64,000 nucleotides of DNA from a bacterium. Its GTDB lineage: Bacteria > Hydrothermota > Tepidihabitantia > Tepidihabitantales > Tepidihabitantaceae. Positions within the stretch are counted from its first letter, which is position 1, and the number at the start of each line of letters is the position of its first letter. The stretch spans positions 10,673-74,672 of the forward strand of contig DATJQV010000075.1 in NCBI GenBank assembly GCA_035505375.1, given 5' to 3'. The notes beneath the pieces were generated by a model. It saw only the letters and a program-made list of their open reading frames with translations, was not told where the DNA came from and made no database searches. This document shows positions 1 through 64,000 of the stretch, one piece after another. The translations under genes were made by a program, and so were the position numbers.

Positions 1-2
1 GC

Positions 3-533
3 GGCAACACGCTCATCAGCAACGGTACGAACGGCGCAATGACTGAAGTGACCGCCGGCGCTGACGTCGTCTGGCGCTACATCAACCCGGTCGTCGACCC
101 GGGACCCCTTTACCAGGGCGAGACAACCGGCGTACCGAACGTGGTGTTCCGGGCGACACGTTACTCTCCTGACTACCCGGGACTGACGGGCCGATCACTA
201 GCGCCGGGCTATCCCATTGAGTTGTATCAGACCCCGCGCTCCGGAATCAGCGAGTCCCGAGGCGCATCGACGCGGTTCGCCGGCCTTCACGCCAGTCCGA
301 ACCCATTTGGCCGGCAGACCACGATTCGCCTGAGCCCGTCGCACTCGGCATCGGTCGCGCTCGGCATCTACTCGGTGGCTGGTCGACTCATTCGAACGCT
401 ACCGGTGAACGGCAAAGAGGTCGTCTGGGACGGCGCAGACCAGGCAGGCACGCCGGTTGGCCGCGGTATCTACTGCTGTCGGCTGCAAGGCCCGGGTCTC
501 AGCGAGTCGATGAAACTGGTTAAGGCCGAGTGA
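3..533 (+). CDS. 3'-terminal part of a secreted lectin/beta-propeller protein (5' end cut by window edge); paralog of 762..2921 and 6156..8333; ends in a Por/T9SS C-terminal sorting domain
   Basis: The frame is open from nt 3 (GNTLISNGTNGAMTEV...). Its last ~170 aa align with the tails of the two full-length paralogs (VVWRYxNPV..., RYxPDYPGL, GYPIELY). The tail ...NPFGRQTTIRLSPS...GIYSVAGRLIRTL...VVWDGADQAGTPVGRGIYCCRL...KLVKAE matches the T9SS CTD pattern. Confidence 0.6.
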   Translation, partial: GNTLISNGTNGAMTEVTAGADVVWRYINPVVDPGPLYQGETTGVPNVVFRATRYSPDYPGLTGRSLAPGYPIELYQTPRSGISESRGASTRFAGLHASPNPFGRQTTIRLSPSHSASVALGIYSVAGRLIRTLPVNGKEVVWDGADQAGTPVGRGIYCCRLQGPGLSESMKLVKAE

Positions 534-588
534 CCCCGACCGCCGGATGACCCGATGATTCTATCTACGTCCAAACCGGCCAGGCGGC

Positions 589-616
589 TTGACGCGGCAG
601 AGCACATTGCTAGAAT
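589..616 (+). promoter_or_regulatory. sigma70-like promoter TTGACG-N16-TAGAAT; predicted TSS near 623 gives a ~140-nt leader for the 762 gene
   Basis: -35 TTGACG at 589-594 and -10 TAGAAT at 611-616, with a 16-nt spacer. The same architecture recurs upstream of several other genes in the window. Confidence 0.4.
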
Positions 617-761
617 CTCTCACGCCGAGCCGGAAGACAATCTGCCGTTAGGGTCTGTGAGCGGCTTGCAGGCCGCCGAGTCCGGCCGCGCTCGAAGTCC
701 GGCACTGCCGGGCAGTAGACCCCACGCCGAATTGCACGCACGACAAGCTAAGGAGTACGTC

Positions 762-2921
762 ATGACGATACGAAGGTATTCATGGTCCTTCGCGGCCCTT
801 CTAGTCGGGGTCGCGCTTATCGCCGGCCTCGCCGGCGCAGCCCCCGAGCCATGGGTCCACCCGGACGGGAGCATCCACTACTATGATGCGATAAACACGC
901 CGTCAGGCATCAATTGGAACGTCGCCTGGGATTCGGCGCTCGGTCACGGCGGCTACCTCGCGACCATCACGTCGCAGGCCGAAAACAACTTCGTATTCAG
1001 TCTGATTGACTCGGCCCGCTACTGGTATCAGCGGTTCGGCACCAACAAACTGGCCGGCCCGTGGCTCGGCGGCTCGAAGTACTTCGGCTACTCTGACCCG
1101 GACAGCGGCTGGCACTGGGTCACGAATGAGAGCATGGGTTATCGCAACTGGTCCATGGGCCAGCCGGACAACCAGGGTGGTAGTGAGAACGCATTGCACT
1201 TCGGCGAGTCGGTCGGGGTACGGTCACCGCACTGGGACGACCTGAGCAGCCTCGACGACTCGATTCGTGGCTTCGTGCGCGAGCTCTCGGCCGATTCGAC
1301 CACGGTCGGGCTTCGGTACTGGGACACCTCGGCCTATGCGGGCTACACGCTGTTCGGCAACAACAACGGCCACGACATCTACTTGATCGACAATAATGGC
1401 CGCAGCATCCACCGCTGGCGCGCCGCCGACAAGACTGTGGGAGCGCTCTACCTGCTCCCCAACGGGCTGCTGTCCCAGATCGGCAACCTGAGCAACCCCA
1501 GCTTCCTCAACGGCGGACGCGTGTCGCTCCTCGACTGGAACGCCAATAAGGCCTGGTCCTTCGACTATTCCGACAGCACCCACTGTCTACACCACGACGC
1601 CATCTGGCTGCCCAACGGACACGTGGCGGCGATTGCCTGGGAGCTGAAGACAAAGGCGCAGGCGATCGCGGCGGGACGCGACACGACCAAGCTGACGCAG
1701 GGCAAGCTCTGGTCCGAGGAGGTAATCGAGGTCGACACTGCGACCGACAGCATCATCTGGCAATGGCACATCTGGGACCACCTTGTCCAGGACTACGACT
1801 CGACCAAGCTGAACTACGGCGTCGTTGGTAACCACCCGGAGCTCATCGACCTGAACTGGACCACCAACTACTCACCGCAGGCGGCCGACTGGATTCACGC
1901 GAACGCCCTTGACTATGACTCGGCGTTCGACCAGATTATGTTCAGCGCCCGCGGGTTCAACGAAATCTGGGTCCTCGACCACGGCACGACAACCAAACAG
2001 GCAGCCACTCACACCGGCGGCCGCTATGGCCACGGCGGCGACCTGCTCTACCGGTGGGGCAACCCCCAAGCCTACCGCCGTGGCGACAGCAGCAACATGC
2101 TGTTCCACGCCCAGCACAACTGTCAGTGGATTCGGTCCGGCCTGCGGGGCGCGGGCGACATCATGGTCGTAGACAACGGCCTGCAGCGCAGGGACTCGCT
2201 CTACACGACGATTATCGAGTTCACCCCGCCGGTGGACTCTACCGGCCATTACCCGACGCTGGGACCCGGCCAGCGGTACGGCCCTACGGGTCCGAGCTGG
2301 CAGTACATCGCCACGCCGCCAACGTCCTTCTACACGCCGCAGGTGGGCAGCGCCCAGCGGCTGCCGAATGGCCACACACTGATTTGCGAGGGCACCAAGG
2401 GCCGGTTCTTTGAGATCGGCGCGGACAGTGTCCTGACCTGGTGGTATAGAAGTCCGGTCATCGATACTACACCGCTGAATCAGGGCGATACGATTGCTCA
2501 CACCGACCAATGGACGTTGAAGACCATCGTCCACCGATCGCCTCGCTACCCGCTAAACTACGCCGGGCTGCAGGGCCACGACCTGACGCCCGGCTACCCG
2601 ATCGAGGTCTATCAGACCAAGCAGTACACTGGCCTGGCGCAAGCACCGGTCGCGGGCCGAGTTCGCGTCGGGCTGGCCGCGAGACCAAACCCCTTTGGCC
2701 GGCGCACCGCAATCCGCTTCAGTCTGCCGCAGAAGACGCTGGCCGCCATCGGCATCTACTCGGTTGACGGACGGCTGATTCGAAGCTTCTCGACCACGGG
2801 CGATCAGGTAGTTTGGGACGGCGCTGACAATGCCGGAAGGCAGGTCGCGCGCGGCATCTATTACTGCCGGCTCCATGGTCCAGCTTCCAGCGCCGCGACG
2901 AAGCTGGTCAAGACGGAATAG
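762..2921 (+). CDS. secreted multidomain protein: signal peptide, C-type lectin-like domain (QPD motif), ASST-like (arylsulfotransferase-like) beta-propeller, T9SS C-terminal sorting domain
   Basis: The supplied ORF spans 555..2921, but AAGGAG at 750-755 lies 7 nt before ATG 762, and MTIRRYSWSFAALLVGVALIAGLAGA is a signal peptide. The CTLD is supported by WDSALGHGGYLATITSQAENNFVFSLID...WLGG...GWHWV...YRNWSMGQPDNQGGSENALHFGE...HWDDLSS. Propeller-type motifs are IYLIDNNGRSIHRW, HHDAIWLPNGHV and IIWQWHIWDHL. The C-terminus ...NPFGRRTAIRFSLP...GIYSVDGRLIRSF...VVWDGADNAGRQVARGIYYCRL...KLVKTE is a Por_Secre_tail-like domain. Confidence 0.75.
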   Translation: MTIRRYSWSFAALLVGVALIAGLAGAAPEPWVHPDGSIHYYDAINTPSGINWNVAWDSALGHGGYLATITSQAENNFVFSLIDSARYWYQRFGTNKLAGPWLGGSKYFGYSDPDSGWHWVTNESMGYRNWSMGQPDNQGGSENALHFGESVGVRSPHWDDLSSLDDSIRGFVRELSADSTTVGLRYWDTSAYAGYTLFGNNNGHDIYLIDNNGRSIHRWRAADKTVGALYLLPNGLLSQIGNLSNPSFLNGGRVSLLDWNANKAWSFDYSDSTHCLHHDAIWLPNGHVAAIAWELKTKAQAIAAGRDTTKLTQGKLWSEEVIEVDTATDSIIWQWHIWDHLVQDYDSTKLNYGVVGNHPELIDLNWTTNYSPQAADWIHANALDYDSAFDQIMFSARGFNEIWVLDHGTTTKQAATHTGGRYGHGGDLLYRWGNPQAYRRGDSSNMLFHAQHNCQWIRSGLRGAGDIMVVDNGLQRRDSLYTTIIEFTPPVDSTGHYPTLGPGQRYGPTGPSWQYIATPPTSFYTPQVGSAQRLPNGHTLICEGTKGRFFEIGADSVLTWWYRSPVIDTTPLNQGDTIAHTDQWTLKTIVHRSPRYPLNYAGLQGHDLTPGYPIEVYQTKQYTGLAQAPVAGRVRVGLAARPNPFGRRTAIRFSLPQKTLAAIGIYSVDGRLIRSFSTTGDQVVWDGADNAGRQVARGIYYCRLHGPASSAATKLVKTE

Positions 2922-2946
2922 CGCTTGCGTCGCTAGCGAACCTTAG

Positions 2947-4362
2947 ATGGTCGCTGCCGGCCGGGTAGCCAGAGCATTGCTTGTGCTCGCGCTGCCTGCG
3001 CTGGCAGCGACGACTTTTCACCGGCAGTGGCACTGGTACAAGGCCGACGACGGCCGCTCAGCCGCGCAGCTCAACGACAGCGGGTATATCACCAGCGGGG
3101 TGGTGCAGGAATCTTCCGGTCTCTACGGCGTGGTGCTCGCCCGCATCGACCATCTCGGCGATACGACCTCGGTGCAGCGCTTCCTCAATCTGGATTCAAT
3201 CGGCGGCTTCTCATGCCGCCTGCCGGACGGTGGCTACGCGCTGCTGGCTGAGTCCGCGACGAAGATTCTGGTACGCAGGTACGGTGCGGCAGGTGATTCA
3301 GCCTGGGAGTACCGGTCTGCGTGGGGCGGCCCGATTTCTGCTCTCATGCCGACCTTCGACGGCGGCTGCCTTGTGGCCGGTCGGATTCCTGACACGGCCT
3401 ACTCCATGGGCGCCATCAAGCTGGCAGCGGATGGCCACGAGGAATGGAGGCACTGCTATTACGACCCAACGGTTTCCGCGTCCTCTGCCTACGGCGCTTC
3501 CCAGACCCGCGATTCAGGTTACATCCTCTGCGGTGACGCGAATGACTATATGGGGTCCTATCTGCGACTGGTCCGGCTGACGCCGGGCGGCGATACGGTC
3601 TGGGCCAGAATCTACGCTGGCACGGTCGGCCCGATGCTCAGCGACGTGCGGGAGATGTCCGACAGCGGCTTCCTTGCCGTCGGGTACGTGTTCGACACCT
3701 CGGGCCGCAATGCCTTCTACATGATGCGCACAGCCGGGGCCGGCGACACGGTCTGGACCCGCCGCCTCGCGCCCGCGGGTGCGGCTGCTCAGGCAGCGGC
3801 CATGTGCGCAACCAGCGACGGCGGCTTTGCCGTCATCGGCGTCGCGGACTGGGGTGACTCAGCTCGCGCCTGGCTGGTCAAGACCAACGCCTTGGGCGAC
3901 ACGGTCTGGACCGCGGTCCTGCCCGGCTCCGGACATGAGGTAGGCAATGATGTCGAGCAGACCGCCGACGGTGGCTACGTGATTGCCGGCACATCGGACG
4001 CAGGCGGCGGCAGCATGCTGCTGATCAAGACTGACTCGCTGGGCTATGTGGCATATGGCATTGCTGAGGACAAGCCACTCGCGGTCTCCGGTCGCATCGT
4101 CCTGTCAGTCGAGCCAAACCCCGCGAGCAGTCTCGTCCGCATCGCCTGCTCCCTGCCCGGCAACGATGCGTCCCGCATCACCCTGACGATGTACGATGCC
4201 CTCGGCCGGAAGGTATTCGCATCATCCGGTCTCCGGTCTTCGGTCTCCGGTTCCCGCACTTCGTCCTTCGTCCTTCGAACTTCGTCCTTTCCCCCGGGTG
4301 TCTACCTGCTCCGGCTCGCGTCCGGCGGTAGCTCCGCAGTCCGGAAACTGGTCCTCCAGTAA
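2947..4362 (+). CDS. secreted beta-propeller-repeat protein (recurrent GDTVW[TA]R blades) with T9SS C-terminal sorting domain
   Basis: N-terminal signal-like MVAAGRVARALLVLALPALAAT. Blade-like motifs recur about 45 aa apart (AAGDSAWEYRS, GGDTVWARIY, AGDTVWTRRL, LGDTVWTAVL). The C-terminus is VEPNPASSLVRIACSLPGNDASRITLTMYDALGRKVF...GVYLLRL...RKLVLQ. Confidence 0.7.
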   Translation: MVAAGRVARALLVLALPALAATTFHRQWHWYKADDGRSAAQLNDSGYITSGVVQESSGLYGVVLARIDHLGDTTSVQRFLNLDSIGGFSCRLPDGGYALLAESATKILVRRYGAAGDSAWEYRSAWGGPISALMPTFDGGCLVAGRIPDTAYSMGAIKLAADGHEEWRHCYYDPTVSASSAYGASQTRDSGYILCGDANDYMGSYLRLVRLTPGGDTVWARIYAGTVGPMLSDVREMSDSGFLAVGYVFDTSGRNAFYMMRTAGAGDTVWTRRLAPAGAAAQAAAMCATSDGGFAVIGVADWGDSARAWLVKTNALGDTVWTAVLPGSGHEVGNDVEQTADGGYVIAGTSDAGGGSMLLIKTDSLGYVAYGIAEDKPLAVSGRIVLSVEPNPASSLVRIACSLPGNDASRITLTMYDALGRKVFASSGLRSSVSGSRTSSFVLRTSSFPPGVYLLRLASGGSSAVRKLVLQ

Positions 4363-4420
4363 CCGGCCCCGCTTCCCGTTGCCGGCTTGACGCCATGGCC
4401 GCGCCAGCTAGACTCTAACT

Positions 4421-5845
4421 GTGCGTATAGGCGCTATCACTGGAATCGCAATAGCCCTGCTCCTGCTGCCCGGGCCGGCACAGGCAACGGTCACCTTCCA
4501 CCGCCAGTGGCACTGGTACACACAGGATGCGGGCCGCTCCGTAGCCCAGCTCACAGACAGCGGGTACGTCATCAGCGGCGGCTTGCAGGAATCCACCAGC
4601 ATCTTCGGTGTCGTGCTCGCCCGCACTGATTACCGCGGCGACACGACCTCAGTGAAGCGCATCCTCAATCTGGACGCAAATGGCGGTCTCTCCTGCCGGC
4701 TGTCGGACGGCGGCTACGCGCTGCTGGCCGAGTCCGGCGCGAAAATCCTGGTACGCAAGTACAATGCGTCAGGTGACTCGGTCTGGGAGTACCGGTCTGC
4801 CTGGGGCGGCCAGCTTTCTGCATTCACGCCGACCTTCGACGGCGGTTGCCTTGTGGCCGGCCGGATTCCGGATTCGTCCCCGTACAACATGGGCGCCATC
4901 AAGCTGTCGGCGGACGGCAACCAGCAATGGGCGCGCCACTACCACGAACCGACCATGTCCATGTCATGGGCCTTTGGCGCTGCCCAGACCAGCGACTCGG
5001 GCTACATCCTCTGCGGTGAAGCGACCAACTACTCTACGACCGACGTGCGCCTGGTCCGACTCAAGCCCGGCGGCGACACGGTCTGGACCAGGCTGTACAA
5101 CGGCCCGGTCGGCCCGATGCTCAACGACGTGCGGGAGATGGCGGACAGCGGCTTTCTTGCAGTCGGGTACATGTTCGACACCTTGACCGGCAACCGCGCC
5201 CTCTACATGCTGCGCACGAACTCCCGCGGCGACACGGTCTGGACGCGACACGTCGCGGACACGTTTGCGGCTCGTCAGGCAACAGCCATGTGTGCGACCA
5301 GAGACGGCGGCTTTGCGATCGCCGGGCAGATTGGCTGGACTGACTCCACTCGGGCCTGGCTGGTAAAAACCAACGCCCAAGGCGACACGGTCTGGACCTC
5401 GGTCCTGCCCGGCTCGGGAGATGAGGTCGGCGTTGATGTCGAGCAGACCGCCGATGGCGGCTACGTGGTCGCCGGCACGTGCGACTCGGCCGGCACGCCC
5501 GACAGCCTTCTGCTGATTAAGACCGACTCCCTTGGCCACGTGACGTCCGGAATAGCCGAGGGAAGCCGGCCTTCGCCCGACCACATCGCTTTCCGGGTGG
5601 CGCCCAGCCCGGCGGGCGGGATCGCACGCATCGAATACTCGCTGCCGGGCGGCGCTTCGGCCACCCTGAAAATGTATGATGCCCTCGGCCGGCAGGTGTT
5701 CTCATCGTCCGCCCTCCCGTCTGCGGTCTCCGATTCCCACGCTTCGTCATTCGTCCTTCGAACTTCGTCCTTCTCCCCGGGTGTCTACCTGCTCCGGCTC
5801 GAGTCGAGTCGCGGCTCGGCAGAACGCAAGCTCGTCATCGAGTGA
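4421..5845 (+). CDS. tandem paralog of 2947..4362: secreted beta-propeller-repeat protein with T9SS CTD (apparent GTG start)
   Basis: About 60 % identical in arrangement (TFHRQWHWY, GDTVWTR repeats, ...MYDALGRQVF...GVYLLRL...RKLVIE). The upstream element TTGACG 4387-4392 / TAGACT 4409-4414 would make the mRNA nearly leaderless, so the start assignment is uncertain. Confidence 0.7.
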   Translation: MRIGAITGIAIALLLLPGPAQATVTFHRQWHWYTQDAGRSVAQLTDSGYVISGGLQESTSIFGVVLARTDYRGDTTSVKRILNLDANGGLSCRLSDGGYALLAESGAKILVRKYNASGDSVWEYRSAWGGQLSAFTPTFDGGCLVAGRIPDSSPYNMGAIKLSADGNQQWARHYHEPTMSMSWAFGAAQTSDSGYILCGEATNYSTTDVRLVRLKPGGDTVWTRLYNGPVGPMLNDVREMADSGFLAVGYMFDTLTGNRALYMLRTNSRGDTVWTRHVADTFAARQATAMCATRDGGFAIAGQIGWTDSTRAWLVKTNAQGDTVWTSVLPGSGDEVGVDVEQTADGGYVVAGTCDSAGTPDSLLLIKTDSLGHVTSGIAEGSRPSPDHIAFRVAPSPAGGIARIEYSLPGGASATLKMYDALGRQVFSSSALPSAVSDSHASSFVLRTSSFSPGVYLLRLESSRGSAERKLVIE

Positions 5846-5906
5846 CTTGGCCGCCGGTCTGCCGTCGAAGCGCGCCAGTTAGACATGCCTCACCAGCCCG
5901 CAAGTT

Positions 5907-5924
5907 CCGGCCCTGAGGGGCCGG
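5907..5924 (+). terminator. weak hairpin CCGGCCC-TGAG-GGGCCGG downstream of the 4421..5845 gene
   Basis: 7-bp GC stem found by eye. The following tract (CTTCAATTCC) is only weakly U-rich. Confidence 0.3.
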
Positions 5925-5985
5925 CTTCAATTCCAGTCACTTCCGGCCTCGGCCAGCACCGCCCCGGACACCGCCCCGGACGAGC

Positions 5986-6013
5986 TTGACAGGGCTGCGC
6001 CCGAAGTTAGAAT
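5986..6013 (+). promoter_or_regulatory. sigma70-like promoter TTGACA-N16-TAGAAT for the 6156 gene (leader about 135 nt)
   Basis: TTGACA at 5986-5991 and TAGAAT at 6008-6013. The architecture matches the promoter at 589-616 in front of the paralogous gene. Confidence 0.4.
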
Positions 6014-6155
6014 CGGTTGTCTCTACGAGACTCGGTTTCATGTCAAGGCCTATCGGCACTTGTCGTTCTTCGGGGCCGGTCGTTTCCCAACGCCCGACCC
6101 TGCTGTCGCGCGGAGCGGCGCGGCCGCTGACGCGCACGGGGCTGCGTAGCCGGTC

Positions 6156-8333
6156 ATGACGAAACTGGTTCCCGGCAAGCTCGTACCGGCCTGGGTCGTT
6201 TTGTCCGCGCTTCTTGCCGGCCCTGCCCTCGCTCAACCGGAACCATGGCTGAATCCCGACGGTACAATCCACTATTACGAGGCAGTGGCCGTGCCCGGCG
6301 GCATCACGTGGGACGGCGCCCGCATCCAGGCGCAGAATGACGGCGGCTACCTCGCGACCCTGACCTCCCAGGATGAAAACGACTTCGTCTTCTCTCTGCT
6401 TGATTCGAGTGCGTACTGGTACCGGAGACCCGGGTCCGGCACGCTGGCCGGACCGTGGCTTGGCGGCTACCAGCCGTCCGGTTCGCATGAGCCGGACAGC
6501 GGCTGGCGGTGGGTCACGCCCGAACCCTTCGGCTTTCGCAACTGGTCCACGGGCCAGCCGGACAACGAAGGCAACGAGAACGCGCTCCATTTCGGCGAGT
6601 CGGTCGGCGTGCGGGTTCCAACCTGGAACGACCTGATAAGTACCGATGACTCCATCCGCGGCTACGTGCGCGAGCTCTCGGCCGAAAGGACAACCATCGG
6701 CCTGCTGCAGGACGACAGCGCGGCATCTGCCGGCTACACTATCTTTGCTCCGTGCCTGTCGAATCATACCTACCTGGTCGACGACAAGGGACGCCTCGTC
6801 CACTCGTGGCGGAGCTGGTTCATGCCCGGGCTTGCGGCTTACTTGCTTGAGAATGGCGACTTGCTGCGCTCTGCGAACGTCGGTAACCAGTATTTTTGCA
6901 CTCCCGGCGCCGGCGGTCGTGTCGAGGAGTTCGACTGGAACGGCAACCTCGTCTGGTCCTTCCCGTACTCCGACAGCGTGCACTGCCTGCACCACGACAT
7001 CAAGCGGCTCCCGAACGGCCACGTGCTGATGATTGCCTGGGAACGCAAGACCCGGAACGAAGCCATCGCTGCGGGCCGCAACCCGGCCAGGCTCTGGCAG
7101 GGCATGCTCTGGCCGGACCACATCATCGAAGTGGACCCGTCCACCGACAGCATTGTCTGGGAATGGCACATCTGGGATCACCTGGTACAGGACTACGACC
7201 ATACCAAGGCGAACTACGGGGTCGTGGCCGACCATCCGGAGTTGGTGGACATAAACGCTCTTGCCGCCTGTGACCGCTGGGGCTCGGCCGACTGGAACCA
7301 CACCAACGCGGTTGACTACAATCCGCAGTTCGACCAGATACTCATCAGCGTGCGCCAGCTCTGCGAGGTGATGGTCATCGACCACAGCACGACGACCGAA
7401 GAGGCGCACGGGCACTCAGGCGGCAGACAGGGCATGGGCGGAGATATCCTCTACCGCTGGGGCAACCCCCGGAACTACGACGCCGGGGACGCTTCCGACC
7501 AGAAGTTCTACTACCAGCACAACGCTCGCTGGATCGAGCCCGGTCTGCCCGGTGCCGGGCACATCATGGTTTTCAACAATGGCCGGGATCGTCCCTGCTA
7601 CTTCACCGGCGGACGCCATCCTGAAGACAGCAGCTACTCCACGGTCGAGGAGTTCATCCCCGCCTGCGACAGCGCCGGCGCCTATCCGCGGCCGTCGCCG
7701 TACGAGCCGTTCGGCCCGACCGCACAGAGCTGGATCTACCGCGCCAGCCCGCCGAGCAGCTTCTACACGCCGTACATGGGAGGCGCGCAGAGGCTGCCCA
7801 ATGGCAACACGCTGACCAGCCTTGGTCAACTGGGCACGCTGGCCGAAGTCACCGCCGACACCCACGTTGTCTGGCGCTACGTGAACCCGGTCACGGGATG
7901 TGGCCCCCAGCGCCAAGGCTACGTGCCGAAAGACAGCACGAACTCCGTATTCCGGGCTGAACGTTACGCACCCGACTACCCGGGACTGGCGGGGCGGGAC
8001 CTGACGTCCGGCTATCCTATTGAGCTGTACGGACCGCTGTCCGCCGGTACGAAAGACTCTGAACGTGTCGTAGCCAACGCCCTCCTTCGTGTGAGCCCGA
8101 ACCCGCTTGGTGCCCAAACCACAATCCGCCTCAGCCTGCCGCACGCAGCTCCGGCCGAGCTCGGCATCTACTCGGTAGACGGTCGACTGGTCCGAACGCT
8201 GCCGGCAACCTCCAATCAGGTTGTCTGGAACGGCACCGACAACTCCGGGCAGCGTGTCGGTCGCGGCGTCTACTACTGCCGGCTGCAGTGCGCTGGTTAC
8301 ATTAAGTCGGTGAAGCTAGTCAAGGCCGACTAG
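6156..8333 (+). CDS. secreted protein: signal peptide, C-type lectin-like domain (QPD motif), ASST-like beta-propeller, T9SS C-terminal sorting domain (paralog of 762..2921)
   Basis: Signal peptide MTKLVPGKLVPAWVVLSALLAGPALAQPEPW. CTLD motifs GGYLATLTSQDENDFVFSLLD...WLGG...GWRWV...FRNWSTGQPDNEGNENALHFGE. Propeller motifs HHDIKRLPNGHV and IVWEWHIWDHL. C-terminus ...NPLGAQTTIRLSLP...GIYSVDGRLVRTL...VVWNGTDNSGQRVGRGVYYCRL...KLVKAD. The 492-aa antisense ORF 5937..7415 is rejected. Confidence 0.8.
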   Translation: MTKLVPGKLVPAWVVLSALLAGPALAQPEPWLNPDGTIHYYEAVAVPGGITWDGARIQAQNDGGYLATLTSQDENDFVFSLLDSSAYWYRRPGSGTLAGPWLGGYQPSGSHEPDSGWRWVTPEPFGFRNWSTGQPDNEGNENALHFGESVGVRVPTWNDLISTDDSIRGYVRELSAERTTIGLLQDDSAASAGYTIFAPCLSNHTYLVDDKGRLVHSWRSWFMPGLAAYLLENGDLLRSANVGNQYFCTPGAGGRVEEFDWNGNLVWSFPYSDSVHCLHHDIKRLPNGHVLMIAWERKTRNEAIAAGRNPARLWQGMLWPDHIIEVDPSTDSIVWEWHIWDHLVQDYDHTKANYGVVADHPELVDINALAACDRWGSADWNHTNAVDYNPQFDQILISVRQLCEVMVIDHSTTTEEAHGHSGGRQGMGGDILYRWGNPRNYDAGDASDQKFYYQHNARWIEPGLPGAGHIMVFNNGRDRPCYFTGGRHPEDSSYSTVEEFIPACDSAGAYPRPSPYEPFGPTAQSWIYRASPPSSFYTPYMGGAQRLPNGNTLTSLGQLGTLAEVTADTHVVWRYVNPVTGCGPQRQGYVPKDSTNSVFRAERYAPDYPGLAGRDLTSGYPIELYGPLSAGTKDSERVVANALLRVSPNPLGAQTTIRLSLPHAAPAELGIYSVDGRLVRTLPATSNQVVWNGTDNSGQRVGRGVYYCRLQCAGYIKSVKLVKAD

Positions 8334-8984
8334 CCGCGGCGACGCGACAACAACCACAAAGCTCGCCCCGCGCACGAAGCCGGGGCGAGTTTCTTCCATG
8401 GCGAGGGTCTCGCCCGGGCCTCGAAACAGGGTCGATACCGTGTTCAATATCTCAAACCCGGCCTGTTCGGTCAGGCGCGCCACATCCTCGTACCGATCGA
8501 AATGGGCGTGGCTGAACAAAGGATGGCCCTGCCGGCCCCGTTCGAGGTAGCTCGATCCCCACTTCCCGTCACGGTCGAGATACGCGTTGACCAGCCGGCC
8601 TTCGGGCCTGAGCACTCGCCGGCATTGCCGCAACACCCTTAGCGGGTCTGAAAGAAACTCCCACGTCGTGAGCAGGAATACAGTGCCGAAGCTGGCGGCG
8701 CGGAACACCAGCTCCTCTCCCTCGCCGTACAGCACCTCAATCCCGCGCTGACGCGCCAGGGCGAGCAGGGCCGGGGACGGGTCGATGCCGAACGGGATAC
8801 CCAGGGCTTGAGCAAACCGGCCGGTGCCGACCCCGACCTCGAGCCAGGGCCTGGGGAGATCAGCCATCAGCGGCCGTAGTGCGGCCAGCTCGATCTCGAA
8901 CGCCAGCCGGCCCTTGCCGTCGTACCAGGCGTCGTATCCGGCGGCCAGCGTTTCGAACGGGTCCGATGGTGGAATGACGCTCAT
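8316..8984 (-). CDS. class I SAM-dependent methyltransferase (Methyltransf_11-like)
   Basis: Motif I LEVGVGTGRF and the overall approximately 220-aa Rossmann methyltransferase layout. It is convergent with the 6156 gene and overlaps it by 18 nt. Confidence 0.7.
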   Translation of the reverse strand: MSVIPPSDPFETLAAGYDAWYDGKGRLAFEIELAALRPLMADLPRPWLEVGVGTGRFAQALGIPFGIDPSPALLALARQRGIEVLYGEGEELVFRAASFGTVFLLTTWEFLSDPLRVLRQCRRVLRPEGRLVNAYLDRDGKWGSSYLERGRQGHPLFSHAHFDRYEDVARLTEQAGFEILNTVSTLFRGPGETLAMEETRPGFVRGASFVVVVASPRLVGLD

Positions 8985-9053
8985 GATGTCGGTGCCTTCG
9001 GTTCAAGTATGCGCAGCCGCGTGCAACAGTCAAGCGGCCGTTTCCGCCATCGA

Positions 9054-9081
9054 TTGACCCTCGTGAGACCTGCGCTATATT
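9054..9081 (+). promoter_or_regulatory. sigma70-like promoter TTGACC-N16-TATATT upstream of the 9106 gene
   Basis: TTGACC at 9054-9059 and TATATT at 9076-9081. Confidence 0.4.
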
Positions 9082-9105
9082 GGCCTGTGCCTGCCGGCTC
9101 GGACT

Positions 9106-10314
9106 ATGCGCAACGCTTCTGAACACATGGTGAAGAAAGACCCCCGACCGCTCGAACGTGCAGGCAGAATCGCTGCCGCACTGCTGTTGCTTGCCGGCAC
9201 AGTCGCGGCCGCGCCCGAATTGACCGTGGCCTATCACCTCGATGACCACGCGGCGCCGCTGTTCGACGCCTGCCTGTACCCGAAGGACTTCAGCGCCCGC
9301 TACGGCCTGTTCCTGAGGCAAGCCGAGCCACGGCTGAGTTACTCGCTGATAGACGGGAAGAGCAACACTCTCAAGTTACGCCTGGCCTACTGCGGCAGCG
9401 ATTCGGCGGTCCTTGCCGCGCTGCTATCCGGCCGCGCGCAGGTCGGGATCCTGGCATCCGAGGACGTGCTCGCGGCAGTCATCCAGGGGCAGCCGGTAAG
9501 AATCATAGCTCCACTTCAACGCGCCAGCGACGTGCTTGTCGTCAATCGTTCTGTTCCAGCCAGGAACTGGAAAGAGTTCGCCGCGTGGGCCAAGGCGCAG
9601 AACCGGCCGGTGCTAATCGGCTACCTGGGCCAGTACTCGATGGCAGCACTGGGATTCGCGCAGGCGCTCGAATGCGATGGCATAATCTACTCAACAACCC
9701 TACCCGGCAGCACTCCACACTCAAGCAGGCAGGGGTTTGGCGTCGGGGAACTGGGAACGAAAGACGTCCAGCTCATTCAGGCAGATGACCGTGCTGAGCT
9801 GGCAACGGAGCTCTCGTATGGCAGATTCGACGCGGCCTTACTTCAGGAGCCGGCGGCAACCTGGGTAAGCTCGCTCCGCGGGTGTCCGGCCATCGGCCGC
9901 ACCGACATCCTGCCGCCGGGTCGGTTCGAAGACCGCCCTGGCACTGTCGTTGCCGCGACCGAATCAACCATCGCCACGCGAGGCGATGACGTAGGCCGCT
10001 TCCTTGAACTGATGGCCGTTGCGACCCACTACGCGAACAACCACACTCGGAATACGCTTGCGGCGGTCAACTTGTGGCTAGGACTTTCACCAGAGCTGGA
10101 GAGCATTCCGCTCCGCAGCATGGGCTTCTCCTCGCGGCCGGACTTCTCCTTCACCGACGGCATCTGGAACTGGTACTTCGCCCTGCGCCTGAGAAACGCC
10201 CTGCCGCAGAACCTGGCTGGATACATGGAGGAGAAAGACTGGCTGGGTGTGCCCTATGACTCGCTGCTGCTCATTCCGGCGCTCGACCGCGCCGGCGCGA
10301 GAATCATACGCTAG
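9106..10314 (+). CDS. putative periplasmic substrate-binding protein (NMT1/SsuA/TauA-like fold, tentative)
   Basis: Signal-like N-terminus (AAALLLLAGTVAAAPELTVAYHLDDHAAPLF) and an alternating beta-alpha pattern typical of type-II periplasmic binding proteins. There is no diagnostic motif, so the product call is weak. Confidence 0.5.
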   Translation: MRNASEHMVKKDPRPLERAGRIAAALLLLAGTVAAAPELTVAYHLDDHAAPLFDACLYPKDFSARYGLFLRQAEPRLSYSLIDGKSNTLKLRLAYCGSDSAVLAALLSGRAQVGILASEDVLAAVIQGQPVRIIAPLQRASDVLVVNRSVPARNWKEFAAWAKAQNRPVLIGYLGQYSMAALGFAQALECDGIIYSTTLPGSTPHSSRQGFGVGELGTKDVQLIQADDRAELATELSYGRFDAALLQEPAATWVSSLRGCPAIGRTDILPPGRFEDRPGTVVAATESTIATRGDDVGRFLELMAVATHYANNHTRNTLAAVNLWLGLSPELESIPLRSMGFSSRPDFSFTDGIWNWYFALRLRNALPQNLAGYMEEKDWLGVPYDSLLLIPALDRAGARIIR

Positions 10315-10320
10315 CGGTTC

Positions 10321-10490
10321 GGACAAAGCAGAATTCAGAGATCAGAAACCAGAATGCAGAATGATGGAACCGAGAAGCGAAGCTGCAGCCCGGTCGGCAA
10401 TTCTGATTTCTGGTTTCAGTATTCTGATTTCACTATTGTCCGATGCATTGCTGGTTCTGACTTCTGGCTTCTGAATCCTGAGTTGTCGGA
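10321..10490. repeat. intergenic inverted-repeat element of the GGACAAACCAGAA...TTCTGGTTTGTCC family (REP/MITE-like)
   Basis: GGACAAAGCAGAATTCAGAGATCAGAAACCAGAATGCAGAATG ... CATTCTGATTTCTGGTTTCAGTATTCTGATTTCACTATTGTCC. More than 12 copies of the same family occur elsewhere in the window. Confidence 0.65.
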
Positions 10491-10494
10491 CCGG

Positions 10495-11736
10495 CTACGC
10501 TCTGCGTAACTCGCCAGCGTCTGCAACTAGTTCTGTCGGTCGTCCCCGGCTCATGAAATCGAGCAGGCTCATCGTATAGCCATATGCGCCCGCGTTGAGC
10601 AGGCCCACGAGGTCGCCGGGTTTCGGCATCGGCAGGTGTTCATCCTTGGCGATGCAATCCAGCGGCGTGCAAATCGGGCCGCACACGTCCACCCGCCTCA
10701 ACCCTCGTCCCTCGTCCCCCGCCCCTCGTCCCTCATCTAGCCGGTTGAGAAGTCGGGCCGGATGCCTGATGCGCATGAACACCGGCCGCGAAAACGCGTT
10801 CATGCCGCCGTCGCAGATTGCGAACACCCGGCCCCGTGACTCTTTCACCCGCACCACGCGGGTGACAAACACGCCTGCCTCGGCCACGAGAAATCGCCCG
10901 CTCTCGAAGAGCAACCGGCAGTTTGGATTCTCAGCACGAAACGCCGCCAGCGACGCGGACACGGCCTCGGCCAGCCCGGCCAGGTCCAGCTCCGTGTCGC
11001 CCTCGTTCTGCGGCACGCCGAACCCGCCTCCGAAGTCAACGGTCTCCAGCTTGAACCCGATTTCCAGGCTCAGCCGCCGCGCCAGCTTGAACACGTATTC
11101 GATGTGCGTCCCGAGCCACACCTTGTCCAGCACCTGGCTTGCCGAGTAGACCTGGATTCCCGCGATTCTGGCGTTTTCCAGCTTTGCTCCGGTCACGTCC
11201 GTCACGACGCGCTCCTCGTCGAACCCGAACTTGCTCGGGCCGCCGACCATCACTTCCTTGGCTTCGGGCTGCGACTCCTTCGTGTTGATACGAAGGAGCA
11301 CTCGGGGCCTCACCGCCAAGCTGCGTGCGGCAGCCTCGATCAGTTCGAGGTCTGAGGCCGAATCGGCGACGATTGCGTGAACGCCGGCCCGCAGCACCTG
11401 CTCGACGTCGGCCGCACTCTTGGCCGGCGCCACATAGACGATATTCTCGGGAGTGAACCCTGCGGCAAGTGCCGTCGCGAGCTCCTTCGGCGAGCTGACC
11501 TCGGCGCCGGAACCGGAACGCCTCAGGATGTCGCAGACCGACGGGTTTGGATTTGACTTAAGTGAATAGCAGATGTCGAACGCGGGGAAGCTCTGCTTCA
11601 GCAGCCGTAGCTTCGTCCTGATCGCCGTGGCTGAGTAGAGGTAGAGCGGAGTCTGGTATTTGGCCGCAATCTCCTCCAGCGTCACGCCATCCGCCACGAA
11701 CCGGCCATCCTTCACGAAGAAATCATCAAAGCGCAT
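10495..11736 (-). CDS. PLP-dependent decarboxylase of the Orn/DAP/Arg decarboxylase family (fold type III); most likely diaminopimelate decarboxylase
   Basis: PLP-lysine motif YSLKSNPN (compare YAVKAN). The C-terminal motif VCGPICTPLD resembles the LysA CGPLCESGD motif. The GGGFG glycine loop is present and the length is 413 aa. Confidence 0.75.
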   Translation of the reverse strand: MRFDDFFVKDGRFVADGVTLEEIAAKYQTPLYLYSATAIRTKLRLLKQSFPAFDICYSLKSNPNPSVCDILRRSGSGAEVSSPKELATALAAGFTPENIVYVAPAKSAADVEQVLRAGVHAIVADSASDLELIEAAARSLAVRPRVLLRINTKESQPEAKEVMVGGPSKFGFDEERVVTDVTGAKLENARIAGIQVYSASQVLDKVWLGTHIEYVFKLARRLSLEIGFKLETVDFGGGFGVPQNEGDTELDLAGLAEAVSASLAAFRAENPNCRLLFESGRFLVAEAGVFVTRVVRVKESRGRVFAICDGGMNAFSRPVFMRIRHPARLLNRLDEGRGAGDEGRGLRRVDVCGPICTPLDCIAKDEHLPMPKPGDLVGLLNAGAYGYTMSLLDFMSRGRPTELVADAGELRRA

Positions 11737-11747
11737 ACGCTGCCTCG

Positions 11748-11923
11748 GACAATAGTGAATTCAGAATACTGAAACCAGAAACTAGAACTACCGGCCCCAA
11801 TTCTCTCAGCATGTCGTTGCGGGCATTCTGAATTCTGGTCACTGGCTTCTGACTTCTGCTTTCTCCATCCGCGTTCCTAGAATTCTGCATTGTGGTTTCT
11901 GATTTCTGAATTCTGGTTTGTCC
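11748..11923. repeat. GGACAAACCAGAA-family inverted-repeat element filling the intergenic gap
   Basis: GGACAATAGTGAATTCAGAATACTGAAACCAGAAACTAGAA ... TTCTGCATTGTGGTTTCTGATTTCTGAATTCTGGTTTGTCC. It abuts the stop codon of the DUF364-like gene. Confidence 0.6.
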
Positions 11924-12732
11924 TATGCCCTGCGGTATACCTCGATTGTGCTCGTCCCCTGGAAGATATAGAACGGGAACAATTCGGACACGACCGCATC
12001 CACGCCGATGCTCCGGCAGTACTCCTCGCCGAAGTTGGCGCCGGTCTCGGCGAATACGAGCAGCTTGGTCCCGGCCTTCTTTGCCTCTTCCACGATGAGC
12101 TCAAGCGAATCGGTAGCGATGGTCATGCCGGTGACGATAGCGAGGTCGGACTCACGCACAAGGTCATACGTCCTGGTGCCGTCCTCGACCAGCACGCCGT
12201 GAACCTTGGTGCCGACCGTGTCGCGCTCCATGTCGCTCGCCCGCACGTCGTAGCCGCGCGCCACCAGGTCCCGCACGATGTTCCCCACCAGTCCGACATT
12301 CACCACCCGCGCCGGGCGCGAGCAGATGCCCGAGACCAGTCGCTCGGCCTCATGCAGGATGATCTCGGTCCGCGCGTCAGTCTTCTGTATCGGTGTCCCG
12401 ACCAACTGGAAGCTGGCCGCCGGCCTGCGCTCCATGGTTGCGTAGAGCGAATCCAATGCCGCGATGGAAATGCACGTCTTCTCTCCGACCAGTTCCCGCA
12501 CGTCGTGTCCTACCAGCTCGCGGCCCCGCTGGTCGTCGCCGGTGCAGTAGCAGCAGCCCTGCCCGCGCGTCATCGCCAGCCAGAACGTGTACTTGAATGT
12601 CCGCTCGGCCGGATTGGGCTTGAACGCCAGTTCCACCCTCCATATGCCCCTGACCAGGAAATCCTCTGCTGGCGCCTTCTCCATCCTCTCAAACGCCCGC
12701 TCCCGCAATACGGCAAATATGTCGGTCATCAC
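11923..12732 (-). CDS. DUF364/DUF4213-like Rossmann-fold protein (putative; function unknown)
   Basis: 269 aa with ordinary protein composition, whereas the overlapping plus-strand ORF 11890..12771 is R/H/P-rich. Central VGLVGNIVRDLVARGYDVRASD is a Rossmann-like segment. The family assignment is from memory and is weak. Confidence 0.6.
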   Translation of the reverse strand: MMTDIFAVLRERAFERMEKAPAEDFLVRGIWRVELAFKPNPAERTFKYTFWLAMTRGQGCCYCTGDDQRGRELVGHDVRELVGEKTCISIAALDSLYATMERRPAASFQLVGTPIQKTDARTEIILHEAERLVSGICSRPARVVNVGLVGNIVRDLVARGYDVRASDMERDTVGTKVHGVLVEDGTRTYDLVRESDLAIVTGMTIATDSLELIVEEAKKAGTKLLVFAETGANFGEEYCRSIGVDAVVSELFPFYIFQGTSTIEVYRRA

Positions 12733-12930
12733 TCAGCTCCTGACAATAGTAAACTCAGAATGCAGAATTAAGGAGGACGGGGGTCGAGGATTCAAGGAAT
12801 CTAGGGGTCTAGTGACCGGAAGCGAAGGTCCGCATCCATCTGTGTTCATCCGTGTTAATCCGTGGTCGGCAACTTCGGCCCCGACCCTGAACTCCGATCT
12901 CCCGTTTCTGGTTTGTCCATCCATGGCGGT

Positions 12931-14259
12931 CTATCGCTCTGCCATCCTCTGCCTCAGCCAATCTCCGAGTTCGGCCGCCAAAGCCTGCTCATGCTCAAGA
13001 TAATTGTGCGGCGCGCCCTCGATGACGACACCGGAAAACGACAGGCAGTTATCAAGGCACTCGGCAATCCCCTCGACGAAGCCTTGCGCCGGGCCGACAA
13101 AGTACTCCTCGACCGTACCGACCGCGAGGAATACGGGCACCTCGACCGCCGCGAGTTCCGGAAACTCCTCCTGGTCGGTGCGGCTGATGTTGAAGATGCC
13201 GGTCAGCGACTTCGGGCCATAGGCTTCAACGAAAGTCCGCGCGGAAACCGGGCCCTCATAGAACCGCGGAGGCATCAACTCCGTCTCCCGCCCCTGCCGA
13301 ACCAATCGTTTGGCATAGGCAAGCGCCTTGGGGAACGTCGCGCCCAACTTCTCATGAATCCAGCCCTGCGTATCAGCCGGAGAAAGCAGGATGAGCCCGG
13401 CGACGCGAGGGTCGCGCGTCCTGGCAAGGTAATGGACGACCTTCATCGCGCCAAGGCTGTGCCCCTGCAGAAACACCTTCCGGCAGCCGCGCGACTCAGC
13501 GAAGTCCACCGCCGCCTTCACATCCGGCAAGCAGTCGCCAAAACGCTCAAACATCCCTCCCACCTGCACATAGTCCAGCCGCTCCGCCACCTTTGGCTTT
13601 TGGCTTTTGGCCTTTGCCTTTTGACTTGAGCCGTCTCCCTCTTTTGTCTCCAGTTCTACATTCTGGTTTCTGGTTTCTGACTTCTGGTTTCTCCGACTCC
13701 GCAGCATGTCTGCAACTTCTGTCTGAGGAAAGTCGAGCTCCGGTTCCCGCTCGCGCAATTCTGAATTCTGGTTTCTGGTTTCTGATATCTGGTTTCTCCG
13801 ACTCCTCAGTACGTCTGCAATATAGTCGTGTCCGCGGTTATTGAACGCCGCAAATGAGATGCCGCTCCGTCGGCATGCGTCCGCCGCGTAGTCTATGAAC
13901 CGATTCTCATAGAAGTTCCCATCCCACCCGTGAACATGAACCAGGCAGAAGGGACTAGGGGCTAGGGGCTGGGGATTAGGGCCCGAAAACCTCGTCTCTT
14001 GTCCCTCGTCCCTCGTCCCAGCGGGTTGGTACATCCCACTGAGTTCCAAGCCATCGTCGGTCACGATGCGACACAGCTCGCCGGGTATGCTGCGAAAACG
14101 GGGACTGTACCGCGCCGTGTTTGATGCAGGCGCTCCGAGGGACTGTCCCCGCTTTCGAAGTAAGCTTCTCGCGTCGCTCCGTGGACGTGTCCCCTCCCTG
14201 GGACTGTCCCCATTTTCGCGGTGCCGGGACTGTCCCCGCTTTGGAATTGGTGTCTTCAC
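12931..14259 (-). CDS. alpha/beta-hydrolase-fold protein (GHSLGA nucleophile elbow) interrupted in-frame by a ~200-bp repeat-element insertion; true start probably downstream of the annotated M
   Basis: N-terminal hydrolase segment LVHVHGWDGNFYEN (HG oxyanion motif) and C-terminal segment VFLQGHSLGAMKVVHYL (GxSxG). Between them lies LRSRRNQISETRNQNSELRE...LRSRRNQKSETRNQNVELETKEGDGSSQKAKAKSQKPKVAE, which is the translation of two GGACAAACCAGAA-family repeat copies plus AAGCCAAA repeats. The extreme N-terminus runs through GGGACTGTCCC repeats. Confidence 0.55.
   Translation of the reverse strand: MKTPIPKRGQSRHRENGDSPREGTRPRSDARSLLRKRGQSLGAPASNTARYSPRFRSIPGELCRIVTDDGLELSGMYQPAGTRDEGQETRFSGPNPQPLAPSPFCLVHVHGWDGNFYENRFIDYAADACRRSGISFAAFNNRGHDYIADVLRSRRNQISETRNQNSELREREPELDFPQTEVADMLRSRRNQKSETRNQNVELETKEGDGSSQKAKAKSQKPKVAERLDYVQVGGMFERFGDCLPDVKAAVDFAESRGCRKVFLQGHSLGAMKVVHYLARTRDPRVAGLILLSPADTQGWIHEKLGATFPKALAYAKRLVRQGRETELMPPRFYEGPVSARTFVEAYGPKSLTGIFNISRTDQEEFPELAAVEVPVFLAVGTVEEYFVGPAQGFVEGIAECLDNCLSFSGVVIEGAPHNYLEHEQALAAELGDWLRQRMAER
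13625..13830. repeat. two tandem copies of the CAGAAACCAGAA repeat element plus AAGCCAAAAGCC microsatellite, embedded in-frame in the hydrolase CDS
   Basis: TTCTGGTTTCTGGTTTCTGACTTCTGGTTTCTCCGACTCCGCAGCATGTCTGCAA occurs twice about 95 bp apart. It is preceded by GGCTTTTGGCTTTTGGCCTTTGCC. Confidence 0.6.
14064..14235. repeat. cluster of GGGACTGTCCC(CGCTTT) repeats plus a CTCGCGTCGCTCCGTGGACGTGTCCC unit; the same family reappears at 61300..61495
   Basis: GGGACTGTACCGCG, GGGACTGTCCCCGCTTTCG, GGGACTGTCCCCATTTTCG, GGGACTGTCCCCGCTTTGG and CTTCTCGCGTCGCTCCGTGGACGTGTCCCCTCC. Compare CGTTCTCGCGTCGCCCCGTGGACGTGTCCCTTCG at 61455-61490. Confidence 0.55.
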
Positions 14260-14394
14260 GGCTACGATTTTACCCTTCCCTGCCTGCTCTGCAATCGGTG
14301 CGGCCCTGCCCGCGCCGAGCGCCAGGGATTACCTGTGTCGTTACCGGGACTTCGCCGCGCCGACCTTCTGCAGGAACTCCGGAATGCTGCCGAC

Positions 14395-14525
14395 CCAGAA
14401 ACGGCGGAATCCCTGTGTGCTGTATCCTGTCTACTGTCTACTTCGGGCAGTATGCAGCATACAGCACGCAGCATGCAGGTCGTATCCCTGAATGCTGTAT
14501 TCTGTCTACTGTCTACTTCGGCAAG
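14395..14525. repeat. direct repeat of GCTGTATYCTGTCTACTGTCTACTTCGG (2 copies) flanking CAGCATACAGCA-type motifs; family shared with 25445..25560, 25990..26075 and 39218..39245
   Basis: tgctgtatcctgtctactgtctacttcgg ... cagtatgcagcatacagcacgcagcatgcag ... tgctgtattctgtctactgtctacttcgg. Confidence 0.5.
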
Positions 14526-14543
14526 CATCCCGATTCGTGCCCA

Positions 14544-14861
14544 TCACTCGGTCGTCGAAGTTCGTTGCTCGGCGGATTCGTTCATCGCTTCCGGCCACGA
14601 ACAACGTTGTACGAACCAACGATGAACGATGTCTGCCTGCGCGTCATCCTGAATCTGCCCATAGACGCCTTTCGCAAGCAGCCCGGCGTTGTTGAGGAAC
14701 TTCAGCCGCTGGCGTCGCCCTTGAAGCGGCTCAATCCTCACGCCCCGGCCGACCGATTGCAGGATAAACTTCCGGGCGTCCGTGCCGACTCCTATGTTGA
14801 TGAAGTTGGCGACATTCGGCCGGTTCGAGTCCCAGCCCTCATAGAAGCTACGCGACCCCAT
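14544..14861 (-). pseudogene. remnant resembling the C-terminal helicase motifs V-VI of a restriction/defence helicase
   Basis: ORF MGSRSFYEGWDSNRPNVANFINIGVGTDARKFILQSVGRGVRIEP... carries a QxxGRGxR-type motif preceded by PNV...hhhh, as in SF2 helicase C-domains. There is no upstream helicase N-domain. Repeat-dense DNA lies on one side and the defence operon on the other. Confidence 0.3.
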
Positions 14862-15091
14862 GAGGAAAGGCTAAGGTTAAGGCTTAGGCCGAGCCGGTCT
14901 CAACCTCAACCTTGACCTCAACCTGGCTCATCGTGGCGCTCGTTCACCTCGTACCCGACCAGCTCGTCCTTGAGCCAGCCCGAGACGTCGCCGATTCTAG
15001 TCAGGGCGACTTAGCCAGCGACCGGATAATGGGGGAGTTTCCCTCGCGGGTTCTAAAGAACGGTGTTTATCAACCAGCCCACTGTCCATCA

Positions 15092-15718
15092 TTACCCCGA
15101 AAGGAGTTGGCCAGATGCCTTCCCGACCGGTTCTCCCGCAGAGTGGATTAGCACAGTCGGACCTAGTTCCACAGCTTCCCTGCCTGTGGTAAAGGCAAGC
15201 CCGTACGCAGTGCCGAATGAACCCGCGGGATCACCGCGACCTGGCTCCTTCACGATGACCGCCAGAAGTTCCTGGTCTTCATCCAGAGGGTAGTTCCTCA
15301 CGTCACTCTTGAGTGCCTCCAACCTGGGCCTCACGCTCCTCTCATAGGTCGTCCCTGCAAACCCAACGAAGATGAGTTTGGGGCTCTTCGACGCCAGGAG
15401 TTTCTGAAAGTCGTATCGTATCGCAGGGAGGCTGGCTTGGCATTCGTATTCACACGCAAGTTCTACTGACTGGAAACCGTCGGCACCAACTTTTCCCTTA
15501 GTGAGAAGGAAGTCCCACAGCCATTCATGGCTGTTGGTCTCGGGTCGCGGGCAGTTGGCCGTAGTCGGTCCGGTTTGGCATTGCATGTCCTCGGATCGAC
15601 CGAGCGCGTACAGGTACTCGGCGACTGTAGGTTCCCATGTCCCCTCCCACACACTGTGCTTGGCCATGATGGCTCCACACAACCCAACGTACAGCGCTTG
15701 CGCATCAGGAAGCGCCAC
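15092..15718 (-). CDS. hypothetical protein (208 aa), last gene of the SIR2-HerA-GIY-YIG operon
   Basis: Follows the GIY-YIG gene after a 27-nt gap on the same strand. Amino-acid composition is ordinary. No recognisable motif was found. Confidence 0.5.
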   Translation of the reverse strand: MALPDAQALYVGLCGAIMAKHSVWEGTWEPTVAEYLYALGRSEDMQCQTGPTTANCPRPETNSHEWLWDFLLTKGKVGADGFQSVELACEYECQASLPAIRYDFQKLLASKSPKLIFVGFAGTTYERSVRPRLEALKSDVRNYPLDEDQELLAVIVKEPGRGDPAGSFGTAYGLAFTTGREAVELGPTVLIHSAGEPVGKASGQLLSG

Positions 15719-15745
15719 CGAATCCTCCAGTCATGGTCCTTTGAC

Positions 15746-16228
15746 TCAATGCTCCTTACCCTTGTAGATAGAGAACTCCGGTCGTAGCGCTGCTATGGCA
15801 AAGGCCTCTTTAACTTGGCGCTCCTTCTCGTTCGTGTCCTCGAAGAAACGGTACCCACAGCTCTCTCTCATGAAGCGCTTGGCTTCATCGTGGTCATACG
15901 CGCAGTCAAAGTGCACCAAGGCATTGCGAAGCTGCGAAGCGTGCTTGTCTCCCATCAGGTGATTCTGGTACAGGCGTTGGCGCAAGTTCTTGGTTGTCCC
16001 GACATACACGATTCCTGCGTAAGGCCCACGCGTGATAGAGATGGCATAAATCCCACCGGTCGTGGGTAGCTTGCTTGGCACAAGCGTTCTGAACGGCCGC
16101 GCCCGCGACGCCAAGAAGTCGTCAAGCCATCGGCCAAGGGCTGCGAGTTGGGTCCTTGCGCGATCCCGGACGGGGCCGTTCAGTATTGAGTTGGTGGACA
16201 TGATGTGCGTCTCCTCATCCTGCTTCAC
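15746..16228 (-). CDS. GIY-YIG nuclease family protein
   Basis: GGIYAISITRGPYAGIVYVGTTKNLRQRLYQNH contains the GIY ... YVG ... R ... N signature. The start overlaps the HerA stop by 14 nt, suggesting translational coupling. Confidence 0.75.
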   Translation of the reverse strand: MKQDEETHIMSTNSILNGPVRDRARTQLAALGRWLDDFLASRARPFRTLVPSKLPTTGGIYAISITRGPYAGIVYVGTTKNLRQRLYQNHLMGDKHASQLRNALVHFDCAYDHDEAKRFMRESCGYRFFEDTNEKERQVKEAFAIAALRPEFSIYKGKEH

Positions 16229-17945
16229 TCCATTCCTTCACGAAGCGCGGGTCGTCCGATTTGGGTTCTGGGTCAGGCCGCACTACCGAGACTCGTTGAG
16301 GGAACGGAACTGCGTTGCCCATCACGACTGCCTGCCCTCTCGGCAGACCAGGTATCTCCTTGAGTGTCAGCTTGTCCGCAACTTCGGCACCCGAGGACAC
16401 CGCTTTCTGGTCTGCTTCATTCGTAAGCCTGAATACGAACCAAGTGCCACATTGAGCCAAGACAGTCGGCGACAGCTCGCCTGGCCTCTGCGTACATACC
16501 ATCAGCGAGAGTCCGAACTTCCGTCCTTCCTTGGCCAGCCGTTCGTAGGCCAGCGCCTGACGGACGCCCTCCTCTTCGCCGGGCAACTCCCTTAGGTAAT
16601 GGTGTGCCTCCTCTAGGATGAGCAGCGTGGGATGCGTCTTTCCAGGACCTCGCTTGAATATCTCGGATGCATACGCTTCCAAGAGTGAGCCTAGGACAAA
16701 TGGCATCAAGTCCTTTGTGACTGAGCTTAGGTCCACGAGGTGTACACGCCACCCCCTCTTGCCGCTCCTTTTCTTTCCGAAGAACTTCTCTACCATCATG
16801 CGGCTCTCACATGTCCAGTCGAGCTGCGCGTCACAGGGCTCACCTCCCTCAACGTCGACCACATCGAGGAACCTGGGGTCCTCCGTGAGTCCACGTATGC
16901 GATTGACTAGCGAGCAGACGTGTCCATAGAGAAAGGCATCCCGTGTCGGGACGTTGTTTCTGTCTCTCTTGAGTACGTACCACTCAGCCGCAAGACAGGA
17001 CAGCGCCCGCATGTGAGGCCATTGATCCGCCTTCTTGGCCTTGTTGGACCTGATGTCTTCGAGTGCCTTCAGCGCGAGGTCCGCGCCAGAGTTCCGGCAG
17101 TCGTCAAAGAGCTCGTTGGAGTCACGATCAGTGAGTCGCGCTCCTTCTTTGTCCGCTACAACGTATTGCAGATGCTCGACCGCAAACCGGAAAGCAGGCA
17201 TCTGTGCCCGGTCGCTGGGCAGCACCAGCCGCGCAAGACCATTGCGGCCAAGTGCGTAGTAGGGAATCCGATAGCCGCTTCCGAGTTTGGTTACCTTAAC
17301 ACGTACCCCTAGTCCAGATACCGCAGGCGCGTACTCACCATTCACGTCGAATATGATAATGCGCGAACGCGGGAGAGTGAACAGCTGTTGGGCTAGAGCT
17401 GCCACGAAGTGCGTCTTGCCTTGGCCAGTACCGCCCAGTACGGCCGAGTGCCGCGAGAGCAGTGAGTTGATGCCGACGACGACCTCTGCAGTTCCAGAGC
17501 GAGCATCCCATCCGAGGCTGAGCGGCCTGTCGTTCGCTGGCAGTGCATGTAGGGCCACGTGCAGTTCTGCGTCGGACAAAGGGAACGCCTCCGCGCCGAG
17601 CGCTGGCAGCTTCCATGATTCGGCCACGAAGTGCAGCGCTCCATTCTCTCTTTGGATATACCCAATAGACGCCGTGCTCATTTGTCTTAGAGGCTCGTCG
17701 AACGACTCTGTTGTACCGACACCGCGCGTGTGTGCTTCGCGCGGCTCCATGAACTCGACGGACTGCACCTTCACGATGACTAGAAGGGCACCCGTCGGGA
17801 TGCCCAGGTAATCTCCTGGTTGGGCTACCGAAGAAACGCCGCCCTCGTGCGCGGCCACCTGCCCTTTGTGTGTTTCAAGCAGATTGAGGACTATGGTGGC
17901 CCCGTCGACTTTCACAACGTAGCCTACGGCCGACCTGCCTCTCAT
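16215..17945 (-). CDS. herA: HerA-like (DUF87/FtsK-HerA superfamily) ATPase/helicase of a SIR2-HerA defence system
   Basis: Walker A LGGTGQGKT and Walker B TLLILEEAHHY. The HerA-typical MVCTQRPGELSPTVLAQCGTWFVFRLTNEADQKAV is present. The start overlaps the SIR2 stop by 4 nt. Confidence 0.85.
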   Translation of the reverse strand: MRGRSAVGYVVKVDGATIVLNLLETHKGQVAAHEGGVSSVAQPGDYLGIPTGALLVIVKVQSVEFMEPREAHTRGVGTTESFDEPLRQMSTASIGYIQRENGALHFVAESWKLPALGAEAFPLSDAELHVALHALPANDRPLSLGWDARSGTAEVVVGINSLLSRHSAVLGGTGQGKTHFVAALAQQLFTLPRSRIIIFDVNGEYAPAVSGLGVRVKVTKLGSGYRIPYYALGRNGLARLVLPSDRAQMPAFRFAVEHLQYVVADKEGARLTDRDSNELFDDCRNSGADLALKALEDIRSNKAKKADQWPHMRALSCLAAEWYVLKRDRNNVPTRDAFLYGHVCSLVNRIRGLTEDPRFLDVVDVEGGEPCDAQLDWTCESRMMVEKFFGKKRSGKRGWRVHLVDLSSVTKDLMPFVLGSLLEAYASEIFKRGPGKTHPTLLILEEAHHYLRELPGEEEGVRQALAYERLAKEGRKFGLSLMVCTQRPGELSPTVLAQCGTWFVFRLTNEADQKAVSSGAEVADKLTLKEIPGLPRGQAVVMGNAVPFPQRVSVVRPDPEPKSDDPRFVKEWSEAG

Positions 17946-19261
17946 AAGTCGATGCGTCCCCGCCGTACCTCTTGTGGCCCGATGCCGTTCTCCATCTCAT
18001 CGTCGTCTGTGGTCTCGTTGACGGCTGACAACTTCAGAAGTGGAGCTAGCAAGGCCCTAGCTCGTTCGCTGAACTCATCGAGGAGGGTCGGTTCAGGGAG
18101 GTCGCGGACGAACTCCTCGAAATGCGCGCGATCAGCGTTACCCACCACAGTCACCTGCGGCGATTGGAGCTTGACGAACTTGCTGAGCTCTGAGCCTGCC
18201 TTATCCAGGGACACTTCGTCTATCTTGGCAGCCTTATCAAACGAAACCTCAGGTGCGTAGATGATCATCTGTAGCGTCGGGTTCTGCAGCGCGCTTAGCA
18301 ACACTCGGTTGACGTGAACGTCACCAAAACCATAGCCGTTTATCAAGATCGTTGTCTGTGGTCTGGCTAGGAAGTCGCCGAGGCGTCTGAACAACTCGCC
18401 GAAGAGGTAGTCTGTGGTCTGCATGTACTTTGACGTCCCCGGCATGACTACGAGATCCGGCCATTCCGCACCGACCTCGTTGTCTACCAGCTTCTTCAAC
18501 TTTCCCCATATAGCATTGCATGCTACCTCGCGCACGTGGCCCTCCTGGTTCAGCCTCCATGTTAGAGAGCCGTGCAGCTTAGCCAGATAGAAGTGATAAG
18601 AACCGAACCTTGCTTCGCCGCGGGCAAGGACGTTCCTATAGGCAAGGTCGAAGTTGTGCGGTGCGAATGTCCGATTGTGAAGTCCGCTGAAGCCGTTAAT
18701 CGCCATGAGACGCATCGACTCGGCTGCCCACTCCAAGGCCAAGTCATAGTTGAGGGTGAAAGCCCACGGGGCGGGTTGCCCTGGCTGTCTCGATGCGACC
18801 AGTCGACCCAGGAGCTTGCGGTGCGTGGATAATGACTCTGCGTCGTCGCAACGCGTCGGATGCCCAAATAGCTTCCTGTCGAGCAGTGTAGCCGAGACCA
18901 GAGTCCTCAAGAGCGCCAACCTATGCAACCTGAGCTTGTCTAGACCTTTGGCCTTCTGCCTCTCCCACTCGGCCTCGGCAGTCCTCAATGTGTCCAGCAA
19001 AGTCTCGACGTTCACGCCGGCAGCGTCGCCATCCGACTTGGTCACGAACCCCTCGGCTATCAGCCATTGAAGGCCGTCGGGACTGGATTGCTCGAAGTCA
19101 GTCCACACTTCTGACATCGTCTTACCGCCGACCTCATGGGAGGCACCGGCTCCCAGCAGTACGCCCACATTCTGAAGCCTCATCGCAGCAGCAATGTGCG
19201 ACCGTAGCTCTCTCGTGGTCATCATTCTCTCGCCTCTTAGCGCGACGTTAGACTCAGCCAT
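17942..19261 (-). CDS. SIR2-like (SIR2_2 family) NAD+-binding/NADase protein, partner of HerA
   Basis: GVLLGAGASHEVGG matches the GAGxS Rossmann motif, FTLNYDLALEW matches TxNYD, and KLHGSLTW matches the HG motif. Its position immediately upstream of herA matches the known SIR2-HerA gene order. Confidence 0.8.
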   Translation of the reverse strand: MAESNVALRGERMMTTRELRSHIAAAMRLQNVGVLLGAGASHEVGGKTMSEVWTDFEQSSPDGLQWLIAEGFVTKSDGDAAGVNVETLLDTLRTAEAEWERQKAKGLDKLRLHRLALLRTLVSATLLDRKLFGHPTRCDDAESLSTHRKLLGRLVASRQPGQPAPWAFTLNYDLALEWAAESMRLMAINGFSGLHNRTFAPHNFDLAYRNVLARGEARFGSYHFYLAKLHGSLTWRLNQEGHVREVACNAIWGKLKKLVDNEVGAEWPDLVVMPGTSKYMQTTDYLFGELFRRLGDFLARPQTTILINGYGFGDVHVNRVLLSALQNPTLQMIIYAPEVSFDKAAKIDEVSLDKAGSELSKFVKLQSPQVTVVGNADRAHFEEFVRDLPEPTLLDEFSERARALLAPLLKLSAVNETTDDDEMENGIGPQEVRRGRIDL

Positions 19262-19549
19262 AGTGTCCTCCTAGAAAAAGAAACAGAACGCTACTCGCAT
19301 ACACAACCCTGTCATCTGCGGCTCAGTTCTGGGGGCTGGCTTGCCTGCATGGTAGAGCTCACACAGGGCAGGGCCAAGCTGGCTCGGATAGGACTGACTC
19401 CAGAGTGACGGCACGACCTTCCAATCACTTCCGCTCCAGGAACTGCCGGATGGCGGGGATGCAGGCGGCGAGACCGGCTCCGGTTCGCGGGCGGGCTTCC
19501 GTCACTTCCCTTCTGATGCGCTTCTGGAATCGCCCCGTAGCACACACCG

Positions 19550-22500
19550 TCATGGGTTATGCCTGAAGCCCAGTGCTTCAGCAGCCTCCCAAAGAACGCG
19601 AGCAGTTTCCTCAAGCTCTGCGGGGAGCTTCCTGGCGCTCTCGTGGTATTGTCCAATCGTGAAGGCTAAGTTCCGAGCTTTCGGAGTCAGGTGATCATCC
19701 ATCTTCGCCCATCTGGCCAGCGCGTACCAGGCGGCAGCCTCCGCGGAGGCCTTTGGGCTTGTGGTCTGACGGATAGCTGGGGCGGGTCTGAGCCGAGACC
19801 TGACTTGTGGCCTAACTTCCTTGGCGACAGCCTCTACGGCCGTCGGGGCGACTTCCCACTCGAATGGCGTCTGCGTGGGTGCCTGGCGCGCGGGACTCAC
19901 TTGAGCGTGGTAGCTTGGGGCCGGTAACTCCGCCAGGACACGGACAACCTGCTCAATGCACTGGTCGCGGCTGTGCCAGTACTTACGTGAGGGCACACGG
20001 AAGACATGCCACCCCGCTCTTTCTAGGATGTGCTGGCGCTCGATGTCCTCGATCCTCAACTCGCCGGCGTCATCGTAGTGAAACCGCCCGTCACACTCAA
20101 CTGCCAAGCGCCGTCCGCTTGCGTCGGTCACAACAAGGTCGATGCGGAATCCGCAGGCGGGATATTGGGGTATTACGTTCAGGCCCCGCCGCTCAAGGAG
20201 CATGCACACATCCTCTTCGAACGGGCTGTCATGCACGCTCAGCGCTGGGATGGGACCGCAGTTCGGGTTCTTACAGTGAATCAAGAAGTCTCGAACTAAA
20301 CCCGCAGGGAACTCGCTGACGTCCATGCTTGTGTAGCAGATCACTTTCTTGCGCGCTCGGGTGAAGGCGACATTCATGCGGCTTTCACCTCGATTCGCCT
20401 GCTGAATGGCTAGTACGACGCCTGGGTGCGAGTTTGGGGCGTACCTGAAAGAGTAGAAGATCACATCCCGTTCATCACCCTGGAAGCCATCGACCGTGGA
20501 CGCGATTAGTGGTTCGCGCGCAGACCTCGTCGCTAACGTGCTGTCATCAATTAGGATATCTTCAAGCTTGGCCCTTATGTAGGCTGCCTGCTCCCTGTAG
20601 AGCGATAGCACGCCGAATGACATGTTTTCGTACGCCGGGTCACGCATCCGGCGCGTCAAATCAGCGATGAGCAGATCAGCTTCCTTCTGGTTCACTGAGT
20701 TCTCATCTTCGAGTGCCCCTTGCACGTGAATGACCTCAAAGGCGCCACCCACCGGTGCGGCGGCACCATGGGTCATTATCCTGAGCTGATTGGAATAGAA
20801 CCTCGAGTTGGAGAAGGCGATGATCTCCGGCAGGCTGCGGTAATGCTCATTGAGAAACACCTTCCTTTCGCGCCACAGGGCGACTAGATCCAGCAAGGAT
20901 GATTCCAACACGTCAAAGGCAAACGCCTTTGGGAGGGCGTCTATGCCATATCGACGCTTGATAAGGGCGTTGGTAGGCACTGGAAAGAACATGAGGTCTG
21001 AGTTCGGAAGCTGCTTCTCGTCACCGACCACGATTGCCGACTTCGCCCTGTACAAGAGCGGCAGTGCTCCCATAAGGTGGCATTGCGACGCCTCGTCGAC
21101 TATCACCACGTCGAATAGTCCCGGTTCGAGAGGGAACACCCTGCAGACGTCATTCACATTCATGACCCAGCAAGGCAGCACGTCAAGGATTCTGCTGAAA
21201 TTGACGTCGTTCTTGAGCCGTTCGAAGCTCTCGAAGTTCCTCCTGCTCCTTCTCAGTGCCTTGCGCAACGTGGCAACATCACGCCCCACATCGCGAGACG
21301 CGTACTGCCGGCCGAGGTTTGTGTCGACGCGCCGACGCAGGAGTTTTGCCGTGTTTTCGGCGAGATCGTGCTCGTTCTTCTTAATGGCGACCGCAACGCT
21401 CGCAGTGTCGTGCGGATGAGAGCACAAGTCCGCTTGGACGGCCTCGTTGAAGCGACGCGCTCTCACGAGCCGAAGCAACTGGTCGCGGCCCAACGGTTGC
21501 TGCAGCACTCGTGGCGTCGCGGTCTCATCGCGGAGCCACGCGGCCAAGTGCGGGCCCAACGCAGGTTCCGCCTGCCTGAGCGCAGCAAACTGCTCGATTG
21601 AGAGGGCGAGCCTCCGCATAACCTCAGCAGTTTCCCGCAGTTTCTTGTATTTGTTACCCTCCGTCAACTGAAGCACCTCGTATGCCGAGGCGATCGGCTT
21701 CATGTTCGCGCATGCCGCTACGAGTTCGTCACCCTTCACCAACGCAGACAGAGCCTTCGTGACGATATCAATATGCTCCTTGGCGGATGCGACGGAGAGT
21801 AGGTCGTCAATGGACAGGCAATCAAAAGGTTGTTCTCGCAAGGCCAGCTCGACAGCGGATTGGAGATCAGAAAGGGCTAAGACGTCGAGCAGCCTCCGTG
21901 ACTGCTTCAATAGGGTTGTTGTGTCTCCAGCGCGCGCGGCCAACACGAAACTGTTCTGGCAGAGTTCCACGGGGAGACGACGTGCTAGGTCGGTTATCTC
22001 GGCGCGTGCTCGCATCCTCTGCCAACGTCTCCGCATGTGGTACCAACGGCAATCACGGTTGGCCCTTACTTTCTCTGCAATACTGATCATCCGCGTGAGG
22101 TCATCGCGAGCTGTGCTGCGCATGTCATCATCATATACGCTGAGCGCGGCGGCCTGCTCCCGCAATAGCCCGACATCATCGTATCTTTGTCGCATCAGTT
22201 CCAGGCACTGAGCGAATTGTATAGCGTGCGGCTCGACCTTTCCTATTGCCTGAAGTATGCGACTGGCAAGACTAGGCGAGAACGCCTGGTCAGCAAGCAG
22301 GTCTGTCTTCGTCTGCACTACGCCATCGGCAGCCAGCAGTTCTCCCAGGGTGGCGAGTATGCCGGCAAGCGAAAGCATGCCATTCGCAACCGTCGTGGGT
22401 TCCTCGTTGAGGAGAGGCATCGACTGAGCCCAGGAGGATAACACTCTCCACCAACTGCTGGGCTCGAATCCCGCACTTCCCGACGCGAACCTCCGCAAGT

Positions 22501-23938
22501 AATCCTGCATACGTTGCACGAGCTGCTCGTCCTCCATGTCAGGTAATCTGATGTCGGACGGCATGACGTCATCAGATCGAGTCGCGTGGTATGACCTGAA
22601 CAGCGGTTCGCTTTGGTGCTCCTGCTGTCTGGCGGCAGAGAAACTGTTCGACAACTCAGCAGCATTGTGTCTGAGGCCGACTCGTTCCATCTCAAGGCTC
22701 GACAACGACCTGCTCAGCAATTCCGCTCTGCTGGTTTGCAGGTGAGCGTCAATGGCCTGCAGTTTCTGCTGCAGAAGGCGTTTGGACTCTGCGTCATCCC
22801 TCAGGAGGGTCATTGACAGGTATTCCACGCCGAGCTCGTTCAGTTTGTCGGAGACGACCTCCAGGGCTTTGTTCTTCTGGCTCGTCACAAGCACGGACTT
22901 TCCTTCCGCTACCAGATGGCACACGAGGTTACAGATGGTCTGAGATTTCCCGGTGCCCGGCGGCCCTTGGACTTCCACTAGTCGATGGCTATCTACACAC
23001 GAAAGAACACTGCGTTGCGGCGGATTACTTGCGAAGGGGAAGATGCAGTCCACTGTCTCCTCGCCGCTAGGCGACTCCTCTGCAGCAGCGTCTACCGGCT
23101 GCGAGGCGTCGCCGAACATTGATGCCAACACTGAGCCCTCTACTGACAAGTCTGGATCCGCCAGAGCTGCAAGGTTGCTCTGGAGGTAATACTGCGGATT
23201 CGCGACTAGCAGTAATGCTGCACAGGGCATGACGTCCAGCCGTGGACCAGCTGCTGCCCGCCCCCGGGTTAGTTTTTCTAGTGTCCACTCCCAGTCGAGT
23301 GGAGGTGCGAAGGCGGATGTTGCGTTCGCCACTGTTCTCACGAATTCAGTGAAGTCGGCATCCGCGAGGGGAAGCGATGGCACTCTGAGGTCCCTTACGG
23401 ACAACTCGAAGTAGTGTTGTTGCTGCTCAGTCAGGAGCTTTGGCCAAACCTGGGAGTTGAAAGTCAGACTATCATTGACTAGACGGATCTTCACCGCCGA
23501 AGTCGGTAGGTCGACTGTAACCGCGCAGCGAACGGTAAAGAGTGGCGCGCATATCCGGACGTCTCGCGGGCCGACTCCGACTAGGAAGGGGTAGCCGTAA
23601 ACGATCTCGCGTTCATATGGGTTCAGTACCTGTCTCTGGTGGAGTCGCTTAAGTCGGTCGAATGCGACGGCCGGATCGTTGTTCGCCGGACCTTCGGACG
23701 AGTGTAGCTCAGCAGCCGCTGGGATGTCGAATAGCTCTTCGCGCGCGCTCGGCGGCCTGATGGTAGCCTGTCCTGTACCCTTGAAGAGCGTCTCGGCGTT
23801 TTGCAGAAACGACATGTCAACATAGTCATGCACGCCCGCTTGGAACACATCCGTCAGGTGTTTGTTGGCAGCGTCATAGGTGAGTTTTGTTACGGCTTGG
23901 TAGTACTGGGCGAGTCGGCTTATATCGGAACTAGTCAT
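19550..23938 (-). CDS. giant SF1 (Upf1/DNA2-like) helicase with N-terminal DUF4011-like region and C-terminal DUF559/Vsr-like endonuclease domain; architecture of the single-gene Hhe defence system
   Basis: Walker A VQGPPGTGKSQTICNL and motif II FDVVIVDEASQ. The AAA_12-like motifs NEHYRSLPEIIAFSNSRFYSN and STVDGFQGDERDVIFYS are present. The C-terminal IDLVVTDASGRRLAVECDGRFHYDDAGELRIEDIERQHILERAGWHVFRVPSRKYW is DUF559-like. The protein is 1462 aa long. Confidence 0.85.
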   Translation of the reverse strand: MTSSDISRLAQYYQAVTKLTYDAANKHLTDVFQAGVHDYVDMSFLQNAETLFKGTGQATIRPPSAREELFDIPAAAELHSSEGPANNDPAVAFDRLKRLHQRQVLNPYEREIVYGYPFLVGVGPRDVRICAPLFTVRCAVTVDLPTSAVKIRLVNDSLTFNSQVWPKLLTEQQQHYFELSVRDLRVPSLPLADADFTEFVRTVANATSAFAPPLDWEWTLEKLTRGRAAAGPRLDVMPCAALLLVANPQYYLQSNLAALADPDLSVEGSVLASMFGDASQPVDAAAEESPSGEETVDCIFPFASNPPQRSVLSCVDSHRLVEVQGPPGTGKSQTICNLVCHLVAEGKSVLVTSQKNKALEVVSDKLNELGVEYLSMTLLRDDAESKRLLQQKLQAIDAHLQTSRAELLSRSLSSLEMERVGLRHNAAELSNSFSAARQQEHQSEPLFRSYHATRSDDVMPSDIRLPDMEDEQLVQRMQDYLRRFASGSAGFEPSSWWRVLSSWAQSMPLLNEEPTTVANGMLSLAGILATLGELLAADGVVQTKTDLLADQAFSPSLASRILQAIGKVEPHAIQFAQCLELMRQRYDDVGLLREQAAALSVYDDDMRSTARDDLTRMISIAEKVRANRDCRWYHMRRRWQRMRARAEITDLARRLPVELCQNSFVLAARAGDTTTLLKQSRRLLDVLALSDLQSAVELALREQPFDCLSIDDLLSVASAKEHIDIVTKALSALVKGDELVAACANMKPIASAYEVLQLTEGNKYKKLRETAEVMRRLALSIEQFAALRQAEPALGPHLAAWLRDETATPRVLQQPLGRDQLLRLVRARRFNEAVQADLCSHPHDTASVAVAIKKNEHDLAENTAKLLRRRVDTNLGRQYASRDVGRDVATLRKALRRSRRNFESFERLKNDVNFSRILDVLPCWVMNVNDVCRVFPLEPGLFDVVIVDEASQCHLMGALPLLYRAKSAIVVGDEKQLPNSDLMFFPVPTNALIKRRYGIDALPKAFAFDVLESSLLDLVALWRERKVFLNEHYRSLPEIIAFSNSRFYSNQLRIMTHGAAAPVGGAFEVIHVQGALEDENSVNQKEADLLIADLTRRMRDPAYENMSFGVLSLYREQAAYIRAKLEDILIDDSTLATRSAREPLIASTVDGFQGDERDVIFYSFRYAPNSHPGVVLAIQQANRGESRMNVAFTRARKKVICYTSMDVSEFPAGLVRDFLIHCKNPNCGPIPALSVHDSPFEEDVCMLLERRGLNVIPQYPACGFRIDLVVTDASGRRLAVECDGRFHYDDAGELRIEDIERQHILERAGWHVFRVPSRKYWHSRDQCIEQVVRVLAELPAPSYHAQVSPARQAPTQTPFEWEVAPTAVEAVAKEVRPQVRSRLRPAPAIRQTTSPKASAEAAAWYALARWAKMDDHLTPKARNLAFTIGQYHESARKLPAELEETARVLWEAAEALGFRHNP

Positions 23939-24034
23939 GGAAGCTCAATGGAACACTCCCGGCATTCCGAGCCTCCATCGGGGGTTTGGCGAAGCTAAGT
24001 CTTTGAGGGCAAGGTCTTTGAGGACCTGCAGTTG

Positions 24035-24271
24035 CTAGATGCGCTGCTCGGTCCATTCGCTCTCGCCCGAGAAGACGTACTGGAAGAGCCAGAGGTCGAA
24101 CTGCTCGCGGAGGAAGGCCTTGGCATTCTTGTTGATGAAGTAGTCAACCTCGCTCTGCCGCTCGAACACGCGGAACGCCCGCTCGACCGCTTCTTCCTTC
24201 ACCTCGACGCCGAGCTTGTGCAACTGGCGCATGATGTCGTCCATGGTTCGGCGGATTCGTTCTTCGTTCAT
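24035..24271 (-). CDS. small hypothetical protein (78 aa) downstream of fic
   Basis: ORF with balanced composition: MNEERIRRTMDDIMRQLHKLGVEVKEEAVERAF...LWLFQYVFSGESEWTEQRI. No family assignment could be made. Confidence 0.35.
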   Translation of the reverse strand: MNEERIRRTMDDIMRQLHKLGVEVKEEAVERAFRVFERQSEVDYFINKNAKAFLREQFDLWLFQYVFSGESEWTEQRI

Positions 24272-24385
24272 CGTTCTTCGTTAATCGGCCACACCGCACT
24301 TGCCGGTATCAGGCATGAGAGTCTACGGCGTCAGCGCATATAGGTACTGAAAGCCGGTTCAGTACACAATAATTGCGCATCGTAC

Positions 24386-25432
24386 CTATACCCGCTTCCA
24401 CTTCGCGTCCGGGCCGCGTCCGAGGCATCCGAGTCTTCCCGCCTTGCGTTCGTTGCGCAGGATGCGGCGGATAAGGTCAATGCCGACGTTGGGGCAGCGC
24501 TCAAGGACGTCGCGGGCCGAGAAATCGCCGGATATGTGCTCAAGCATGTCCAGCACGAGGGCGGTCTTGCTGCCGCGTCCGGTCGCGACCAGGCCGACCC
24601 GGCGTTCAAATTCCTGGTACGCCCCGACCAGCATCACGCCGAGGAAGTACTCAAGCCACGGCGTCAGATCGTGTTTGGCCTGATGCCAGCGCTGGGAGGA
24701 ACGGTAGAGCGTGTCGTAGTAGCCGGGTTTCGTGTCTTCGACAACCCGCTCCAGGCTGACGTACCTGCCGACTTCGTAGCCGGCACGGTAGAGAAGTTGC
24801 AGCGTGAGCAGGCGTGCCAGTCTGCCGTTGCCGTCGCTGAATGGGTGAATACACAGGAAGTCGAGGACGTAGGCGGCAATGAGGAACAGCGGTTCAATGT
24901 CGCCTTGGTCCCAGCGAAGGTCGAACCGCTCGTGCAGCGTCGCCATGGCCGCAGGCGTCTGGCGTACGCCGACCGGGACGAACTGCACGACCCGGATTCC
25001 CTCAGGCATGACCGCAACGATCTTGTTGTTCTTTCGCTTCCAGTGCCCGCCTTGTCCCGGGACCAGCCGAAACACCTGCCCGTGCAGGGCCAGCACCGAT
25101 GGCGCGTTGAACGCCATCCGGACGTGGTTGGCGTGAATCGAGTTGAGCGCGTCGCGGTAGCCCGCAATCTCCTGCTCCGACCGGTCCCGCGGCCTGGTTC
25201 TCCTCGCAACCAGCTCGCGAATCCTCTCCGGGGACGCGGTAACGCCCTCTATCCGGTTCGACGATTCAGTGCTCTGGATGATGGCCACTTGTCTCAGCGT
25301 TTCGAGAACCTGCGGTGCTTGCTCTTTGAACAGGTCCTGCCTGCCCTTGTATTCGCCCAGCAGTCTGACGGTCTTGAGCAGGTTCTGACTGACCGGCACG
25401 CGCTCCAGGTAGCCGGTCTTGAACGAGTTCAC
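24386..25432 (-). CDS. fic: Fic family protein (Fic_N + Fic + C-terminal wHTH)
   Basis: Fic motif HPFSDGNGRLARLL. The N-terminal Fic_N-type motif STESSNRIEGVTASPERI (SxxxEG inhibitory-helix pattern) is present. The length is 348 aa. Confidence 0.85.
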   Translation of the reverse strand: MNSFKTGYLERVPVSQNLLKTVRLLGEYKGRQDLFKEQAPQVLETLRQVAIIQSTESSNRIEGVTASPERIRELVARRTRPRDRSEQEIAGYRDALNSIHANHVRMAFNAPSVLALHGQVFRLVPGQGGHWKRKNNKIVAVMPEGIRVVQFVPVGVRQTPAAMATLHERFDLRWDQGDIEPLFLIAAYVLDFLCIHPFSDGNGRLARLLTLQLLYRAGYEVGRYVSLERVVEDTKPGYYDTLYRSSQRWHQAKHDLTPWLEYFLGVMLVGAYQEFERRVGLVATGRGSKTALVLDMLEHISGDFSARDVLERCPNVGIDLIRRILRNERKAGRLGCLGRGPDAKWKRV

Positions 25433-25444
25433 TCAGTGCCCCGC

Positions 25445-25560
25445 AGGTAGTCGCACGGCCTTGAGGCAGCATGCAGTAGGCAGTACACAGCACACAGGCA
25501 TCAAGACGACGGTCCTTTCACGCCGGCGATAGACGCTATCAGGCCATGAAGCATCCCAGA
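25445..25560. repeat. CAGCATACAGCA / GCAGTAGGCAGTACACAGCA repeat block (same family as 14395..14525 and 25990..26075)
   Basis: gcagcatgcagtaggcagtacacagcacacagg ... cagcatgcagcagacagcatacagtatacgg. Confidence 0.45.
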
Positions 25561-25604
25561 GCAGCATGCAGCAGACAGCATACAGTATACGGGGAAGAGA
25601 GTCG

Positions 25605-25985
25605 TCACTGTGACGTGATCCTCGTCCCGTTTGCGACTGATCTTGTCAAACCGTGGAGCATTCTGGCGATCTCTTCGGTACTCTCGACCATCTCGCGGTT
25701 GTCAGGCATGTATCCCAAGTCCTTTGAGAGAATCAGGTAGTAGCGCAGCTCTTCGAGCGAGCCTTGCGCGATATTGTAGAAGTTGAGCTTGTCCCGGACC
25801 CCGCGCTTCTTGAAGCCTTCCGCCAGATTGGCCGGCACCGAGACTGCGGCTCGTCTCATCTGCGAAGTCAGTCCGAACCGCTCCTCAGCCGGGAAGCTCC
25901 CTGTGATTCGATAGACCTGCAGCACCATCTGGTGGGCCTTCTGCCACACCGTCAAGTCCCCGAATTGCCTTATCTTCTCAGCCAT
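25605..25985 (-). CDS. four-helix-bundle protein (23S rRNA intervening-sequence protein family, PF05635-like)
   Basis: MAEKIRQFGDLTVWQKAHQMVLQVYRITGSFPAEERFGLTSQMRRAAVSVPANLAEGFKKR...NIAQGSLEELRYYLILSKDLGY matches the family consensus. The ORF track extends it to 26066 through a repeat, so an internal start at 25985 is preferred. Confidence 0.6.
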   Translation of the reverse strand: MAEKIRQFGDLTVWQKAHQMVLQVYRITGSFPAEERFGLTSQMRRAAVSVPANLAEGFKKRGVRDKLNFYNIAQGSLEELRYYLILSKDLGYMPDNREMVESTEEIARMLHGLTRSVANGTRITSQ

Positions 25986-25989
25986 GCTA

Positions 25990-26075
25990 GCCAGTATACA
26001 GTATGTAGCATACAGCATCCAAGAGCCGCTCCCTGCATACTGCATACTGTATGCTGTATGCTGCAAGGAAACGCT
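25990..26075. repeat. ATACAGTATGTAGCATACAGCA ... TGCATACTGCATACTGTATGCTGTATGCTGCA palindromic repeat block
   Basis: Internal inverted symmetry (CAGTATACAGTATG / CATACTGTATGCTG). Related to the blocks at 14395 and 25445. Confidence 0.45.
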
Positions 26076-26200
26076 CCTGGCTCTTGTCTGCTTTGGCTGT
26101 CGCGTTCACAGCCACGGCAAACCTCCAACACGGTGCATCGACATGCGTCAGAATGTTAGTCTCGTGCCGTACATAGTCAAGCCCGCGCGCGACTGGGCGG

Positions 26201-26590
26201 TCAGTCGGAATCGTCCGTGCTCCCGGCCAGGGGCAGGGCACGGATGCGGACTCGGGCCTGCTCGAAAACAACGACGCTGCCCGATTCGAGCGCCTCAGCG
26301 ACGCCAGGCAGGTTCTTCAGCAGCAGCGCGACCTGACGTTCGGGCCGCCGTTCGGTCCGACGCCGGAACAGGATGACCGACGGCTGTTTGAGAGCCCGGT
26401 GCGCGAGAATCTGTCCGAAGTCGGTGTCCGCAGAAATGAGGATTCGCCCTTCGCGGGCGGCGCAGGCAAAGACTGTCTCGTCGTCGGCGTCACGGATTCC
26501 TTTGTCCCGGACGTGCGACGCATCGTGTCCGGCCCGACGCAACGCCGCGGCCACGTCGGGCGAGAGGGCATTGTCGACGAGGAACTTCCA
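26201..26590 (-). CDS. DUF5615 (PIN-like, Mut7-C-like) putative toxin; the reading frame has no in-frame start codon (possible frameshift or pseudogene)
   Basis: The frame translates [61 protein letters not shown], matching the DUF5615 consensus (xLLLDENLSPRL...AGHDA). A TGA lies immediately 5' of the W codon, and the first ATG is only at 26554. Confidence 0.5.
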
Positions 26591-26817
26591 TCAGCGACCA
26601 GCAGCGGCAGCTCGCGCTCGCGCACTGCTTCTGCGGCATAGCGCATGGCCTCGCGGATGTCCTCGGTCTCGAGGTCCGGGTAGGCCTTGAGTATTTCCAC
26701 CTCGGCCATGCCATCCGCGAACATACCCACGATGGTGGCGACCGGAATCCTCAAGCCCCGAATGCAGGGCACGCCGCCCATCTGGAGCGGGTCAATCGTG
26801 ATGCGTGTGAATTTCAT
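26317..26817 (-). CDS. DUF433 antitoxin-like protein (first ~80 aa) whose frame reads through ~85 low-complexity codons over the DUF5615 gene; probable junction frameshift
   Basis: [65 protein letters not shown] matches DUF433. The remainder ([21 protein letters not shown]...) is an out-of-frame translation of the DUF5615 gene. Confidence 0.5.
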
Positions 26818-27036
26818 GTTCTCACCTCTGGCTTTCGTCAGTCATACTATGCCACATGCAACAGCGGATGTCAACCTGCTCACGCTGCGGAGTCGCATTG
26901 ATTGCGGCGGCGCGACGCTGGCGACGGAGGCGTCGGGTTCGGCCGGATCTGGCCTTGCATCAGTAGGGATGTTATGCGCGCGCCGGCTAGAGTCAAGGCC
27001 AGCGCGGGCCGGAGCGATGGAAAGAAGGGGTCTGGC

Positions 27037-27366
27037 GCAGGCCTGGGTGCCGTTGCAGAAGCAGGAACGGCGGCCGTTGCGTCTGCGGGAACGTGGGCCG
27101 GAACGGACGCTGTTTCGGTGTCTGGAACAGATGCTGTTGCGGGCGCAGGCACGAGAGCCGTTGCGGCAGCAGGGCCGGTAGCCGTTGCGATACGAGGACC
27201 GGGTGCGGTTCAGGGCGCAGGTGCAGTGCCGGAACCAAGTGCTGTTGGGGTGAGAGTTCCGGAGGCCGGTGCGATGCCAGACCATGAGGCCGGAGCGGTT
27301 TCCGTTGCAGCGGCCGGAACGGCTGCTGTTTCCGGGGTTGGGCCGGCCGCAGGAACGAGGGCCGGA
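27037..27366. repeat. array of ~27 degenerate 12-nt units (24-nt super-period GCAGGAACGGCG-GCCGTTGCGNNN) with internal inverted symmetry; open in most frames
   Basis: gcaggcctgggt gccgttgcagaa gcaggaacggcg gccgttgcgtct gcgggaacgtgg gccggaacggac ... gccggaacggct gctgtttccggg. Plus-strand translation gives AGTxAV tetrapeptide repeats. Several overlapping ORFs are open on both strands. Confidence 0.6.
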
Positions 27367-27409
27367 TAGGGGGCAGGAACTCCCCCAGCCGTCTAGGGGA
27401 TAGAGAGAA

Positions 27410-27458
27410 CCGGACAAAGCAGAAACCAGAATTCAGAGACCAGAAACCAGAAATGCCC
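27410..27458. repeat. GGACAAAGCAGAAACCAGAATTCAGAGACCAGAAACCAGAA copy of the intergenic element family
   Basis: Direct match to the family core. Confidence 0.55.
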
Positions 27459-27692
27459 GAACGGGAAAGACTTAGGACACGACGGCGGGGACGAAGTCAA
27501 AAGGCAGCAGCCAAGAGCCAAGAGTCAAGACCGGAGATCTGGAACGATGAACGGGCGAACTCCGGGTTCACCGAGAGGACGAAAAGAACTGAGGGCTTAG
27601 TGACTCTCTCCGGCTGGGCATAACTTCTTCACACTCAGTCGGTTAAGCGTTATCGCGTTGCGGATAATCCGCATATAGGGGTCGCCTGGGGG

Positions 27693-27970
27693 CTAGCCTT
27701 TGAGGAAGCGTTCAGAGGAGCCATGAAACAAGCCTTGAAGTGAGCTTTGAGTTGAGCTTTCAGAGGAGCTTTGCCGCGAGCTTTCGACTGAGCTTTGCCG
27801 CGAGCGATGCGAGGAGCGATGCGCCGAGCTTTGAGATGAGCAATGCACGAAGCGATGAAGCGAGCTTTGCAGTGAGCCATTGAAGAAGCTATGAAGTGAG
27901 CTTTCGAGTTTGCTTTCTAAGGTACTTTCCGGCGAACTCTGAAACGAGCTTTCGGACGAGCTTTGTGGCG
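27693..27970. repeat. array of ~23 tandem 12-nt units NGAGCTTTGNNN (8 conserved + 4 variable nt), immediately upstream of der
   Basis: ... caagccttgaag tgagctttgagt tgagctttcaga ggagctttgccg cgagctttcgac tgagctttgccg cgagcgatgcga ggagcgatgcgc cgagctttgaga tgagcaatgcac gaagcgatgaag cgagctttgcag ... cgagctttcgga cgagctttgtgg. The only long ORF through it (27693..28424 on the minus strand) starts inside der on the antisense strand. Confidence 0.65.
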
Positions 27971-28062
27971 AAGAATTAGACAAGAATTGACGCGCCACCT
28001 CACGAGTCCGCGCCGCCCTCGGAATCCTCGAAAGCGCGGTGCTTTCTGCTATAATACCACCC

Positions 28063-29334
28063 ATGGTCGTCATCGTCGGCCGGCCGAATACCGGTAAGTC
28101 AACGCTCTTCAACCGCCTCGTCGGCGGCCGCGTCGCCATCACGTTGCAGCAATCCGGCATTACGCGCGACCGGATCATCCGCGATGCCGAGTGGCTGGGG
28201 CGCCGATTCAAGGTCGTGGACACCGGTGGTCTGGTCCCGAACTCGAAAGAGGAGATGAACCGCGAGGTCGAGCGCCAGGTGCAGATTGCGCTGGACGAAG
28301 CCAAGGTCATCGTGCTCGTGGTTGACGGCTCGGTCGGGCTGCAGCCGCTGGACGCGGAGATCGCCACGCGCCTGCGCCGGGCCGGCCGGGAGTTCATCGT
28401 CGCGGTGAACAAGCTCGACATCAAGCGGAAGTTCGAGGAGGCCGACTATCACAAGCTGGGCGGGGCAGCGCTCATCCCGATTTCGGCCGAAGCCGGGACC
28501 GGCGTAGACGAGCTGCTGGAAGCAGTCCTGTCCCGGTTGCCCGAGGTTGTGCGGGCGAAGCGGGCCGACGTGTTGTCGCTTGCCATCGTCGGCCGCCCGA
28601 ACGTCGGGAAGTCCTCGTTGATGAACTATCTGCTCGGCCACTCCCGCTCGATTGTCACGGCCACGCCCGGCACCACGCGCGACGTCATCGAGGAGTCGTT
28701 CGAGCTGGAGGGACACGCCTATCGTCTGCTCGACACCGCCGGCATCCGCCGCAAGCCGCGCGTGAGCGAGCCGGTCGAGTACTATTCGGTCACGCGCGCG
28801 ATTGAGCAGATTAAGCACTGCGACGTCGCCCTGGTCATGTTCGACGCCCACGACGGGCCGAACAACCAGGATAAGCGTATCGTCAACCTGGCCGTGGAAC
28901 GGAGCCGGGGGCTGGTCGTCATCGCCAACAAGATGGACACTGTGCCGGACAAGCTCAAAGACAAGGTGCGTGACTGGGTAAAGAAGGAGCTGAGTTTCGC
29001 GGACTACGCGCCGGTCCTGTTCACGTCGGTGCTGCAGGGCCTGGGTGCAACCGAGGCAGTGCACGAGGCCCGCCGGGTCTGGGAGAACGGCGGACAGCAG
29101 ATACCCGGGCCGAAGCTCCGCGAGAAGATTCTGCCGTTGCTCGAGAAGAACCAGCCGCGGTTCGACTGTCGCGTAGTCGCGATCAGCCAGGTGAGCACGC
29201 GGCCGCCGACTTTCCGGCTACGGGTGACCAGGCCCAACGTTCTCGCGCCCGCGTACGAGCGATTCGTTATCGCTGAAATCCGGAAGCGGTTCAAGTTCAT
29301 CGGGTACCCGATACGGATCAAGACCACACGCTGA
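28063..29334 (+). CDS. der: ribosome-assembly GTPase Der (EngA), two tandem GTPase domains plus KH-like C-terminal domain
   Basis: G1 motifs GRPNTGKST and GRPNVGKSS. DTGG/DTAG and NKxD (NKLD, NKMD) motifs are present twice. The supplied ORF starts at GTG 28039, but ATG 28063 (MVVIVGRPNTGKS) lies 8 nt after a TATAAT hexamer. Confidence 0.9.
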   Translation: MVVIVGRPNTGKSTLFNRLVGGRVAITLQQSGITRDRIIRDAEWLGRRFKVVDTGGLVPNSKEEMNREVERQVQIALDEAKVIVLVVDGSVGLQPLDAEIATRLRRAGREFIVAVNKLDIKRKFEEADYHKLGGAALIPISAEAGTGVDELLEAVLSRLPEVVRAKRADVLSLAIVGRPNVGKSSLMNYLLGHSRSIVTATPGTTRDVIEESFELEGHAYRLLDTAGIRRKPRVSEPVEYYSVTRAIEQIKHCDVALVMFDAHDGPNNQDKRIVNLAVERSRGLVVIANKMDTVPDKLKDKVRDWVKKELSFADYAPVLFTSVLQGLGATEAVHEARRVWENGGQQIPGPKLREKILPLLEKNQPRFDCRVVAISQVSTRPPTFRLRVTRPNVLAPAYERFVIAEIRKRFKFIGYPIRIKTTR

Positions 29335-29478
29335 GGCGGACGCGGAGAAACCAGAAATCAGATATCAGAGAACTGAAAGCAGAATTGACCGAGGCTCGGA
29401 CAGAACGCAGTGAGGGCGGACGCGGAGAAACCAGAAATCAGATATCAGAGAACTGAAAGCAGATTCGGGTGTGCCCGG
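29335..29478. repeat. two direct copies (~78 bp period) of GGCGGACGCGGAGAAACCAGAAATCAGATATCAGAGAACTGAAAGCAGA
   Basis: Near-identical copies start at 29335 and 29413. The core belongs to the CAGAAACCAGAA family. Confidence 0.65.
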
Positions 29479-29517
29479 ACTGAGAAGTAGAATGCTGAAC
29501 CGCGCACGGCGGGGCGA

Positions 29518-29937
29518 GTGGATACGCTAGACAGACTGGATGACAGGCTGGACATGGACAGCAGGCTGCTGCACTTCGCGGCAGATGTGATCGCGCTGGC
29601 TCCTCGTCTTCAGCGGTCGCCGACTGGAAGGTACCTTGTGGGACAGATGGTACGCGCGGGCACTTCAGCCGGGGCCAACTTCCAGGAGGCGCGCGGGGCC
29701 GAGAGTCGGGCTGACTTCGTGCACAAGATGCAAGTCGTACTCAAGGAGCTGCGCGAGACCGAATACTGGCTCAGGCTCCTCAGAGAGGCCAAGCTGATGC
29801 CATCGGATCTTCTAGCGGGCCCGCTCGCGGAAGTGGACGAACTGATTCGGATCGTCGTCAAGTCGGTGGTAACGGCGAAGACAAGACATTACAATGCGGG
29901 CGGCGGAGAAACCAGAAATCAGATATCAGAGAACTGA
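29518..29937 (+). CDS. four-helix-bundle protein (23S rRNA intervening-sequence protein family), second copy
   Basis: GQMVRAGTSAGANFQEARGAESRADFVHKMQVVLKELRETEYWLRLL matches the family pattern. The C-terminal 12 aa (GGETRNQISEN) are the translation of the adjacent repeat element. Confidence 0.6.
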   Translation: MDTLDRLDDRLDMDSRLLHFAADVIALAPRLQRSPTGRYLVGQMVRAGTSAGANFQEARGAESRADFVHKMQVVLKELRETEYWLRLLREAKLMPSDLLAGPLAEVDELIRIVVKSVVTAKTRHYNAGGGETRNQISEN

Positions 29938-30046
29938 AACCAGAAATGTCCGAAGCCGGCTTTCTGATTTCTGGTATCTGATTTCTGACTTCACCTTTGT
30001 CCGTGTTTGCATTTCTGGTATCTGGTTTCTGAATTCTGGTTTGTCC
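29899..30046. repeat. inverted-repeat element GGCGGAGAAACCAGAAATCAGATATCAGAGAACTGAAACCAGAA ... TTCTGGTATCTGGTTTCTGAATTCTGGTTTGTCC
   Basis: Overlaps the 3' end of the four-helix-bundle gene and the annotated 5' end of the LCP ORF. Confidence 0.6.
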
Positions 30047-30057
30047 GTTCCGCTGCT

Positions 30058-31296
30058 ATGTCCCGCCGTCTGAATTCTGCCTGGTTCATCGTCGCCGGTG
30101 TCGTCGTAGTTGTCTTCCTCATCGGCTTCTACCTGCTCGGGCCGCGGCCGCGCCGGGCCGCGCCGACAACACTCCAGCCGACCCCTGCCGGCACGCTGAA
30201 CATCCTGATCATCGGCAAGGACGCCCGCGCGATCGGCCCGGTCGTGAACGAAGGCCGGCAGCGCAATAAGCGTGAGGAGCAGTCCCACTCCGACATTATC
30301 ATCATCTGCCACATCAACTTCGGCATTCCTGCGGTCAACCTGGTGGCGATTCCTCGCGACCTGCTGGTCGAGGTGCCGGGCATCACCACTTCGGCCCAAT
30401 CGAACACCGACTTCACGCACATGGAGAAGATCACCCACGTCTACGCCATCGGCGGGGACAAGCTGCTGCGCAAGACCATCACGAACCTCCTGGGCATCCC
30501 CATCCACCGCTCGATCGCGTTCGATTTCGACACCTTCCGGATGGCGTTCGATATCCTCCGGCCGTTCATCGGCGTGCTGAGCATCGGCGGGGTGACCCTG
30601 ACCGAACGCGACCAGGCGCTCATGTTCGCGCGCAAGCGCTACGGACTTTTGTACGATGACGCGGACCGCTGCCGCCACGCGCTCCAGCTTGTAAGCGGCG
30701 TCATGGCACGGACCTGGCGGCTGGGCGGAACCCGGCTTGGCGACATGCTCATCAATCGGCTGCTCGCGATCGTCGGCGAGGATACGGACCTGACCGCAGA
30801 CGAGATCCACGAGGTTATCGATGGCCTGCGGCGGACCGGGTTCAGACCGGCGAGAACGGAGACCGCCGTGCTGGTCAGCGAAGGCGCGGACGTGACGCTG
30901 ACTCGCTACAACCAGACGCTATCCTGCTATCTGCCCGTGTATCGCGAGATCGAGAAGCAGACCCGTCGCTACCTGCTCGATCAGAAGGATGTGGACGCGC
31001 TCGACTTCATGACTCAGGAGAACTTTCGCGTGCCCGCCTACTTCGACTCGAGCTACGTTCTGCCGGTGAGCGCGACGGATACGCTGCGGCCGCTGCCGTT
31101 CGATACGGCCGGCATGGACACGCAGCTCAAGTCGACGCGGCTGAAGGAACTGAGCCAGGAGAACAAAACGAAAGCGGCCGGTGATACGGCGGCCGCCGAC
31201 TCTTTGCACAGTCATCGCCCCCACAAGCCGAAGCCAAAGACACCAACGCCGGCCGACACGCAAAAGACAAAGACCCCCGCCCCAAAGAAAACCTAG
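30058..31296 (+). CDS. LytR-CpsA-Psr (LCP) family cell-envelope phosphotransferase with K/P/T-rich C-terminal tail
   Basis: TM anchor FIVAGVVVVVFLIGFYLL. The LCP core motif is SDIIIICHINFGIPAVNLVAIPRDLLVEVPG. ATG 30058 is preferred over the supplied 30007 start, which lies in repeat DNA. Confidence 0.75.
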   Translation: MSRRLNSAWFIVAGVVVVVFLIGFYLLGPRPRRAAPTTLQPTPAGTLNILIIGKDARAIGPVVNEGRQRNKREEQSHSDIIIICHINFGIPAVNLVAIPRDLLVEVPGITTSAQSNTDFTHMEKITHVYAIGGDKLLRKTITNLLGIPIHRSIAFDFDTFRMAFDILRPFIGVLSIGGVTLTERDQALMFARKRYGLLYDDADRCRHALQLVSGVMARTWRLGGTRLGDMLINRLLAIVGEDTDLTADEIHEVIDGLRRTGFRPARTETAVLVSEGADVTLTRYNQTLSCYLPVYREIEKQTRRYLLDQKDVDALDFMTQENFRVPAYFDSSYVLPVSATDTLRPLPFDTAGMDTQLKSTRLKELSQENKTKAAGDTAAADSLHSHRPHKPKPKTPTPADTQKTKTPAPKKT

Positions 31297-31313
31297 TTCA
31301 CGCGACCCGAGCA

Positions 31314-31411
31314 GGACAATTCAGAAGTCAGATATCAGAGACCAGAAACCAGAGAGCCGGCTCCGGGCATTTCTGATTTCACTTTTCTGGTTTCTGACTT
31401 CTGGTTTGTCC
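31314..31411. repeat. GGACAATTCAGAAGTCAGATATCAGAGACCAGAAACCAGA ... TTTCTGGTTTCTGACTTCTGGTTTGTCC inverted-repeat element between the LCP gene and alaS
   Basis: Family core with inverted arms. Confidence 0.6.
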
Positions 31412-31422
31412 GGACCCGCAGG

Positions 31423-34146
31423 CTAGGCCTGCGCAGATGCGAGCGCTTTGACCGCGCTCCGGAACGCTTCCTGCCCCGCGCCGAGCTTGTCGAGCTGGCC
31501 ACCGCCTTCGGCCAGGTCCGGCTTGCCGCCACCGCCGCCGCCCATTGCCGGGCCGACCGTCTTGGCCAACTTGCCCGCGGGAAGTGATGCCTGCAGGTCC
31601 GGGCTGACGAATACGACGTAGCGGATGCGCGGTCCCTCACCACCGGTGAGCAGTCCCGCGTACTTCTCTTTCAGCAGTTCGCGCACGCGGTCGGATACGA
31701 GCCTGAGCTCGCCGGTCTCGAACCTGGCGAAGTGGCTCACGACGGCCTTGAAGCCGCCGACGTCCTCGGGCTTGGCCGCCAGCTCGTCGCCGGCGACGCG
31801 CGCCAGTTGTGCTGACAGGCCGGCCAGCCTCTCGCCCTGTCGCTTCAGTTCCTCGCCCAGCCCTTCGACCTTCTTGACCAGCGTCTCCTCGGTCCCGCCC
31901 AGATGCTCAGTGAGCTGGGTCACGATGGCGCGCTCGGACGCCGCGTTCTCAAACGCCGCCCTGCCGACCAGCGCCTCGATGCGCCGGATGCCGGCGGCCA
32001 CGCCGGTTTCCGAGATGATGCGGAAAAGCCCGATCTGGCCCGTGCTCTTCAGGTGCGTACCGCCGCAGAGTTCCATCGAGAAGTCACCGACCTTCACGAC
32101 CGTCACCTTCTCGCCATACTGGTCACCGAAGAACGCCAGCGCGCCCATCGCCCGCGCCTCGTCCAGCGGCGTGTTGCGCAGGGCCTGGACATGCCGGTCG
32201 GCCACGACCTGCTCGTACACCGCCCGCTCCACGGCCAAGACTTGCGCCCGCGCCATCGGCTCGAACGCCGCGAAGTCGAAGCGCAGCCGTCCGGGCTCGA
32301 CCAGCGAACCTTCCTGTTTCACATAATCGCCAAGCGTCTTCCGCAGTGCTGCATGCAACAGGTGGGTGGCGGTGTGCGCCCGCTCGATTTCGCGCCTTCG
32401 CTCCGTGTCCACCGCCGCGAAGACCTTGCCGAGGGACATGACCGAACCGTCCGACGGTTCGGATCGTGTCCCGAGGTCCCCCAAGCTCCCCCGCACCAGC
32501 TTCGCCTTGCAGGCAGGCACGCCCTGCTTGTAGTAGGTATTCAGCACTTCGAGCTCGAATCCCTCGCCGATAATCTTCCCGGTGTCGCCGACCTGCCCGC
32601 CCATCTCGGCGTAGAACGGGCTCTTCTTGAGAACGACTTCATACAAGCGCGGGACATGACCGAAATCCTCCTGGGATTTCGGATCGTGTCCCAAGCCGTC
32701 CAACGGTGCGAAGCTCACTATCTCGGTGTCGACCTCGTCGCTGTCGTAGCCGACGAACTCCCAGTCGGCGGCACCTTCGTGCGCCGGACCGGTCGTGCTG
32801 ATGAATGTCTCTTTGCGGCTGCGCTCGCGCTGTTCCTGCATCGCCCGGTCGAATCCGGCCGTGTCGAGCTTCACTCCGGCATCTTCGGCCAGTTCCTTCA
32901 CGAGCTCGATGTGGAACCCGAAGGTGTCGTGCAGCTTGAACAGGTCGTCGCCGGGAATGAGTCCGTCGCGCCTGTGCGCGTCCAGCACGTTCTGCCAGCG
33001 CTCCAGCCCGGCATCGAGGGTACGCAGGAACCGCTCCTCTTCCGACTTGATGATAAGCGCCGCCTGCTCGCGCTTGGCCACGACTTCCGGGTACCACTGC
33101 CGCATCAACTCGACGACCTCGCCCGAGACCTTGTAGAGGAACGGCTCAGCTACGCCCTGCCGGTGGGCGAAGAGCAGCGCCCGACGCAGGATGCTGCGCA
33201 GAACGTAGCCCCGTGCCTCATTTGAGGGAATCACGCCATCGGCGATGGCGAAGGTCAGGGCGCGCGCGTGGTCCGCCGCGACGTATAGCATCGAAGGGAC
33301 ATGACCGAAATCCGCCGGGGATTTCGGATCGTGTCCCGAGACGCCTCGCCCTTCGCCCTTCGCATCCATATTGAGCATCTTTGCCGTCGCCTTCACGATA
33401 GGGGCGAAGAGGTCAGTCTCGAATATCGTCTTCTTCTTCTGGGAGACCATGGCCAACCGTTCCATGCCCATGCCGGTATCGATGCCGCGGTTCTTCAGCG
33501 GCTCGCGCTTACCGTCGGGCAACTGGTTGTACTGAGGGAAGACGATATTGTAGACTTCGCTGAAACGGTCGCAGTCGCAGCCCGGCGCGCAGTCCGCCTT
33601 GCCGCAGCCGAACTCGGCCCCGAGGTCCACGTAGATTTCCGAGCAGGGACCGCAGGCTCCGCCGCCCCCGACCGGGCCCCAGAAGTTGTCCTTGGCGCCG
33701 AGGCGGACGACCCTGTTGGCCGGCAGGCCGACCTTGGTGCGCCAGACGTTGTAGGCCTCATCGTCCTCGGTGAAGACCGAAGCGTACAAGCGCTCCGCGT
33801 CGAGCTTCACGACCTGGGTCAGGTATTCCCACGCCCAGGGAATCGCCTCGTGCTTGAAGTAGTCGCCGAACGAGAAGTTACCAAGCATCTCGAAGAATGT
33901 GCCGTGGCGCGGAGTCTTGCCGACCTGGTCGAGGTCGGACGCGCGCAGGCACTTCTGGATGGAAGTCGCCCGGCGATAGGGCAGTTCGACCGTTCCCGCC
34001 CAGTACGGCTTGAACTGGACCATGCCCGCGCTGGTAAAAAGCATGGTCGGGTCGTCCCTCGGAATCAGGGACGAACTCGGTACGACCCGGTGGTCCCGCT
34101 GGCCGTAAAACTCAAGGAACGTCCGACGCAGCTCGCGGTGATTCAT
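31423..34146 (-). CDS. alaS: alanine--tRNA ligase (AlaRS) carrying three in-frame 40-42-bp palindromic insertions
   Basis: N-terminal RDDPTMLFTSAGMVQFKPYW, with FGDYFKHEAIPWAWE and HTATHLLHAAL (editing domain). C-terminal DHHA1-like region is present. The length is 907 aa. Inserted peptides are GHDPKSPADFGHVP, GHDPKSQEDFGHVP and GTRSEPSDGSVMSL. Confidence 0.9.
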   Translation of the reverse strand: MNHRELRRTFLEFYGQRDHRVVPSSSLIPRDDPTMLFTSAGMVQFKPYWAGTVELPYRRATSIQKCLRASDLDQVGKTPRHGTFFEMLGNFSFGDYFKHEAIPWAWEYLTQVVKLDAERLYASVFTEDDEAYNVWRTKVGLPANRVVRLGAKDNFWGPVGGGGACGPCSEIYVDLGAEFGCGKADCAPGCDCDRFSEVYNIVFPQYNQLPDGKREPLKNRGIDTGMGMERLAMVSQKKKTIFETDLFAPIVKATAKMLNMDAKGEGRGVSGHDPKSPADFGHVPSMLYVAADHARALTFAIADGVIPSNEARGYVLRSILRRALLFAHRQGVAEPFLYKVSGEVVELMRQWYPEVVAKREQAALIIKSEEERFLRTLDAGLERWQNVLDAHRRDGLIPGDDLFKLHDTFGFHIELVKELAEDAGVKLDTAGFDRAMQEQRERSRKETFISTTGPAHEGAADWEFVGYDSDEVDTEIVSFAPLDGLGHDPKSQEDFGHVPRLYEVVLKKSPFYAEMGGQVGDTGKIIGEGFELEVLNTYYKQGVPACKAKLVRGSLGDLGTRSEPSDGSVMSLGKVFAAVDTERRREIERAHTATHLLHAALRKTLGDYVKQEGSLVEPGRLRFDFAAFEPMARAQVLAVERAVYEQVVADRHVQALRNTPLDEARAMGALAFFGDQYGEKVTVVKVGDFSMELCGGTHLKSTGQIGLFRIISETGVAAGIRRIEALVGRAAFENAASERAIVTQLTEHLGGTEETLVKKVEGLGEELKRQGERLAGLSAQLARVAGDELAAKPEDVGGFKAVVSHFARFETGELRLVSDRVRELLKEKYAGLLTGGEGPRIRYVVFVSPDLQASLPAGKLAKTVGPAMGGGGGGKPDLAEGGGQLDKLGAGQEAFRSAVKALASAQA
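32433..32472. repeat. palindromic element GGGACATGACCGAACCGTC-CGACGGTTCGGATCGTGTCCC inside alaS (copy 1)
   Basis: Perfect or near-perfect hairpin with GGGACA/TGTCCC termini. Translated in-frame on the minus strand. Confidence 0.6.
32651..32692. repeat. palindromic element GGGACATGACCGAAATCC-TCCT-GGGATTTCGGATCGTGTCCC inside alaS (copy 2)
   Basis: 42 bp (14 codons), in-frame. Confidence 0.6.
33295..33336. repeat. palindromic element GGGACATGACCGAAATCC-GCCG-GGGATTTCGGATCGTGTCCC inside alaS (copy 3)
   Basis: 42 bp, in-frame. It adds about 14 aa relative to the alignment expectation before the conserved VAADHxRA segment. Confidence 0.6.
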
Positions 34147-34206
34147 TGCGGTTATTTTATAGAGAAACTCAGGCTACGCAACAGGGCACACCGCGTCATG
34201 CGGAAT

Positions 34207-34290
34207 GGGACAAACCAGAAGTCAGAAACCAGAAGAGTGAAACCAGAAATGTCCTGAACCGAATTCCTTGTTTCTGGTCTCTGCGCTCTG
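34207..34290. repeat. GGGACAAACCAGAAGTCAGAAACCAGAAGAGTGAAACCAGAAATGTCC ... TTGTTTCTGGTCTCTG element between alaS and recX
   Basis: Family core. Confidence 0.55.
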
Positions 34291-34308
34291 CGCTAGCCGA
34301 GCCGATTA

Positions 34309-34932
34309 TCAGGTCGATTCGGACTCGTCGAGGTCGATGACGTGCCGAATCGTGTCCGGCGAGAAGCCGCGCCGGGCAAGGAAGGCAAACAGGCGTCGCT
34401 TGAGCACGCCCGGCTCAAGCCGGCGGTTGCGGGACAGGTACTTTTCCGCCACTTCGCGCGCCGCTGCTTTCTCGTCCGGCGCCGAGGCTAGCGCGTCTTC
34501 GATGTGCTCCCTGGCCACCCCACGTTTAAGCAGTTCGCCGCGTATCCGCCACTTCCCTTTGTGCCCGATGGAAATACGGTCCTCGGCAAACCGCCGCGCG
34601 AACCCGGCGTCGTCGATCATCTTCAGCTCCGCCAGCCGCTGCAGGGTCGCGGCGACGATGTCCGGCGAGAAGCCTTTGCGCGTGAGCCGCTGCGTCAGTT
34701 CGCTGGTGGTCCTCGCCTTGTACGTAAGGAGAAGGAATGCATACTGGCGGGATTCGTACAGTTGTTCTTCGCGGGCGATACGGTCGAGTACGGTTCGGTC
34801 TACCTCCTGCCCGACATGCAGGCCGAGCGCGCCGACCGTGTCGCTGGACAGGCCAAACAGAAAGTTGCCGTCGAGGAAAACCGATACCCGCCGCTTGTGT
34901 CTCTTCTGCGGCTCAAGCGCGGTTATCCGCAC
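34309..34932 (-). CDS. recX: RecX recombination regulator (apparent GTG start)
   Basis: 207 aa with three tandem helical repeats (LTYKARTTSELTQRLTRKGF, AEDRISIGHKGKWRIRGELLKRGV, LFAFLARRGFSPD) and a position directly downstream of recA. Confidence 0.75.
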   Translation of the reverse strand: MRITALEPQKRHKRRVSVFLDGNFLFGLSSDTVGALGLHVGQEVDRTVLDRIAREEQLYESRQYAFLLLTYKARTTSELTQRLTRKGFSPDIVAATLQRLAELKMIDDAGFARRFAEDRISIGHKGKWRIRGELLKRGVAREHIEDALASAPDEKAAAREVAEKYLSRNRRLEPGVLKRRLFAFLARRGFSPDTIRHVIDLDESEST

Positions 34933-34944
34933 GGAGTCAGACCA

Positions 34945-35041
34945 GACAAATCAGAAATCAGAAACCAGAAAAGTGAAATCGGGATCAGCAGGAGCCGGCT
35001 TTCTGGTTTCTGGTATCTGGTTTCTGGTTTCACTATTGTCC
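34945..35041. repeat. GACAAATCAGAAATCAGAAACCAGAAAAGTGAAATC ... TTCTGGTTTCTGGTATCTGGTTTCTGGTTTCACTATTGTCC element between recX and recA
   Basis: Family core with inverted arms. Confidence 0.6.
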
Positions 35042-35049
35042 GAGACCGC

Positions 35050-36126
35050 CTAGCTCTTCGCCTTTCGTGCCTTCGTGGCGTCTGCTTCGACCTCCGCGCC
35101 GGTTTCGCGCTGCACTATCTTGCTGACCTTTGGTATCTTGAGCTTTCCATAGAGCTCTGCCTCGGCCTTGGCCTGAACCTGGGCATTCTCGGTCAGGAAA
35201 TCAACCGCCGCATCCCGGCCCTGGCCGATACGCATTTCACCGTACGTGTACCAGCTACCGGACTTGCCGAACACACCCTGCTCGACGCCGATGTCAACGA
35301 GTTCTCCGGCGCGCGAGATGCCCTTGCCGTATATCAGGTCGAACTCTGCCTCGCGGAACGGCGGCGCGACCTTGTTCTTCACGACCTTCACGCGCGTGCG
35401 GCTGCCGATGACGGTTTCCTCCTTCTTGATGGCGGCGATCCGCCGAATGTCGAACCGCATCGTCGCGTAGAACTTCAACGCAAGTCCCCCGGTCGTGGTT
35501 TCGGGGTTCCCGAACATCACTCCGATCTTCTGGCGGATCTGGTTGGTGAAAATGGCGCAGGTCTTGGAGCGAGCGGCCACGCCCGAGAGCTTGCGCATCG
35601 CCTGTGACATCAGCCGCGCCTGCACCCCGACGAACGCATCGCCCATCTCGCCCTCGATTTCGGCCCGCGGCACCAGCGCCGCGACCGAGTCCACGACGAA
35701 CAGGTCGAGCCCGCCGGAGCGGGTCAGCATCTCGGCGATTTCCAGCGCCTGCTCGCCGGAGTCGGGCTGCGACACCAGCAGGTTGTCGAGGTCGACACCT
35801 AACGCCTTGGCGTAGTTCGGGTCGAGAGCGTTCTCGGCGTCGATGAACGCTGCGGTCCCGCCGAGTTTCTGGCATTGGGCAATGATGTTGAGGACGAGCG
35901 TCGTCTTGCCCGACCCCTCGGGCCCGTAGATTTCCACAATCCGTCCGCGCGGCACGCCGCCCACGCCGAGCACCGCGTCCAAGCCGATGGAGCCGGTCGG
36001 AATCGCCTCGACGCTCACCGCCGGCGTGTCCTGGCCGAGGCGCATCACCGCGCCTTTGCCGAACTGCTTCTCTATCTGCCCAAGGGCACTGCCAAGAGCC
36101 CTGATTTTCTCGTCATCTTTTGCCAT
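35050..36126 (-). CDS. recA: recombinase RecA
   Basis: Walker [11 protein letters not shown], followed by [10 protein letters not shown] and [20 protein letters not shown]. The length is 358 aa. Confidence 0.95.
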
Positions 36127-36163
36127 CTTGCCTCCTACGTTCGGGAATCATCAATGCTGGCAG

Positions 36164-36191
36164 AGTATAGATTTCGCTGTCGCCAAGTCAA
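36164..36191 (-). promoter_or_regulatory. recA promoter TTGACT-N16-TATACT (minus strand) followed by GGAGG SD 5 nt before ATG
   Basis: On the minus strand, TTGACT at 36191-36186 and TATACT at 36169-36164. GGAGG lies at 36135-36131. Confidence 0.45.
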
Positions 36192-36229
36192 GCCGACTGC
36201 CGGCCAAAGCCCGAATTGGACATTCCGCT

Positions 36230-36676
36230 TCATTCGGGTTTCAATCGAGCTTCGTGCTTCGTCATTCGAGCTTCGCCTTTGGACACGGCTTCTCGTTCAA
36301 GGTCGTACAGCCTGAATCGCGCTGCCTTGAACTTGCCGGATGAGTCCGGTTCCACGACCTTTAGAACTTCTTCGAGCACACGTGCCGACTCTTCGGCCCG
36401 CTTGAAGTTGGCGAGCAGCACATCCTCGATATTCTTCCGCTTCGTCCGGTCGAAACGGTCGCCGCGCCCGAGGTCGGTTTCACTTCGCCGGCTTGAAATG
36501 ACGCTTCTGCGCAAGACCCGCGCGTCGCGGCCGACCTGGGTTCTGAGCTTCCTGACGCCGGCGAGCAGCCGTCGGTCCTCAAGGCCGAGACGCACGACGT
36601 CCTCGACGACCCGCAGGCCTTCGGTCAGTCGGTTGAGATTGACGTCGATGATGCGGGCGGCGCGGTAATCGGTCAC
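36230..36676 (-). CDS. conserved hypothetical protein (148 aa; IIDVNLNRLTEGLRVVEDVVRL N-terminal motif)
   Basis: ORF with typical protein composition. The family is not confidently recognised. Confidence 0.5.
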   Translation of the reverse strand: MTDYRAARIIDVNLNRLTEGLRVVEDVVRLGLEDRRLLAGVRKLRTQVGRDARVLRRSVISSRRSETDLGRGDRFDRTKRKNIEDVLLANFKRAEESARVLEEVLKVVEPDSSGKFKAARFRLYDLEREAVSKGEARMTKHEARLKPE

Positions 36677-36721
36677 GCTGCCAGCTTAGGATACGCCCGG
36701 CCGGAAGTCAAGACAACGACA

Positions 36722-36746
36722 GCGGCCCGGCTTGACGCCGGGCCGC
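36722..36746 (-). terminator. GC-rich hairpin GCGGCCCGGC-TTGAC-GCCGGGCCGC downstream of the small desulforedoxin-like gene
   Basis: 10-bp perfect stem. On the minus strand it is followed by CUGUCGUUGUCUUG. Confidence 0.45.
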
Positions 36747-36761
36747 GTTTGAGTTCTCTGG

Positions 36762-36917
36762 CTAACGCTTCTTGGCTTTCTTGGTCGTCTTCGCCTTCTT
36801 GACCTTCATCTGCTCGCCGCAGCAGACCGGGCCGCAATCGGCACAGTCGCAGGCATCGCTCACGACCAGCACCAGACCGCATGAATCGCATACGTACTTG
36901 TCGCCTTTTTTCATCAT
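36762..36917 (-). CDS. desulforedoxin-like small Cys-rich protein (51 aa), missing from the ORF track because it is under 60 aa
   Basis: MMKKGDKYVCDSCGLVLVVSDACDCADCGPVCCGEQMKVKKAKTTKKAKKR contains the CxxC ... CC-GE metal-site pattern of desulforedoxin. A strong SD (AAGGAGGAT) sits immediately upstream of the ATG, and a hairpin terminator follows downstream. Confidence 0.6.
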   Translation of the reverse strand: MMKKGDKYVCDSCGLVLVVSDACDCADCGPVCCGEQMKVKKAKTTKKAKKR

Positions 36918-36959
36918 ATCCTCCTTACTCCTGAGACTCTAGGAGAGCCTTAGCGATTC

Positions 36960-37817
36960 TCAGGGCACGTAGACCCAGACGTCAAGACCGCCGGACCAGT
37001 TGGCCAGCGTGCCACCCTCGGAGATGGGCGTCAGCGGGAGGCCCACCTTGGGTCGGATGGTCAGTATTGAGATCGGCTTCCAAATCACCAGCACGTTGGC
37101 CGTGTGCTGGCTGACCTGCGTATGGGGGACCCAAGTCGCGCCCCACACGGTATTGTCACGCATGGACCCCACGAAGGCCAGTTCAGGCGTTATTGTCTTG
37201 GTTACGGAGTAGTCGAAGGTAAGGTTGTACTCGAACATGTCGCCGACTTTGGTCTGGGAGTCGGCTACGGAATCCGGGAGATAGCCGTTGTACCAATACG
37301 CTGCCCGGATGTGGGCGAGGAAATTGCCGAGCTTCTTCGTGGTCGCGGAGAAACCGAACGCGACGTCGGTCGTCCGGTCGCTCAGCGCCGGGTCCGCGGT
37401 CTTGCTCGTGGTCGGGAAGTTGGCGCCGAATATGAGCGCGGCCTTGAGCGGCTTATCCGGGTCCTGGAGCACGCCCCAGCGCGCGTACACCATCAGGTCG
37501 CCCAGCCCCTGCGACTTGAACGTATCCTTCTGCTTCATCGCCAGCGGGAACACCGCGTCGATGTCGAAGTTGTTGGCCAACCCGTACGCCAGCGTCAGGT
37601 CGCAGGAAATCGTCTTGGTCGGCACGAAACCATCCGGAGTCTCGTACTTGCCCGACGACCAGTTGTAGCTTGTCGCTGTCTGGTTGTACCCGAAGTTGGT
37701 CCAGCCGAAGAACTGGTTCTGCTTGTTCATGGTGGACGAGCGGCCGAGGAACGAAGTCGCCATCCCGGTCCCGGCCAGCACCGCCAGAGTCAGCACCATC
37801 ACCGTCAGTCTCTTCAC
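36960..37817 (-). CDS. putative outer-membrane beta-barrel protein
   Basis: Signal peptide MKRLTVMVLTLAVLAGTGMA. Alternating amphipathic beta-strand pattern with an aromatic-rich C-terminus (LDVWVYVP). Confidence 0.6.
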   Translation of the reverse strand: MKRLTVMVLTLAVLAGTGMATSFLGRSSTMNKQNQFFGWTNFGYNQTATSYNWSSGKYETPDGFVPTKTISCDLTLAYGLANNFDIDAVFPLAMKQKDTFKSQGLGDLMVYARWGVLQDPDKPLKAALIFGANFPTTSKTADPALSDRTTDVAFGFSATTKKLGNFLAHIRAAYWYNGYLPDSVADSQTKVGDMFEYNLTFDYSVTKTITPELAFVGSMRDNTVWGATWVPHTQVSQHTANVLVIWKPISILTIRPKVGLPLTPISEGGTLANWSGGLDVWVYVP

Positions 37818-37965
37818 TATCTGCCTCCTTTTAGCTTCTCGCTCAATACCCGTTCACTGCCCCCGCTCCCTGCCATTCGCCCAGTCAGCGTAGCCAAGAC
37901 AAGGGCCGAGTCAAGCGGGAAAGGATGATGTTGACCGGCGTCGAGCTTCACTCTATTCTCACCCG

Positions 37966-38712
37966 ATGAAAACGACGCTGCGCACCCGGAAGCTGGAAGA
38001 ACTGAACTGGATGGAGTTCAAACGCATCGTGCCGGAAACGACCGACGTTGTGCTTCTGCCGGTCGGCACCGTCGAAGCCCACGGCGTGACCGGGCTCGGC
38101 ACCGACAATCAGGTCCCGGCGTCAATCTGCAACCGTATCGCGGCCGACGTGAACGCGCTCATCGCGCCCGGGGTAAACTACGGCATCACCCGGTCGCTCC
38201 TGCCCTATCCCGGCTCGGTCACGGTGCTGCCCGAGACGTTCGAACGCTACGTGTTCGAGGCCGCTTCCGGACTGGCTGATGCCGGCTTTCGCAGAATCGT
38301 CATCATGAACGGCCATGGCGGCAACACCGAGGCGCTCAAAGCCGTCTCCGCCCGGCTCTACTGCGAGAAGGAGGTTTACAGCGCGGTACTCGATTGGTGG
38401 ATTCTCTGCGCCGATGAAATCAAGCGGGTCTACGGCCATGCGGGCGGGCACGCGGGCACCGACGAGACGGCGATGGTGCAGGTTGACCACCCCGAGCAAG
38501 TGAGGAAACAGGACTATCGCAAGGAGATGGCCTTCCTCACCCGGCCCGGCCTGGCTGCGACCCCATTCCCCGGTTCCATCATCCTCTACAAGCAGAACGA
38601 AGGCTATCCTGACTTCGACCCGGCAAAGGCCGAAAAGCTCATGGACGCAGTCTGCGCCAAGATTCGAGCGACCATCCTCGACGTTTTCCGCCGCTGGCAG
38701 ACCATCCGCTGA
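37966..38712 (+). CDS. creatininase-family amidohydrolase
   Basis: LLPVGTVEAHGVTGLGTDN and IVIMNGHGGN motifs of the creatinine amidohydrolase family. Confidence 0.8.
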   Translation: MKTTLRTRKLEELNWMEFKRIVPETTDVVLLPVGTVEAHGVTGLGTDNQVPASICNRIAADVNALIAPGVNYGITRSLLPYPGSVTVLPETFERYVFEAASGLADAGFRRIVIMNGHGGNTEALKAVSARLYCEKEVYSAVLDWWILCADEIKRVYGHAGGHAGTDETAMVQVDHPEQVRKQDYRKEMAFLTRPGLAATPFPGSIILYKQNEGYPDFDPAKAEKLMDAVCAKIRATILDVFRRWQTIR

Positions 38713-38879
38713 GAGCGGCCCAAAGTCGGTATCGCCTCAGTCGTCCACAGCAAACTGCCAACTGGGCAGACTGTGACATCTGGCGCTGAAAGCGCCCGTC
38801 AACGGCCACTGAAAAGCTCACCGGAAAGCGCCTCCTGCAGCAGCTCTAATCGTGAGCATCGTCGTATCTCGGGTTGTGT

Positions 38880-39215
38880 ACTGCATCTTGTCTTCGACTG
38901 TATCTTGAACTGCATCTCAACTTCCACCTTGAGCTGGATTCTCAACTGTTCCCGCCATTGGAGTTGTAGGGCAGTGGGAGGAACAATCCGGGAAGCAGCT
39001 CTCCGAGCAAACCGGAGACCAACGGTCGGAGCTACCTCGGGACCAACGAGGAGAGCAACCCGCGGAGTTAGCCGGGCCGCAACGCTCCGACCAACCCGGA
39101 GAGGAACCGGTGGAGTTACGGATAGACTAACCGGGAAAGCTAACCGGAGAGGAACCGGTAGAGCAACCCGGGGAGTTGCGGTGGAGGTTCATCCGGGAAT
39201 TACGGTGGAGATAAC
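38880..39215. repeat. third 12-nt-periodic degenerate array (units like ACCGGAGAGGAA / ACCGGTGGAGTT; proximal part TTGAACTGCATC-type)
   Basis: aaccggagacca acggtcggagct acctcgggacca acgaggagagca acccgcggagtt agccgggccgca ... accggtagagca acccggggagtt. Translation in one frame gives TRRxTGGV-type tetrapeptide repeats. Confidence 0.55.
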
Positions 39216-39426
39216 TCCCCTGTCTACTGTCTACTGAATCTACTATCCCCCGGGCGGGGGAGGTGACTTAGCGGACCATGGCCTAACGCTTCCCACCACA
39301 AGCAGATAGGCCCGAAATCCGGCCCGGCGTCTTGTAGCCAAAGACATATACAAGCCCGCCCAATCTCCAATCGACAATCTTCAACCGAGAACTTAGATTG
39401 CAGGTTGTGGATTGGCGCGGCGCGGG

Positions 39427-40476
39427 CTAGGACCGGTCGGAGGCGGGGACGCGGAGTTTGGCGCAGCGGGCCAGCGACCAGGCATACCAGTCGCAGACGT
39501 CGCCGATGCAGCGGCCGGTTGACTGGCAAAGCGGCTTGACCCGTGCCGGGTCGACCCCGATCTTCACCAGCTCGGCAATCCGTTCGAGGCTGAGTCTGGT
39601 CGCCGGCACGTCCGCCTGGGTAAGGCTGCCGTTGAGGAGCATCTGCCCCTGTTTGTGGTAGAACCACTCTTCCGCTCCGGGTGAATAGCCCTCTTCGAGC
39701 AACTTCGGGTCGTCGGCTGCGGGATCGAGACCCTTTGCCTCCCGCTCGGCCAGGCGTATCAGCTTGGCGGCTTCGCGCAGGTCCACGCCCGCCTGTTTGT
39801 TCCCGAAGATCGCGACGCTGCCGGACGCCCTCCGCTGAATGACGATTGCCGCCCGGGCCCCGAACTCCGACCGGGCGTACTTGTGGATTCCCTCCTCGTC
39901 CGAGTCGATGGTCACGATTCGCAGCCGCTTCTGCCCCATCGTGATCTCTTCGACTCTGGCCCTGGCGTCGAACTCAGGCTTGACCACGGTGAAGAAGCGC
40001 AACTGCTCCTGGTACTTGGCTTCGATGGCGACGAGCGACCATTCGATTGCCCGTTGCGGGTCGGCCGGGTACTGGCCGTGCAGCAGTTTGACCACGTAGG
40101 AGATGTCGAACGGCGAGGCGTTCCCATCGACGTCCGCGGCCTTGACGAACTTTAGTATCTTGGCAAGTGAAGGGTCGTCGCCGACGCCGAGCTCTTTGGC
40201 GACGAGGGTCGTCGCGCATTCATCCGGCTTCCGGCCTCCCTCCGCGGTCGGGTGCTCGTCGAACCGTCCGCCGCCGATGCCGAGCAGCAAGGTCCCCCGT
40301 GCCTCGTAGTCTTCCGGCTTGAGGCCGGTTTCGGCCAGTTTGCGGATGGAGGTGAAGGAAACGGCCGCCGCACCGATGCCGGGAAACCGCGTCTCGCCGA
40401 ACTTGCGGAGCAGCCAGATGGCCACGATTTCGTCGAGGTGCGGCCGCTCGTGGGTCAGGATGGTATTGAAGGCCAC
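39427..40476 (-). CDS. MYG1/UPF0160-family metal-dependent hydrolase
   Basis: N-terminal ILTHERPHLDEIVAIWLL aligns with the MYG1 signature THxGxFHxDEAxAxxLL. The length is 349 aa. Confidence 0.55.
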   Translation of the reverse strand: MAFNTILTHERPHLDEIVAIWLLRKFGETRFPGIGAAAVSFTSIRKLAETGLKPEDYEARGTLLLGIGGGRFDEHPTAEGGRKPDECATTLVAKELGVGDDPSLAKILKFVKAADVDGNASPFDISYVVKLLHGQYPADPQRAIEWSLVAIEAKYQEQLRFFTVVKPEFDARARVEEITMGQKRLRIVTIDSDEEGIHKYARSEFGARAAIVIQRRASGSVAIFGNKQAGVDLREAAKLIRLAEREAKGLDPAADDPKLLEEGYSPGAEEWFYHKQGQMLLNGSLTQADVPATRLSLERIAELVKIGVDPARVKPLCQSTGRCIGDVCDWYAWSLARCAKLRVPASDRS

Positions 40477-40675
40477 TTCGTGCCAGAGTAGCGGAAAGAA
40501 GACGGGGGGTCAAGGAGACGGACGAGCGAAGTAAGAAGCTAGAGGTCAGAAGTGCCGGAGAGAAAGTCGAGATTCTGCATTCTGCGCCCCGATTTCTGCC
40601 TTCTGACTTCGGCTGGCCTGAAGACAGTACGGGCGGGCCTTCGCCCGCCCTGTGTCAGACCGAGCCTCTGTCCGG

Positions 40676-41038
40676 CTAGCCGCGGTCGCCGCCGCGGCCG
40701 TGTTCATGCCCGCCGTCTCGCGGCCCTTGCCAACCGTGGCGGTCCGGGTGGCGCTGGTCGTTTCTATCCCAGCCTTCGTGACGGCCAAACCACCAGCCCC
40801 AGCGCCAGCCGAGGCCGCGATTCTCTCTATCCCAGTGCTGGGGCGGCCGGGCGTGCTCGCACGGGCGCTCCATCCGCATCTCATGCTGGTGATGCCCCAT
40901 CTCCAACCAGACCAGAACCGGACCCCAGAACCAGGCGTGACGACGTTCCATCCGCCGCTCGTGCCGCGCCGTACTCGCGTAGGTCGCGCTCGACAGGAAC
41001 AGCAGCAGTGCTGCCACGGCAAGGATGCTTCGCTTCAT
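40676..41038 (-). CDS. small secreted His/Arg/Trp-rich protein (possible periplasmic metal-binding or stress protein)
   Basis: Signal peptide MKRSILAVAALLLFLSSATYAST. The mature part is rich in H, R, W, E and G (HERRMERRHAWFW...HHQHEMRMERP...GGHEHGRGGDRG). Confidence 0.45.
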   Translation of the reverse strand: MKRSILAVAALLLFLSSATYASTARHERRMERRHAWFWGPVLVWLEMGHHQHEMRMERPCEHARPPQHWDRENRGLGWRWGWWFGRHEGWDRNDQRHPDRHGWQGPRDGGHEHGRGGDRG

Positions 41039-41113
41039 GCTATCTCCTTTTGGACGGTTGCCATACGACCATATCTACCGAGGGATGGCCGATTCTATTC
41101 CGGTGAGGAGATA

Positions 41114-44100
41114 CTACGCGGGGAGAACGATGGCCGAGGTCGAGTACTCCGGGACCATCTGGAATCCGTCGCTGAGCGTAATCCCGATGCGCTCGGGCCG
41201 GAGCAGGGCGAATACCTTCTGTTGTTCCGAGAGGTCCGGCCAGACCGGGTAGCCCGGGCTGAAGCGAGCGGTCTTTTGCCAGCCCGGTAGTTTCGGCAAC
41301 CGGCGCTGGCTGAATTCCGCCAGGGCCTCGGTCAGTTCGGCGCTCAGGCCGTGCAGGAGAAACTGGTCGTGAACCCGGCCCTGTTCGGCCAGCCTGCGAC
41401 CTTCTGCAGCCGCCTGGGCGCCGGTCGACACAACCTGGAGCGCGACGTGGATACGTGCCGTCCCGTGGCGGCGTTGCAGGCGGCGCGCAAAGGCGGGTGC
41501 AAACCGCAACCGAGTCAGTTCCTGCCCGGTCCCGGGATGAAGGACACGCAACTCGCTGCCGCTGACCTCGGCGGCGAACAGGCCGTAGACAATTGCTCCG
41601 TGCCACAGCACTCGCCGTTGCGCGGTGGCGAGCAGTTGGTCGAGCGTGTACTCGGCATCACGCCAGGCCACCCGGTCCGCTTTGGGCCCGAGCATGCGCC
41701 AGCGTTTCCGAAACAGCGCGTCAAGGTCGAGCAGCGGCGCATAGTTGCGGATTTCGACGTGGACCAGCTTGGTCAGGGCGCGCGCGTAGGCGCCGGATAT
41801 GCGGGGCAGGTTCCTTGCCACCGGCGCTGACGCGTCCGGACTTGTGGAGGCAGGGACCTCTTTGTGTGTCGCGACTTGCGCCTGCTGGACGGCGTCCGTC
41901 CCTTGACTACCGTCTCGGCCACAAATGGCCTGCATGATGCTCAGGCCCTGGATCGCGTCTTTCGCGTAGTACACCTTACCCGGGTACGCCGGCCGCAGCT
42001 CGCGGTCGACGTAGGCGCGGTTCAGGGCCGCGCCGCCGCAAATCACCGGCGTCGAGAGGCCGGCCCCGGCAAAGACTTCCACGTACTCCCTCATGGCGCG
42101 CGCGGATTCGACCAGCAGCCCGGAGAGGCCGATGGCGTCCGGCCGGTGTTCGCGCGCCGCCGCCAGGATATCTTCCGGCGTCTGCCGCACACCGAGGTTT
42201 ACTACCTTGAATCCATTGCTGGACAGGATCATGTCCACAAGGTTCTTGCCGATGTCGTGCACGTCGCCGCGAACCGTCGCGATCAGCAACGTACCGCGTC
42301 CCTTGTCGCCACCCGCCGGCAGGTGCGACTTCAGGATATCGAACGCCGCCCGCACCGCCTCCGCCGACCTGAGCACGAACGGCAACTGCATTTCGCCGGA
42401 CTCGAACCTTCGACCCACCTCGGCCATTGCCGGCAACAACTGCTTTGAAATGACTTCGGTTGCGGGCGTGGTCTTGAGCAGCTCGGCGATGGCGGCAGCG
42501 ATCCCGGCGCGGTCTCCGGCGAGCACGCAGGCCTGTGCCGATAGCGGAGCGTGCGCACTGGACGGTACCCGACGACCGGTGCTCGGCGGCTGGCCCAGGG
42601 CGAGCAACGCTTCGAGGGGCGTTCCCTGCCCGCGTCGGCGGTTGAAGATCACGTCCTCGCAACGCCTGACCGTTTCGGCGTCAAGCGAAGACAGGGGCGC
42701 GATTCCCCCGGCGTGAACGATGGCTGCGTCAAGCCCGTGTGCGACCGCCTGGTGCAGGAAGACGCTGTTCAGCGCCCGGCGCAGCCCCGGCGCGAGGCCG
42801 TAGGAGATATTGCTGATTCCGAGCAGAGTCAAACTCTTGGGGAAACGGCGGCGGGCTTCCCGAATCGCCTTCAAGGTCTCGGCGCCGGCCTCGCGCAGCG
42901 ACTCGTCCCCGCTGGCAAGCGTGAAGGTCAGAAAGTCGAAGAAGACGTCCTGCGGGGCAAGGCCGCCGCGCCGGACCGCCAGGTCGTACAGCCGCCCTGC
43001 GACCTCGAGCTTTCGTCCGCAGGTCATCGCCATGCCCTGGTCGTCGATCGTCATCAGCACGAGCGCGGCCCCCATTCGGCGACAGAGACCTACTGTCTTC
43101 CCGGCCCTTTGCGGGTCTTCGAGGTTGACCGAGTTGACGATGCAGCGCCCGGCCAGGCGCTCAAGCGCCGCCTCCACTGCTTCGTAACGGGTGGAGTCAA
43201 CCATCACCGGGAGGTCGACGTGCGAGTTCAGGCGAACCGCAAGCTCCTTCATGTCTGCCACCTCGTCCCCGCCCGCAGCCGCGACTGAGAGGTCCATGAC
43301 CTGCGCGCCATCGGATTTCTGTTCCTGCGCCACCGCGACCATGCCGTCGAAATCGCGGGCCAGCAGTCGTTCGCGGAACCGCTTGCTGCCGCTCGCGTTC
43401 GTCCGCTCGCCGACGAAGAGCGGGCGCGGTTCAACCTTCAGGTCCTGGGCGCTGAAGAGTGACGAGACGCGCGGTGCCGGGTCAGCCGGCTTGAGCGGCG
43501 CGACACCGTCAAGGGCAGCTCGAAGCTGTCGGATGTGCTCAGGCGTGGTCCCGCAGCAACCGCCGGCGATGGCGAGGCCCGGCCCTTCCGCAAGCCGCTT
43601 CATCTGCTCGGAAAACTCCTCAGGCGAGAGGTCGTAGACCGCCTTCCCGGCCTCGATTCGCGGCAGACCGGCGTTAGGCATGGCCGATAGTAGCTTCGAC
43701 GAGTGGCCGGCGAGGTAGCGCACGGCTGCCGCCATGCCTGCCGGGCCAAGACTGCAGTTAACCCCGATCGCAGTGACCGGGTATGGTTCGATTGCCGCAA
43801 GCACGGAGGCAATGTCGGAACCGGTCAGCGTCCGGCCGTGCTCATTCAAGGTGACCTGGGCTATGACCGGGACGCTGCGAGCAGCCGACGCAAAGGCACC
43901 GAGCACGGCTGCCAGCGCCGCCTTCAGCTGCAACAGGTCCTGGCTGGTCTCAAGTATCAGGCAGTCGACACCACCCGCGAGCAGTCCGTCGATCTGCGGC
44001 CGGAAGCTCGACAACAACTCGGCAAATGTGATCTGCCCGAGGCTGGGCAGCTTCGAGCCCGGGCCGACCGAGCCGGCCACGAACCGCGGTTCGGACGGCG

Positions 44101-44422
44101 TGGCGTAGCTCCGCGCGGCGCGGCAGGCGATCGCGGCCGCGCGGCGGTTGAGTTCGAAGCACCTCTCCCCCAGCCCGCGCTCCGCCAGTGTATGCTGCGC
44201 GCCGCCGAAACTGTTCGTCTCGACGACGTCGGCGCCCGCGGCCAGAAATTGTTCGTGCACTCGGCGCACCAGCTCCGGCTCGGTTTCGACGAGCAGCTCG
44301 TCGCCGCCGGCGGGCGCGCCCAGAGCCTGAAGCGCGGTGCCAAGGCCGCCGTCGAAAACGACGATGCGCTCTTGACCGAACTTTGCAAGCCAGTGCGTCC
44401 CGGCCGCCTGCCGTCGCTTCAA
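41114..44422 (-). CDS. metH: cobalamin-dependent methionine synthase MetH
   Basis: Hcy-methyltransferase domain (GGLGTAL...GGCCGTTPEHI) and pterin-binding domain. B12-binding motif DVHDIGKNLV. C-terminal AdoMet activation domain is present. The length is 1102 aa. Confidence 0.9.
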   Translation of the reverse strand: MKRRQAAGTHWLAKFGQERIVVFDGGLGTALQALGAPAGGDELLVETEPELVRRVHEQFLAAGADVVETNSFGGAQHTLAERGLGERCFELNRRAAAIACRAARSYATPSEPRFVAGSVGPGSKLPSLGQITFAELLSSFRPQIDGLLAGGVDCLILETSQDLLQLKAALAAVLGAFASAARSVPVIAQVTLNEHGRTLTGSDIASVLAAIEPYPVTAIGVNCSLGPAGMAAAVRYLAGHSSKLLSAMPNAGLPRIEAGKAVYDLSPEEFSEQMKRLAEGPGLAIAGGCCGTTPEHIRQLRAALDGVAPLKPADPAPRVSSLFSAQDLKVEPRPLFVGERTNASGSKRFRERLLARDFDGMVAVAQEQKSDGAQVMDLSVAAAGGDEVADMKELAVRLNSHVDLPVMVDSTRYEAVEAALERLAGRCIVNSVNLEDPQRAGKTVGLCRRMGAALVLMTIDDQGMAMTCGRKLEVAGRLYDLAVRRGGLAPQDVFFDFLTFTLASGDESLREAGAETLKAIREARRRFPKSLTLLGISNISYGLAPGLRRALNSVFLHQAVAHGLDAAIVHAGGIAPLSSLDAETVRRCEDVIFNRRRGQGTPLEALLALGQPPSTGRRVPSSAHAPLSAQACVLAGDRAGIAAAIAELLKTTPATEVISKQLLPAMAEVGRRFESGEMQLPFVLRSAEAVRAAFDILKSHLPAGGDKGRGTLLIATVRGDVHDIGKNLVDMILSSNGFKVVNLGVRQTPEDILAAAREHRPDAIGLSGLLVESARAMREYVEVFAGAGLSTPVICGGAALNRAYVDRELRPAYPGKVYYAKDAIQGLSIMQAICGRDGSQGTDAVQQAQVATHKEVPASTSPDASAPVARNLPRISGAYARALTKLVHVEIRNYAPLLDLDALFRKRWRMLGPKADRVAWRDAEYTLDQLLATAQRRVLWHGAIVYGLFAAEVSGSELRVLHPGTGQELTRLRFAPAFARRLQRRHGTARIHVALQVVSTGAQAAAEGRRLAEQGRVHDQFLLHGLSAELTEALAEFSQRRLPKLPGWQKTARFSPGYPVWPDLSEQQKVFALLRPERIGITLSDGFQMVPEYSTSAIVLPA

Positions 44423-45459
44423 CTGAAGGTCGCCTTCAGGACCTCGGCGGTGGCCCGGCTCCGGCCCATGGTGTAGAAATGCAGGCCGGGCACGTCCTGC
44501 CGGAGCAGGTCGCGACAGAGCCGCGTGGTGAACTCGACGCCGGCGCGGGCGGCTTCGGCCGGGGTGGCCGCGCTGGTGATACGGCTCACCAATTCCTCGG
44601 GCAGGTCAACGTGGAATTCGCGTGGTATCGAGACGAGCTGCTTCGCGTTCGTGACCGGCTTGATGCCGGGGATGATAGGCACCTTGATGCCGATGGCGCG
44701 CGCCCGATCGACAAACTCGAGGTACGGCCTGGCGGCGAAGATCATCTGGGTGATGACGTAGTCGGCGCCCGCGTCGACTTTGTCCTTCAGGTGGCGCAGG
44801 TCGTCGGCGAGGTTCGGCGCCTCGTAGTGCTTCTCCGGATAGCCGGCGGCGCCGACGCAGAAGTCGGTCGGCACCGCGTTGTCCAGCTCCTCCAGATACC
44901 GGCCCCGGTTCATGGCCGCAATCTGGGCGGCAAGTTCCGACGCAAACCGGTGGCCGTCGGGCTCGGGGATAAACTCTTTGAAGCCCGGCGCCGGGTCGCC
45001 GCGGATTACGAACAGGTTGGTGAACCCAAGGTACTGCAGGTCGATGAGCGCGTCCTCGGTTTCGTAGCGGTCGAACCCTCCACAGATGATGTGCGGGACC
45101 GTCTCAATCTTGTAGCGGTTGGCAATGGCAGCGCAGATGCCGACCGTACCGGGGTTCTTGCGGCGCGGGATCTTTCTGATAAGACCGGCGCCCACGTCCT
45201 CGTAGACGATCCGCTGCTGGTGATAGGTGACGGTGATGAACGTCGGGCGGAACGGCAGCAACTGATCCACCGAGCTGAACAGCTCGGCGATCGACCTCCC
45301 CTTTTCGGGCGGGGTGATTTCGATTGAGACCAGCGGCTGTTTCCGCCGCGCGATAAGCTCGGTAATGTGCAAAGACCTCTCCTTGCGCGCAAAATAAAGA
45401 ACCGCCCCTACATCAGGCGGCTTGCCGGCAGAAAGGTACTTTTGCCACGTCGGCCGCAT
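44419..45459 (-). CDS. metF: 5,10-methylenetetrahydrofolate reductase MetF
   Basis: PLVSIEITPPEKG (compare SFEFFPPRT), then KIETVPHIICGGF and GADYVITQMIF. It overlaps metH by 4 nt. The start may instead be an internal TTG. Confidence 0.85.
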   Translation of the reverse strand: MRPTWQKYLSAGKPPDVGAVLYFARKERSLHITELIARRKQPLVSIEITPPEKGRSIAELFSSVDQLLPFRPTFITVTYHQQRIVYEDVGAGLIRKIPRRKNPGTVGICAAIANRYKIETVPHIICGGFDRYETEDALIDLQYLGFTNLFVIRGDPAPGFKEFIPEPDGHRFASELAAQIAAMNRGRYLEELDNAVPTDFCVGAAGYPEKHYEAPNLADDLRHLKDKVDAGADYVITQMIFAARPYLEFVDRARAIGIKVPIIPGIKPVTNAKQLVSIPREFHVDLPEELVSRITSAATPAEAARAGVEFTTRLCRDLLRQDVPGLHFYTMGRSRATAEVLKATFS

Positions 45460-45546
45460 CGGACCGCGTTCGGCCCGGGCACCGTAGCGCCTTCAAGCTC
45501 GGTTGCCGTGCCGGCGCCCGAACCGGGCCGCCGGCCGCTCCTGATG
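45457..45546 (-). ncRNA. candidate SAM-I (S-box)-like riboswitch in the metF-metH leader
   Basis: Leader CAUCAGGAGCGGCC...CGGCAACCGAGCUUGAAGGCGCUACGGUGCCCGGGCCGAACGCGGUCCGAUG contains AUCAGGAG (compare AUCAAGAG), GCAACC, GGUGCC, a P3-like helix ACCGAGC/GCGCU-CGGU, a P4-like helix CGGGCC/GGUCCG, and a closing GAUG that includes the metF AUG. The match to the consensus is only partial. Confidence 0.35.
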
Positions 45547-45553
45547 CAGCGGG

Positions 45554-45582
45554 ATTATAACGCCCGGCCGTCACGGGTGCAA
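45554..45582 (-). promoter_or_regulatory. metF-metH promoter TTGCAC-N17-TATAAT (minus strand); TSS predicted at the first nucleotides of the riboswitch candidate
   Basis: On the minus strand, TTGCAC at 45582-45577 and TATAAT at 45559-45554. Confidence 0.45.
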
Positions 45583-46026
45583 GACCCGACGCGGCGCTTG
45601 GCGACGTAGAAGCATGTCGTATCCGGGCACAGAGTCCTTCTTGGCCGGCGGCGAATATTGACACGCCTCGCAAAGGGCGCACGTCTCCCGATGGGGTGCC
45701 TCGGGCAGACGCTCCCCAACCCCGGGCCGAACAGCGACTGGACACCGCGAGCGGTCCGCGATTCCACCTTGACAAGAAGGTCGCGGTGAATAGCATAACA
45801 GTGTGCAGAACCGTCGTCTGCGCGGGTTCTCGCTCCCCTGCCGTCCGCCCGTGGACGGCGCCCAGCGTGACCGCGTGCGACCATCGTCTCTGCCCCCGGG
45901 CAGCGGCGCCGACAGCTGTTCGCCTGACCCGGGCAGAGAGTCATGCTACGCATCCCGGTGTCACGTCGGAAGCATGAAGCTTTCCCCGCCCGGCCGGGCT
46001 GTGACCGGCCAAAAAGGAGTCTCTCG

Positions 46027-47214
46027 ATGACCAAACTTCACTGGGGCTACAAAGACGTCTTTCGCGCCCTGCGACTCGGCTTTTCGGCAAAGAAAGTCTG
46101 GATGATGTCCCTCGGCCTGCTGATCGGTATTGCCGGGTATACGCTGCTGACCTACGTCGCCTACGCCGCTGCCGGCACTGACCTGCTGACCGTGTGGCAG
46201 ACATTCCGGCTGCTGCCGTTCCCGTCGCCGATCGACTACGGATTCCCCTGGTACGCGTGGGTCGTGTTCGCGGTCGGGGTCGCGTGGTTCATCGGTGTGC
46301 TGCTGATAACCGGTACGGCCGTATCCAAGGTCGCCTACGAGCAGTTGCGCGGCGACGAGTTCTACGAGTCGAAGGAGGCGTTCCGGTTCGCGCTGGGAAA
46401 CGGCGCGGCGGTGCTGGCCAGTCCGCTCTTGATCCTAGCGTTTGTCGCCCTGATCGGTGTCTTCGGGCTCATCTATAGCCTGGTCGGCGCGATCCCGGCG
46501 GTCGGCGAAATAGTGGTTGCACTGCTGGCGATTCTCGGGTTCATTGCTTCGCTTTTCATCGTCTACCTGCTCGTAGTCTTCGCCTGTTCGTTAGTGCTCG
46601 GTCCCAGCGTCGTAGGCACCACGCACTCCGACACCTTCGACACCCTGTTCGAGGTGTTCTCCTGCGTCAACGAACAGCCCGCCCGACTCCTCTGGTACAC
46701 GGCGACCACCGCCTGCCTGGCCAAGCTCGGCTCGTTCCTGCTGGGGCTCGCCGCCAGCGCCGCCGGGAGAATCGGCTACGCCCTCACGGGTGCCTTCATG
46801 GGCGGCAAGCTGGCAGACGTCATGGCAAATGCGGCGTACTACTTCAAACTGGCGGTCCCGGACTGGTGCCCGATTCCGTTCCACCAGACTCTTATCGCCG
46901 AGCTGAACCTCTACGGCCTCCCGCAGGTCTACCTTCCCGGCAGCTACACGTCGCTCGGCTGGAGCCAGGATATCGCATCCCTGCTGCTGGGCGTCCTCTT
47001 CTACCTCATCGCAATCATGGTCGTTGCCTACGGCCTGTCGGTCTGGTTCACGGGCATGACGCTCAACTTCGCGGTTCTCGACTACAAGAAGGACGACAAG
47101 AATATCCTGGAACTCCCGGAGGACGAAGAAGAGTTGATCGAGCCGGTGCCGAACCCGGAACTGAAGGACCTGGAGCCCAAGCCGGCCTCGGAACAACCCG
47201 CCAAAGAGGGATAG
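46027..47214 (+). CDS. polytopic membrane protein of unknown function with acidic C-terminal tail
   Basis: About 8 predicted hydrophobic helices (LIGIAGYTLLTYVAYAAAG, WVVFAVGVAWFIGVLLITG, and others). ATG 46027 (MTKLHWGY) is preferred over the supplied 45943. Confidence 0.6.
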   Translation: MTKLHWGYKDVFRALRLGFSAKKVWMMSLGLLIGIAGYTLLTYVAYAAAGTDLLTVWQTFRLLPFPSPIDYGFPWYAWVVFAVGVAWFIGVLLITGTAVSKVAYEQLRGDEFYESKEAFRFALGNGAAVLASPLLILAFVALIGVFGLIYSLVGAIPAVGEIVVALLAILGFIASLFIVYLLVVFACSLVLGPSVVGTTHSDTFDTLFEVFSCVNEQPARLLWYTATTACLAKLGSFLLGLAASAAGRIGYALTGAFMGGKLADVMANAAYYFKLAVPDWCPIPFHQTLIAELNLYGLPQVYLPGSYTSLGWSQDIASLLLGVLFYLIAIMVVAYGLSVWFTGMTLNFAVLDYKKDDKNILELPEDEEELIEPVPNPELKDLEPKPASEQPAKEG

Positions 47215-47267
47215 ACTCGACCAGGAACGGGGCGTAACCACAGTCTGTTCAATAACTTAGCCGGTAG

Positions 47268-49562
47268 ATGGGGCTTCTGTTGGTCAACGGCTACCGGGCT
47301 GTAGTCCGAGGCCAGGTCCAAGGGTTAGGATTCCGGCCCTTCGTCTATCGCTTGGCCGCAGATCTCGGCGTGCGCGGGTTCGTTCGCAACTCTAGCCGCG
47401 GAGTAGTCATCTTGGCGCAGGGCAGGAACGCTCGTCGGTTCCTCGACCAGATTAGGCAGGATCCACCACCGCTGGCCGTCATCACGTCGTTCAGCATTGC
47501 ACGCTCACGGACTCGACCGTTCAGAGGCTTCTCCATCCGGACGAGTCGCACCGAGGACGGCACCGGCGTGGACGTCATACCCGACCTCGCCGTCTGCCCG
47601 GACTGCCTTCGCGAGGCCAGGGATCCGCATGACCGCCGCTACCGATATCCTTTCACCAACTGCACGCAATGCGGCCCGCGCTACACGATCATCCAGCGTC
47701 TTCCCTATGATCGGCCAAACACCACGATGGCGGGCTTCAGGATGTGCGCGCAGTGTCTAGGGGAATACACCGACCCGTCCAGCCGGCGCTACCACGCGCA
47801 GCCCATCGCCTGCCCAAACTGCGGACCCACGCTCGCCGTTCGTGCAGCCCGAAGTAGAGAGGCGTCTCGCCCCCCCATAGAGGCGGCGGCGTGCGCCCTG
47901 CTGGATGGCAGGATCGTGGCCATCAAGAGCCTGGGCGGGTTCCAGCTTGCATGCGACGCGACGAACGGCCGCTCGGTAGAACTGCTGCGCGCGAGGAAGC
48001 GGCGGCCCGCCAAGCCGTTCGCGTTGATGTGCGAGAACGTGGTCGTTGCCCGCCGGTTCTGCCGCGTGTCTCGGTCAGCCGAGGAAGTCATGGTTTCAGC
48101 CGCTGCGCCGATTGCGCTGCTGCCGAAGTCGCCCCGCCCGACGGTTATCATCGCGAACGCCGTGGCCCCAGGCAACCGTCGCCTCGGTGTGATGCTGCCG
48201 TACACGCCGCTCCACGTGCTCCTGTTCGAGCAACTCCGCCGTGAGTCGGGCAAGCCGGCTGTGCTCGTGATGACCAGCGCCAATCATAAGGAAGACCCCA
48301 TCATCGCCGACGACGCGCAATTGGCAAGTGAGCTGGGCGCCGTACCCGACATGGTCCTGACGCACGACCGGCCGATAGCCAACCGCTGCGACGACTCGGT
48401 GGTGCTCACCGACATGGGCGTGCCTTCGCCGGTCGTTTCGGTCAGACGCGCGCGTGGCTACGCGCCGCAGCCTGTCCGGCTGGGTCGGCTGTTTCACGTG
48501 AAACATCCGGTCCTCGCGGTCGGGGCAGAATACAAGAACGCTTTCGCGCTGGCCCGTGGTGGCCAGGTATTCCTAGGCCCCCATATCGGGACGGTCACGA
48601 CCGCAGCCGGCACGCGTTTCTGGCTCGACACGTTTGCGCGTTATACCGAGTGGACCCGGGTACAACCGGAGGTCGTGGCAGCCGACTTGCACCCGGACTA
48701 CGCGGCAGCAAGGCTGGCTGAGCAGTTGAGCAGCGACCTCGGGGTGCCTTTGGTGCGGGTTCAGCATCATCACGCACACGTTCTGTCTGCCATGGCGGAA
48801 CACGACATAGCATACCCCGTTCTCGGCATCGCCTTCGACGGAACCGGCTACGGGACAGATGGCGCAATCTGGGGAGGAGAATTTCTGCTCGTTCGCGACA
48901 GAGCTAACTGGCAGCGTGTTGGACACTTAGGCTACCTCAGCCTTGCGAACGCGGGCGATGAGGTGGCTGACCCAGCCCGCGTAGCGCGCACCTATCTGAT
49001 TCAGGCTCGCGCGTGGGAACGGAGCGGTGTCAGTTCCACCAGTGCGATTGGGGTGCTTCTGACGTCGTCCATGGGACGTCTGTTCGATGCCGCCGCCGCA
49101 ATGACCGGCGCCTGCCGCTCCGCGTCCTTTGACGGACAAGCGCCGACTGCGCTGGAGGCGCTGGCCGAGTCAAGCGAACGCGGACATTGGTACTCGCCCG
49201 ACCTGCTCGACCTGTCGGCCTCCCCCGCTCTGCTCCGGCCTGAGCCCATCCTTCTACATGTTGCACGTGAAACATCCGCCGGTGTGCGCCCGGCGACAGT
49301 CGCAGCGCGGTTCCACAACACGCTGTCCCAGGCCGCGGTCGCCCTCGCCGGCTTCCTCTGCGATCGCCATGGGATCGCGGCCGTCTGCCTGTCCGGCGGT
49401 TCCTTTCAGAACTCGCTGCTCCTTCGCGGCGTAGTAACCGGTTTGCGCTCTCTCGGCAAGCGGGTGTACTGGAATCAAGCCGTTCCGCTCAACGACGGCG
49501 GCATCGCGCTCGGTCAGGCTGTCGCCGCTGCCGCCTGCCTCTCGCAGCGCCACTCCTCCTGA
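47268..49562 (+). CDS. hypF: [NiFe]-hydrogenase maturation carbamoyltransferase HypF
   Basis: Acylphosphatase domain VQGLGFRPFVYRLA. Two Zn-finger pairs (CPDCLRE...CTQCGPRYT, CAQCLGEY...CPNCGP). YrdC-like and Kae1-like domains are present. The length is 764 aa. Confidence 0.9.
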   Translation: MGLLLVNGYRAVVRGQVQGLGFRPFVYRLAADLGVRGFVRNSSRGVVILAQGRNARRFLDQIRQDPPPLAVITSFSIARSRTRPFRGFSIRTSRTEDGTGVDVIPDLAVCPDCLREARDPHDRRYRYPFTNCTQCGPRYTIIQRLPYDRPNTTMAGFRMCAQCLGEYTDPSSRRYHAQPIACPNCGPTLAVRAARSREASRPPIEAAACALLDGRIVAIKSLGGFQLACDATNGRSVELLRARKRRPAKPFALMCENVVVARRFCRVSRSAEEVMVSAAAPIALLPKSPRPTVIIANAVAPGNRRLGVMLPYTPLHVLLFEQLRRESGKPAVLVMTSANHKEDPIIADDAQLASELGAVPDMVLTHDRPIANRCDDSVVLTDMGVPSPVVSVRRARGYAPQPVRLGRLFHVKHPVLAVGAEYKNAFALARGGQVFLGPHIGTVTTAAGTRFWLDTFARYTEWTRVQPEVVAADLHPDYAAARLAEQLSSDLGVPLVRVQHHHAHVLSAMAEHDIAYPVLGIAFDGTGYGTDGAIWGGEFLLVRDRANWQRVGHLGYLSLANAGDEVADPARVARTYLIQARAWERSGVSSTSAIGVLLTSSMGRLFDAAAAMTGACRSASFDGQAPTALEALAESSERGHWYSPDLLDLSASPALLRPEPILLHVARETSAGVRPATVAARFHNTLSQAAVALAGFLCDRHGIAAVCLSGGSFQNSLLLRGVVTGLRSLGKRVYWNQAVPLNDGGIALGQAVAAAACLSQRHSS

Positions 49563-49612
49563 CGTTCGTCTCTATGCGCTCCCGCTTTTTCAGCTGCGTC
49601 ACGAGACCGTGC

Positions 49613-49640
49613 TTGACACGGGGCACCGAGGGTCTAGAAT
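49613..49640 (+). promoter_or_regulatory. sigma70-like promoter TTGACA-N16-TAGAAT upstream of dnaA
   Basis: TTGACA at 49613-49618 and TAGAAT at 49635-49640. Confidence 0.4.
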
Positions 49641-49746
49641 CCTCGTCGGCAGACTAGCGACCCTACAATCAGTCCCTTGTGCCTCCTAACGCGCCAGCGG
49701 CGTGTTGCGTTTTGGCGCCGGCGCGGTCTCTGGTAGGAATGTGGAC

Positions 49747-49768
49747 TGATTGGTGGACAACCGGACGA
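49747..49768. promoter_or_regulatory. pair of DnaA-box-like 9-mers (ATGTGGACT; TTGTCCACC on the minus strand) about 70 nt upstream of dnaA
   Basis: TGTGGAC / GTCCACA cores match TTATCCACA at 7-8 of 9 positions. Confidence 0.4.
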
Positions 49769-49832
49769 CGTGTAGTACTCGCCCGTGGTCGCCTGAGCTT
49801 GTATAGGCGCGAACCTCCGAAAGGGGCTGCAG

Positions 49833-51218
49833 ATGGGTGTGGCTGAAAGCGACATACGACCGCCCGCCGAGCAAGAAGTCCAGATCGACGCGGGAAAACT
49901 ATGGACCGACATCATCGACTACGTGCGGCCACGGGTAAGTCGAGAAGGCTTCGATACTTGGCTTGCTCCGACGAGGGGGCGCACGGTGTCGGGCGGTACT
50001 CTCGAAGTGGAGGTTCCCAACTCTTTCTTCGCCGACTGGTTGAGCCAGCACTATTCGGCTGAGATCCGCGCCGCGCTCGCCAGCATATCGCCATTGGAAT
50101 TGTCCGTGTCATTCCGCCCGCTGGGGGCAGACAACCCCGAGGTTCTGATTCGCCGCGCTCCGGCACGACGCCCGATCATGAGGCAGAGCGGGAACCGGCT
50201 CCAGCCTCATCTCTCCTTCGCGAACTTTGTCGTCGGTGAGTCCAATCGCCTGGCGGTGGCGGCGGCGCGCAGCGTTGCTGAGCAGCCCGGCGCCAGCTAC
50301 AATCCGCTCTTCATCTACGGCGGCGTAGGCTTGGGCAAGACCCACCTGGCTCAGGCCATCGGCAACCAGGCGCTGGGTTCAAAGCCTAACCTCAAGGTCT
50401 ACTACACTGCCGCCGATGACCTCTTCCTCGAGCTCATCCTTGCCATAGAGAAGAACACACGGCTGGAGTTCAAGAACAAATACCGCGGCCTTGATCTCCT
50501 TGTGCTCGACGACATTCACTATCTTGTAGGTAAGGAGCGGCTGCAGGAGGAGGTTTTCTACATCTTCAACTCGCTCCACGACACGGGCAGCCAGATAGTG
50601 TTCACCAGCGACCGTCCGCCACAGGACATCTCGACACTCGAGGGACGGTTGGCCTCCAGGCTTGGTTCGGGACTTGTTGTCGACATTCAGCCGCCCGAAC
50701 TGGAGACGCGCATTGCCATCCTAAAACAAAAGGCGGCGCTGGATCGGGCCGAGTTACCTGACGAGGTGGCCTACTTCATCGCGGCGCGCATAAGGACGAG
50801 CGTCCGCGCGCTCGAGGGGAGTTGGATTCGGCTGCTGGCGCTTGCCTCGCTGGATGGCCGACCCATCACCGTCAACCTTGCCGAGGAGGCGCTAAAGGAC
50901 TTGGTAAGAGAGGAAGAGCCGCCGGACCAAAACCACATCATCAAGGCATGCGCGGAACAATTCGGGGTCACGGTCAAGGACATTACTAACGGCGGCCGGA
51001 CCAAACAACTGGCTCTCGCCCGCCAAGTGGCGATGTACGCGCTGCGGTCGAAGCTCAGCCTGTCTCTGAAGGAAATCGGTGGGCTCTTCGACAACAAAGA
51101 CCATACCACTGTCATGCACGCGATCAAGCGCGTGGCTGATCTCAAGGTAAAGGACCCGGCTTTTTCTGCCAGGCTGGATAAGCTGCTGAAGGAGACAAGT
51201 CGTGGAGAACCACGTTGA
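49833..51218 (+). CDS. dnaA: chromosomal replication initiator DnaA
   Basis: Walker A GGVGLGKTHL and Walker B LLVLDDIHYL. The sensor motifs and the C-terminal DNA-binding domain (KEIGGLFDNKDHTTVMHAIKRV) are present. Confidence 0.9.
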   Translation: MGVAESDIRPPAEQEVQIDAGKLWTDIIDYVRPRVSREGFDTWLAPTRGRTVSGGTLEVEVPNSFFADWLSQHYSAEIRAALASISPLELSVSFRPLGADNPEVLIRRAPARRPIMRQSGNRLQPHLSFANFVVGESNRLAVAAARSVAEQPGASYNPLFIYGGVGLGKTHLAQAIGNQALGSKPNLKVYYTAADDLFLELILAIEKNTRLEFKNKYRGLDLLVLDDIHYLVGKERLQEEVFYIFNSLHDTGSQIVFTSDRPPQDISTLEGRLASRLGSGLVVDIQPPELETRIAILKQKAALDRAELPDEVAYFIAARIRTSVRALEGSWIRLLALASLDGRPITVNLAEEALKDLVREEEPPDQNHIIKACAEQFGVTVKDITNGGRTKQLALARQVAMYALRSKLSLSLKEIGGLFDNKDHTTVMHAIKRVADLKVKDPAFSARLDKLLKETSRGEPR

Positions 51219-51692
51219 TAGAGATGTTGAACTACTCTGTCAGTATTTTCCTGAACCACGTTTCAACATACGTCTCAACACCACAAGGTGACATAGCGCA
51301 TTGTAGATTTGCTACTTGTGTTGATTGCACCGATATCAACAACCCAACATCAGCAGCATCTTCTTTGATACATAGTAATCTTGATGATCTGAACCGTTCG
51401 TTGCGTACCATGTAGGTTATAATAATAATACACTCAACACAATGCGATACTCGGACTATTCTGTGGCAGACTAATGCCAGATAGTGGCGGCGTTGAACTT
51501 AACCAACAGACAACTGTTTACAAAGAGCGACAGTACATCTTGCTTGATAGTAGCGGCCAGTTGGTTCAAACAGCAACAATGCCCGCGCGGCAGAATTGCC
51601 TCACTTGGAGTGATTGAACTAGAAACGACTTGTGCCCAAGACACCACCAGGCAAGGTGGGTCGTAGGGCTGCCCACATTCTGGGTCTAGGAC
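51219..51692. other. AT-rich (about 40 % GC) non-coding region directly downstream of dnaA; candidate oriC/DNA-unwinding element
   Basis: Sharp local GC drop relative to the ~65 % background, with runs such as GGTTATAATAATAATACAC. Weak DnaA-box-like 9-mers are present (ATATCAACA, CAATCAACA). Confidence 0.45.
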
Positions 51693-52388
51693 GTGGCCAA
51701 CGTCAATTATCACGCCGTTCTTTTCGACCTTGACGGGACCCTCGTCGACTCGGGCCGTGACATCATCGATTCGATCCGGTTCACCTTGGACCAGGTCTTT
51801 CCCGGTCGCAACAAACCGAGCGACGAAGAGATACTGCTCATGGTCGGCCGTCCGCTGGAGTCGATCGTCTGTGAGCTAGGCTATCCGGTAGACGACGAGA
51901 ACACGCGCCGTTTCGTAGACACTTACCGTTGCTACTACGCACAACACTACAACGACAGCACAAAGCCATACCCGGGTGTGGAGGCGATGCTTCAAGACCT
52001 GAAGAGCGCAGGTGTCAAACTGGGGCTGGTCACCACGAAACACCAGACGCAGGCCGAATTAACGTTGGCAGGCCTCGGTCTGGCGGGCTACTTCAACGAC
52101 GTCTATGGCTGGGATGAGGGTCGCAAACACAAGCCCGATCCTGAACCGGTTCGGGTCTCACTGAGCAGAATACAGGTAGCGCCGGAACTCGCGCTCATGG
52201 TTGGAGACGCCGAACTGGACATCCAATCCGCCACGGCCGCGGGGGTCGACACGTGTGCCGTTACGTACGGATTCAGGCCGGCTTGGTTTCTCAAGTCCTT
52301 CAACCCCTGCTTCCTGGTTGCCCGCTCCGCCGACATAGTACCGATAGTGATCTCCGTGGGGAGAGATGAGCCACGGTTTGTCGCATGA
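51693..52388 (+). CDS. HAD-superfamily hydrolase (phosphoglycolate phosphatase-like), GTG start
   Basis: Motif I VLFDLDGTLVDS, motif II LVTTK, motif IV MVGDAELDIQSA. Confidence 0.8.
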   Translation: MANVNYHAVLFDLDGTLVDSGRDIIDSIRFTLDQVFPGRNKPSDEEILLMVGRPLESIVCELGYPVDDENTRRFVDTYRCYYAQHYNDSTKPYPGVEAMLQDLKSAGVKLGLVTTKHQTQAELTLAGLGLAGYFNDVYGWDEGRKHKPDPEPVRVSLSRIQVAPELALMVGDAELDIQSATAAGVDTCAVTYGFRPAWFLKSFNPCFLVARSADIVPIVISVGRDEPRFVA

Positions 52389-52472
52389 TGCGCAGACAGC
52401 GACCAACTGAGCAACAACCGAACCGGCGTCGGCGTAAAGACAGGGGATGACGGCCCAAGACGATGCTCATGG

Positions 52473-54752
52473 TTGCTTTGCAACTCACCGCTCGGCGGCC
52501 AGACGTCCATCACTAGGCACATGATTCCGAAACAACCAGACAACACTTTTCCCTTTGATGTCGACGTTGATTTCCAAACCGGCGACATCGTCTTTGCCGT
52601 AGACCGGCTGGGGAGCGTCGTATACTGGAATGGGGTGGCGGAATCGACCTCCGGGTTCAGAGCAGACGAAGTGCTCGGGAAGCACTACGTGTCTGCCTGC
52701 GGGTTTGAACGGGGCGTCGTGGACTTGGCGGCCATACTCGATGGACGCGACTTCACCGGAGGCGTCCGGTGCCACGTGCGGGGTGGAGGAGACGCGATGC
52801 TGTACCTGTTCGCGACGGTCGGGCGCGACCGGACAGGTAGACCGGCCGGCGTCGTCTTCGTCGGGCGCGACGTGACCGGCCTCTGGCGCGCCGAGGAGAT
52901 AGCTCAGGCAGCCGCCGACAAGTACCGCCTGCTATTCGAGAACACACCTGACGCGGTGGCGATTGCGGATATGGAAGGGCACGTGCTTGAAGCCAACCCC
53001 GCGTGCCTCCGGCTGTACGGCTACGCTGCGGCGGATGTTAAGGGTGTGGAACTCGCCGACGTGGTAGTACCCGAGGATCGCCGCGAGGCCGCCAAGGCGA
53101 TGGCGAGCCTGGCCGCTGGCATGCCGGCGACCAGGACGATCCGCGTGCGCAGGAGGGACGGCGGCCAATTCGTGGCTGAGCTCGCGGCGTCAGTTGTAGT
53201 ACTCGGCGGTGAGCGCCGGATAGTGTTAGTCACGCGCGACGTCACCGATCGGGTTCGCGCCGAAGCAGCGCGCAACCAGTCGGAGCGGATGTACCGCGCG
53301 GTCTTCGAGGCGGCGAACGACGCGGTCTTCATCGAGTCAGTGGACGGGCGGATCCTCGACGTAAATCGGAACGGCTGCGAGCTGCTGGGCTACCGAAGGA
53401 ATGAGCTCGTCAATATGAGCGTATCGGACCTGGTTCCGGTCGAGGCGCGGGCCTGGCTGTCGCTGGTCACCGACACGATCCTCCGCGTCCGTGCCTTCCG
53501 GGCCGAGGCCGTGAACCTGCACAAGAGCGGGCGTCATATCCCGGTAGAGGTGAGCGCGTCGGCGATGGAACTGGACGGCAGGACGGTGGTGCTGGCCATC
53601 GTCCGCGACATCTCCCAGCGCAGGCAGGCGGAGCAGGTGCTGCGCGAGAGCGAAGAGAAATTCCGCATCGTCGCCGAGCAGTCACCCAACATGATTTTCA
53701 TCAATCGCCAGGGTCGTGTGGCGTATGTCAACCAGAAGGGCGCGGATGTCATGGGGTACACTCGGGAAGAGTTCTACGCCCCGGGGTTCGACTTCACGGG
53801 CCTGATTGCGCCCGAGTCCGTGGCACAGGTCCGGAAGGTCTACGCCCGGCATGCCAGCGGCGAGGACGTGGGGCCGTATGAACACACGCTGGTTACGAAA
53901 GAAGGTCAGCGCATCGAGTCAATCATCACGACCAAGCTCATCGACTATGAAGGCGCCAAGGCGATACTCGGCATTGTCACCGACATCACGGATCGGAAGC
54001 GGATTGAGCGGCGGCTGCGAGATTCGGAGGAGCAATTCCGAAGGTTGGTCGAGTTGTCGCCGGACGGTGTCGCGGTGCACCAGGACGGCCAGGTCGTGCT
54101 GGCCAACCCGGCTGGCGCTAGAATCCTGGGCTATGAGCGGCCGGACCAGATGATCGGCCGGGAGGTACTCGATTTCCTGCATCCGGAGGAACGTCCCGCT
54201 ATGCTCGATCGGATGGCGAGAGCTTTGGCGGACGGCCAGGCGCCGAGTGCGTCCGAGGCCCATTTCCGTCGACGGGATGGGAGCTACGTGCAGCTTGAAG
54301 TAGCCAACGCACGCATCGAATGGAAAGGAAGCCCCGCGGTACAGGTCGTTTTCCGCGACGTGACCGAACGGAAGCGAGCGGAACAGGCCCTCGCCGCCTC
54401 TGAGGAACGCTACCGCAACCTGGTTGAATCGTCGCCGGACGGTATTGCCGTGTATCAGGACGGGGTCGTCGTCCTGGCAAACCGTGCCAGCGCCAAGCTG
54501 CTCGGTTATCACAACGGGGCAGACTTGGTTGGGCGGCGGGCCGAGAGCTTTGTCGTAGCTGAGGATCTGCCGCGGGTCGACGAACAGGGCGAGCTACTCA
54601 GAGGCGGTGCCGCGACCGTCTCCTTGAAAGTAAGATTCCTATGCCGCAGCGGAGACGTACTCCTGACCGACGTGGCTGGCGCAATCACTACTTGGCGCGG
54701 ACAGCCGGCAGTACAGATCATGGTGCGGCCGCTGTCGAATCGACCTGGATAG
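52473..54752 (+). CDS. multi-PAS-domain sensor protein with at least five PAS repeats and no recognisable output domain
   Basis: Repeated PAS-core patterns recur about 120 aa apart (for example PDAVAIADMEGHVLEANPACLRLYGY and PDGVAVHQDGQVVLANPAGARILGY). No HisKA, GGDEF or HTH segment was seen. The start may be M17 at 52521. Confidence 0.7.
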   Translation: MLCNSPLGGQTSITRHMIPKQPDNTFPFDVDVDFQTGDIVFAVDRLGSVVYWNGVAESTSGFRADEVLGKHYVSACGFERGVVDLAAILDGRDFTGGVRCHVRGGGDAMLYLFATVGRDRTGRPAGVVFVGRDVTGLWRAEEIAQAAADKYRLLFENTPDAVAIADMEGHVLEANPACLRLYGYAAADVKGVELADVVVPEDRREAAKAMASLAAGMPATRTIRVRRRDGGQFVAELAASVVVLGGERRIVLVTRDVTDRVRAEAARNQSERMYRAVFEAANDAVFIESVDGRILDVNRNGCELLGYRRNELVNMSVSDLVPVEARAWLSLVTDTILRVRAFRAEAVNLHKSGRHIPVEVSASAMELDGRTVVLAIVRDISQRRQAEQVLRESEEKFRIVAEQSPNMIFINRQGRVAYVNQKGADVMGYTREEFYAPGFDFTGLIAPESVAQVRKVYARHASGEDVGPYEHTLVTKEGQRIESIITTKLIDYEGAKAILGIVTDITDRKRIERRLRDSEEQFRRLVELSPDGVAVHQDGQVVLANPAGARILGYERPDQMIGREVLDFLHPEERPAMLDRMARALADGQAPSASEAHFRRRDGSYVQLEVANARIEWKGSPAVQVVFRDVTERKRAEQALAASEERYRNLVESSPDGIAVYQDGVVVLANRASAKLLGYHNGADLVGRRAESFVVAEDLPRVDEQGELLRGGAATVSLKVRFLCRSGDVLLTDVAGAITTWRGQPAVQIMVRPLSNRPG

Positions 54753-55258
54753 CCGTCCCTGTCCTGCAGTCGTCGGGTTCGCAGCAGCTTCGGAAGAACA
54801 GCGGTCCAGTGATCCAGTGGGGGATGAAGGGTAGAAGGAATCTGTGACGTCTGCGCAATCTGCGGTTCACGTCAGCTTCTAGTTCCTGTTTCTTTGTCCC
54901 TGGTCAACTCTGAATTCTGGATTATCCGGTTCCTGAATCTGTAATACAAGTGTGCAGGGTCGTCGTTTCCGCGACGTTGTTTCTCTCCGCCGCCCGTCCT
55001 GAGGTCGCCGAGGTCCCGGCAACCGTAGGCAAATGCCGCCCGCGATGACGCCAGATACGGGTTCATTTCTGACAGAAGACCGGAGGCTCCGACTCGGGAT
55101 CCATGAATAGTCTGTGTAATCTGCGATATCTGTGGATAGGTCTCCGGGTTCTGGTCCTTGTCCGGGCCATCTGCGACATCTGCGGTTAGATCCGGCTTGG
55201 TTGCGGTGTCGGGGCGTTTTGAACTCAGGCTCTTGACTTGCCCGCCCTGCGCGCTGGT

Positions 55259-55286
55259 TTGACATTATCCCCGGCCTCCCTATTCT
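55259..55286 (+). promoter_or_regulatory. promoter TTGACA-N16-TATTCT placed so that the 55293 ATG would be at or near the TSS (leaderless)
   Basis: TTGACA at 55259-55264 and TATTCT at 55281-55286. ATG at 55293. Confidence 0.3.
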
Positions 55287-55292
55287 GAATCA

Positions 55293-55922
55293 ATGTTCGT
55301 TTCGTCTGAAATCGCCGGCGATGCCTTCCGCGAACAACTTGCGCGCGCGGCCCGCTCGACCTTCTACCTGAGAATTGTATTCTCGAGTGCTTTGCTGGCG
55401 CTCGCCGGATTCGGGCCAGGGCTGTTACTCCGGTTTCCAATCGCCGGCAGCTTCGCGGCTGAGCCTTTGGTGCAGTTCTACGCAGTGCGGCCGGTTATCT
55501 ACGCACTATTGCTGGTTGCGGTGGTCTGCGTGCTGGCCGTGCTCTGCCGGAGGGCGGTCAATCTGTTCGAGGCAGAGTTTGCCCCCTGCACGGCTCAGCC
55601 CGGCAGCAGCGAGCGCGAGCGGGTCCTGCGACTCTTGCGCCCGAGCCCGTGCCCCTTCGTTCTTTCGGGCAACGTCTATGTCGACCTGGTAATCTTCGGC
55701 GCCGCCCTGCTGGCATACTCTTTCTGGGTCGTCATTCTGGCTGAGACTGCGCCGCCGGAGGTGCCCGGTAATCAGGCCATCAGTATCACCCTCGGTTCGT
55801 ACGGGCTTTTCGCGTCGGTAATCGTCGCCGGAGTCGTCTGGATGGGCTCGTCGCGCCGGCTCCGGCAGCTTGTCCCGGAGCATCCAACTTCCGGCCCCGA
55901 GCGTGGAGCCCGAGAGTCCTGA
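55293..55922 (+). CDS. hypothetical membrane protein (about 4 TM helices)
   Basis: Hydrophobic segments LLALAGFGPGLLL, VIYALLLVAVVCVLAVL, LVIFGAALLAYSFWVVILA and ITLGSYGLFASVIVAGVVW. Confidence 0.5.
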   Translation: MFVSSEIAGDAFREQLARAARSTFYLRIVFSSALLALAGFGPGLLLRFPIAGSFAAEPLVQFYAVRPVIYALLLVAVVCVLAVLCRRAVNLFEAEFAPCTAQPGSSERERVLRLLRPSPCPFVLSGNVYVDLVIFGAALLAYSFWVVILAETAPPEVPGNQAISITLGSYGLFASVIVAGVVWMGSSRRLRQLVPEHPTSGPERGARES

Positions 55923-55937
55923 CCGGGGCGGTTGCCC

Positions 55938-57428
55938 CTATCTTAGCCGGTAGAGTCTGAAGGACCAGGGCGCTCGTGTCTGGGTGATAAGGGTGCGCTC
56001 AGGGAATCTGGCGAGCAGGGCATCGAACAGCGTCAACTCCACCAGGTCGTCGTCCCCGTGCTTGCCCGCAAGGGCAGCGTAGAGCGGTCGACTGCCGGCG
56101 AGCGCCGTGTCCAGCGGGACCGGGACCCCGAACTCGGAGATGTGGCGGTAGTCACGCCAGCCCCACGCATAGCCTGCCAGCTCGGACACGTCTTTATTGC
56201 AGAGCAGTAGTGCGGAATCGGGGACATTGTCCAGCAGTAGACGTTGGTAGGCCGCCTGCACCTTCAGGTGGCGGTCGTGACTTTTCTGGATGGCGACGCT
56301 CAGGAGCGCCATCCCGGCCACGGCGGCGTACACGAGCCGGCGCGCGTGGAGTCGCCCGAGCATGCGATCCGCAGCCAGCACGTATGCGAGGAGGAAGAAC
56401 GGCACCGCGGGCAGGAGGTAGCGTATCCCGACGGTGAGCCGCGCCGCCAGGCTGGGGACGTCGTAGGTGTATGAGAAGAAGCAGTAGAGCGCAACCAGCG
56501 TATATGCGGGCAGGCCAAGTAGCAGCCTGCGACCTTTGCCAGCGGCGATCGGCGCAAGGAGCATGAGCGGGTAGAGTGTCAGGAGCGCGGTCCCGTAGTA
56601 CCAGGCGTTGTGCGGGAAGTAGACAGGGGAGAAGTTGCCGGTGAGATACATCGGAAAGGATAGGGGAGAGCCGTAGGCGAATGCGTTGTATGCGGCTATC
56701 AACGCGGCGAACGGGACAATCCCGGCAAGCATGAACAGGGCCGACCGCAGCCGCGATCCTGCCCGCTGCAGGGCGAGGACCAGAAATACGAGCACGAAGA
56801 TGGCGTTCGAGTACCGCACTAGACAGGCAAGGCCAAGCGCCAGCCCCGAAGCGAATAGCCAGCGTCCCCGGCGCAGTAGGCAGTAGAACGCGGCTAGCAC
56901 GAGGGTGGCGGCCAGTAGGTCGCTCATCACCGTCCGCGACATCAGCACGACTGCAGGGTAGAACAGGTAGAGCAATGCGGCGGCCGGGTCGGCTTCGGGC
57001 TCAAGCCGCCGCAACGTCAGCGAGAAGATCGCTGTCCCGAGGAGAGCGAGCAGCATCCCCGAGACGAATACGCCACGCCAGCCCAGGAGCGTGAATGGCA
57101 TCAGGAAGAGCGAGTTGCCCGGCGGGTACTTGCTCGTGAGGTGGCCGCCCGACTCGACCGTCATGTGCGGGGCAGGGATGGGCGAGCCGTCGTAGAAGAG
57201 ATGGCCGGAGCGGAACAGCAGCGCTTCGGTCAGATAGGCGTCCTCGTCAACGACCGCCGTCGTACGCGGGTAAAGGGCCAGAAAAGCTGCAACATACAGG
57301 GCGGCGCCCGCAAGCGGCAGCCAAATCGTGTGGCCGGTCCGAAGTCTCACGCGCAGGATGATAAGACCGCGTGAAACCAAGTCAAGGAGGCGCGGTCGGA
57401 CAACCGTTGACTTCTGAGGCAATGTCAA
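55938..57428 (-). CDS. GT-C fold membrane glycosyltransferase (PMT_2/ArnT-like, GT39/GT83-type)
   Basis: About 11 TM helices with the N-terminal periplasmic-loop motif VVDEDAYLTE (DE motif of GT-C enzymes). The length is 496 aa. Confidence 0.65.
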   Translation of the reverse strand: MTLPQKSTVVRPRLLDLVSRGLIILRVRLRTGHTIWLPLAGAALYVAAFLALYPRTTAVVDEDAYLTEALLFRSGHLFYDGSPIPAPHMTVESGGHLTSKYPPGNSLFLMPFTLLGWRGVFVSGMLLALLGTAIFSLTLRRLEPEADPAAALLYLFYPAVVLMSRTVMSDLLAATLVLAAFYCLLRRGRWLFASGLALGLACLVRYSNAIFVLVFLVLALQRAGSRLRSALFMLAGIVPFAALIAAYNAFAYGSPLSFPMYLTGNFSPVYFPHNAWYYGTALLTLYPLMLLAPIAAGKGRRLLLGLPAYTLVALYCFFSYTYDVPSLAARLTVGIRYLLPAVPFFLLAYVLAADRMLGRLHARRLVYAAVAGMALLSVAIQKSHDRHLKVQAAYQRLLLDNVPDSALLLCNKDVSELAGYAWGWRDYRHISEFGVPVPLDTALAGSRPLYAALAGKHGDDDLVELTLFDALLARFPERTLITQTRAPWSFRLYRLR

Positions 57429-59221
57429 TAGAATTCACCCCTATGCTAAGCGATATGCGCAAGCAGATCCGTGTCGTCATGTTCATTGTGGCCGCGGCCT
57501 TCATCGCCGGCTTCCTGATGAGCGAGCTCTGGAAGATGATCGGCACCCGCGGCTCGATCCGTCACTCCCAGAACCCCGAGGGCTACGTCGGCAAGATCGG
57601 CGACCACAACGTTACCACTGATGAGTGGCGGGCAGCGGTCAGCTACATGACCGATCAGTACAAGAGCCAGAACCGCTTGCGCGACTTGGACAACGATGAC
57701 TACAAGACGGTCGACGATCAGGCGTGGCGGTACCTTGTCAGTCAGTTGACCTGGGCCAAGGTGCTCAAGGCCGAGAATATCCAGGTCACCCAGGACGAGG
57801 TGATGGAAATCATGCGCGCTAATCCGCCGGCCGACCTGCGCGATCGCCCCGACTTGATGACCGACGGGAAGTTCGACCGCGACAAGTACGACCAGCTCAT
57901 GAAGTCGCCGGACAATCGCGAGTACTTCACCAGGTATTTCCAGCAGATTGCGGAAATGCTGCCCAAAGAGAAATTCCGCATCGATGTGCTCAGCGCCTAT
58001 CGTACCACGAGCCCCGAAATCCAGGACGGGCTCACCGCCGCCAATACGACCTGGAAGACAACCTCGCTCTACTTCGGACCGCAAGCTCTGAAGGAGAAGT
58101 CCGAGCCGACCGAGGCCGAGGCCAGAGCCTGGTACGATGCCCACAAGGAGACGTTCCGCAGCAAGCAGTCGAGGCAGCTCAGCTACGTCTTCTTCCCGCT
58201 GGCAATAACCCGCGATGACTCGGACGCTGCCAGGCAATCCATCGACCACGCCTATGCCGGGCTCATGAAGGGCGACACGTTCAGCAACGCGGCGCTCGAC
58301 GTCAGCGACTTCGAGTACGACTCAGCGGCTGCCTGGGTTGCGCGCGCCCAGCTCGACAAGACGACCGATAGCGCCCTGGCCAAGCTGAAGCCGCGCCAGT
58401 TCAGCCCGCCCTTCCTGGCCACGTACGGGTGGCAGATCGTCCAGCTCGACAGCCTGAAGAAGGATTCGGTCATGTTCCACCGCATCGTGGTCCGGGTAAA
58501 GATGGGCAGCGAGGCGCTCGCCACCGCCCGCGATTCCGTGCGCACCTTCATCGAGAAAGCCGCCGCGGGGAAGTTCGACTCGGTCGCCACTCAGTTCGGC
58601 CTGACCGTGCAAAAGACGAAACCGCTGGTCGGCGACCAGAAAGAGCTGCCCGGTCTCGAAGTCGAGAGCCCGTCCCAGCTCCTTCTCTGGGCCAAAACGG
58701 CCAAACCCGGCCAGGTTTTTGACCAGCCGCAGGGCGGGGCGAACGGCTACTATGTATTCGCGCTCGCCGACGTGAAGCCGGCCGGGATTCAGGAATTTGA
58801 CAAGGTCAAACAGGCCGCCACCTGGCACGCACGTCAGGACAAGGAGAAGCAGGCCTGGCTGACCATGGCCAAGCAGGCGCTCGCGGCGATTAAGGCCGGA
58901 AAGACCCTTGAGCAGTATGCTCAGGAGAATCCGGGCGTGGAGTTGCAGAACGACTCGTTCAGCGGGATTGAAGACTGCCGCGGCAAGAAAGGCCCCGAGT
59001 TTGCCGGCGTTTTGGCCGCGCTCAACCCCGGCGACAAGTACGGGGTGGTCGACGCCGACTGGGGAGCTTTCATAATTCGCTGCGACCAGCGGAGCTCAGC
59101 CGGGACCCTGGCTGCATCCGACTATGTCGACCAACGCCGATCGAAGGTAGGTCAGGATCTGATGCAAGCGGAGCTCACTGCGCCGGAGATCAAAGACTTT
59201 CGGGACGCACTGGCGGATTGA
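57422..59221 (+). CDS. membrane-anchored periplasmic chaperone of the PpiD/SurA-like family
   Basis: N-terminal TM anchor IRVVMFIVAAAFIAGFLMSELW. The ~600-aa architecture includes SurA_N-like and parvulin-like segments. The start codon is uncertain (M at 57371, 57422, 57443 or 57455). Confidence 0.55.
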   Translation: MSIEFTPMLSDMRKQIRVVMFIVAAAFIAGFLMSELWKMIGTRGSIRHSQNPEGYVGKIGDHNVTTDEWRAAVSYMTDQYKSQNRLRDLDNDDYKTVDDQAWRYLVSQLTWAKVLKAENIQVTQDEVMEIMRANPPADLRDRPDLMTDGKFDRDKYDQLMKSPDNREYFTRYFQQIAEMLPKEKFRIDVLSAYRTTSPEIQDGLTAANTTWKTTSLYFGPQALKEKSEPTEAEARAWYDAHKETFRSKQSRQLSYVFFPLAITRDDSDAARQSIDHAYAGLMKGDTFSNAALDVSDFEYDSAAAWVARAQLDKTTDSALAKLKPRQFSPPFLATYGWQIVQLDSLKKDSVMFHRIVVRVKMGSEALATARDSVRTFIEKAAAGKFDSVATQFGLTVQKTKPLVGDQKELPGLEVESPSQLLLWAKTAKPGQVFDQPQGGANGYYVFALADVKPAGIQEFDKVKQAATWHARQDKEKQAWLTMAKQALAAIKAGKTLEQYAQENPGVELQNDSFSGIEDCRGKKGPEFAGVLAALNPGDKYGVVDADWGAFIIRCDQRSSAGTLAASDYVDQRRSKVGQDLMQAELTAPEIKDFRDALAD

Positions 59222-59324
59222 CAACCCGCTGCGGCGGGATAGATTTAACCTGGAGTCGGGCGGGTGTCGGGAGCCTGACGCGTTAGCTGAAGCGTGATGC
59301 CTGAGGCGTCATGCCGGCCAGATT

Positions 59325-59397
59325 GGCCCCATCGTCTAGCGGTTCAGGACATCACTCTTTCAAGGTGAAGACATGGGTTCGACTCCCATTGGGGCCG
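59325..59397 (+). tRNA. tRNA-Glu (anticodon TTC)
   Basis: GGCCCCATCGTCTAGCGGTTCAGGACATCACTCTTTCAAGGTGAAGACATGGGTTCGACTCCCATTGGGGCCG folds as a cloverleaf. The anticodon loop is CTTTCAA. CCA is not encoded. Confidence 0.85.
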
Positions 59398-59500
59398 GAT
59401 AGCTCAGGGGAAATGGTGAGGGGAGAACAGTGAACTGTGAAACGGGAATCGGGACTCATTTCACCCTTCACTGTCTTCAATTCACCTTTGCCCGGTTGAT

Positions 59501-59573
59501 GCGGGAGTAGCTCAGTTGGTAGAGCACTACCTTGCCAAGGTAGGGGTCGCGGGTTCAAATCCCGTCTCCCGCT
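59501..59573 (+). tRNA. tRNA-Gly (anticodon GCC)
   Basis: GCGGGAGTAGCTCAGTTGGTAGAGCACTACCTTGCCAAGGTAGGGGTCGCGGGTTCAAATCCCGTCTCCCGCT. The anticodon loop is TTGCCAA. It is close to E. coli tRNA-Gly(GCC). Confidence 0.9.
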
Positions 59574-59665
59574 CTTAGAATTGCCGAGTGCCGACTGACG
59601 AATGTCGAATATGGGGCGAATCATCCATTCGGCAATCGCCACTCGCAAAGCGTCATTTCCCTTCT

Positions 59666-59737
59666 GGCGGCTTAGCCAAGCAGCAAGGCGACGGTCTGCA
59701 AAACCGTTATACTCGGGTGCGAATCCCGAAGCCGCCT
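59666..59737 (+). tRNA. tRNA-Cys (anticodon GCA)
   Basis: GGCGGCTTAGCCAAGCAGCAAGGCGACGGTCTGCAAAACCGTTATACTCGGGTGCGAATCCCGAAGCCGCCT. The anticodon loop is CTGCAAA, with a 7-bp acceptor stem and a T-arm. The D-arm is short. Confidence 0.7.
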
Positions 59738-59901
59738 CTTTCCATTGTCGATTTTAGATTGACGATTTTCGATTGCTCGGCCGGGCAACCGTCCCTCGAC
59801 TTCTCTGATCGACATACTACGATCACCAAACTGGCGGCTCTAACGATTCGGATTTGCATTCCGCAATCTCCAATCTACAATCTTGAATCTTCAATGGTCT
59901 T

Positions 59902-59989
59902 GCCGGGGTGGCGGAATTGGCAGACGCCAGGGACTTAAAATCCCTTGACCCGGATTCGGGTCGTGCCGGTTCGACTCCGGCCCCCGGCA
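59902..59989 (+). tRNA. tRNA-Leu (anticodon TAA), type II with long variable arm
   Basis: GCCGGGGTGGCGGAATTGGCAGACGCCAGGGACTTAAAATCCCTTGACCCGGATTCGGGTCGTGCCGGTTCGACTCCGGCCCCCGGCA. The anticodon loop is CTTAAAA. Confidence 0.85.
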
Positions 59990-60051
59990 GTTCACGCCAC
60001 CGGCGGGCGACCGGCGGTTTTCGTTTCTTCCCGGCGGGTTCCGGGAATAAA

Positions 60052-60075
60052 GGCGGCGGCCTTTGGGCCGCCGCT
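60052..60075 (-). terminator. hairpin GGCGGCGGCC-TTTG-GGCCGCCGC followed on the minus strand by UUUAUU; terminator for the 60094..61212 gene
   Basis: 9-10-bp GC stem. The T-tract is on the minus-strand side. Confidence 0.45.
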
Positions 60076-60093
60076 GCGGTGTCGGATTGCGAG

Positions 60094-61212
60094 CTAACGC
60101 TGGACGACGAGCTTGCGGCTCAGGGTCGTGCAGCCTGAAGTCAGCTTGCAGAAATAGACGCCGTTCGCCACCGGGCGGCCGCTATCATCGTCGAGGTTCC
60201 ACGTCGCGTGCCGATGGGCCGGGCCGGCCGCGGCCGACCGGACCGAGCGGACCTGCCGGCCATTGACGTCGAACATCGCCAGCGTAGCGCTTGATGCCTC
60301 ATGCATGATGCCGGGCAGAGAGTATTCGATTAGGACCGCCCCGGTCGCCGGGTTCGGCCCGACCGAGAACGCGAAGGCCTGAGCCAAGGCATGCGGCTCT
60401 TCGATTCCGGTCTGCGGCGCGTGCACCCTGAACCGATAGATCCACGACAGCGAGATTGAACTGACGTAGACGCAGCCGCCGTCAACCGAATCGTTTCGGA
60501 ACCCGATTCCCGACATGTAGGACGACAGCCCGGTCGGAAACGTGTCCAGCGGCGTGAACGTGTTGGCGCTGGTATCGAACGCGACGTACATCAGCTTGTT
60601 CGGCGAGCCGGTGGAGGGCGACGTCCAGAGTCGGTTGGGGAACATCAGGTCGAGCTTGAGGTCCCGGGCGATCGTCGACGGGAATCCGCCCGAGCGGCTC
60701 AAGGTCTTCGTCACTGTGCCGTCCGGCGTCATCAGATAGATACTGAGGTCGCTGCTGAACGACGTAGCCCAGAAATGCGACCCGTCCCAGTCCAGGCCGC
60801 GTACCTCCACGCCGCCGGTCGGGTAGAAGCTGCGCACGTACGTCCCGTCCAGCGTGTACACCTCGCAGAACTCGGGGCTGGCAATGCGCGACACGCAGAT
60901 CGAGTCGCCGAACGGGCAGATCGCGATAACCGAAGCGCCCGACTGCGTCGGGAACGAATCGATTACGGCCCCGGTCAACCGGTCCCGGTAATAGACCATG
61001 TACCCCTGCAACGCGCAGAACACCGTGTCATTACGCACGGCGATGCACTGGTACTGGACTTGAGACGGGATGGAATCGAGCTTGACGAGCATCGAATCGC
61101 AGGGACTGCACTCAGGCCGCGCGGGCACACCGACCCGGCTCGCAAAAGGAGCGGCACTGACGAGCGCGGCCGCTAGAACTGGCACGAGCGGAACAAAGAT
61201 ACTCTTCCGCAT
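60094..61212 (-). CDS. secreted protein with T9SS C-terminal sorting domain (function unknown)
   Basis: Signal peptide MRKSIFVPLVPVLAAALVSAAPFAS, taking the internal start at 61212. C-terminus NPATGAVLIEYSLPG...ATLAMFDVNGRQVRSV...ATWNLDDDSGRPVANGVYFCKL...RKLVVQR. Confidence 0.65.
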   Translation of the reverse strand: MRKSIFVPLVPVLAAALVSAAPFASRVGVPARPECSPCDSMLVKLDSIPSQVQYQCIAVRNDTVFCALQGYMVYYRDRLTGAVIDSFPTQSGASVIAICPFGDSICVSRIASPEFCEVYTLDGTYVRSFYPTGGVEVRGLDWDGSHFWATSFSSDLSIYLMTPDGTVTKTLSRSGGFPSTIARDLKLDLMFPNRLWTSPSTGSPNKLMYVAFDTSANTFTPLDTFPTGLSSYMSGIGFRNDSVDGGCVYVSSISLSWIYRFRVHAPQTGIEEPHALAQAFAFSVGPNPATGAVLIEYSLPGIMHEASSATLAMFDVNGRQVRSVRSAAAGPAHRHATWNLDDDSGRPVANGVYFCKLTSGCTTLSRKLVVQR

Positions 61213-61299
61213 TATTACCTCCCGCGCGCTTATGGCGCGCCTCATCATAGTCCGCGTCCTGCCCGTGTCAACGACCATGGGGTAGGCGACACGTCCATG

Positions 61300-61495
61300 C
61301 GGGAAACAGGGACTGTCCCGCGCTGAGTACGACGCAAGCGCTCCGAGAAACTGCGCTCGTTTTCCGCCATCTCAGCGACAGTCCCCATTTCCCAAGACGC
61401 AGAGGGCGGCCGTAGCCGCCCTCTCGAAGCTCGGATTGGGGCCACTCCCGCGACGCGTTCTCGCGTCGCCCCGTGGACGTGTCCCTTCGTACTAC
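61300..61495. repeat. second locus of the GGGACTGTCCC / CTCGCGTCGCYCCGTGGACGTGTCCC repeat family (compare 14064..14235)
   Basis: GGGACTGTCCCGCGCTGAG...GCGCTCCGAGAAACTG...CAGCGACAGTCCCCATTTCCC...CGTTCTCGCGTCGCCCCGTGGACGTGTCCCTTCG. Confidence 0.5.
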
Positions 61496-63234
61496 TGAAT
61501 AACTACGGGCCTCGTGGTTGTACGCGTGCCGGTGGTGGTGAGGCACACGAGGTACGTGCCGGCCGCGACCTTGCCATCCCAGACGAACGAACCGCCCGCC
61601 GGGGCCGCAATGCTCCGCACGATTCTGCCGGCGACGTCGGTGATCGCCAGCCTGGTCGCGCTGCCGCTCCAGCTCACTCGCACCGGCCCGCGCGCCACGC
61701 TCGGCGCAACCCGGAATGCCGCCGCCGGCCGTTCCGGTTGTGCAGGACTCTCGATCGCGCCGTTGAACCACGGTGCGTTGAAGTAGCCATTCACGTCATT
61801 CGGGTACGTATAGCCGGGGAATATGAGCCCGCCGCCGGAGCCCGGTCCGCCCGGCGAGTAGACTATCCTTGGGAACGCGGTCAAGCCGTAGCCGGGATAG
61901 CCCGATTTGTTGACCCACGTGTCGCTCAGGGCAGTCCAGGTAGTGGGTGCGGTGTTGACCGAATAGCCGAGCCAAACATTGTTGTGATGGTTGACCGTGT
62001 CTATCTTCACGTACGACAGGTTGACGTAGGCGTTGCCCGAGGACGCATAGTTCTTCAGGTCCACGTAAGCTTCCGGGGTTGTGGTGTTGGCGACGTGGGT
62101 GGGGCCGACCCAGGAGTCGCTGGCGCTCACGCCCGGATCTTTCATGTAGGCCGAATACACGTCCCAATCGTTGGTGCCATTGTAGTTGTGGGTGTAAGCG
62201 AGCCAGACGTTGGCGCTTTCCGGCGGGGTTGTGAAGGCCGGCGCTATGGCCGCGTCGTTAATCCGGAACGTATCCGGACGGAAATCCACCATGTACCACG
62301 TGCCCGGCGAGGACCAGTTATGTGTAAAGCCCGTAGCCACGGTGCCCTTGAAGTAGGCCTGGTTCGGCACGCAAGCCATGCAACCGCAGGAACCCGCCCC
62401 GAACGCCATGCGTGGCAGGGCCCGGTTGGGTATCGTGTCCGTCACCGCCCAAGTCTGTCCGAAGTCGAAGGACCGCAGGATGAAGCTCCGCGGAAAGTCG
62501 CCGGACTCGAGGCCGTTGTGTGCAATCGCGTAGAGATAGTACGAGGTGTACGAGTAATCGCGGCAGGCGGTGAAGTCGGTGATGGAGTCCGCCCCGGCGA
62601 GAACCGCCCAACCGGTCAGGCCGGAGCCGTCCTTGGCGCACCGCGCCACGTAGAGGTCGCCGTTGTTGGTGGGGACGTTCTCGAACACGTAGACAAACCC
62701 GGAGTCGCCCGAGCCGACCACCAGCTCGATCTTGTTGATGATGTGTTTCGGGGGCCACCAAATTTCCTGGACTGTGGCCCAGTGTGAACCGTGGTCGGTG
62801 GACTTGTAGACCCAGACCGTCGAGTCGCCGTACGAGGCGAAGGCGGCCCACATCGTGCCGTCCATCTCGTAGTCGGCCGACGAGGCGCTCACACGACCCG
62901 TGAAGATTTGCCGGTCGGCCACGAGGTTGCCCTCGGTTCGCGCCTGCGGGCGGGCGCACATCGGCGTGACCTCGTGCGGCACGGCGCCCTGCTGCCGAAT
63001 CAGTGCTGCCTGCACTTGGTTCTCTAGGTCACGGGCACCGGCCTCGTCCCCATTGGCGAGAGCGATGCGCTCCTGCGCCTGCAACGCAGCGATGTCCGGA
63101 CTCACCCGGGAGTGGTAGTTCCCTGACGTTACACTATTCCCGGTCGGCAACGTGGACCGCGCCGGCGGGGTATTGGCCATCACCATGCCTGCCATGCAGA
63201 GCAGCGCGATGGCAACGACGACTACGCTACGCAT
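61492..63234 (-). CDS. secreted BNR/Asp-box-repeat protein (sialidase/glycoside-hydrolase-like beta-propeller) with T9SS C-terminal sorting domain
   Basis: Signal peptide MRSVVVVAIALLCMAGMVMA. BNR motifs STDHGSHW and SFDFGQTW. C-terminus FRVAPSVARGPVRVSWSGSATRLAITDVAGRIVRSI...FVWDGKVAAGTYLVCL...RPVVIQ. Confidence 0.7.
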   Translation of the reverse strand: MRSVVVVAIALLCMAGMVMANTPPARSTLPTGNSVTSGNYHSRVSPDIAALQAQERIALANGDEAGARDLENQVQAALIRQQGAVPHEVTPMCARPQARTEGNLVADRQIFTGRVSASSADYEMDGTMWAAFASYGDSTVWVYKSTDHGSHWATVQEIWWPPKHIINKIELVVGSGDSGFVYVFENVPTNNGDLYVARCAKDGSGLTGWAVLAGADSITDFTACRDYSYTSYYLYAIAHNGLESGDFPRSFILRSFDFGQTWAVTDTIPNRALPRMAFGAGSCGCMACVPNQAYFKGTVATGFTHNWSSPGTWYMVDFRPDTFRINDAAIAPAFTTPPESANVWLAYTHNYNGTNDWDVYSAYMKDPGVSASDSWVGPTHVANTTTPEAYVDLKNYASSGNAYVNLSYVKIDTVNHHNNVWLGYSVNTAPTTWTALSDTWVNKSGYPGYGLTAFPRIVYSPGGPGSGGGLIFPGYTYPNDVNGYFNAPWFNGAIESPAQPERPAAAFRVAPSVARGPVRVSWSGSATRLAITDVAGRIVRSIAAPAGGSFVWDGKVAAGTYLVCLTTTGTRTTTRPVVIQ

Positions 63235-63404
63235 TCTTCCTCCTTATGAAAACTCTCACACGGATATTCCTGTGCCGTGATTCATAGTAGTGCAGAACTG
63301 ACTGGCGTGCAACAGTTTCGAGTCGACGACGGTCTGCGCCGGCCCGCGAAGCCTAAACTGCCGTAATGGTTCTTGTTAAGCGATAGCGCACATAGAAAAC
63401 GAAG

Positions 63405-63720
63405 CTTCCGGAATCGCCCCCGGAGCCGTTCCCGGGACGGTTCGGGGGGTGGTCCGCGGAGGGACTCTCAAGCCGGTTTCCCCGATGATTCTGACTCCGG
63501 TTTGCGGCGCGACAAGGATGGCGACTCACGACCTGACTTGCGAGGGTATGGGCGGGGTGAATTACCGGCCGATTCGGAGGGAGGCTTGCGGGCCGATTCC
63601 GAAAGGCACTGCGGACGTGACTGAGAAGGCGACCCGCGAGCTGGTCTGCCGCGGGGCTTGCAGGGCGAATCCCGCGGCGATTTGCGAGGCCTGGCTGATG
63701 GCGTCTTACCCTCCACGCCG
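63405..63720. repeat. fourth 12-nt-periodic degenerate array (units like CGAGGGTATGGG / CGGGCCGATTCC / CGAGCTGGTCTG)
   Basis: cgagggtatggg cggggtgaatta ccggccgattcg gagggaggcttg cgggccgattcc gaaaggcactgc ... cgagctggtctg ccgcggggcttg cagggcgaatcc cgcggcgatttg. Open in several frames on both strands. Confidence 0.5.
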
Positions 63721-63890
63721 CAGCCGCGCGCGACGCGGATGAGCACCTTCTGGAAGAGGACAACCCCCTTTTTGTCGCAGTCCCGGCTCTCCGCGTGCGC
63801 CTTGACACACCCGTCTATCAGGGCTATCGTCTGGCAATGAGAGTCCTGGATCCGAGCGGCAGGAAGCACAGGAACGCGGCCCCGGCTGAG

Positions 63891-64000
63891 ATGAAGGAGA
63901 TTGCCGTCGTCTTTGACCTGTTCCACACCCTCATCTCGCTCGAGGTGCCCAGAGCACCGGGCCGCCGCGTTTCTGAGATTCTCGGGGTCGACCCGGGCGA
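63891..64000 (+). CDS. 5' end of a HAD-like (haloacid-dehalogenase-type) hydrolase gene, truncated by the window edge
   Basis: MKEIAVVFDLFHTLISLEVPRAPGRRVSEILGVDP. hhhhDLxxTL matches HAD motif I (compare IAFDLYGTL). The antisense ORF 63468..63926 is low-complexity downstream of this region. Confidence 0.4.
   Translation, partial: MKEIAVVFDLFHTLISLEVPRAPGRRVSEILGVDPG

Follow-up and report, generated by a model that had tools for sequence, protein, structure and literature searches.

Degenerate 12-nt repeat arrays near der in candidate division WOR-3: a probable lineage-specific family of non-coding, register-constrained DNA

Results

Organization of the der locus and its repeat arrays

We analyzed a stretch of 64,000 nucleotides of bacterial DNA (the window), which homologs of its Der protein place in candidate division WOR-3, near UBA2258 (82-93% Der identity). 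In relatives, der is immediately preceded by an alpha/beta-hydrolase gene on the minus strand, and an insertion of approximately 14 kb separates the two in the window. The inserted genes encode DUF87 and SIR2-like proteins, a 1462-aa helicase, a Fic protein, an Avd-like four-helix-bundle protein and a DUF433/DUF5615 toxin-antitoxin (TA) pair. Array 1 (27020-27366) occupies the der-proximal edge of this defence island, and in this genome its tail adjoins the TA pair, which, together with a promoter-like site, spans 26201-26874 on the minus strand.

Array 1 consists of approximately 28 degenerate 12-nt units with a 24-nt super-period, and is supported by its periodicity and by 337 gapless columns in four orthologs. 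We assigned it to the minus strand because, read on that strand, the head motif CTGGGGGAGTTCCTGCCCCC stands at its high-coordinate end and because it has CCG(G)TTCC units in common with array 3. A 17-nt core within the array, GTTCAGGGCGCAGGTGC (27208-27224, no strand assigned), is invariant in all five orthologs, including that of locus L006, which is 63% identical overall. The array is headed by a conserved region on the minus strand (27367-27520), which comprises a hairpin of five G-C pairs, GGGGGCAGGAACTCCCCC (27369-27386), CAGAAnn heptamer repeats (27416-27453) and a second hairpin, GACTT...AAGTC (27469-27498). All five G-C pairs of the first hairpin are kept in four to five of the five orthologs. 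The first 80 nt or so of this head are approximately 75-86% identical among the window, L168, L169 and L170, and the remaining spacer diverges with indels. AGCCAAG heptamers (27509-27530) run into a poorly conserved spacer (27521-27659) that separates the head of array 1 from that of array 2.

Array 2 lies on the plus strand at 27695-27990, where approximately 24 units of the form GAGCTTTGnnnn extend into the der promoter. Its degenerate head (27660-27698) contains a small hairpin, GCGGATAATCCGC, followed by TATAGGGGTCGCCTGGGGGCTAGCC, and aligns with the 3' half of a head of approximately 85 nt that is conserved upstream of the der arrays of relatives. The der promoter, TCGAAA-16-TGCTATAAT, lies at 28028-28065 on the plus strand with the ATG 7 nt past the -10 element, an arrangement kept in relatives; the der transcript appears to be leaderless. 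The second array had been described as lying about 330 bp away, which agrees with the 328 bp measured from array 1 to its start at 27695. However, the approximately 900 bp of periodic DNA that had been attributed to the interval between the TA module and der proved to be an overestimate, as the periodic part amounts to approximately 620-680 of 1246 bp.

A sliding periodicity scan of the window detected four such arrays, or about one per 16 kb. Array 3 (38860-39356, minus strand) has approximately 30 units at 38860-39230, partly of the GGAAC/GTTGC type found in array 1, with a head at 39236-39356, and lies between two convergent genes. Array 4 (63410-63700, plus strand) has approximately 20 units at 63457-63700, preceded by a head composed of a hairpin and a G6 run (63410-63456). 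In addition, tandem repeats of 7 and 14 nt are abundant throughout this genome.

Array 1 is strongly periodic and is reproduced in other assemblies

The preliminary description of the locus had proposed a 12/24-nt periodicity at 27037-27366, and this was confirmed. Autocorrelation over the interval reached 0.585 at lag 24, 0.52 at lag 48, 0.44 at lag 12 and 0.41-0.43 at lags 6 and 18, against approximately 0.30 elsewhere. Compared with 2000 dinucleotide-preserving shuffles, none of which matched the observed values, the z-scores were 11.8 (lag 24), 8.7 (lag 48) and 5.8 (lag 12). When the sequence was laid out in rows of 12 nt, the phase was unbroken across 330 nt, and the plus-strand unit followed the pattern G-C-n-G-K-W-n-C-G-G-n-n. 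Tandem Repeats Finder reported fragments only, because the units are just 60-70% alike. The array had also been described as about 27 alternating units of GCAGGAACGGCG and GCCGTTGCG. Both types are present; however, clean alternation is an idealization, since only 15 of 27 units fit either consensus. With the thresholds set in this analysis, 5 units were assigned to type A, 10 to type B and 12 to neither, and A-A and B-B slips occur. Similarly, the 24-nt super-repeat is palindromic over a short span as claimed, but its perfect arms reach 6 bp at best (AACGGC-G-GCCGTT).

Array 1 is a genuine sequence and not an assembly artefact. Contig L167, from another ENA sample, is 100% identical to the window over 21685-27958, array 1 included, so that the array was recovered in an independent assembly, as the preliminary description required. 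Array 3 (38.9-39.2 kb) was likewise reproduced in contigs from three further samples, and no length polymorphism was found among assemblies from four samples. Several contigs from other samples terminate inside an array, indicating that the arrays are assembly breakpoints.

Length and phase of array 1 are conserved across species

The loci L168, L169, L170 and L006/L092 share one module with the window, composed of array 1, the G5/C5 hairpin, the CAGAAnn heptamers, the spacer, a der-type head (intact in L168) and array 2. The pairing of array 1 with the neighbouring GAGCTTTG array, which had been pointed out from the window alone, thus recurs in all of them. The gene beyond the far side of array 1 differs among the ortholog contigs, including L168 and L169.

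We aligned array 1 in four orthologs (window, L168, L169 and L170; pairwise identity 76-84%) and found at least 130 substitutions and no indel in 337 columns. The comparison with L006 was also gapless, over 212 nt at 63-67% identity. The flanks contain 3 indel events in approximately 116 columns, a rate that predicts 8.7 events in the array; the probability of observing none is about 2e-4, a statistic that is based on few short flanks. The substitutions were unevenly distributed within the unit. The fraction of variable columns was 0.14-0.19 at unit positions 2, 4 and 8 and 0.50-0.63 at positions 7, 11 and 12, and identity between the window and L006 ranged from 0.39 to 0.94 by unit position (p = 0.002). 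That is, conservation in array 1 tracks unit position and not codon position. Overall identity of array 1 between the window and L006 (0.63) is close to that of the 4-fold degenerate sites of der (0.60; random expectation, 0.39), which suggests that the linker positions evolve neutrally and that the core positions are under selection.

The der arrays of more distant species aligned with two clean internal gaps, both of exactly 12 nt. L009 and L097, in contrast, agree at only 51% of positions in the 5' half of the der array, which aligns without gaps, and at 81% of the 4-fold sites of der. Divergence of this half is thus faster than neutral and suggests turnover of units or gene conversion, not simple purifying selection; units were probably replaced in register by gene conversion between arrays. 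Taken together, these comparisons show, at the level of aligned orthologs, that selection preserves the 12-nt register along with a small number of core positions per unit, and that the remaining sequence drifts. Given that its exact length and phase are kept across species, array 1 probably has a function.

Array 1 is neither a protein gene nor a series of hairpins

We considered whether array 1 could encode a protein rich in Ala, Gly, Thr and Val, built of AGTxAVxx octapeptide repeats (ORFs 26902/26974-27369, plus strand). The locus had been described as open in almost every frame, and indeed three of the six frames are stop-free and the others have one or two stops each. In the window and in L168, no stop interrupts the coding frame in question within the array, and a gene of 131 aa had been called on the identical sequence of L167. 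The period is divisible by 3, the codons are of the GCN type with a variable third base at unit position 3, and a comparison of the window with L006 showed slightly more variation at third codon positions (0.52 vs 0.70/0.67, p = 0.06). However, three of the five orthologous copies contain in-frame stops (L169 and L006 in the same column, and L170), and L170 also lacks the usual terminal stop. The N-terminal region is not conserved and switches frame between orthologs because of indels of 1-2 nt. Among the four closer orthologs, variable columns were distributed over the codon positions as 0.31/0.31/0.39, and the array contained no indels of 3, 6 or 9 nt, which repeat proteins freely tolerate. 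No array ORF matched Pfam, the 184-kb source contig carries no gene call over the arrays, and a search of 5.8 billion proteins with the 131-aa ORF yielded just five homologs, each a translation of array 1. Only one frame, antisense and rich in Cys and Arg, is free of stops in all five orthologs, and its third positions fall on the most conserved bases of the unit. No single translated frame was thus supported. Array 1 is not a protein gene, an explanation that we consider extremely improbable, and its earlier classification as periodic non-coding DNA was upheld by the stops in orthologs, the absence of a codon-position pattern and the absence of a Pfam match. A different proposal was that the locus functions as a series of hairpins or cruciforms formed by palindromic DNA or RNA. 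In line with this, the A and B units are partly reverse-complementary to each other, and the plus strand folds beyond shuffles (z = -3.1/-2.8 in the window and -3.6 in L168). The prediction for the two strands nevertheless differed, the minus strand not exceeding shuffles (z from -0.9 to +0.8), while true cruciform-forming palindromes are expected to fold symmetrically on both strands. The most extended inverted repeats measured 15 nt, at 87% identity (25-nt gap), and 34 nt, at 71% (101-nt gap). With RNAalifold, the covariation term over five orthologs was penalizing (+5.4), many pairs were broken, and double changes occurred in only 6 of 108 pairs. Thirteen sister arrays with other unit types and the same period and length gave z-scores from -2.0 to +1.6 on both strands. 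The folding asymmetry, the short arms, the missing covariation and the lack of excess folding in the sister arrays indicate that the self-complementarity looks like a by-product of the alternating orientation of the units. The hairpin reading, put forward as the identity of the locus, is therefore largely refuted, and we regard it as very unlikely.

Dodecamer arrays recur at related loci

Arrays lie directly upstream of der in six distinct related WOR-3 loci. Those adjacent to the der promoter, with 22-24 units, include L002, L003/L085, L083, L091/L099 and L097; in L006/L092 and L009, the der array has been displaced from der by insertions. The type of unit varies by species (GAGCTTTG, GAGGCTTG, GAGGTCAAGGTT, GATACA and others). 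L001 and L092 also carry an array where array 3 lies in the window, namely downstream of the creatininase gene. In 1.17 Mb of control loci from outside WOR-3, we found no comparable non-coding arrays. Three strong 12-nt periodic matches in these controls look coding, because each lies in an open frame of tetrapeptide repeats, either PEPV-type or Ala/Lys-rich. Such tetrapeptide-repeat linkers resemble the arrays in their GC-richness and in a 12-nt periodicity over 200-400 bp, but they form one clean open frame within a longer sequence; the WOR-3 arrays, in contrast, show no conserved frame, codon-position signal or in-frame indels.

The arrays have a common anatomy. A short head, composed of a G-run and a GC-rich hairpin of locus-specific sequence, is followed by 20-30 contiguous degenerate units over approximately 250-370 bp, and each unit comprises a core of approximately 8 nt and approximately 4 variable bases. 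The units are directly oriented in array 2 and alternate in arrays 1 and 3, with no change in period. They are 60-70% similar within an array, and their types differ between arrays and between species. The adjoining genes also vary and include the DUF433 TA pair and der. The best explanation of array 1 is that it is a non-coding member of a lineage-specific "dodecamer array" family in this WOR-3 clade. That it is real, non-coding, register-constrained and one of a family is very probable.

The head of the arrays

The conserved head of the der arrays (approximately 85 nt) reads AATCTAyATGTAG, approximately 20 nt, ACCACAATTCTGCCGTGGGG, a variable GC-rich hairpin and CCyGGGGGATAGCC. Array 3, its counterpart in L001 and array 4 have a similar G-run and hairpin at one end. 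An nhmmer profile built from eight heads matched its own training sequences only; therefore, the likeness of the heads across loci (arrays 1, 3 and 4 and L001) is one of motifs recognized by eye. Some heads contain a GTAG/GGAG motif together with the GC-rich hairpin. The consensus fold of the head was weak (RNAalifold, -3 kcal/mol).

Upstream of the heads, weak promoter-like motifs were observed, namely CACAAT/CACTAT 6 nt before the G-run and, in array 1, TTCTGC-N17-TATCCY. In L003, L006 and L091, a scan for the sigma-70 consensus reported no promoter at the head, and a sigma-70 promoter there is retained as a weak possibility. We also considered a leaderless ORF starting from a conserved GTG in the head. 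This frame closes after 12 codons in L091 and after 22 in L006, and the GTG is absent in L002, so that the candidate was rejected; in L003, the frame is open through the whole array.

Discussion

A possible DNA platform for a cooperatively binding protein

We hypothesize that the arrays act as double-stranded DNA on which a cooperatively binding protein forms a filament, an analogy that we advance tentatively and that may well prove incorrect. The protein would nucleate at or near the head and polymerize along the array, with one protomer per 12 bp or, where the units alternate, one dimer per 24 bp. A contiguous nucleoprotein filament would thus form at the edge of a transcription unit, which in the case of array 1 would be the edge between the variable defence island and the der promoter. 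Insertions or deletions of any length other than a multiple of 12 would interrupt such a filament, which, as we propose, would account for their absence. A double-stranded, strand-symmetric reading is simpler than one based on RNA, because the orientation of the units is free and because strand composition and folding are inconsistent between arrays; the sign of GC and AT skew relative to the head differs between arrays and between orthologs. As a whole, the combination of a constrained family member with a DNA platform is the best explanation that we can offer, and we consider it plausible, although short of probable.

A cooperative filament with a 12-bp footprint was proposed on the basis of three precedents. 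The protein omega, the ParB of pSM19035, forms a spiral on straight DNA over contiguous 7-bp heptads of mixed orientation, where a gap abolishes function (PMC9499535). A TubR filament forms on the 12-bp direct repeats of tubC, and a DNA-protein filament of StbA on repeats of 9+2 bp was suggested by the authors as possible (bioRxiv 10.1101/2022.04.29.490116). However, several observations argue against a filament here. The arrays of one genome differ in unit sequence (GGAAC/GTTGC, GAGCTTTG and others), and the same locus differs between species; a single sequence-specific binder is therefore unlikely, and several binders or recognition based on DNA shape would be needed. To our knowledge, 20-30 units far exceed the operator and centromere arrays described so far. 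In addition, a spacing of 12 bp is off the 10.5-bp helical repeat. Finally, the head is always at one end and has weak promoter-like motifs upstream, which would fit a transcribed element equally well.

Alternative explanations

The arrays may instead be genes for unstructured non-coding RNAs that start just upstream of the head, in which the hairpin would guard the 5' end and the units would serve as a single-stranded platform or sponge for an RNA-binding protein. The constant location of the head at one end of the array and the -10-like CACAAT/CACTAT, 6 nt before its G-run, are in accord with this, as is the hairpin, whose sequence varies by locus (GGCGGCC/GGCCGCC, CCCGGG/CCCGGG, GGGG/CCCC and GGGGG/CCCCC) while its pairing potential is kept. 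The location of array 3 between convergent genes would make a stand-alone transcription unit plausible, a strong hairpin follows array 2 in L006, and folding of the head strand of the arrays equals that of shuffles, which suits a single-stranded platform. Nevertheless, the sigma-70 scan reported no promoter at the head in three loci, RNAalifold gave little support to a head structure, strand composition varies between arrays, the unit types have no RNA motif in common, and the alternating units of arrays 1 and 3 would yield RNAs very different from those of the direct units of array 2. At gathering thresholds, Rfam 15 had no match in the window or in seven related loci, and the only match to the arrays at E<=1 was one chance snoRNA (E = 0.4). 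We therefore regard RNA genes as rather unlikely. Two more specific RNA candidates were rejected. In arrays 1 and 2, where the minus strand is C-rich, a rut array of C-rich, 12-nt-spaced YC motifs had seemed attractive, but skew signs differ between arrays and between orthologs, and it was dropped as an explanation for the family as a whole; GGA-rich units, as in a CsrA-type GGA sponge, occur in array 1 only.

A further explanation is that array 1 is a functionless minisatellite, produced by a tendency of this lineage to make and homogenize short tandem repeats, as with its heptamers, and kept in phase by in-register recombination or gene conversion. The 7/14-nt tandem repeats that fill the genome are as expected from such a tendency, and so are unit types that are common to different loci of one genome (e.g., GAGCTTTG at two L092 loci) and differ by species at the same locus. 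In the der arrays, the 5' half outpaces 4-fold sites between L009 and L097 and the clean internal gaps correspond to whole units, and array 1 has diverged between the window and L006 about as far as the 4-fold sites of der. On the other hand, adjacent units share only about 60-70% of their bases, a divergence at which slippage would not be efficient. The copy number of array 1 is constant in the four orthologs despite at least 130 substitutions, and against L006 over 212 nt, and assemblies from four samples showed no length polymorphism. Across species, linker positions vary 3-4 times more than the core of the unit, the 17-nt block is invariant, and two loci have retained an array in the same position in species that are near saturation at synonymous sites. 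We consequently consider a functionless minisatellite unlikely and prefer the reading of a constrained family member, with a DNA platform as its possible role.

Comparison with known repeat systems

The omega heptads of pSM19035 resemble the dodecamer arrays in that strictly contiguous short units, direct or inverted, lie upstream of promoters in an uninterrupted register (PMC9499535). They differ in having 7-bp units in 7-10 copies, a well-conserved consensus, a plasmid location and a known binder. The arrays described here have 20-30 degenerate copies of 12 bp, several unit types and several chromosomal loci, and no RHH partner or partition ATPase was recognized for them. In tubC, tandem units of 12 bp likewise support a filament of DNA and cooperatively bound protein (bioRxiv 10.1101/2022.04.29.490116). 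However, there are only seven repeats, in two sets, in tubC and ten in stbS (9-bp repeats with 2-bp spacers), both are plasmid partition sites beside their own operon, and their units are much better conserved than ours, which have no TubZ/TubR or StbA context. In general, the arrays share with operator- and centromere-type sites the contiguous short units in a fixed register, direct or inverted, but not a well-conserved consensus common to all sites. Sites of this type are bound by a cognate RHH or wHTH protein whose gene is usually adjacent; the genes beside the dodecamer arrays vary. A replication origin with 12-mer DnaA boxes was rejected in view of four arrays of differing sequence in 64 kb. 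Planar DNA curvature is not expected from the arrays, as a phasing of 12 bp is out of step with the helix.

Among other intergenic elements, cyanobacterial STRR sequences are short runs of near-identical 7-mers, and REPs, including those of BIMEs, are single or paired palindromes and not long arrays of 12-mers. Both resemble our arrays as lineage-specific, multi-copy, intergenic short repeats of largely obscure function. The abundant heptamer repeats of this genome recall STRR, and the GTAG/GGAG motif with a GC-rich hairpin in some heads recalls REP elements; no RAYT transposase was found in the annotated parts of the window. The RNAs CsrB/RsmZ and ToxI also carry many short repeated motifs in a non-coding region of 300-400 nt. 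In CsrB, the motifs lie in hairpin loops and are not strictly periodic, and ToxI, a type III antitoxin, consists of near-identical 36-nt units in tandem upstream of an endoribonuclease toxin gene. The dodecamer arrays, in contrast, have no conserved structure, common motif or Rfam family, and their degenerate 12-nt units are followed by der, by the DUF433/DUF5615 type II pair or by neither. They also differ from CRISPR arrays, which have repeats of 23-50 nt and unique spacers of similar size, as the whole unit here is 12 nt. The copy-number variation and near-identical units of neutral minisatellites were not observed, although gaps of whole units separate distant der arrays. Searches of plasmid and phage collections returned nothing similar to the arrays, and nothing relevant was found in the literature on 12-nt or dodecamer repeats and on WOR-3 tandem repeats. 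Conservatively, we place the element among tandem binding-site or short-repeat arrays, as a variant of its own.

Implications for genome architecture and annotation

A broader interpretation, which is speculative and which we think somewhat unlikely, is that register-locked arrays throughout the genome template a new nucleoprotein structure, either a chromatin-like DNA filament or a periodic ribonucleoprotein, that marks transcription-unit boundaries and a hotspot of defence-gene insertion, and that unit types co-evolve with their binders. In that case, the arrays would add a new kind of element to bacterial genome architecture and would not be a variant of plasmid centromeres. If the register constraint reflects function, the arrays would be a rare instance of non-coding DNA in which selection acts on period and contiguity and not on the sequence itself. 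They would then also imply a protein or RNA-protein polymer with a 12-nt footprint and, as markers of transcription-unit and island boundaries, could be used in genome annotation. The setting is an uncultured phylum, in which gene regulation and chromosome organization are almost uncharted. For present annotation, short-read assemblies break within the arrays, and gene callers sometimes yield spurious Ala/Gly-rich "proteins" on them, five of which have entered the protein collection.

Dodecamer arrays and the der start

We compared the non-coding runs of degenerate 12-nt units, the dodecamer arrays, with those of related WOR-3 loci. The der promoter is immediately preceded by an array of about 22-24 units with a 12-nt period in six separate loci, namely the window (27695-27990), L002 (9649-9948), L003 (6421-6720), L083 (9457-9804), L091 (9661-9960) and L097 (1237-1512). 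Each species carries its own unit sequences; the head of the array, approximately 85 nt, is conserved in the relatives and degenerate in the window. Downstream of the array, at 28050-28065, an extended -10 element, TGCTATAAT, is followed 7 nt on by the der ATG. The same layout was found in L002, L003, L083, L091 and L097, and a Shine-Dalgarno sequence was absent before the ATG in these five loci as well as in the window. This spacing, together with the missing Shine-Dalgarno sequence, suggests that der mRNA is leaderless in this lineage.

The window contains two further arrays. Array 3 (38860-39356) is flanked by two convergent genes, and arrays occupy the equivalent position in L001 (20509-20892) and L092 (20005-20230). 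Array 4 (63410-63700) lies upstream of the minus-strand gene at 61492-63234 and is directed away from it.

Three independent short-read contigs from other samples terminate within the arrays, L167 at window position 27958 and both L163 and L165 at window position 39084, indicating that the arrays are assembly breakpoints. Some 'hypothetical proteins' in public protein collections are array 1 or one of its orthologs in translated form (entries P0001-P0005; L167 590-985); these are probably spurious gene calls.

Insertions and short tandem repeats

Relative to L001, L002, L003, L005 and L007, the window carries an insertion of roughly 14 kb (about 14155-27000), which contains DUF87, SIR2-like and Fic genes, an Avd-like gene, a 1462-aa AAA_11/AAA_12/MTES_1575 helicase and a DUF433/DUF5615 TA pair. 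The insertion looks like a defence island. Among the relatives, L006 and L009 have different insertions beside their der arrays, of 9 kb and 5.8 kb respectively.

The DUF433 ORF of the TA pair encodes 166 aa, with the DUF433 domain confined to residues 6-61; around 26554-26600 (minus strand) it overlaps the DUF5615 ORF. In the latter, the first ~14 Pfam profile positions are missing. The junction at the toxin start, ...GCTGATGGAAGTTC..., looks like a 1-nt frameshift, and a second assembly carries the same sequence.

Short 7/14-nt tandem repeats are abundant in the window, with motifs such as CAGCATA, AGAAATC/TTTCTGA, TTCTGGT and CTTCGTC; they occur at 25464-25590, 26033-26065, 29346-29449 and 29907-29992 and at about 25 other sites. 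Both PF05635 genes (Avd-like four-helix-bundle, '23S rRNA IVS protein'; 25605-26066, minus strand, and 29518-29937, plus strand) are bordered by such repeats, in inverted orientation, an arrangement that resembles a small cassette. Within the minus-strand hydrolase ORF (12931-14259), a TTCTGGT-type heptamer stretch (13628-13803) stands where the L002 ortholog has 5 nt, which lengthens the sequence by 171 nt net, or 57 codons. The ORF is still open (442 aa versus 349 aa in L001); a coding gene has thus received an in-frame insertion of repeat DNA. Heptamer/14-mer repeats also occur within and after the four-tRNA gene cluster at 59325-59989 (59744-59775 and 59864-59895).

Follow-up and report, generated by a model that had tools for sequence, protein, structure and literature searches.

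Arrays of short repeats in bacteria

Short tandem arrays in bacterial intergenic regions, such as the heptamers of cyanobacteria and Beggiatoa, have gone without explanation for decades and have usually been dismissed as products of slippage. Contiguous short repeats also serve as protein binding sites. The 11-bp repeats of parC, the 12-bp repeats of tubC and the 7-bp omega heptads are coated cooperatively by ParR, TubR and omega, respectively, with one protein unit per repeat; these arrays hold 4-10 repeats and lie on plasmids and phages beside their own par genes. In the CsrB and RsmZ RNAs, which have a promoter and terminator of their own, GGA motifs are irregularly spaced and mostly sit in hairpin loops, and the REP and BOX modules are palindromic units of 35-50 nt, present in small numbers.

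CRISPR arrays are built of 25-36-nt repeats with spacers of similar size, usually near cas genes, and TIGR arrays of a 36-nt unit with two alternating 8-12-nt repeats and two 9-nt spacers, which vary by locus, beside the gene for a Nop-domain protein, Tas (PMC12045711). Heptanucleotide arrays include the STRR of cyanobacteria and the TAACTGA repeats of Beggiatoaceae, Cyanobacteria and Bacteroidetes; they consist of 2-43 near-identical 7-nt units in variable copy number, and have been proposed to act in binding at the post-transcriptional level (PMC4679880). Rho-loading (rut) sites follow a rule of YC dimers separated by 9-13-nt linkers in weakly structured RNA with more C than G (PMC6144790).

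The array described here lies in the window, by which we mean the whole stretch of 64,000 nucleotides that was analysed. As in TIGR and CRISPR arrays, short conserved and variable segments alternate in it. However, it is not a CRISPR array, as the first-pass annotation had held: the unit is 12 nt, the variable part 4 nt, and the neighbour gene lists contain no cas domains. TIGR was rejected on the period of 12, the conservation of the 4-nt variable parts between copies and the lack of a tas neighbour. Nor is it an ordinary simple-sequence repeat, again in agreement with the annotation, the units being individually distinct and kept in order. With the heptamer arrays it shares a short period, strand asymmetry, an exclusively intergenic position and lineage-typical occurrence, but the period here is 12, the units are distinct and ordered, their number stays near 24, and a conserved flank is present. 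Like CsrB and RsmZ it is non-coding, a few hundred nucleotides long and composed of many copies of a short motif, and would likewise be multivalent. Unlike them, it has a core (RAGCTTTS) without GGA, a strict 12-nt phase and no periodic hairpins, and its transcript is putative. Centromeres, operators and iterons also consist of contiguous direct repeats, of 7-22 bp, as compared with 25 of 12 bp here, but the array, with about 24 repeats, is chromosomal and multi-copy, has no cognate gene nearby and is absent from plasmid and phage collections. The minus strand recalls rut in having more C than G, YC dinucleotides at about 12-nt spacing and, in the window copy but not consistently in others, little structure, whereas a natural rut site spans about 80 nt, is only loosely defined and has no conserved sequence, and the array is a conserved 8-nt motif, with G, repeated over 300 nt. 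REP/BIME and BOX elements are multi-copy, non-coding, intergenic and modular as well, but the array is one of 24 phased 12-mers. Among CRISPR, TIGR, iterons, STRR, REP/BOX and CsrB, we know of no described family with such a build.

Architecture of the array

Written in rows of 12 from position 27694, the units follow each other head to tail to position 27993 without a phase slip, which confirms the strict 12-nt period. They number 25, the last two degenerate, where the earlier reading gave about 23 (Table 1). Autocorrelation gives identities of 0.59, 0.60, 0.63 and 0.58 at lags of 12, 24, 36 and 48, and of about 0.1-0.3 at other lags, lag 7 (0.30) being slightly above the remaining non-12 lags. 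Tandem Repeats Finder reports periods of 12, 24 and 36. A two-unit pattern, with at most two mismatches allowed, is matched 12 times inside the array and 14 times in the window as a whole, compared with 0.19 expected from shuffles, and 14 matches were reached in none of 100 shuffles. All but one of the 25 units differ (24/25).

Each unit has the consensus R-A-G-C-T-T-T-S, after which come three positions rich in purines and a final non-A position. Two kinds of unit occur in a fixed order, type I (GAGCTTTG/C) and type II (RAGCNATG). The eight positions first described as nearly invariant are so at A2, G3, C4 and T7 but only partly constrained at R1, T5, H6 and B8. The four nucleotides described as variable turn out to be purine-rich and mostly kept unit by unit between homologous copies, and are thus non-random; T makes up 8%, 1% and 5% at positions 9, 10 and 11, and A is almost absent at position 12. 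Strand asymmetry is strong, linker positions included, and the unit has no dyad symmetry; on the minus strand C makes up 31% and G 20%. The + strand of the array has the same purine-rich sense as the coding strands of the genes around it. A reading of AGCT as a palindrome or methylation site was rejected, position 5 being T in just 14 of the 25 window units and among the least conserved of the core; across 190 units of the family it is T in 78%.

The possibility of an assembly artefact, raised with the first-pass annotation, is removed by the presence of the same 21 kb on an ENA contig and of homologous arrays in many independent assemblies. The public contig that bears the array sequence has no gene calls between 26817 and 28063.

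Table 1. Features in and around the array (window coordinates)
Feature	Position	Strand	Remarks
Sister array, family A	27014-27407	+	12/24-nt phased; GCCGTTGCnnnn alternating with GCAGGAACnnnn
Hairpin GGGGGCAGGAACTCCCCC	27369-27386	+	after family A array
Purine-rich linker between arrays A and B	27416-27530	+	79-86% identical to L177, no indels
Heptamer run, AAACCAG x5	27416-27453		in A-B linker
Heptamer run, AGCCAAG x3	27509-27530		in A-B linker
Conserved flank	27582-27693	+	common to nine type-1 copies
Flank block AAAAGAACTGAGG	27582-27594	+
Flank block TTAGTGA	27597-27603	+
Flank block GCATAAC	27618-27624	+
Flank block GGTTAAGC	27641-27648	+
Small flank hairpin GCGGATAATCCGC	27660-27672	+
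Invariant flank end AGGGGTCGCC	27677-27686	+	abuts first unit
24 phase-locked 12-nt modules	27694-27981	+	register, autocorrelation, position profiles, colinearity with 10 other copies
Local hairpin GTGGCG...CGCCAC	27965-27998	+	over last units; window copy only, unconserved
Unit 24, degenerate (GAAGAATTAGAC)	27970-27981	+
25th module, degenerate, terminal (AAGAATTGACGC)	27982-27993	+	inter-copy homology stops here
der promoter (TCGAAA, 16-nt spacer, TG-extended TATAAT)	28028-28055	+	kept in 9/9 WOR-3 relatives

A dispersed family of colinear copies

In candidate division WOR-3 bacteria a conserved non-coding element occurs dispersed, and the window array is one copy of it; the family, its conserved flank and the sister arrays were missed in the first reading. 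The element is about 400 nt long and consists of a conserved flank of about 110 nt, found on one side of the array only, followed by some 24 modules, each exactly 12 nt. The alignment covers 11 full-length copies, 55-84% identical; metagenomes contain about 38 more, where they had been called spuriously as ORFs. From the window's own sample come three copies, 76-81% identical and each with a different gene neighbourhood. Copies L209 and L210 are 100% identical, which links ENA and JGI assemblies; the source community is represented by ENA ERZ27256505 and JGI 3300032897 (Ga0335071).

The copies are colinear unit by unit. Every internal alignment gap among the 11 copies is exactly 12 nt, and for 35 of the 38 additional copies length differs from the profile by 0 or +/-4 codons; out-of-phase indels are thus lacking in the 11 aligned copies and almost lacking in the 38 others. 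The comparison of unit number among relatives, which the first-pass annotation had proposed, gives about 22-25 units per copy over the entire range of identity.

Mean pairwise divergence between copies is 0.05-0.08 at positions 3, 4 and 7, 0.16 at position 2, about 0.26 at positions 1, 5, 6 and 8, and 0.33-0.49 at positions 9-12, a six- to nine-fold difference between core and linker. G3, C4 and T7 are kept in 97-99% of the 190 units. Low divergence in the core and high divergence in the linker show purifying selection on a short motif held in fixed phase, in colinear members of one non-coding family. Dozens of copies thus supply direct comparative evidence for selection on both the motif and its exact 12-nt phase, and turn an odd repeat into the testable hypothesis of a periodic binding platform.

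Searches of plasmid, phage and viral collections returned no relatives of the array, the viral matches being short near-identical coding repeats, and a plasmid, phage or viral origin was rejected on that ground. Low-GC metagenome matches with AGAGCTTTG units (L098, L117 and L130) were set aside as unrelated; they are ordinary satellites with indels and without the flank.

Flank and genomic context

Within the flank, TTAGTGA and CATAAC keep a constant distance of about 16 bp and could be a weak -35/-10 pair. A sigma-70 consensus scan reported the promoters of der and a DUF433 gene and not the flank blocks, and inspection by eye of the flank for sigma-54, ECF and sigma-28 spacings gave no fit.

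The copies are always intergenic; many lie between divergent genes or a short way upstream of promoters, for example those of der (window, L004 and L005) and metG (L116). An element specific to der is not supported: der lies downstream in none of eight metagenome copies, and most copies are away from it. The der promoter is a neighbour outside the element, its -35 hexamer being 35 bp downstream of the array end. An early pattern of fixed orientation to the neighbouring genes (5/5) fell to 7/9 with more loci and was abandoned. The context of the window is chromosomal (der, alaS, recA and dnaA are present), and the neighbour gene lists show no par, rep, cas, Nop-domain tas or other candidate binder gene consistently beside the copies. 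The gaps that hold arrays are also rich in toxin-antitoxin genes, four-helix-bundle genes and other repeats, and in L003 an IS200-like Y1 transposase adjoins the arrays. A comparison of filled and empty sites upstream of der yielded no informative pair.

Sister arrays

The same genomes contain at least four sister families (A, C, D and E) of 12-nt-phased arrays about 300 nt long, and two sister families are present within the window. The family A array is upstream of the array under study (B), in the same order as in L177 and L208, and the two may form one larger unit. The window is full of 7-nt arrays, and the genome of short tandem arrays.

In folding comparisons with shuffles, the sister arrays A and D have z of about -3 on the G-rich strand and of about 0 to -0.9 on the other; family C folds more stably than shuffles on both strands. 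Arrays A, C and D have a GC hairpin at the 3' end of the G-rich strand. Covariation in family A was uninformative with three sequences. The array and its sister families A, C, D and E may possibly belong to a new class, that of a "molecular ruler" of about 300 nt whose approximately 25 phase-locked 12-nt modules would nucleate a periodic nucleoprotein filament on RNA or DNA, with a separate binder for each motif family and many copies per genome; we offer this as a conjecture, more doubtful than secure. At least five array families with different motifs and the same period and length need either several paralogous binders or a cause that is independent of the motif.

RNA structure

The first-pass annotation had also considered a structured RNA. 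A stably structured one is not supported: fold energies lie within the range of shuffles on both strands, in the window copy and its close relatives, and there is no Rfam match. The z of the window copy is -0.55 on the + strand and +1.5 to +1.8 on the minus strand, and across copies the minus strand ranges from -2.6 to +1.8. Searched window-wide at gathering thresholds, Rfam 15 returned tRNAs only, and permissive thresholds over 26800-28100 added one chance microRNA match (E = 1.3). A stable or conserved RNA structure is unsupported for array and flank, and no conserved terminator was found 3' of the array on the + strand. A type III antitoxin RNA was excluded by unit size and neighbours. The resemblance to boxA (NusB/NusE) was also rejected, as it comes to a single 6-mer, CUUUGA, common to boxA and the array.

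A proposed phase-locked binding platform

Of the functions first suggested, an array of putative binding sites for an oligomeric factor is still the best reading. In the form that we tentatively favour, the modules would make the array a multivalent binding platform locked in phase, which is probably read from the + (G/A-rich) strand as an untranslated RNA. A sequence-specific nucleic-acid-binding factor would recognise the RAGCTTTS motif and assemble cooperatively, one protomer per 12 nt; indels other than those of whole modules would break the assembly and be purged by selection. The substrate would be an untranslated RNA of the + strand that starts in the conserved flank and acts as a protein sponge or scaffold in the manner of CsrB/RsmZ, and not as a regulator specific to der. 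RNA and the + strand are favoured because of the strand asymmetry, the lack of a dyad, the single conserved flank with its promoter-like blocks and the folding of the G-rich strand in families A and D. On the other side stand the weakness of the putative -35/-10 blocks, the lack of a conserved terminator on the + strand and of a candidate binder encoded beside the copies, and the number of array families that differ in motif but not in period or length. On the model of families C, D and E, the flank with its hairpin could lie 3' of the array, which would make the minus (C-rich) strand the functional one. Protein families whose paralogues equal the array families in number would be the first candidates for the binder, the 23S_rRNA_IVP four-helix-bundle proteins among them. 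The defined motif, phase mutants and the sister families are reagents with which to fish for the binder in an uncultured phylum.

Alternative explanations

The phase constraint is explained equally well if the same platform works as double-stranded DNA, in which a protein that binds DNA cooperatively would coat some 24 adjoining 12-bp sites, as in the ParR, TubR and omega arrays. Such a platform could organise chromosomes, insulate divergent promoters or titrate a regulator. Contiguous direct repeats in strict phase, indels of whole units only and a short selected core in each unit are what it would show, and the intergenic position of all copies, often between divergent genes or near promoters, fits it, as does the lack of any sign of a terminator or a stable RNA fold. 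We nevertheless find it somewhat unlikely. The copies have no par, rep or other DNA-binding gene as a consistent neighbour, plasmid and phage collections hold nothing similar, a duplex site has no obvious need for linker asymmetry (T nearly absent at positions 9-11), and five motif families would take five proteins.

A motif-independent cause for the five families could be provided by Rho, all five having one strand with more C than G and a 12-nt period. The minus-strand RNA of the array, C-rich and G-poor with UC every 12 nt, the spacing of the six primary sites of the Rho hexamer, would then be a Rho-loading (rut) module, which would halt stray transcription before the next gene, often a toxin-antitoxin operon, the conserved flank with its hairpins being a pause and release zone. 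Beyond the composition of the array itself (31% C to 20% G), the entire gap from 26.9 to 28.0 kb is a single continuous region of C>G on the minus strand. UC occupies a fixed position in about two thirds of the units, and the next gene is co-directional, in the C-rich orientation, in seven of nine contexts. The minus-strand RNA of the window copy is less structured than 99 of 100 shuffles, but this signal is inconsistent among copies (the z range given above). Moreover, Rho does not require the best-kept G3, C4 and T7 (C, G and A when read from the minus strand), and one G per unit is conserved; 300 nt is four times the Rho footprint; about half of the contexts have no gene transcribing into the array from that side; and the 7-nt arrays of the same gaps are left unexplained. 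Loading of Rho is an improbable reading. If true, the array would be the first sequence-defined, modular Rho-loading element.

We give as little credence to a selfish, non-autonomous dispersed repeat of the MITE/REP kind, mobilised in trans, for instance by an IS200-like Y1 transposase, and without a host function, in which the array and hairpin would be needed for mobilisation only. Several copies in unrelated neighbourhoods of one sample, a single conserved flank with GC-rich hairpins, gaps full of toxin-antitoxin genes, four-helix-bundle genes and repeats, and the transposase beside the L003 arrays all agree with it. However, dead copies would decay, whereas the core motif and the phase are retained in all copies, diverged ones included; neither terminal inverted repeats nor target duplications were seen among them, a search for paired filled and empty sites gave none, and the identity of 76-81% between copies of one sample speaks against recent bursts.

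A neutral decaying minisatellite or a hypermutable contingency locus (the latter suggested in the first reading), with no selected function, is very unlikely and already largely refuted even in a genome full of short tandem arrays, given the six- to nine-fold gap between core and linker divergence, the near lack of out-of-phase indels, a steady unit number, nearly all-different units, which disfavour slippage (contingency loci have identical short units that slip and so vary in number between close relatives), and a position outside any reading frame, promoter spacer or der promoter core.

We consider it hardly credible, and already largely refuted, that the minus strand of the array encodes a protein of about 100 aa, rich in serine and made of (E/Q/H)-S-S-x tetrapeptides. 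The 12-nt period equals four codons, in almost every copy the minus frame runs through the array without a stop, and gene callers placed 38 "hypothetical proteins" over such arrays. The codon log-odds of that frame, however, is -0.42, as compared with +0.37 +/- 0.16 for the real genes of the window (minimum -0.014, 288 windows), and the six frames of the array, at -0.22 to -0.80, are all within the off-frame range. Third positions show no excess of change, and a dN/dS-like ratio stays between 0.55 and 1.16 whichever frame is read. The starts of the predicted proteins vary in place, some within the array and some beyond it, and their ends are unrelated. The one long ORF through the window array is, as first noted, a minus-strand frame that begins inside der, and would run antisense into that gene. 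The + frame, A-(L/F/M/I)-x-x, has a protein-like look and was rejected on its 6-10 conserved TGA/TAA stops per copy and the lack of a start. Codon usage, substitution pattern, conserved stops and unrelated ORF ends thus bear out the earlier view that the array is non-coding, and codon usage, substitution pattern and ORF ends speak against a homologous low-complexity gene read in one consistent frame among relatives. The E/Q-S-S-x minus frame is open because the motif is unable to form stop codons in it.

The array and its setting

The array lies in a 1.25-kb gap without a called gene, bordered by a DUF433/PIN-like toxin-antitoxin pair (- strand) on one side and der (+ strand) on the other. Written in rows of 12, its units never slip register. 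The 12-nt periodicity noticed in the first-pass annotation is borne out by autocorrelation, with self-identity of 0.58-0.63 at lags of 12, 24, 36, and 48 and about 0.1-0.3 elsewhere, and by Tandem Repeats Finder (periods 12, 24, and 36). A two-unit pattern allowing up to two mismatches has 14 matches window-wide, 12 of them within the array; shuffled sequences average 0.19, and none of 100 reaches 14. Identity of the stretch, array included, on a public ENA contig (L001) argues against the assembly artefact considered in the same annotation. The L001 coordinates (17091-38362 in a contig of 184,714 nt) have no linear mapping onto the 64-kb window, which may stem from a different assembly of these data.

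Eight nearly invariant and four variable positions had been claimed per unit. In the window copy this holds for A2, G3, C4, and T7, but R1, T5, W6, and S8 are only partly constrained and the linkers are purine-rich. Across 190 pooled units of nine copies the preferred bases are R at position 1 (G 69%, A 23%), A at 2 (90%), G at 3 (97%), C at 4 (99%), T at 5 (78%), and T at 7 (97%), with G avoided at 6 and A at 8 and 12; positions 9-11 are purine-rich (T 8%, 1%, and 5%). Two unit types, GAGCTTTG/C and RAGCNATG, follow a fixed order along the array and form a 36-nt super-period in its middle.

Der of the window organism is 82-89% identical to Der of WOR-3 MAGs, which places the organism in candidate division WOR-3. 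Upstream of der, relatives L004 and L005 carry a diverged copy of the array, L003 a 12-nt array of different motif, and L009 heptamers; L002, L006, L007, L008, and L010 have none because another gene abuts der. The promoter and a GGAATCC block upstream of it are kept in all nine. Since the der ATG is 8 nt past the -10 hexamer, the translated der mRNA is probably leaderless or nearly so. The array is unlikely to have a role specific to der, as most copies lie elsewhere.

Features of the window and compared loci
Feature	Locus	Position	Strand	Remarks
Family B array	window	27694-27993	+	25 units
Conserved flank	window	27582-27693		
der promoter	window	28028-28065	+	TCGAAA, 16-nt spacer, TG-extended TATAAT; kept in 9/9 WOR-3 relatives
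Stretch 100% identical to L001 17091-38362	window	18063-39334		
Family A array	window	27014-27407		GCCGTTGCnnnn alternating with GCAGGAACnnnn; also L177, L208
Family A hairpin	window	27369-27386		GGGGGCAGGAACTCCCCC
Family C array	window	38956-39251		CAACCGGAGAGn
Family C copy	L209	5692-6035		
Family D and E arrays	L211	4161-4483, 7191-7569		D, TGAnCCGCaACT; E, CAAgAGAgACTC
E-like array	L003	3689-3928		upstream of der
IS200-like Y1 transposase	L003	1909-2802		
23S_rRNA_IVP/bAvd-like four-helix-bundle gene	window	25605-26018	-	bracketed by CAGCATA/CTGCATA
23S_rRNA_IVP/bAvd-like four-helix-bundle gene	window	29554-29937	+	bracketed by AGAAATC/AGAAACC/TTTCTGA
7-nt tandem arrays (examples)	window	10314-10441, 11805-11952, 13547-14557, 29344-30067, 31292-31430, 34190-34301, 34921-35070		
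dnaA	window	49833-51218		DnaA_N, Bac_DnaA, Bac_DnaA_C domains
Island-like region	window	18000-26800		

A dispersed, conserved family

The array (family B) belongs to a conserved family and is no free-running repeat. Scanning metagenome contigs with a sequence pattern yielded, besides many ordinary satellites, at least eight high-GC contigs that carry arrays of this type. These align with the window array unit by unit, the "variable" four bases included; der is downstream in none of the eight. The aligned copies share a flank on one side only, consisting in order of AAAAGAACTGAGG, TTAGTGA, GCATAAC, GGTTAAGC, a small hairpin, and an invariant AGGGGTCGCC adjoining the first unit. On the other side, homology stops at the last unit. 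A second flank type accompanies more distant copies (L165, L211, L003, L004). Further copies came from a protein-database search with a profile built on the translation of the one open frame: at least 38 "hypothetical proteins" are spurious calls across them (four from new loci), offset in length from the profile by 0 or ±4 codons in 35 of 38. Among 11 full-length elements, pairwise 55-84% identical, internal alignment gaps are all of exactly 12 nt. Such gaps, together with unit-by-unit orthology, speak against the hypermutable contingency locus, and a neutral or contingency repeat is very improbable. Contigs L209 (ENA) and L210 (JGI) are 100% identical across 20.5 kb, which assigns the window, L177, and L209 to one community; their three copies (76-81% identical) occupy unrelated gene neighbourhoods.

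Low-GC contigs such as L098, L117, and L130 (29-43% GC, probably eukaryotic) were matched by the search pattern alone. Their long satellites, with near-identical 12-nt units containing AGAGCTTTG, both orientations, and indels, are unrelated to the WOR-3 family.

Selection on the core and the phase

Mean pairwise divergence among the five closest copies is 0.05-0.08 at G3, C4, and T7, 0.16 at A2, about 0.26 at positions 1, 5, 6, and 8, and 0.33-0.49 at positions 9-12. Linkers match between copies far better than different units do within one array, so unit orthology is sound, and the six- to nine-fold lower core divergence therefore reflects purifying selection on the core and is no product of the alignment. 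Nor can gene conversion between units be the main cause: linkers specific to each unit are kept, and conversion would have removed them. The absence of out-of-phase indels at 55-84% identity shows that the exact 12-nt phase is itself selected.

Coding and RNA structure

The earlier finding of no credible gene frame stands. Stops occur in five of six frames; the protein-like + frame, A-(L/F/M/I)-x-x, has 6-10 conserved TGA/TAA stops per copy and no start, and the minus frame (E/Q/H-S-S-x) owes its openness to a motif incapable of forming stops in it. Ratios resembling dN/dS are 0.55-1.16 across all frames, variability does not peak at third positions, and the six array frames score -0.22 to -0.80 in codon-usage log-odds, against +0.37 ± 0.16 (minimum -0.014, n=288) for in-frame windows of the window's genes. 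The 38 predicted proteins start at different points and have unrelated ends. A coding array is thus very improbable.

A structured RNA, also suggested earlier, gains no support. Rfam matches in the window are tRNAs alone, with none in the 1.25-kb gap; in the window copy of the array, the + strand folds no better than shuffles (z = -0.55) and the minus strand worse than 99 of 100. Fold z across copies ranges from -2.6 to +1.8, with inconsistent sign, and neither a convincing conserved structure in the flank nor a conserved terminator after the array was found. Plasmid and phage collections have no match to the array; viral-collection matches are short coding repeats.

Sister arrays

Further arrays with a 12-nt period occur in the same genomes and are comparable in length (about 21-30 units). 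In each family one strand is C>G, and one end carries a GC-rich G4-5/C4-5 hairpin. The window copy of family A (12/24-nt period, 43% G, then its hairpin) has homologues in L177 and L208 with gaps of 12 nt only, and these loci share with the window the order A, heptamer-containing purine-rich linker, B. The family C array, between convergent genes, is followed by CTGTCTA heptamers and hairpin CCCCCGGGCGGGGG; its copy in L209, from the same sample, has a different gene neighbourhood and shows about 90% identity and no indels across about 240 nt (window about 39000-39240). Families D and E occur in L211 in a cluster that also includes a copy of family B and a PIN toxin-antitoxin pair, adjoined by radical-SAM/PqqD genes. 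Compared with shuffles, A (z = -3.2) and D fold better on the G-rich strand only, and C on both.

Place among known systems

Putative parallels are sponge RNAs (CsrB) and plasmid centromere/operator arrays (ParR, TubR, omega). Also among the nearest described things are heptamer intergenic arrays (PMC4679880), rut sites (PMC6144790), and TIGR and CRISPR arrays (PMC12045711). Tested for membership, the array fails at least one defining feature of each system, CRISPR included, as first judged. It can be filed broadly as a dispersed intergenic tandem-repeat element; there is a real, if minor, chance that family B and its sisters form a new class.

Possible mechanism

A short motif recurs in exact 12-nt phase about 24 times per element, in many copies. 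The simplest cause would be a putative factor that recognises the motif and forms an in-register assembly with a protomer every 12 nt. The array of binding sites proposed at first thus keeps the best rank as a putative platform, its motif and phase selected, with RNA ranked over DNA as substrate. An RNA platform is tentatively preferred, since strand asymmetry extends into the linkers, the unit lacks dyad symmetry, the only conserved flank has two constant-spaced weak-promoter-like blocks, and the skew has the same sense as neighbouring coding strands. A DNA platform is rather unlikely; it would fit the absence of terminator and fold signals, and copies often lie between divergent genes or directly upstream of promoters (about 10 contexts). 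Improbable is a motif-independent Rho module in minus-strand RNA, which resembles an idealised Rho-loading site (C>G skew, UC each 12 nt) but leaves the best-conserved bases unexplained. A selfish dispersed repeat is given the same low probability.

Surrounding repeats and genes

Many intergenic gaps of the window hold 7-nt arrays (AGAAAYC/TTTCTGR, CTGTCTA, CAGCATA, CTTCGTC, AGCCAAG), often paired in inverted orientation with the potential for long hairpins; they recall cyanobacterial STRR and Beggiatoa TAACTGA repeats. Two IVP genes are each bracketed by their own heptamer family. In several relatives (e.g., L002, L003, L005, L009) the spacing from der to the next gene leaves no room for an IVP gene, which makes this gene and its flanking heptamers look like an inserted cassette. 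The Y1 transposase of L003, possibly REP-associated, adjoins heptamer and 12-nt arrays upstream of der and is a candidate mobiliser of these repeats. Upstream of the window arrays, a SIR2-like gene, a 1462-aa AAA_11/AAA_12 helicase with an MTES_1575 domain, Fic, and DUF433 with a DUF5615/PIN-like gene, content absent upstream of der in relatives, have the look of a mobile or defence island. The gene dnaA lies between two non-coding gaps, of 270 and 474 nt, and the window may contain the chromosomal origin.

Follow-up and report, generated by a model that had tools for sequence, protein, structure and literature searches.

The systems closest to the repeats studied here are of several kinds. 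REP/REPIN elements reportedly occur with RAYTs (REP-associated tyrosine transposases), a connection said to have been worked out by Nunvar in 2010, Bertels and Rainey in 2011 and Ton-Hoang in 2012, and Rickettsia palindromic elements (RPEs) are said to have been described by Ogata et al. in 2000. RPE-1 is 100-150 bp long and is not known outside Rickettsia. In IS608 and ISDra2, the enzyme reads the irregularities of imperfect hairpins. Besides these, TIRtrons encode TIR-associated tyrosine transposases (TIRYT) and come with families of "TIR repeats" (Di Nocera et al. 2013, PMC3733652); the same study found that RPE-4 and RPE-6 are CGTC-tagged REPs and reported in-frame REPs in housekeeping genes, those for tRNA synthetases included. 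TIRYT is about the same as subclass 2.1 of TnpA-Y1, whose genes have no REP-like sequences adjoining them (Quentin et al. 2018, PMC6006769). Palindromic repeats read in frame within housekeeping genes are therefore already on record, so that the present locus is less unprecedented than a preliminary description of it implied, and what is new is a broad family and its link to a likely enzyme, not the principle.

The window, that is the whole 64-kb stretch of DNA analysed here, which comes from a WOR-3 bacterium, contains three imperfect palindromes of 40 or 42 nt, each of them in frame within alaS and all in an identical orientation (Table 1). The product of this gene is matched by solved AlaRS structures at E = 7e-124, a database protein 100% identical to it is named alanine--tRNA ligase, and the VAADHARA, HTATHLLH and ELCGGTH motifs together with the C-terminal GGGG motif are all intact, as the preliminary description had held for the rest of the enzyme. 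Coordinates and ORF also bear out its statement that the three copies share orientation and are read in frame; two of its start positions, 32433 and 32651, are exact, while the third, given as 33295, is actually 33296. Its fixed loop of four nucleotides has to be given up since the loops are 3-5 nt long, and the 18-mer quoted in it fits two copies but not the first, at site C, where the inner stem is CGAACCG/CGGTTCG, still pairing, in place of the CGAAATCC/GGATTTCG of the other copies.

Table 1. Positions of alaS and of the hairpin-derived segments in the window
Feature	Coordinates	Strand	Remarks
alaS (alanine--tRNA ligase), 907 aa	31423..34146	-	ORF; host gene of the three hairpin elements
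Copy at site A, 42-nt hairpin core	33296..33337	-	aa ~270-283, peptide GHDPKSPADFGHVP; covariance-model score 64.1 bits
Copy at site B, 42-nt hairpin core	32651..32692	-	aa ~488-501, peptide GHDPKSQEDFGHVP; 63.0 bits
Full site B insertion, 48 nt = 16 codons	32647..32694	-	codon alignment of filled and empty orthologues
Copy at site C, 40-nt core	32433..32472	-	aa ~560-572, peptide GTRSEPSDGSVMS; 58.6 bits
GCTTGGGGAC, just upstream (gene direction) of site C core	32476..32485	-	

The coding strand at site A reads GGGACACGATCC...GGTCATGTCCC, and this copy falls in a gap of the alignment with the Aquifex AlaRS. The insertion at site B consists of TT, the core and GCGC, the empty site being GAC GGC|CTG. 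The DNA of the copy at site C is GGGACATGACCGAACCGTCCGACGGTTCGGATCGTGTCCC; upstream of it, the GCTTGGGGAC string is similar to the GCTT-GGGAC junction in the long form found at site B and in WOR-3-type copies, and is possibly what is left of an older copy's 5' end. In protein order the peptides are GHDPKSPADFGHVP (copy at 33296), GHDPKSQEDFGHVP (32651) and GTRSEPSDGSVMSL (32433), the element frame of the last differing from that of the former two. On folding, a check which the preliminary description had called for, every window copy gave a hairpin (folded as RNA, -25 to -26 kcal/mol for the mRNA strand and -30 for the opposite one, z-scores -4.3 to -6.6). The element pattern was matched 0 times in 100 shuffles of the window, a covariance-model search with filters off revealed no fourth copy in the 64 kb, and a search of Rfam over 31300-34300 at E <= 10 brought up nothing relevant. 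The GGGACTGTCCC repeats in other parts of the window, whose match to the element termini the preliminary description had pointed out, are not copies of the element (E = 1.9); they belong, as arms, to another hairpin type, related to the first, which has also inserted into alaS of orthologues. Two further kinds of resemblance were rejected: mimicry of the tRNA-Ala acceptor stem (a G3:U70-like pair), in view of a wobble at position 7 and on the antisense strand, and attC, dif and CRISPR repeats, on consensus and arrangement as read from the sequence. An AlphaFold model of the AlaRS places the three inserts in coil with pLDDT <50; however, the model is poor (mean pLDDT 61.8, pTM 0.36) and many other segments are alike, so this placement lends little weight.

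The comparison with orthologues is based on 48 AlaRS of 65-100% identity and 856 to 907 aa. Element-derived peptides were found at four loop sites in 14 of them, with clean empty sites in the others, as the alignment proposed earlier was expected to reveal. Site A is filled at the same place in one orthologue (P0005/L133) and empty in L003, L132 and L134; the site B copy is common to the window, L001, L131, L132 and L134 and missing from L003 and L133; site C shows a net gain of 45 nt against empty orthologues; and one orthologue, P0003, has three copies. Since close WOR-3 orthologues occur with or without copies at these loops, the copies are lineage-specific insertions, and the empty sites, the differences of frame and the many genes and genomes involved uphold the earlier proposal that they are mobile and inserted in frame. 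Between empty and filled alaS sites there is at most an ambiguous 2-nt GC repeat and no fixed target-site duplication. All sources are metagenome assemblies, which might raise the suspicion of palindromic chimeras or adapters; however, an identical insert at an identical codon recurs in different samples, in JGI, ENA and NCBI assemblies independent of one another, long-read MAGs and a complete chromosome have copies too, no insert is out of frame, and the inserts evolve coherently with compensatory stem changes, and the chance of such an artefact is practically negligible.

In the site C loop of L001 there is an independent 42-nt copy (+48 nt) in a frame different from that of the window copy, which indicates that the repeat exists at the level of DNA, not of the peptide. 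One could still regard the inserts as a functional module of AlaRS, a repeated GHDP...GHVP under selection at the protein level rather than mobile DNA, because the peptides of sites A and B are similar and conserved in several orthologues. This reading, already contradicted by the frame data, is highly improbable: the third copy yields an unrelated peptide from the same DNA, in unrelated proteins the element is read as peptides of five types, and it is present outside genes too, synonymous positions are conserved, and the inserts are missing from most orthologues.

A pattern scan of genomes gave at least 120 loci. Among the matches listed, the MAGs represent more than 10 phyla and some of them are long-read MAGs; a complete WOR-3 chromosome (CP070680.1) is included as well, and several genomes have at least 5 to 14 matching loci each. 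The arms GGGACACGATCC/GGTCATGTCCC are constant across the family, and the C/A mismatch and bulged T in them are conserved across phyla among the matches listed. The inner 7-bp stem covaries, with 97% of positions paired and 145 double-sided changes against 40 in shuffles (0/500), and an outer stem is found in many copies. Of 139 copies among the matches listed, 68 are inside an ORF assigned with confidence, 42 are not spanned by any ORF, and the remaining 29 are ambiguous. Intragenic copies are found in either orientation and use five of the six frames; the arms are free of stop codons in just five of six, the missing frame being the one with TGA. The host genes encode real enzymes (for example POR, peptidase M20 and an amidohydrolase), with the element inside Pfam-confirmed domains. 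Neighbouring copies share orientation in 24 cases against 10 opposite ones (p = 0.024), as strand-specific insertion would give. The flanks of copies form inverted rather than direct repeats, and among the copies compared no target-site duplication or cleavage/target motif is consistent. In the literature open to full-text search, the arm and terminal-repeat strings matched unrelated primers or nothing.

These features allow the family to be placed among the known systems. Like REP/REPIN elements, its members are short, imperfectly palindromic and present many times in a genome, each a doublet folding into one hairpin, with intragenic in-frame examples known on the REP side even in tRNA synthetase genes; unlike them, it is not predominantly extragenic, and GTAG or CGTC foot tags are found in less than 10% of copies (each near the ends of at most 12 of 136). 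The parallel with RPEs drawn in the preliminary description is correct in that both are palindromes in frame within still-functional genes, adding loop peptides; identity with them is not, since the present element has 40-42 nt, unlike RPE-1, lacks the CGTC tag of RPE-4 and RPE-6, being set apart on their descriptions, and occurs in unrelated free-living phyla. It is REP/REPIN-like instead, with halves that match ends of the TIRYT type.

The link to an enzyme comes from these halves. The extended terminal repeat (GGAATTCC-GGGGACAC-CATAC) is found at the borders of a Y1 (IS200-like) transposase gene that is highly conserved, and each half of the element matches this repeat over about 20 nt (consensus transposon ends ggAATTCcGGGGACACCATAC, element halves GGAatccGGGGACACGATCC). 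Of 85 homologous Y1 genes, about three quarters are bounded at one or both ends by GGGGACAC(C/A)ATAC, lying about 54 nt before the ATG, and/or by its inverse, which ends about 12 nt past the stop. In the elements, a G precedes the 5' arm in 76 of 139 copies among the matches listed, and for about half of the copies (from 74 5' halves) the 5' arm together with such a G equals GGGGACAC, thereby carrying GGGGWSAS; the base before the 5' arm is T or C in the three window copies, which fit this motif at 7 of 8 positions. The transposon repeats are symmetrical, whereas the element arms differ by C/T and a 1-nt bulge. The likeness to TIRtrons is accordingly twofold, a Y1 HUH gene bounded by GGGGWSAS repeats (here GGGGACAC/GGGGACAG, at most of the 85 loci) and element halves that match these ends; the differences are a compact hairpin doublet with conserved mismatch and bulge, and a distribution over many uncultivated phyla with about half of the copies in genes.

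Hairpin and Y1 gene are found on one contig in three loci. In L111, from a Magnetovibrio MAG, two inverted hairpins flank the gene exactly at the usual positions of the terminal repeats, a REPtron-like arrangement with a single related transposase; the stop codon of the gene is the TGA of the hairpin arm, and the 212-aa protein is a Y1_Tnp (PF01797, E = 1e-10) that scores 68.5 bits against the NCBIfam RAYT equivalog REP_Tyr_transpos, below the 80-bit cut-off. In L035 and L172 the hairpin adjoins a homologue of this gene. A gene of this type departs from RAYTs further in that its terminal repeats are as a rule plain ones and that, to judge from the many contigs of about 1 kb on which it is found, it seems to be multi-copy. 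A hairpin accompanies only 3 of about 85 transposase loci (2 of these came to light through the hairpin itself), and the hairpin model matched one of 80 metagenome transposase loci; adjacency being the exception, the link to Y1 rests mainly on homology of the ends. All-against-all clustering of ORFs at the at least 120 loci showed no shared transposase, and the partner was seen on reading L111. Neither the window nor about 250 kb of WOR-3 DNA yielded a Y1 transposase, and the closest terminal-repeat variant (L157), followed for a WOR-3 enzyme, led to Planctomycetota instead.

This leaves some room for an agent other than TIRYT, either a DDE transposase acting on the double-stranded terminal repeats of a classical MITE or recombination and template switching between palindromes. 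The Y1 association consists of three loci and the similarity of ends, the enzyme is missing from the WOR-3 DNA covered, and three copies clustered in one gene could be produced by local copying. However, the copies lack the fixed-length direct target duplication of DDE-type MITEs, the mismatch and bulge kept across phyla are what recognition of a folded strand would lead one to expect, and no other transposase family recurs among the at least 120 loci listed, and we consider such an agent quite unlikely.

The segments in alaS are probably non-autonomous, gene-less hairpins of REPIN/MITE type, moved in trans in the form of single-stranded DNA and retained only if in frame and tolerated. Each copy consists of two inverted terminal-repeat-like arms (GGGACACGATCC, GGGACATGA-CC) around a short stem-loop free to vary, with arms and outer stem homologous to the extended terminal repeats of a Y1 HUH transposase gene, IS200-like and RAYT-related, that corresponds to the TIRYT/"TIRtron" type. 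We infer that the hairpin, folded as a single strand, is recognised by this transposase acting in trans, the conserved mismatch and bulge of the hairpin marking the strand, and that the enzyme then cuts the hairpin and joins it up again at new sites, replication forks being the probable place. Insertion might take place anywhere; in genes, survival would be limited to insertions of whole codons without a stop codon in a permissive loop. Several of these have accumulated in alaS and, judging from the reading frame, would be translated as loops of 15-16 residues. The Y1 HUH chemistry on folded single strands proposed here is shared with the ends of IS200/IS605 and their miniature derivatives (PATEs), as is the tendency of neighbouring copies to one orientation; their ends, in contrast, have two subterminal hairpins unlike each other and a target tetranucleotide that is defined, whereas the present element is a single hairpin with near-identical arms and no defined target.

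Site B shows a further property. Its 51-nt block is 96% identical across five orthologues, with 67 of 68 third codon positions identical against 62% in the rest of the gene (P = 3e-13), and its variable positions are mostly in or beside the loop. Such conservation at the nucleotide level across diverged orthologues, synonymous positions included, is not what a purely selfish, merely tolerated insert predicts. The hairpins, at least that of site B, might have been exapted to serve the host or a partnership of host and element, as an mRNA hairpin pacing translation at a domain boundary, as a functional protein loop or through transposase-driven gene conversion. This conservation, the stability of the mRNA-strand hairpin (-25 kcal/mol) and reports of REPIN populations that last long and are inherited vertically agree with exaptation, which is nevertheless unlikely. 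Site B versions are decayed, internally deleted or nested in P0004, P0007, P0031 and P0002, and many orthologues are without this copy, which is therefore dispensable; copies in other genes have no orientation preference, which speaks against a general role at the RNA level; and the peptide varies with frame. In view of the same conservation and of change confined mostly to the loop and its neighbourhood, a wider speculation, to which we give a low though not trivial probability, is that the hairpins are kept up rather than merely tolerated, by a host-level function or by continuous homogenisation by the transposase, so that HUH enzymes of the TIRYT type would sustain cross-phylum, translation-compatible hairpins which repeatedly write loops of 15-16 residues into proteins of uncultivated bacteria.

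Preferring the reading as mobile hairpins moved in trans, we note that it provides a candidate miniature partner, with a precisely described hairpin, for the poorly understood TIRYT branch (TnpA-Y1 subclass 2.1), which was reported without REP-like partners, and that one repeat family with invariant arms is spread through many uncultivated phyla. As its members lie inside genes about half the time, unlike classical REPs, they would be a recurrent source of loop insertions in proteins, reaching even an essential tRNA synthetase, and inserts of this kind can mislead alignment, phylogeny and structure prediction for proteins from MAGs.

The three palindromic copies that the preliminary description had placed in frame inside alaS of the host, a member of candidate division WOR-3, are borne out by their coordinates and by the ORF that contains them (see the table), and the pattern matched in 0 of 100 shuffled windows. 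The ORF matches solved AlaRS structures with E = 7e-124, and the claim that the rest of the protein is intact also holds, with the catalytic, editing (HTATHLLH, ELCGGTH) and C-terminal motifs all present. Both 42-nt copies encode GHDPKS(P/Q)(A/E)DFGHVP and the 40-nt copy, in a different frame, encodes GTRSEPSDGSVMS; judging from the reading frame, the inserts are probably translated. Each copy folds into one hairpin, at -25 to -26 kcal/mol for RNA of the mRNA strand, at -30 kcal/mol for the opposite strand, where the C/A mismatch becomes a G.U pair, and at about -16 to -17 kcal/mol as ssDNA (z-scores -3.5 to -4.5). The alaS copies keep a single shared orientation throughout. No fourth copy came up when a covariance model was run unfiltered over the whole 64 kb, hence 3 copies lie in the 2.7 kb of alaS versus 0 in the remaining 61 kb, and about 82 kb of flanking syntenic DNA from relatives holds just two more. 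This enrichment is strong, and it is due partly to the choice of loci and partly to the inheritance of an old copy at site B.

It had also been proposed that the three segments are lineage-specific insertions, and the orthologues, which show filled as well as clean empty sites, confirm that they are. Among 48 AlaRS orthologues (65-100% identity, 856-907 aa), 14 carry element-derived peptides at four positions, around aa 268, 487, 556 and 573, where the remaining ones have short clean loops. A codon alignment of DNA from seven alaS orthologues shows site B occupied in five of them by a 48-nt insert, made up of TT, the core and GCGC, and unoccupied in the other two, with GAC GGC|CTG. The copy at site A is common to the window and the relative's locus L133, while at site C the window (40-nt core, net +45 nt) and another locus, L001 (42-nt core, net +48 nt), have independent insertions in different frames. 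Site A corresponds to an alignment gap relative to Aquifex AlaRS, between the catalytic and tRNA-recognition domains. In the same variable loop (aa ~262-272), L001 and L131 have a different 7-residue insertion, REARGEE, built from a GAGGCGA-type simple tandem repeat. All three inserts, expected to occupy surface loops, fall in low-confidence coil between secondary-structure elements in an AlphaFold model, but its low overall quality (mean pLDDT 61.8) gives this placement little weight.

Site B is conserved to an unexplained degree, since an insert that is only tolerated should decay. Its 51-nt block is 96% identical across five orthologues, compared with about 80% for the rest of the gene, and 67 of 68 third codon positions are identical versus 62% elsewhere (P = 3e-13); what little variation there is falls largely within the loop or beside it. 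Decay is nevertheless seen in some lineages, by an internal deletion in the orthologue P0007 and by nested insertions in P0004 and P0031. The uniformity reflects either selection in place or conversion between copies.

The element is by no means confined to this lineage. Scanning one genome per species (596 Gb) with the pattern GGGACAYGAKCC-N14-30-GGTCRTGTCCC, for which we estimate about two matches by chance, gave at least 120 loci. The matches listed come from MAGs of Armatimonadota, Acidobacteriota/Aminicenantes, Desulfobacterota, Planctomycetota, WOR-3, Bipolaricaulota, Bacillota, Alphaproteobacteria, Chloroflexota, Myxococcota and Actinomycetota, and include long-read assemblies and one complete WOR-3 chromosome; copies are also found on eight viral contigs. 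The degenerate positions are nearly always one base, so that the C/A mismatch and a bulged T are conserved. The inner 7-bp stem varies between genomes with its pairing kept (97% of cells paired; 145 double-sided changes versus 40 in shuffles, 0/500). An extra 8-bp outer stem, typically GGAATTCG...CGAATTCC where present, is paired at about 60% of positions, counted as positions and not as copies. Two Acidobacteriota arrangements are listed in the table: a tandem array with the 3' arm shortened in its first three copies, and head-to-head pairs which recall REP dimers/BIMEs.

Among the matches listed, 139 copies were classified: 68 in confident ORFs, defined as long ORFs with a coding-type GC3 signature, 29 ambiguous and 42 without a spanning ORF, and in low-GC genomes every copy is non-coding. 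Coding copies lie in one orientation in 40 cases and in the other in 28, and use five of the six frames, the unused frame being the sole one with a stop codon in an arm (GGG ACA TGA). Hosts confirmed by Pfam, with the element within the domain, are pyruvate:ferredoxin oxidoreductase, peptidase M20, amidohydrolase and a beta-propeller protein. It is therefore as DNA that the repeat acts, and genes retain it only where the frame is kept. At the locus L098, the hairpin lies between two domains of one open frame, which may reflect read-through or a gene fusion created by the element.

The preliminary description had further matched the termini to short GGGACTGTCCC repeats elsewhere in the window. 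By the covariance-model search these motifs are not copies of the element; they match an arm of a second hairpin type, CCGAAAGC-GGGGACAGTCCC, and what stands is a relation between families, the second type being inserted in frame in alaS of P0002 (peptide KGDSPSKQRVGLAAGQPPFSD) and nested within the decayed site B copy of P0031. Separately, long hairpins of tandem 7-nt units (…CAGAAAC/CAGAAGT… in one arm, TTCTGGT… in the other, ends GGACAAA…TTTGTCC) occupy many intergenic regions, both flanks of alaS included; for two of them the DNA folding energies are -22.8 and -23.4 kcal/mol (z about -5.6). The repeated segments at the beginning of the window suggest tandem paralogous genes.

Positions of the element, related hairpins and other repeats
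Feature	Locus	Positions (nt)	Remarks
Element copy, site C	Window	32433-32472	40 nt; same orientation as other two; pattern search
Element copy, site B	Window	32651-32692	42 nt; same orientation as other two; pattern search
Element copy, site A	Window	33296-33337	42 nt; same orientation as other two; pattern search
alaS, 907-aa ORF	Window	31423-34146	Minus strand; contains all three copies
GGGACTGTCCCC(G/A)(C/T)TTT(C/G)G motifs	Window	14139-14149, 14200-14210, 14226-14236, 61309-61319	Arms of second hairpin
Same motifs	L224	~9650-9720	Arms of second hairpin
Same motifs	L225		Arms of second hairpin
7-nt-unit hairpins	Window	31312-31412, 29903-30048, 34206-34290, 34942-35043, 10319-10497, 11757-11925, 13651-13801, 27410-27463, 29342-29475	
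Second 7-nt-periodic hairpin-like family (D18, D20)	Window	14409-14528, 25466-25593, 25991-26073	GCAGCAT/ACAGTAT-type units
Repeated ~300-nt segments (D1, D8-D15)	Window	1-8400	73-84% identity; spacings ~1.48 and 5.4 kb
Four head-to-tail hairpins	L052	5190-5414	Acidobacteriota MAG; 58-nt period
Head-to-head hairpin pair	L017	2817-2947	~30 nt apart; one Acidobacteriota MAG with L118
Head-to-head hairpin pair	L118	5024-5158	~30 nt apart; same MAG as L017
860-aa open frame	L098	2051-4630	Solute-binding and ABC permease domains; hairpin ~aa 544
Additional hairpin	L111	1042-1081	
Truncated second Y1 transposase gene	L111	1144-1473	aa 1-110, 91% identical; just 5' of intact gene
Terminal-repeat-like GGGGACACGTACC	L111	1480-1510	Just 5' of intact gene

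A Y1 transposase is the likely partner of the element, on the basis of three loci and the homology of ends. At L111, in a Magnetovibrio MAG, a 212-aa ORF lies between two hairpins in inverted orientation, its stop codon being the TGA within a hairpin arm; Pfam PF01797 (E = 1e-10) identifies the protein as a Y1 transposase, and it scores 68.5 bits against the NCBIfam REP-associated tyrosine transposase model, under the 80-bit cut-off. Its family is very large, with 60-77% identity across phyla, and a hairpin stands immediately upstream of the homologues at L035 (73% identical) and L172. Most of the 85 homologous loci have plain terminal repeats instead, and about three quarters show them at one end or at both: upstream GGGGACAC(C/A)ATACTTAATT, about 54 nt 5' of the start codon, and downstream its inverse, ending about 12 nt past the stop codon. 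Some variants of these repeats, such as GGGGACACGAACCGAT in L157, are closer to the element in sequence. The consensus of transposon ends with outer flank, ggAATTCcGGGGACACCATAC, resembles that of the element halves, GGAatccGGGGACACGATCC, and on this likeness the hairpin is best understood as a pair of transposon ends linked to each other with the gene left out. No Y1 transposase was found in the window or in about 250 kb of WOR-3 DNA, and neither copy flanks nor empty versus filled sites define a target motif or target duplication. Adjacent copies share their orientation in 24 cases versus 10 opposite (p = 0.024, with pairs not fully independent). IS608-type Y1 enzymes insert strand-specifically, and the shared orientation of neighbours fits such insertion.

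As for known repeats, REPs occur inside genes of several species, tRNA synthetase genes among them, and the CGTC-type REPs include RPE-4 and RPE-6 (Di Nocera et al. 2013, PMC3733652). The same work describes TIRYTs in 'TIRtrons', RAYT-like genes whose flanking terminal repeats share GGGGWSAS, some of them with moderately abundant repeat families, while most TIRYTs were later assigned to subclass 2.1, whose genes were found to lack adjacent REP-like sequences (Quentin et al. 2018, PMC6006769). The arms of the element agree with GGGGWSAS of the TIRtron repeats, but the GTAG and CGTC tags of REPs are missing; in addition, it has no matching Rfam family, and the arm and terminal-repeat strings were not found in the searchable literature. 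It is therefore a new family within a known class of repeats, comparable in behaviour to the REPINs or MITEs of Y1 transposases; in-frame colonisation of genes, too, is already known for such repeats.
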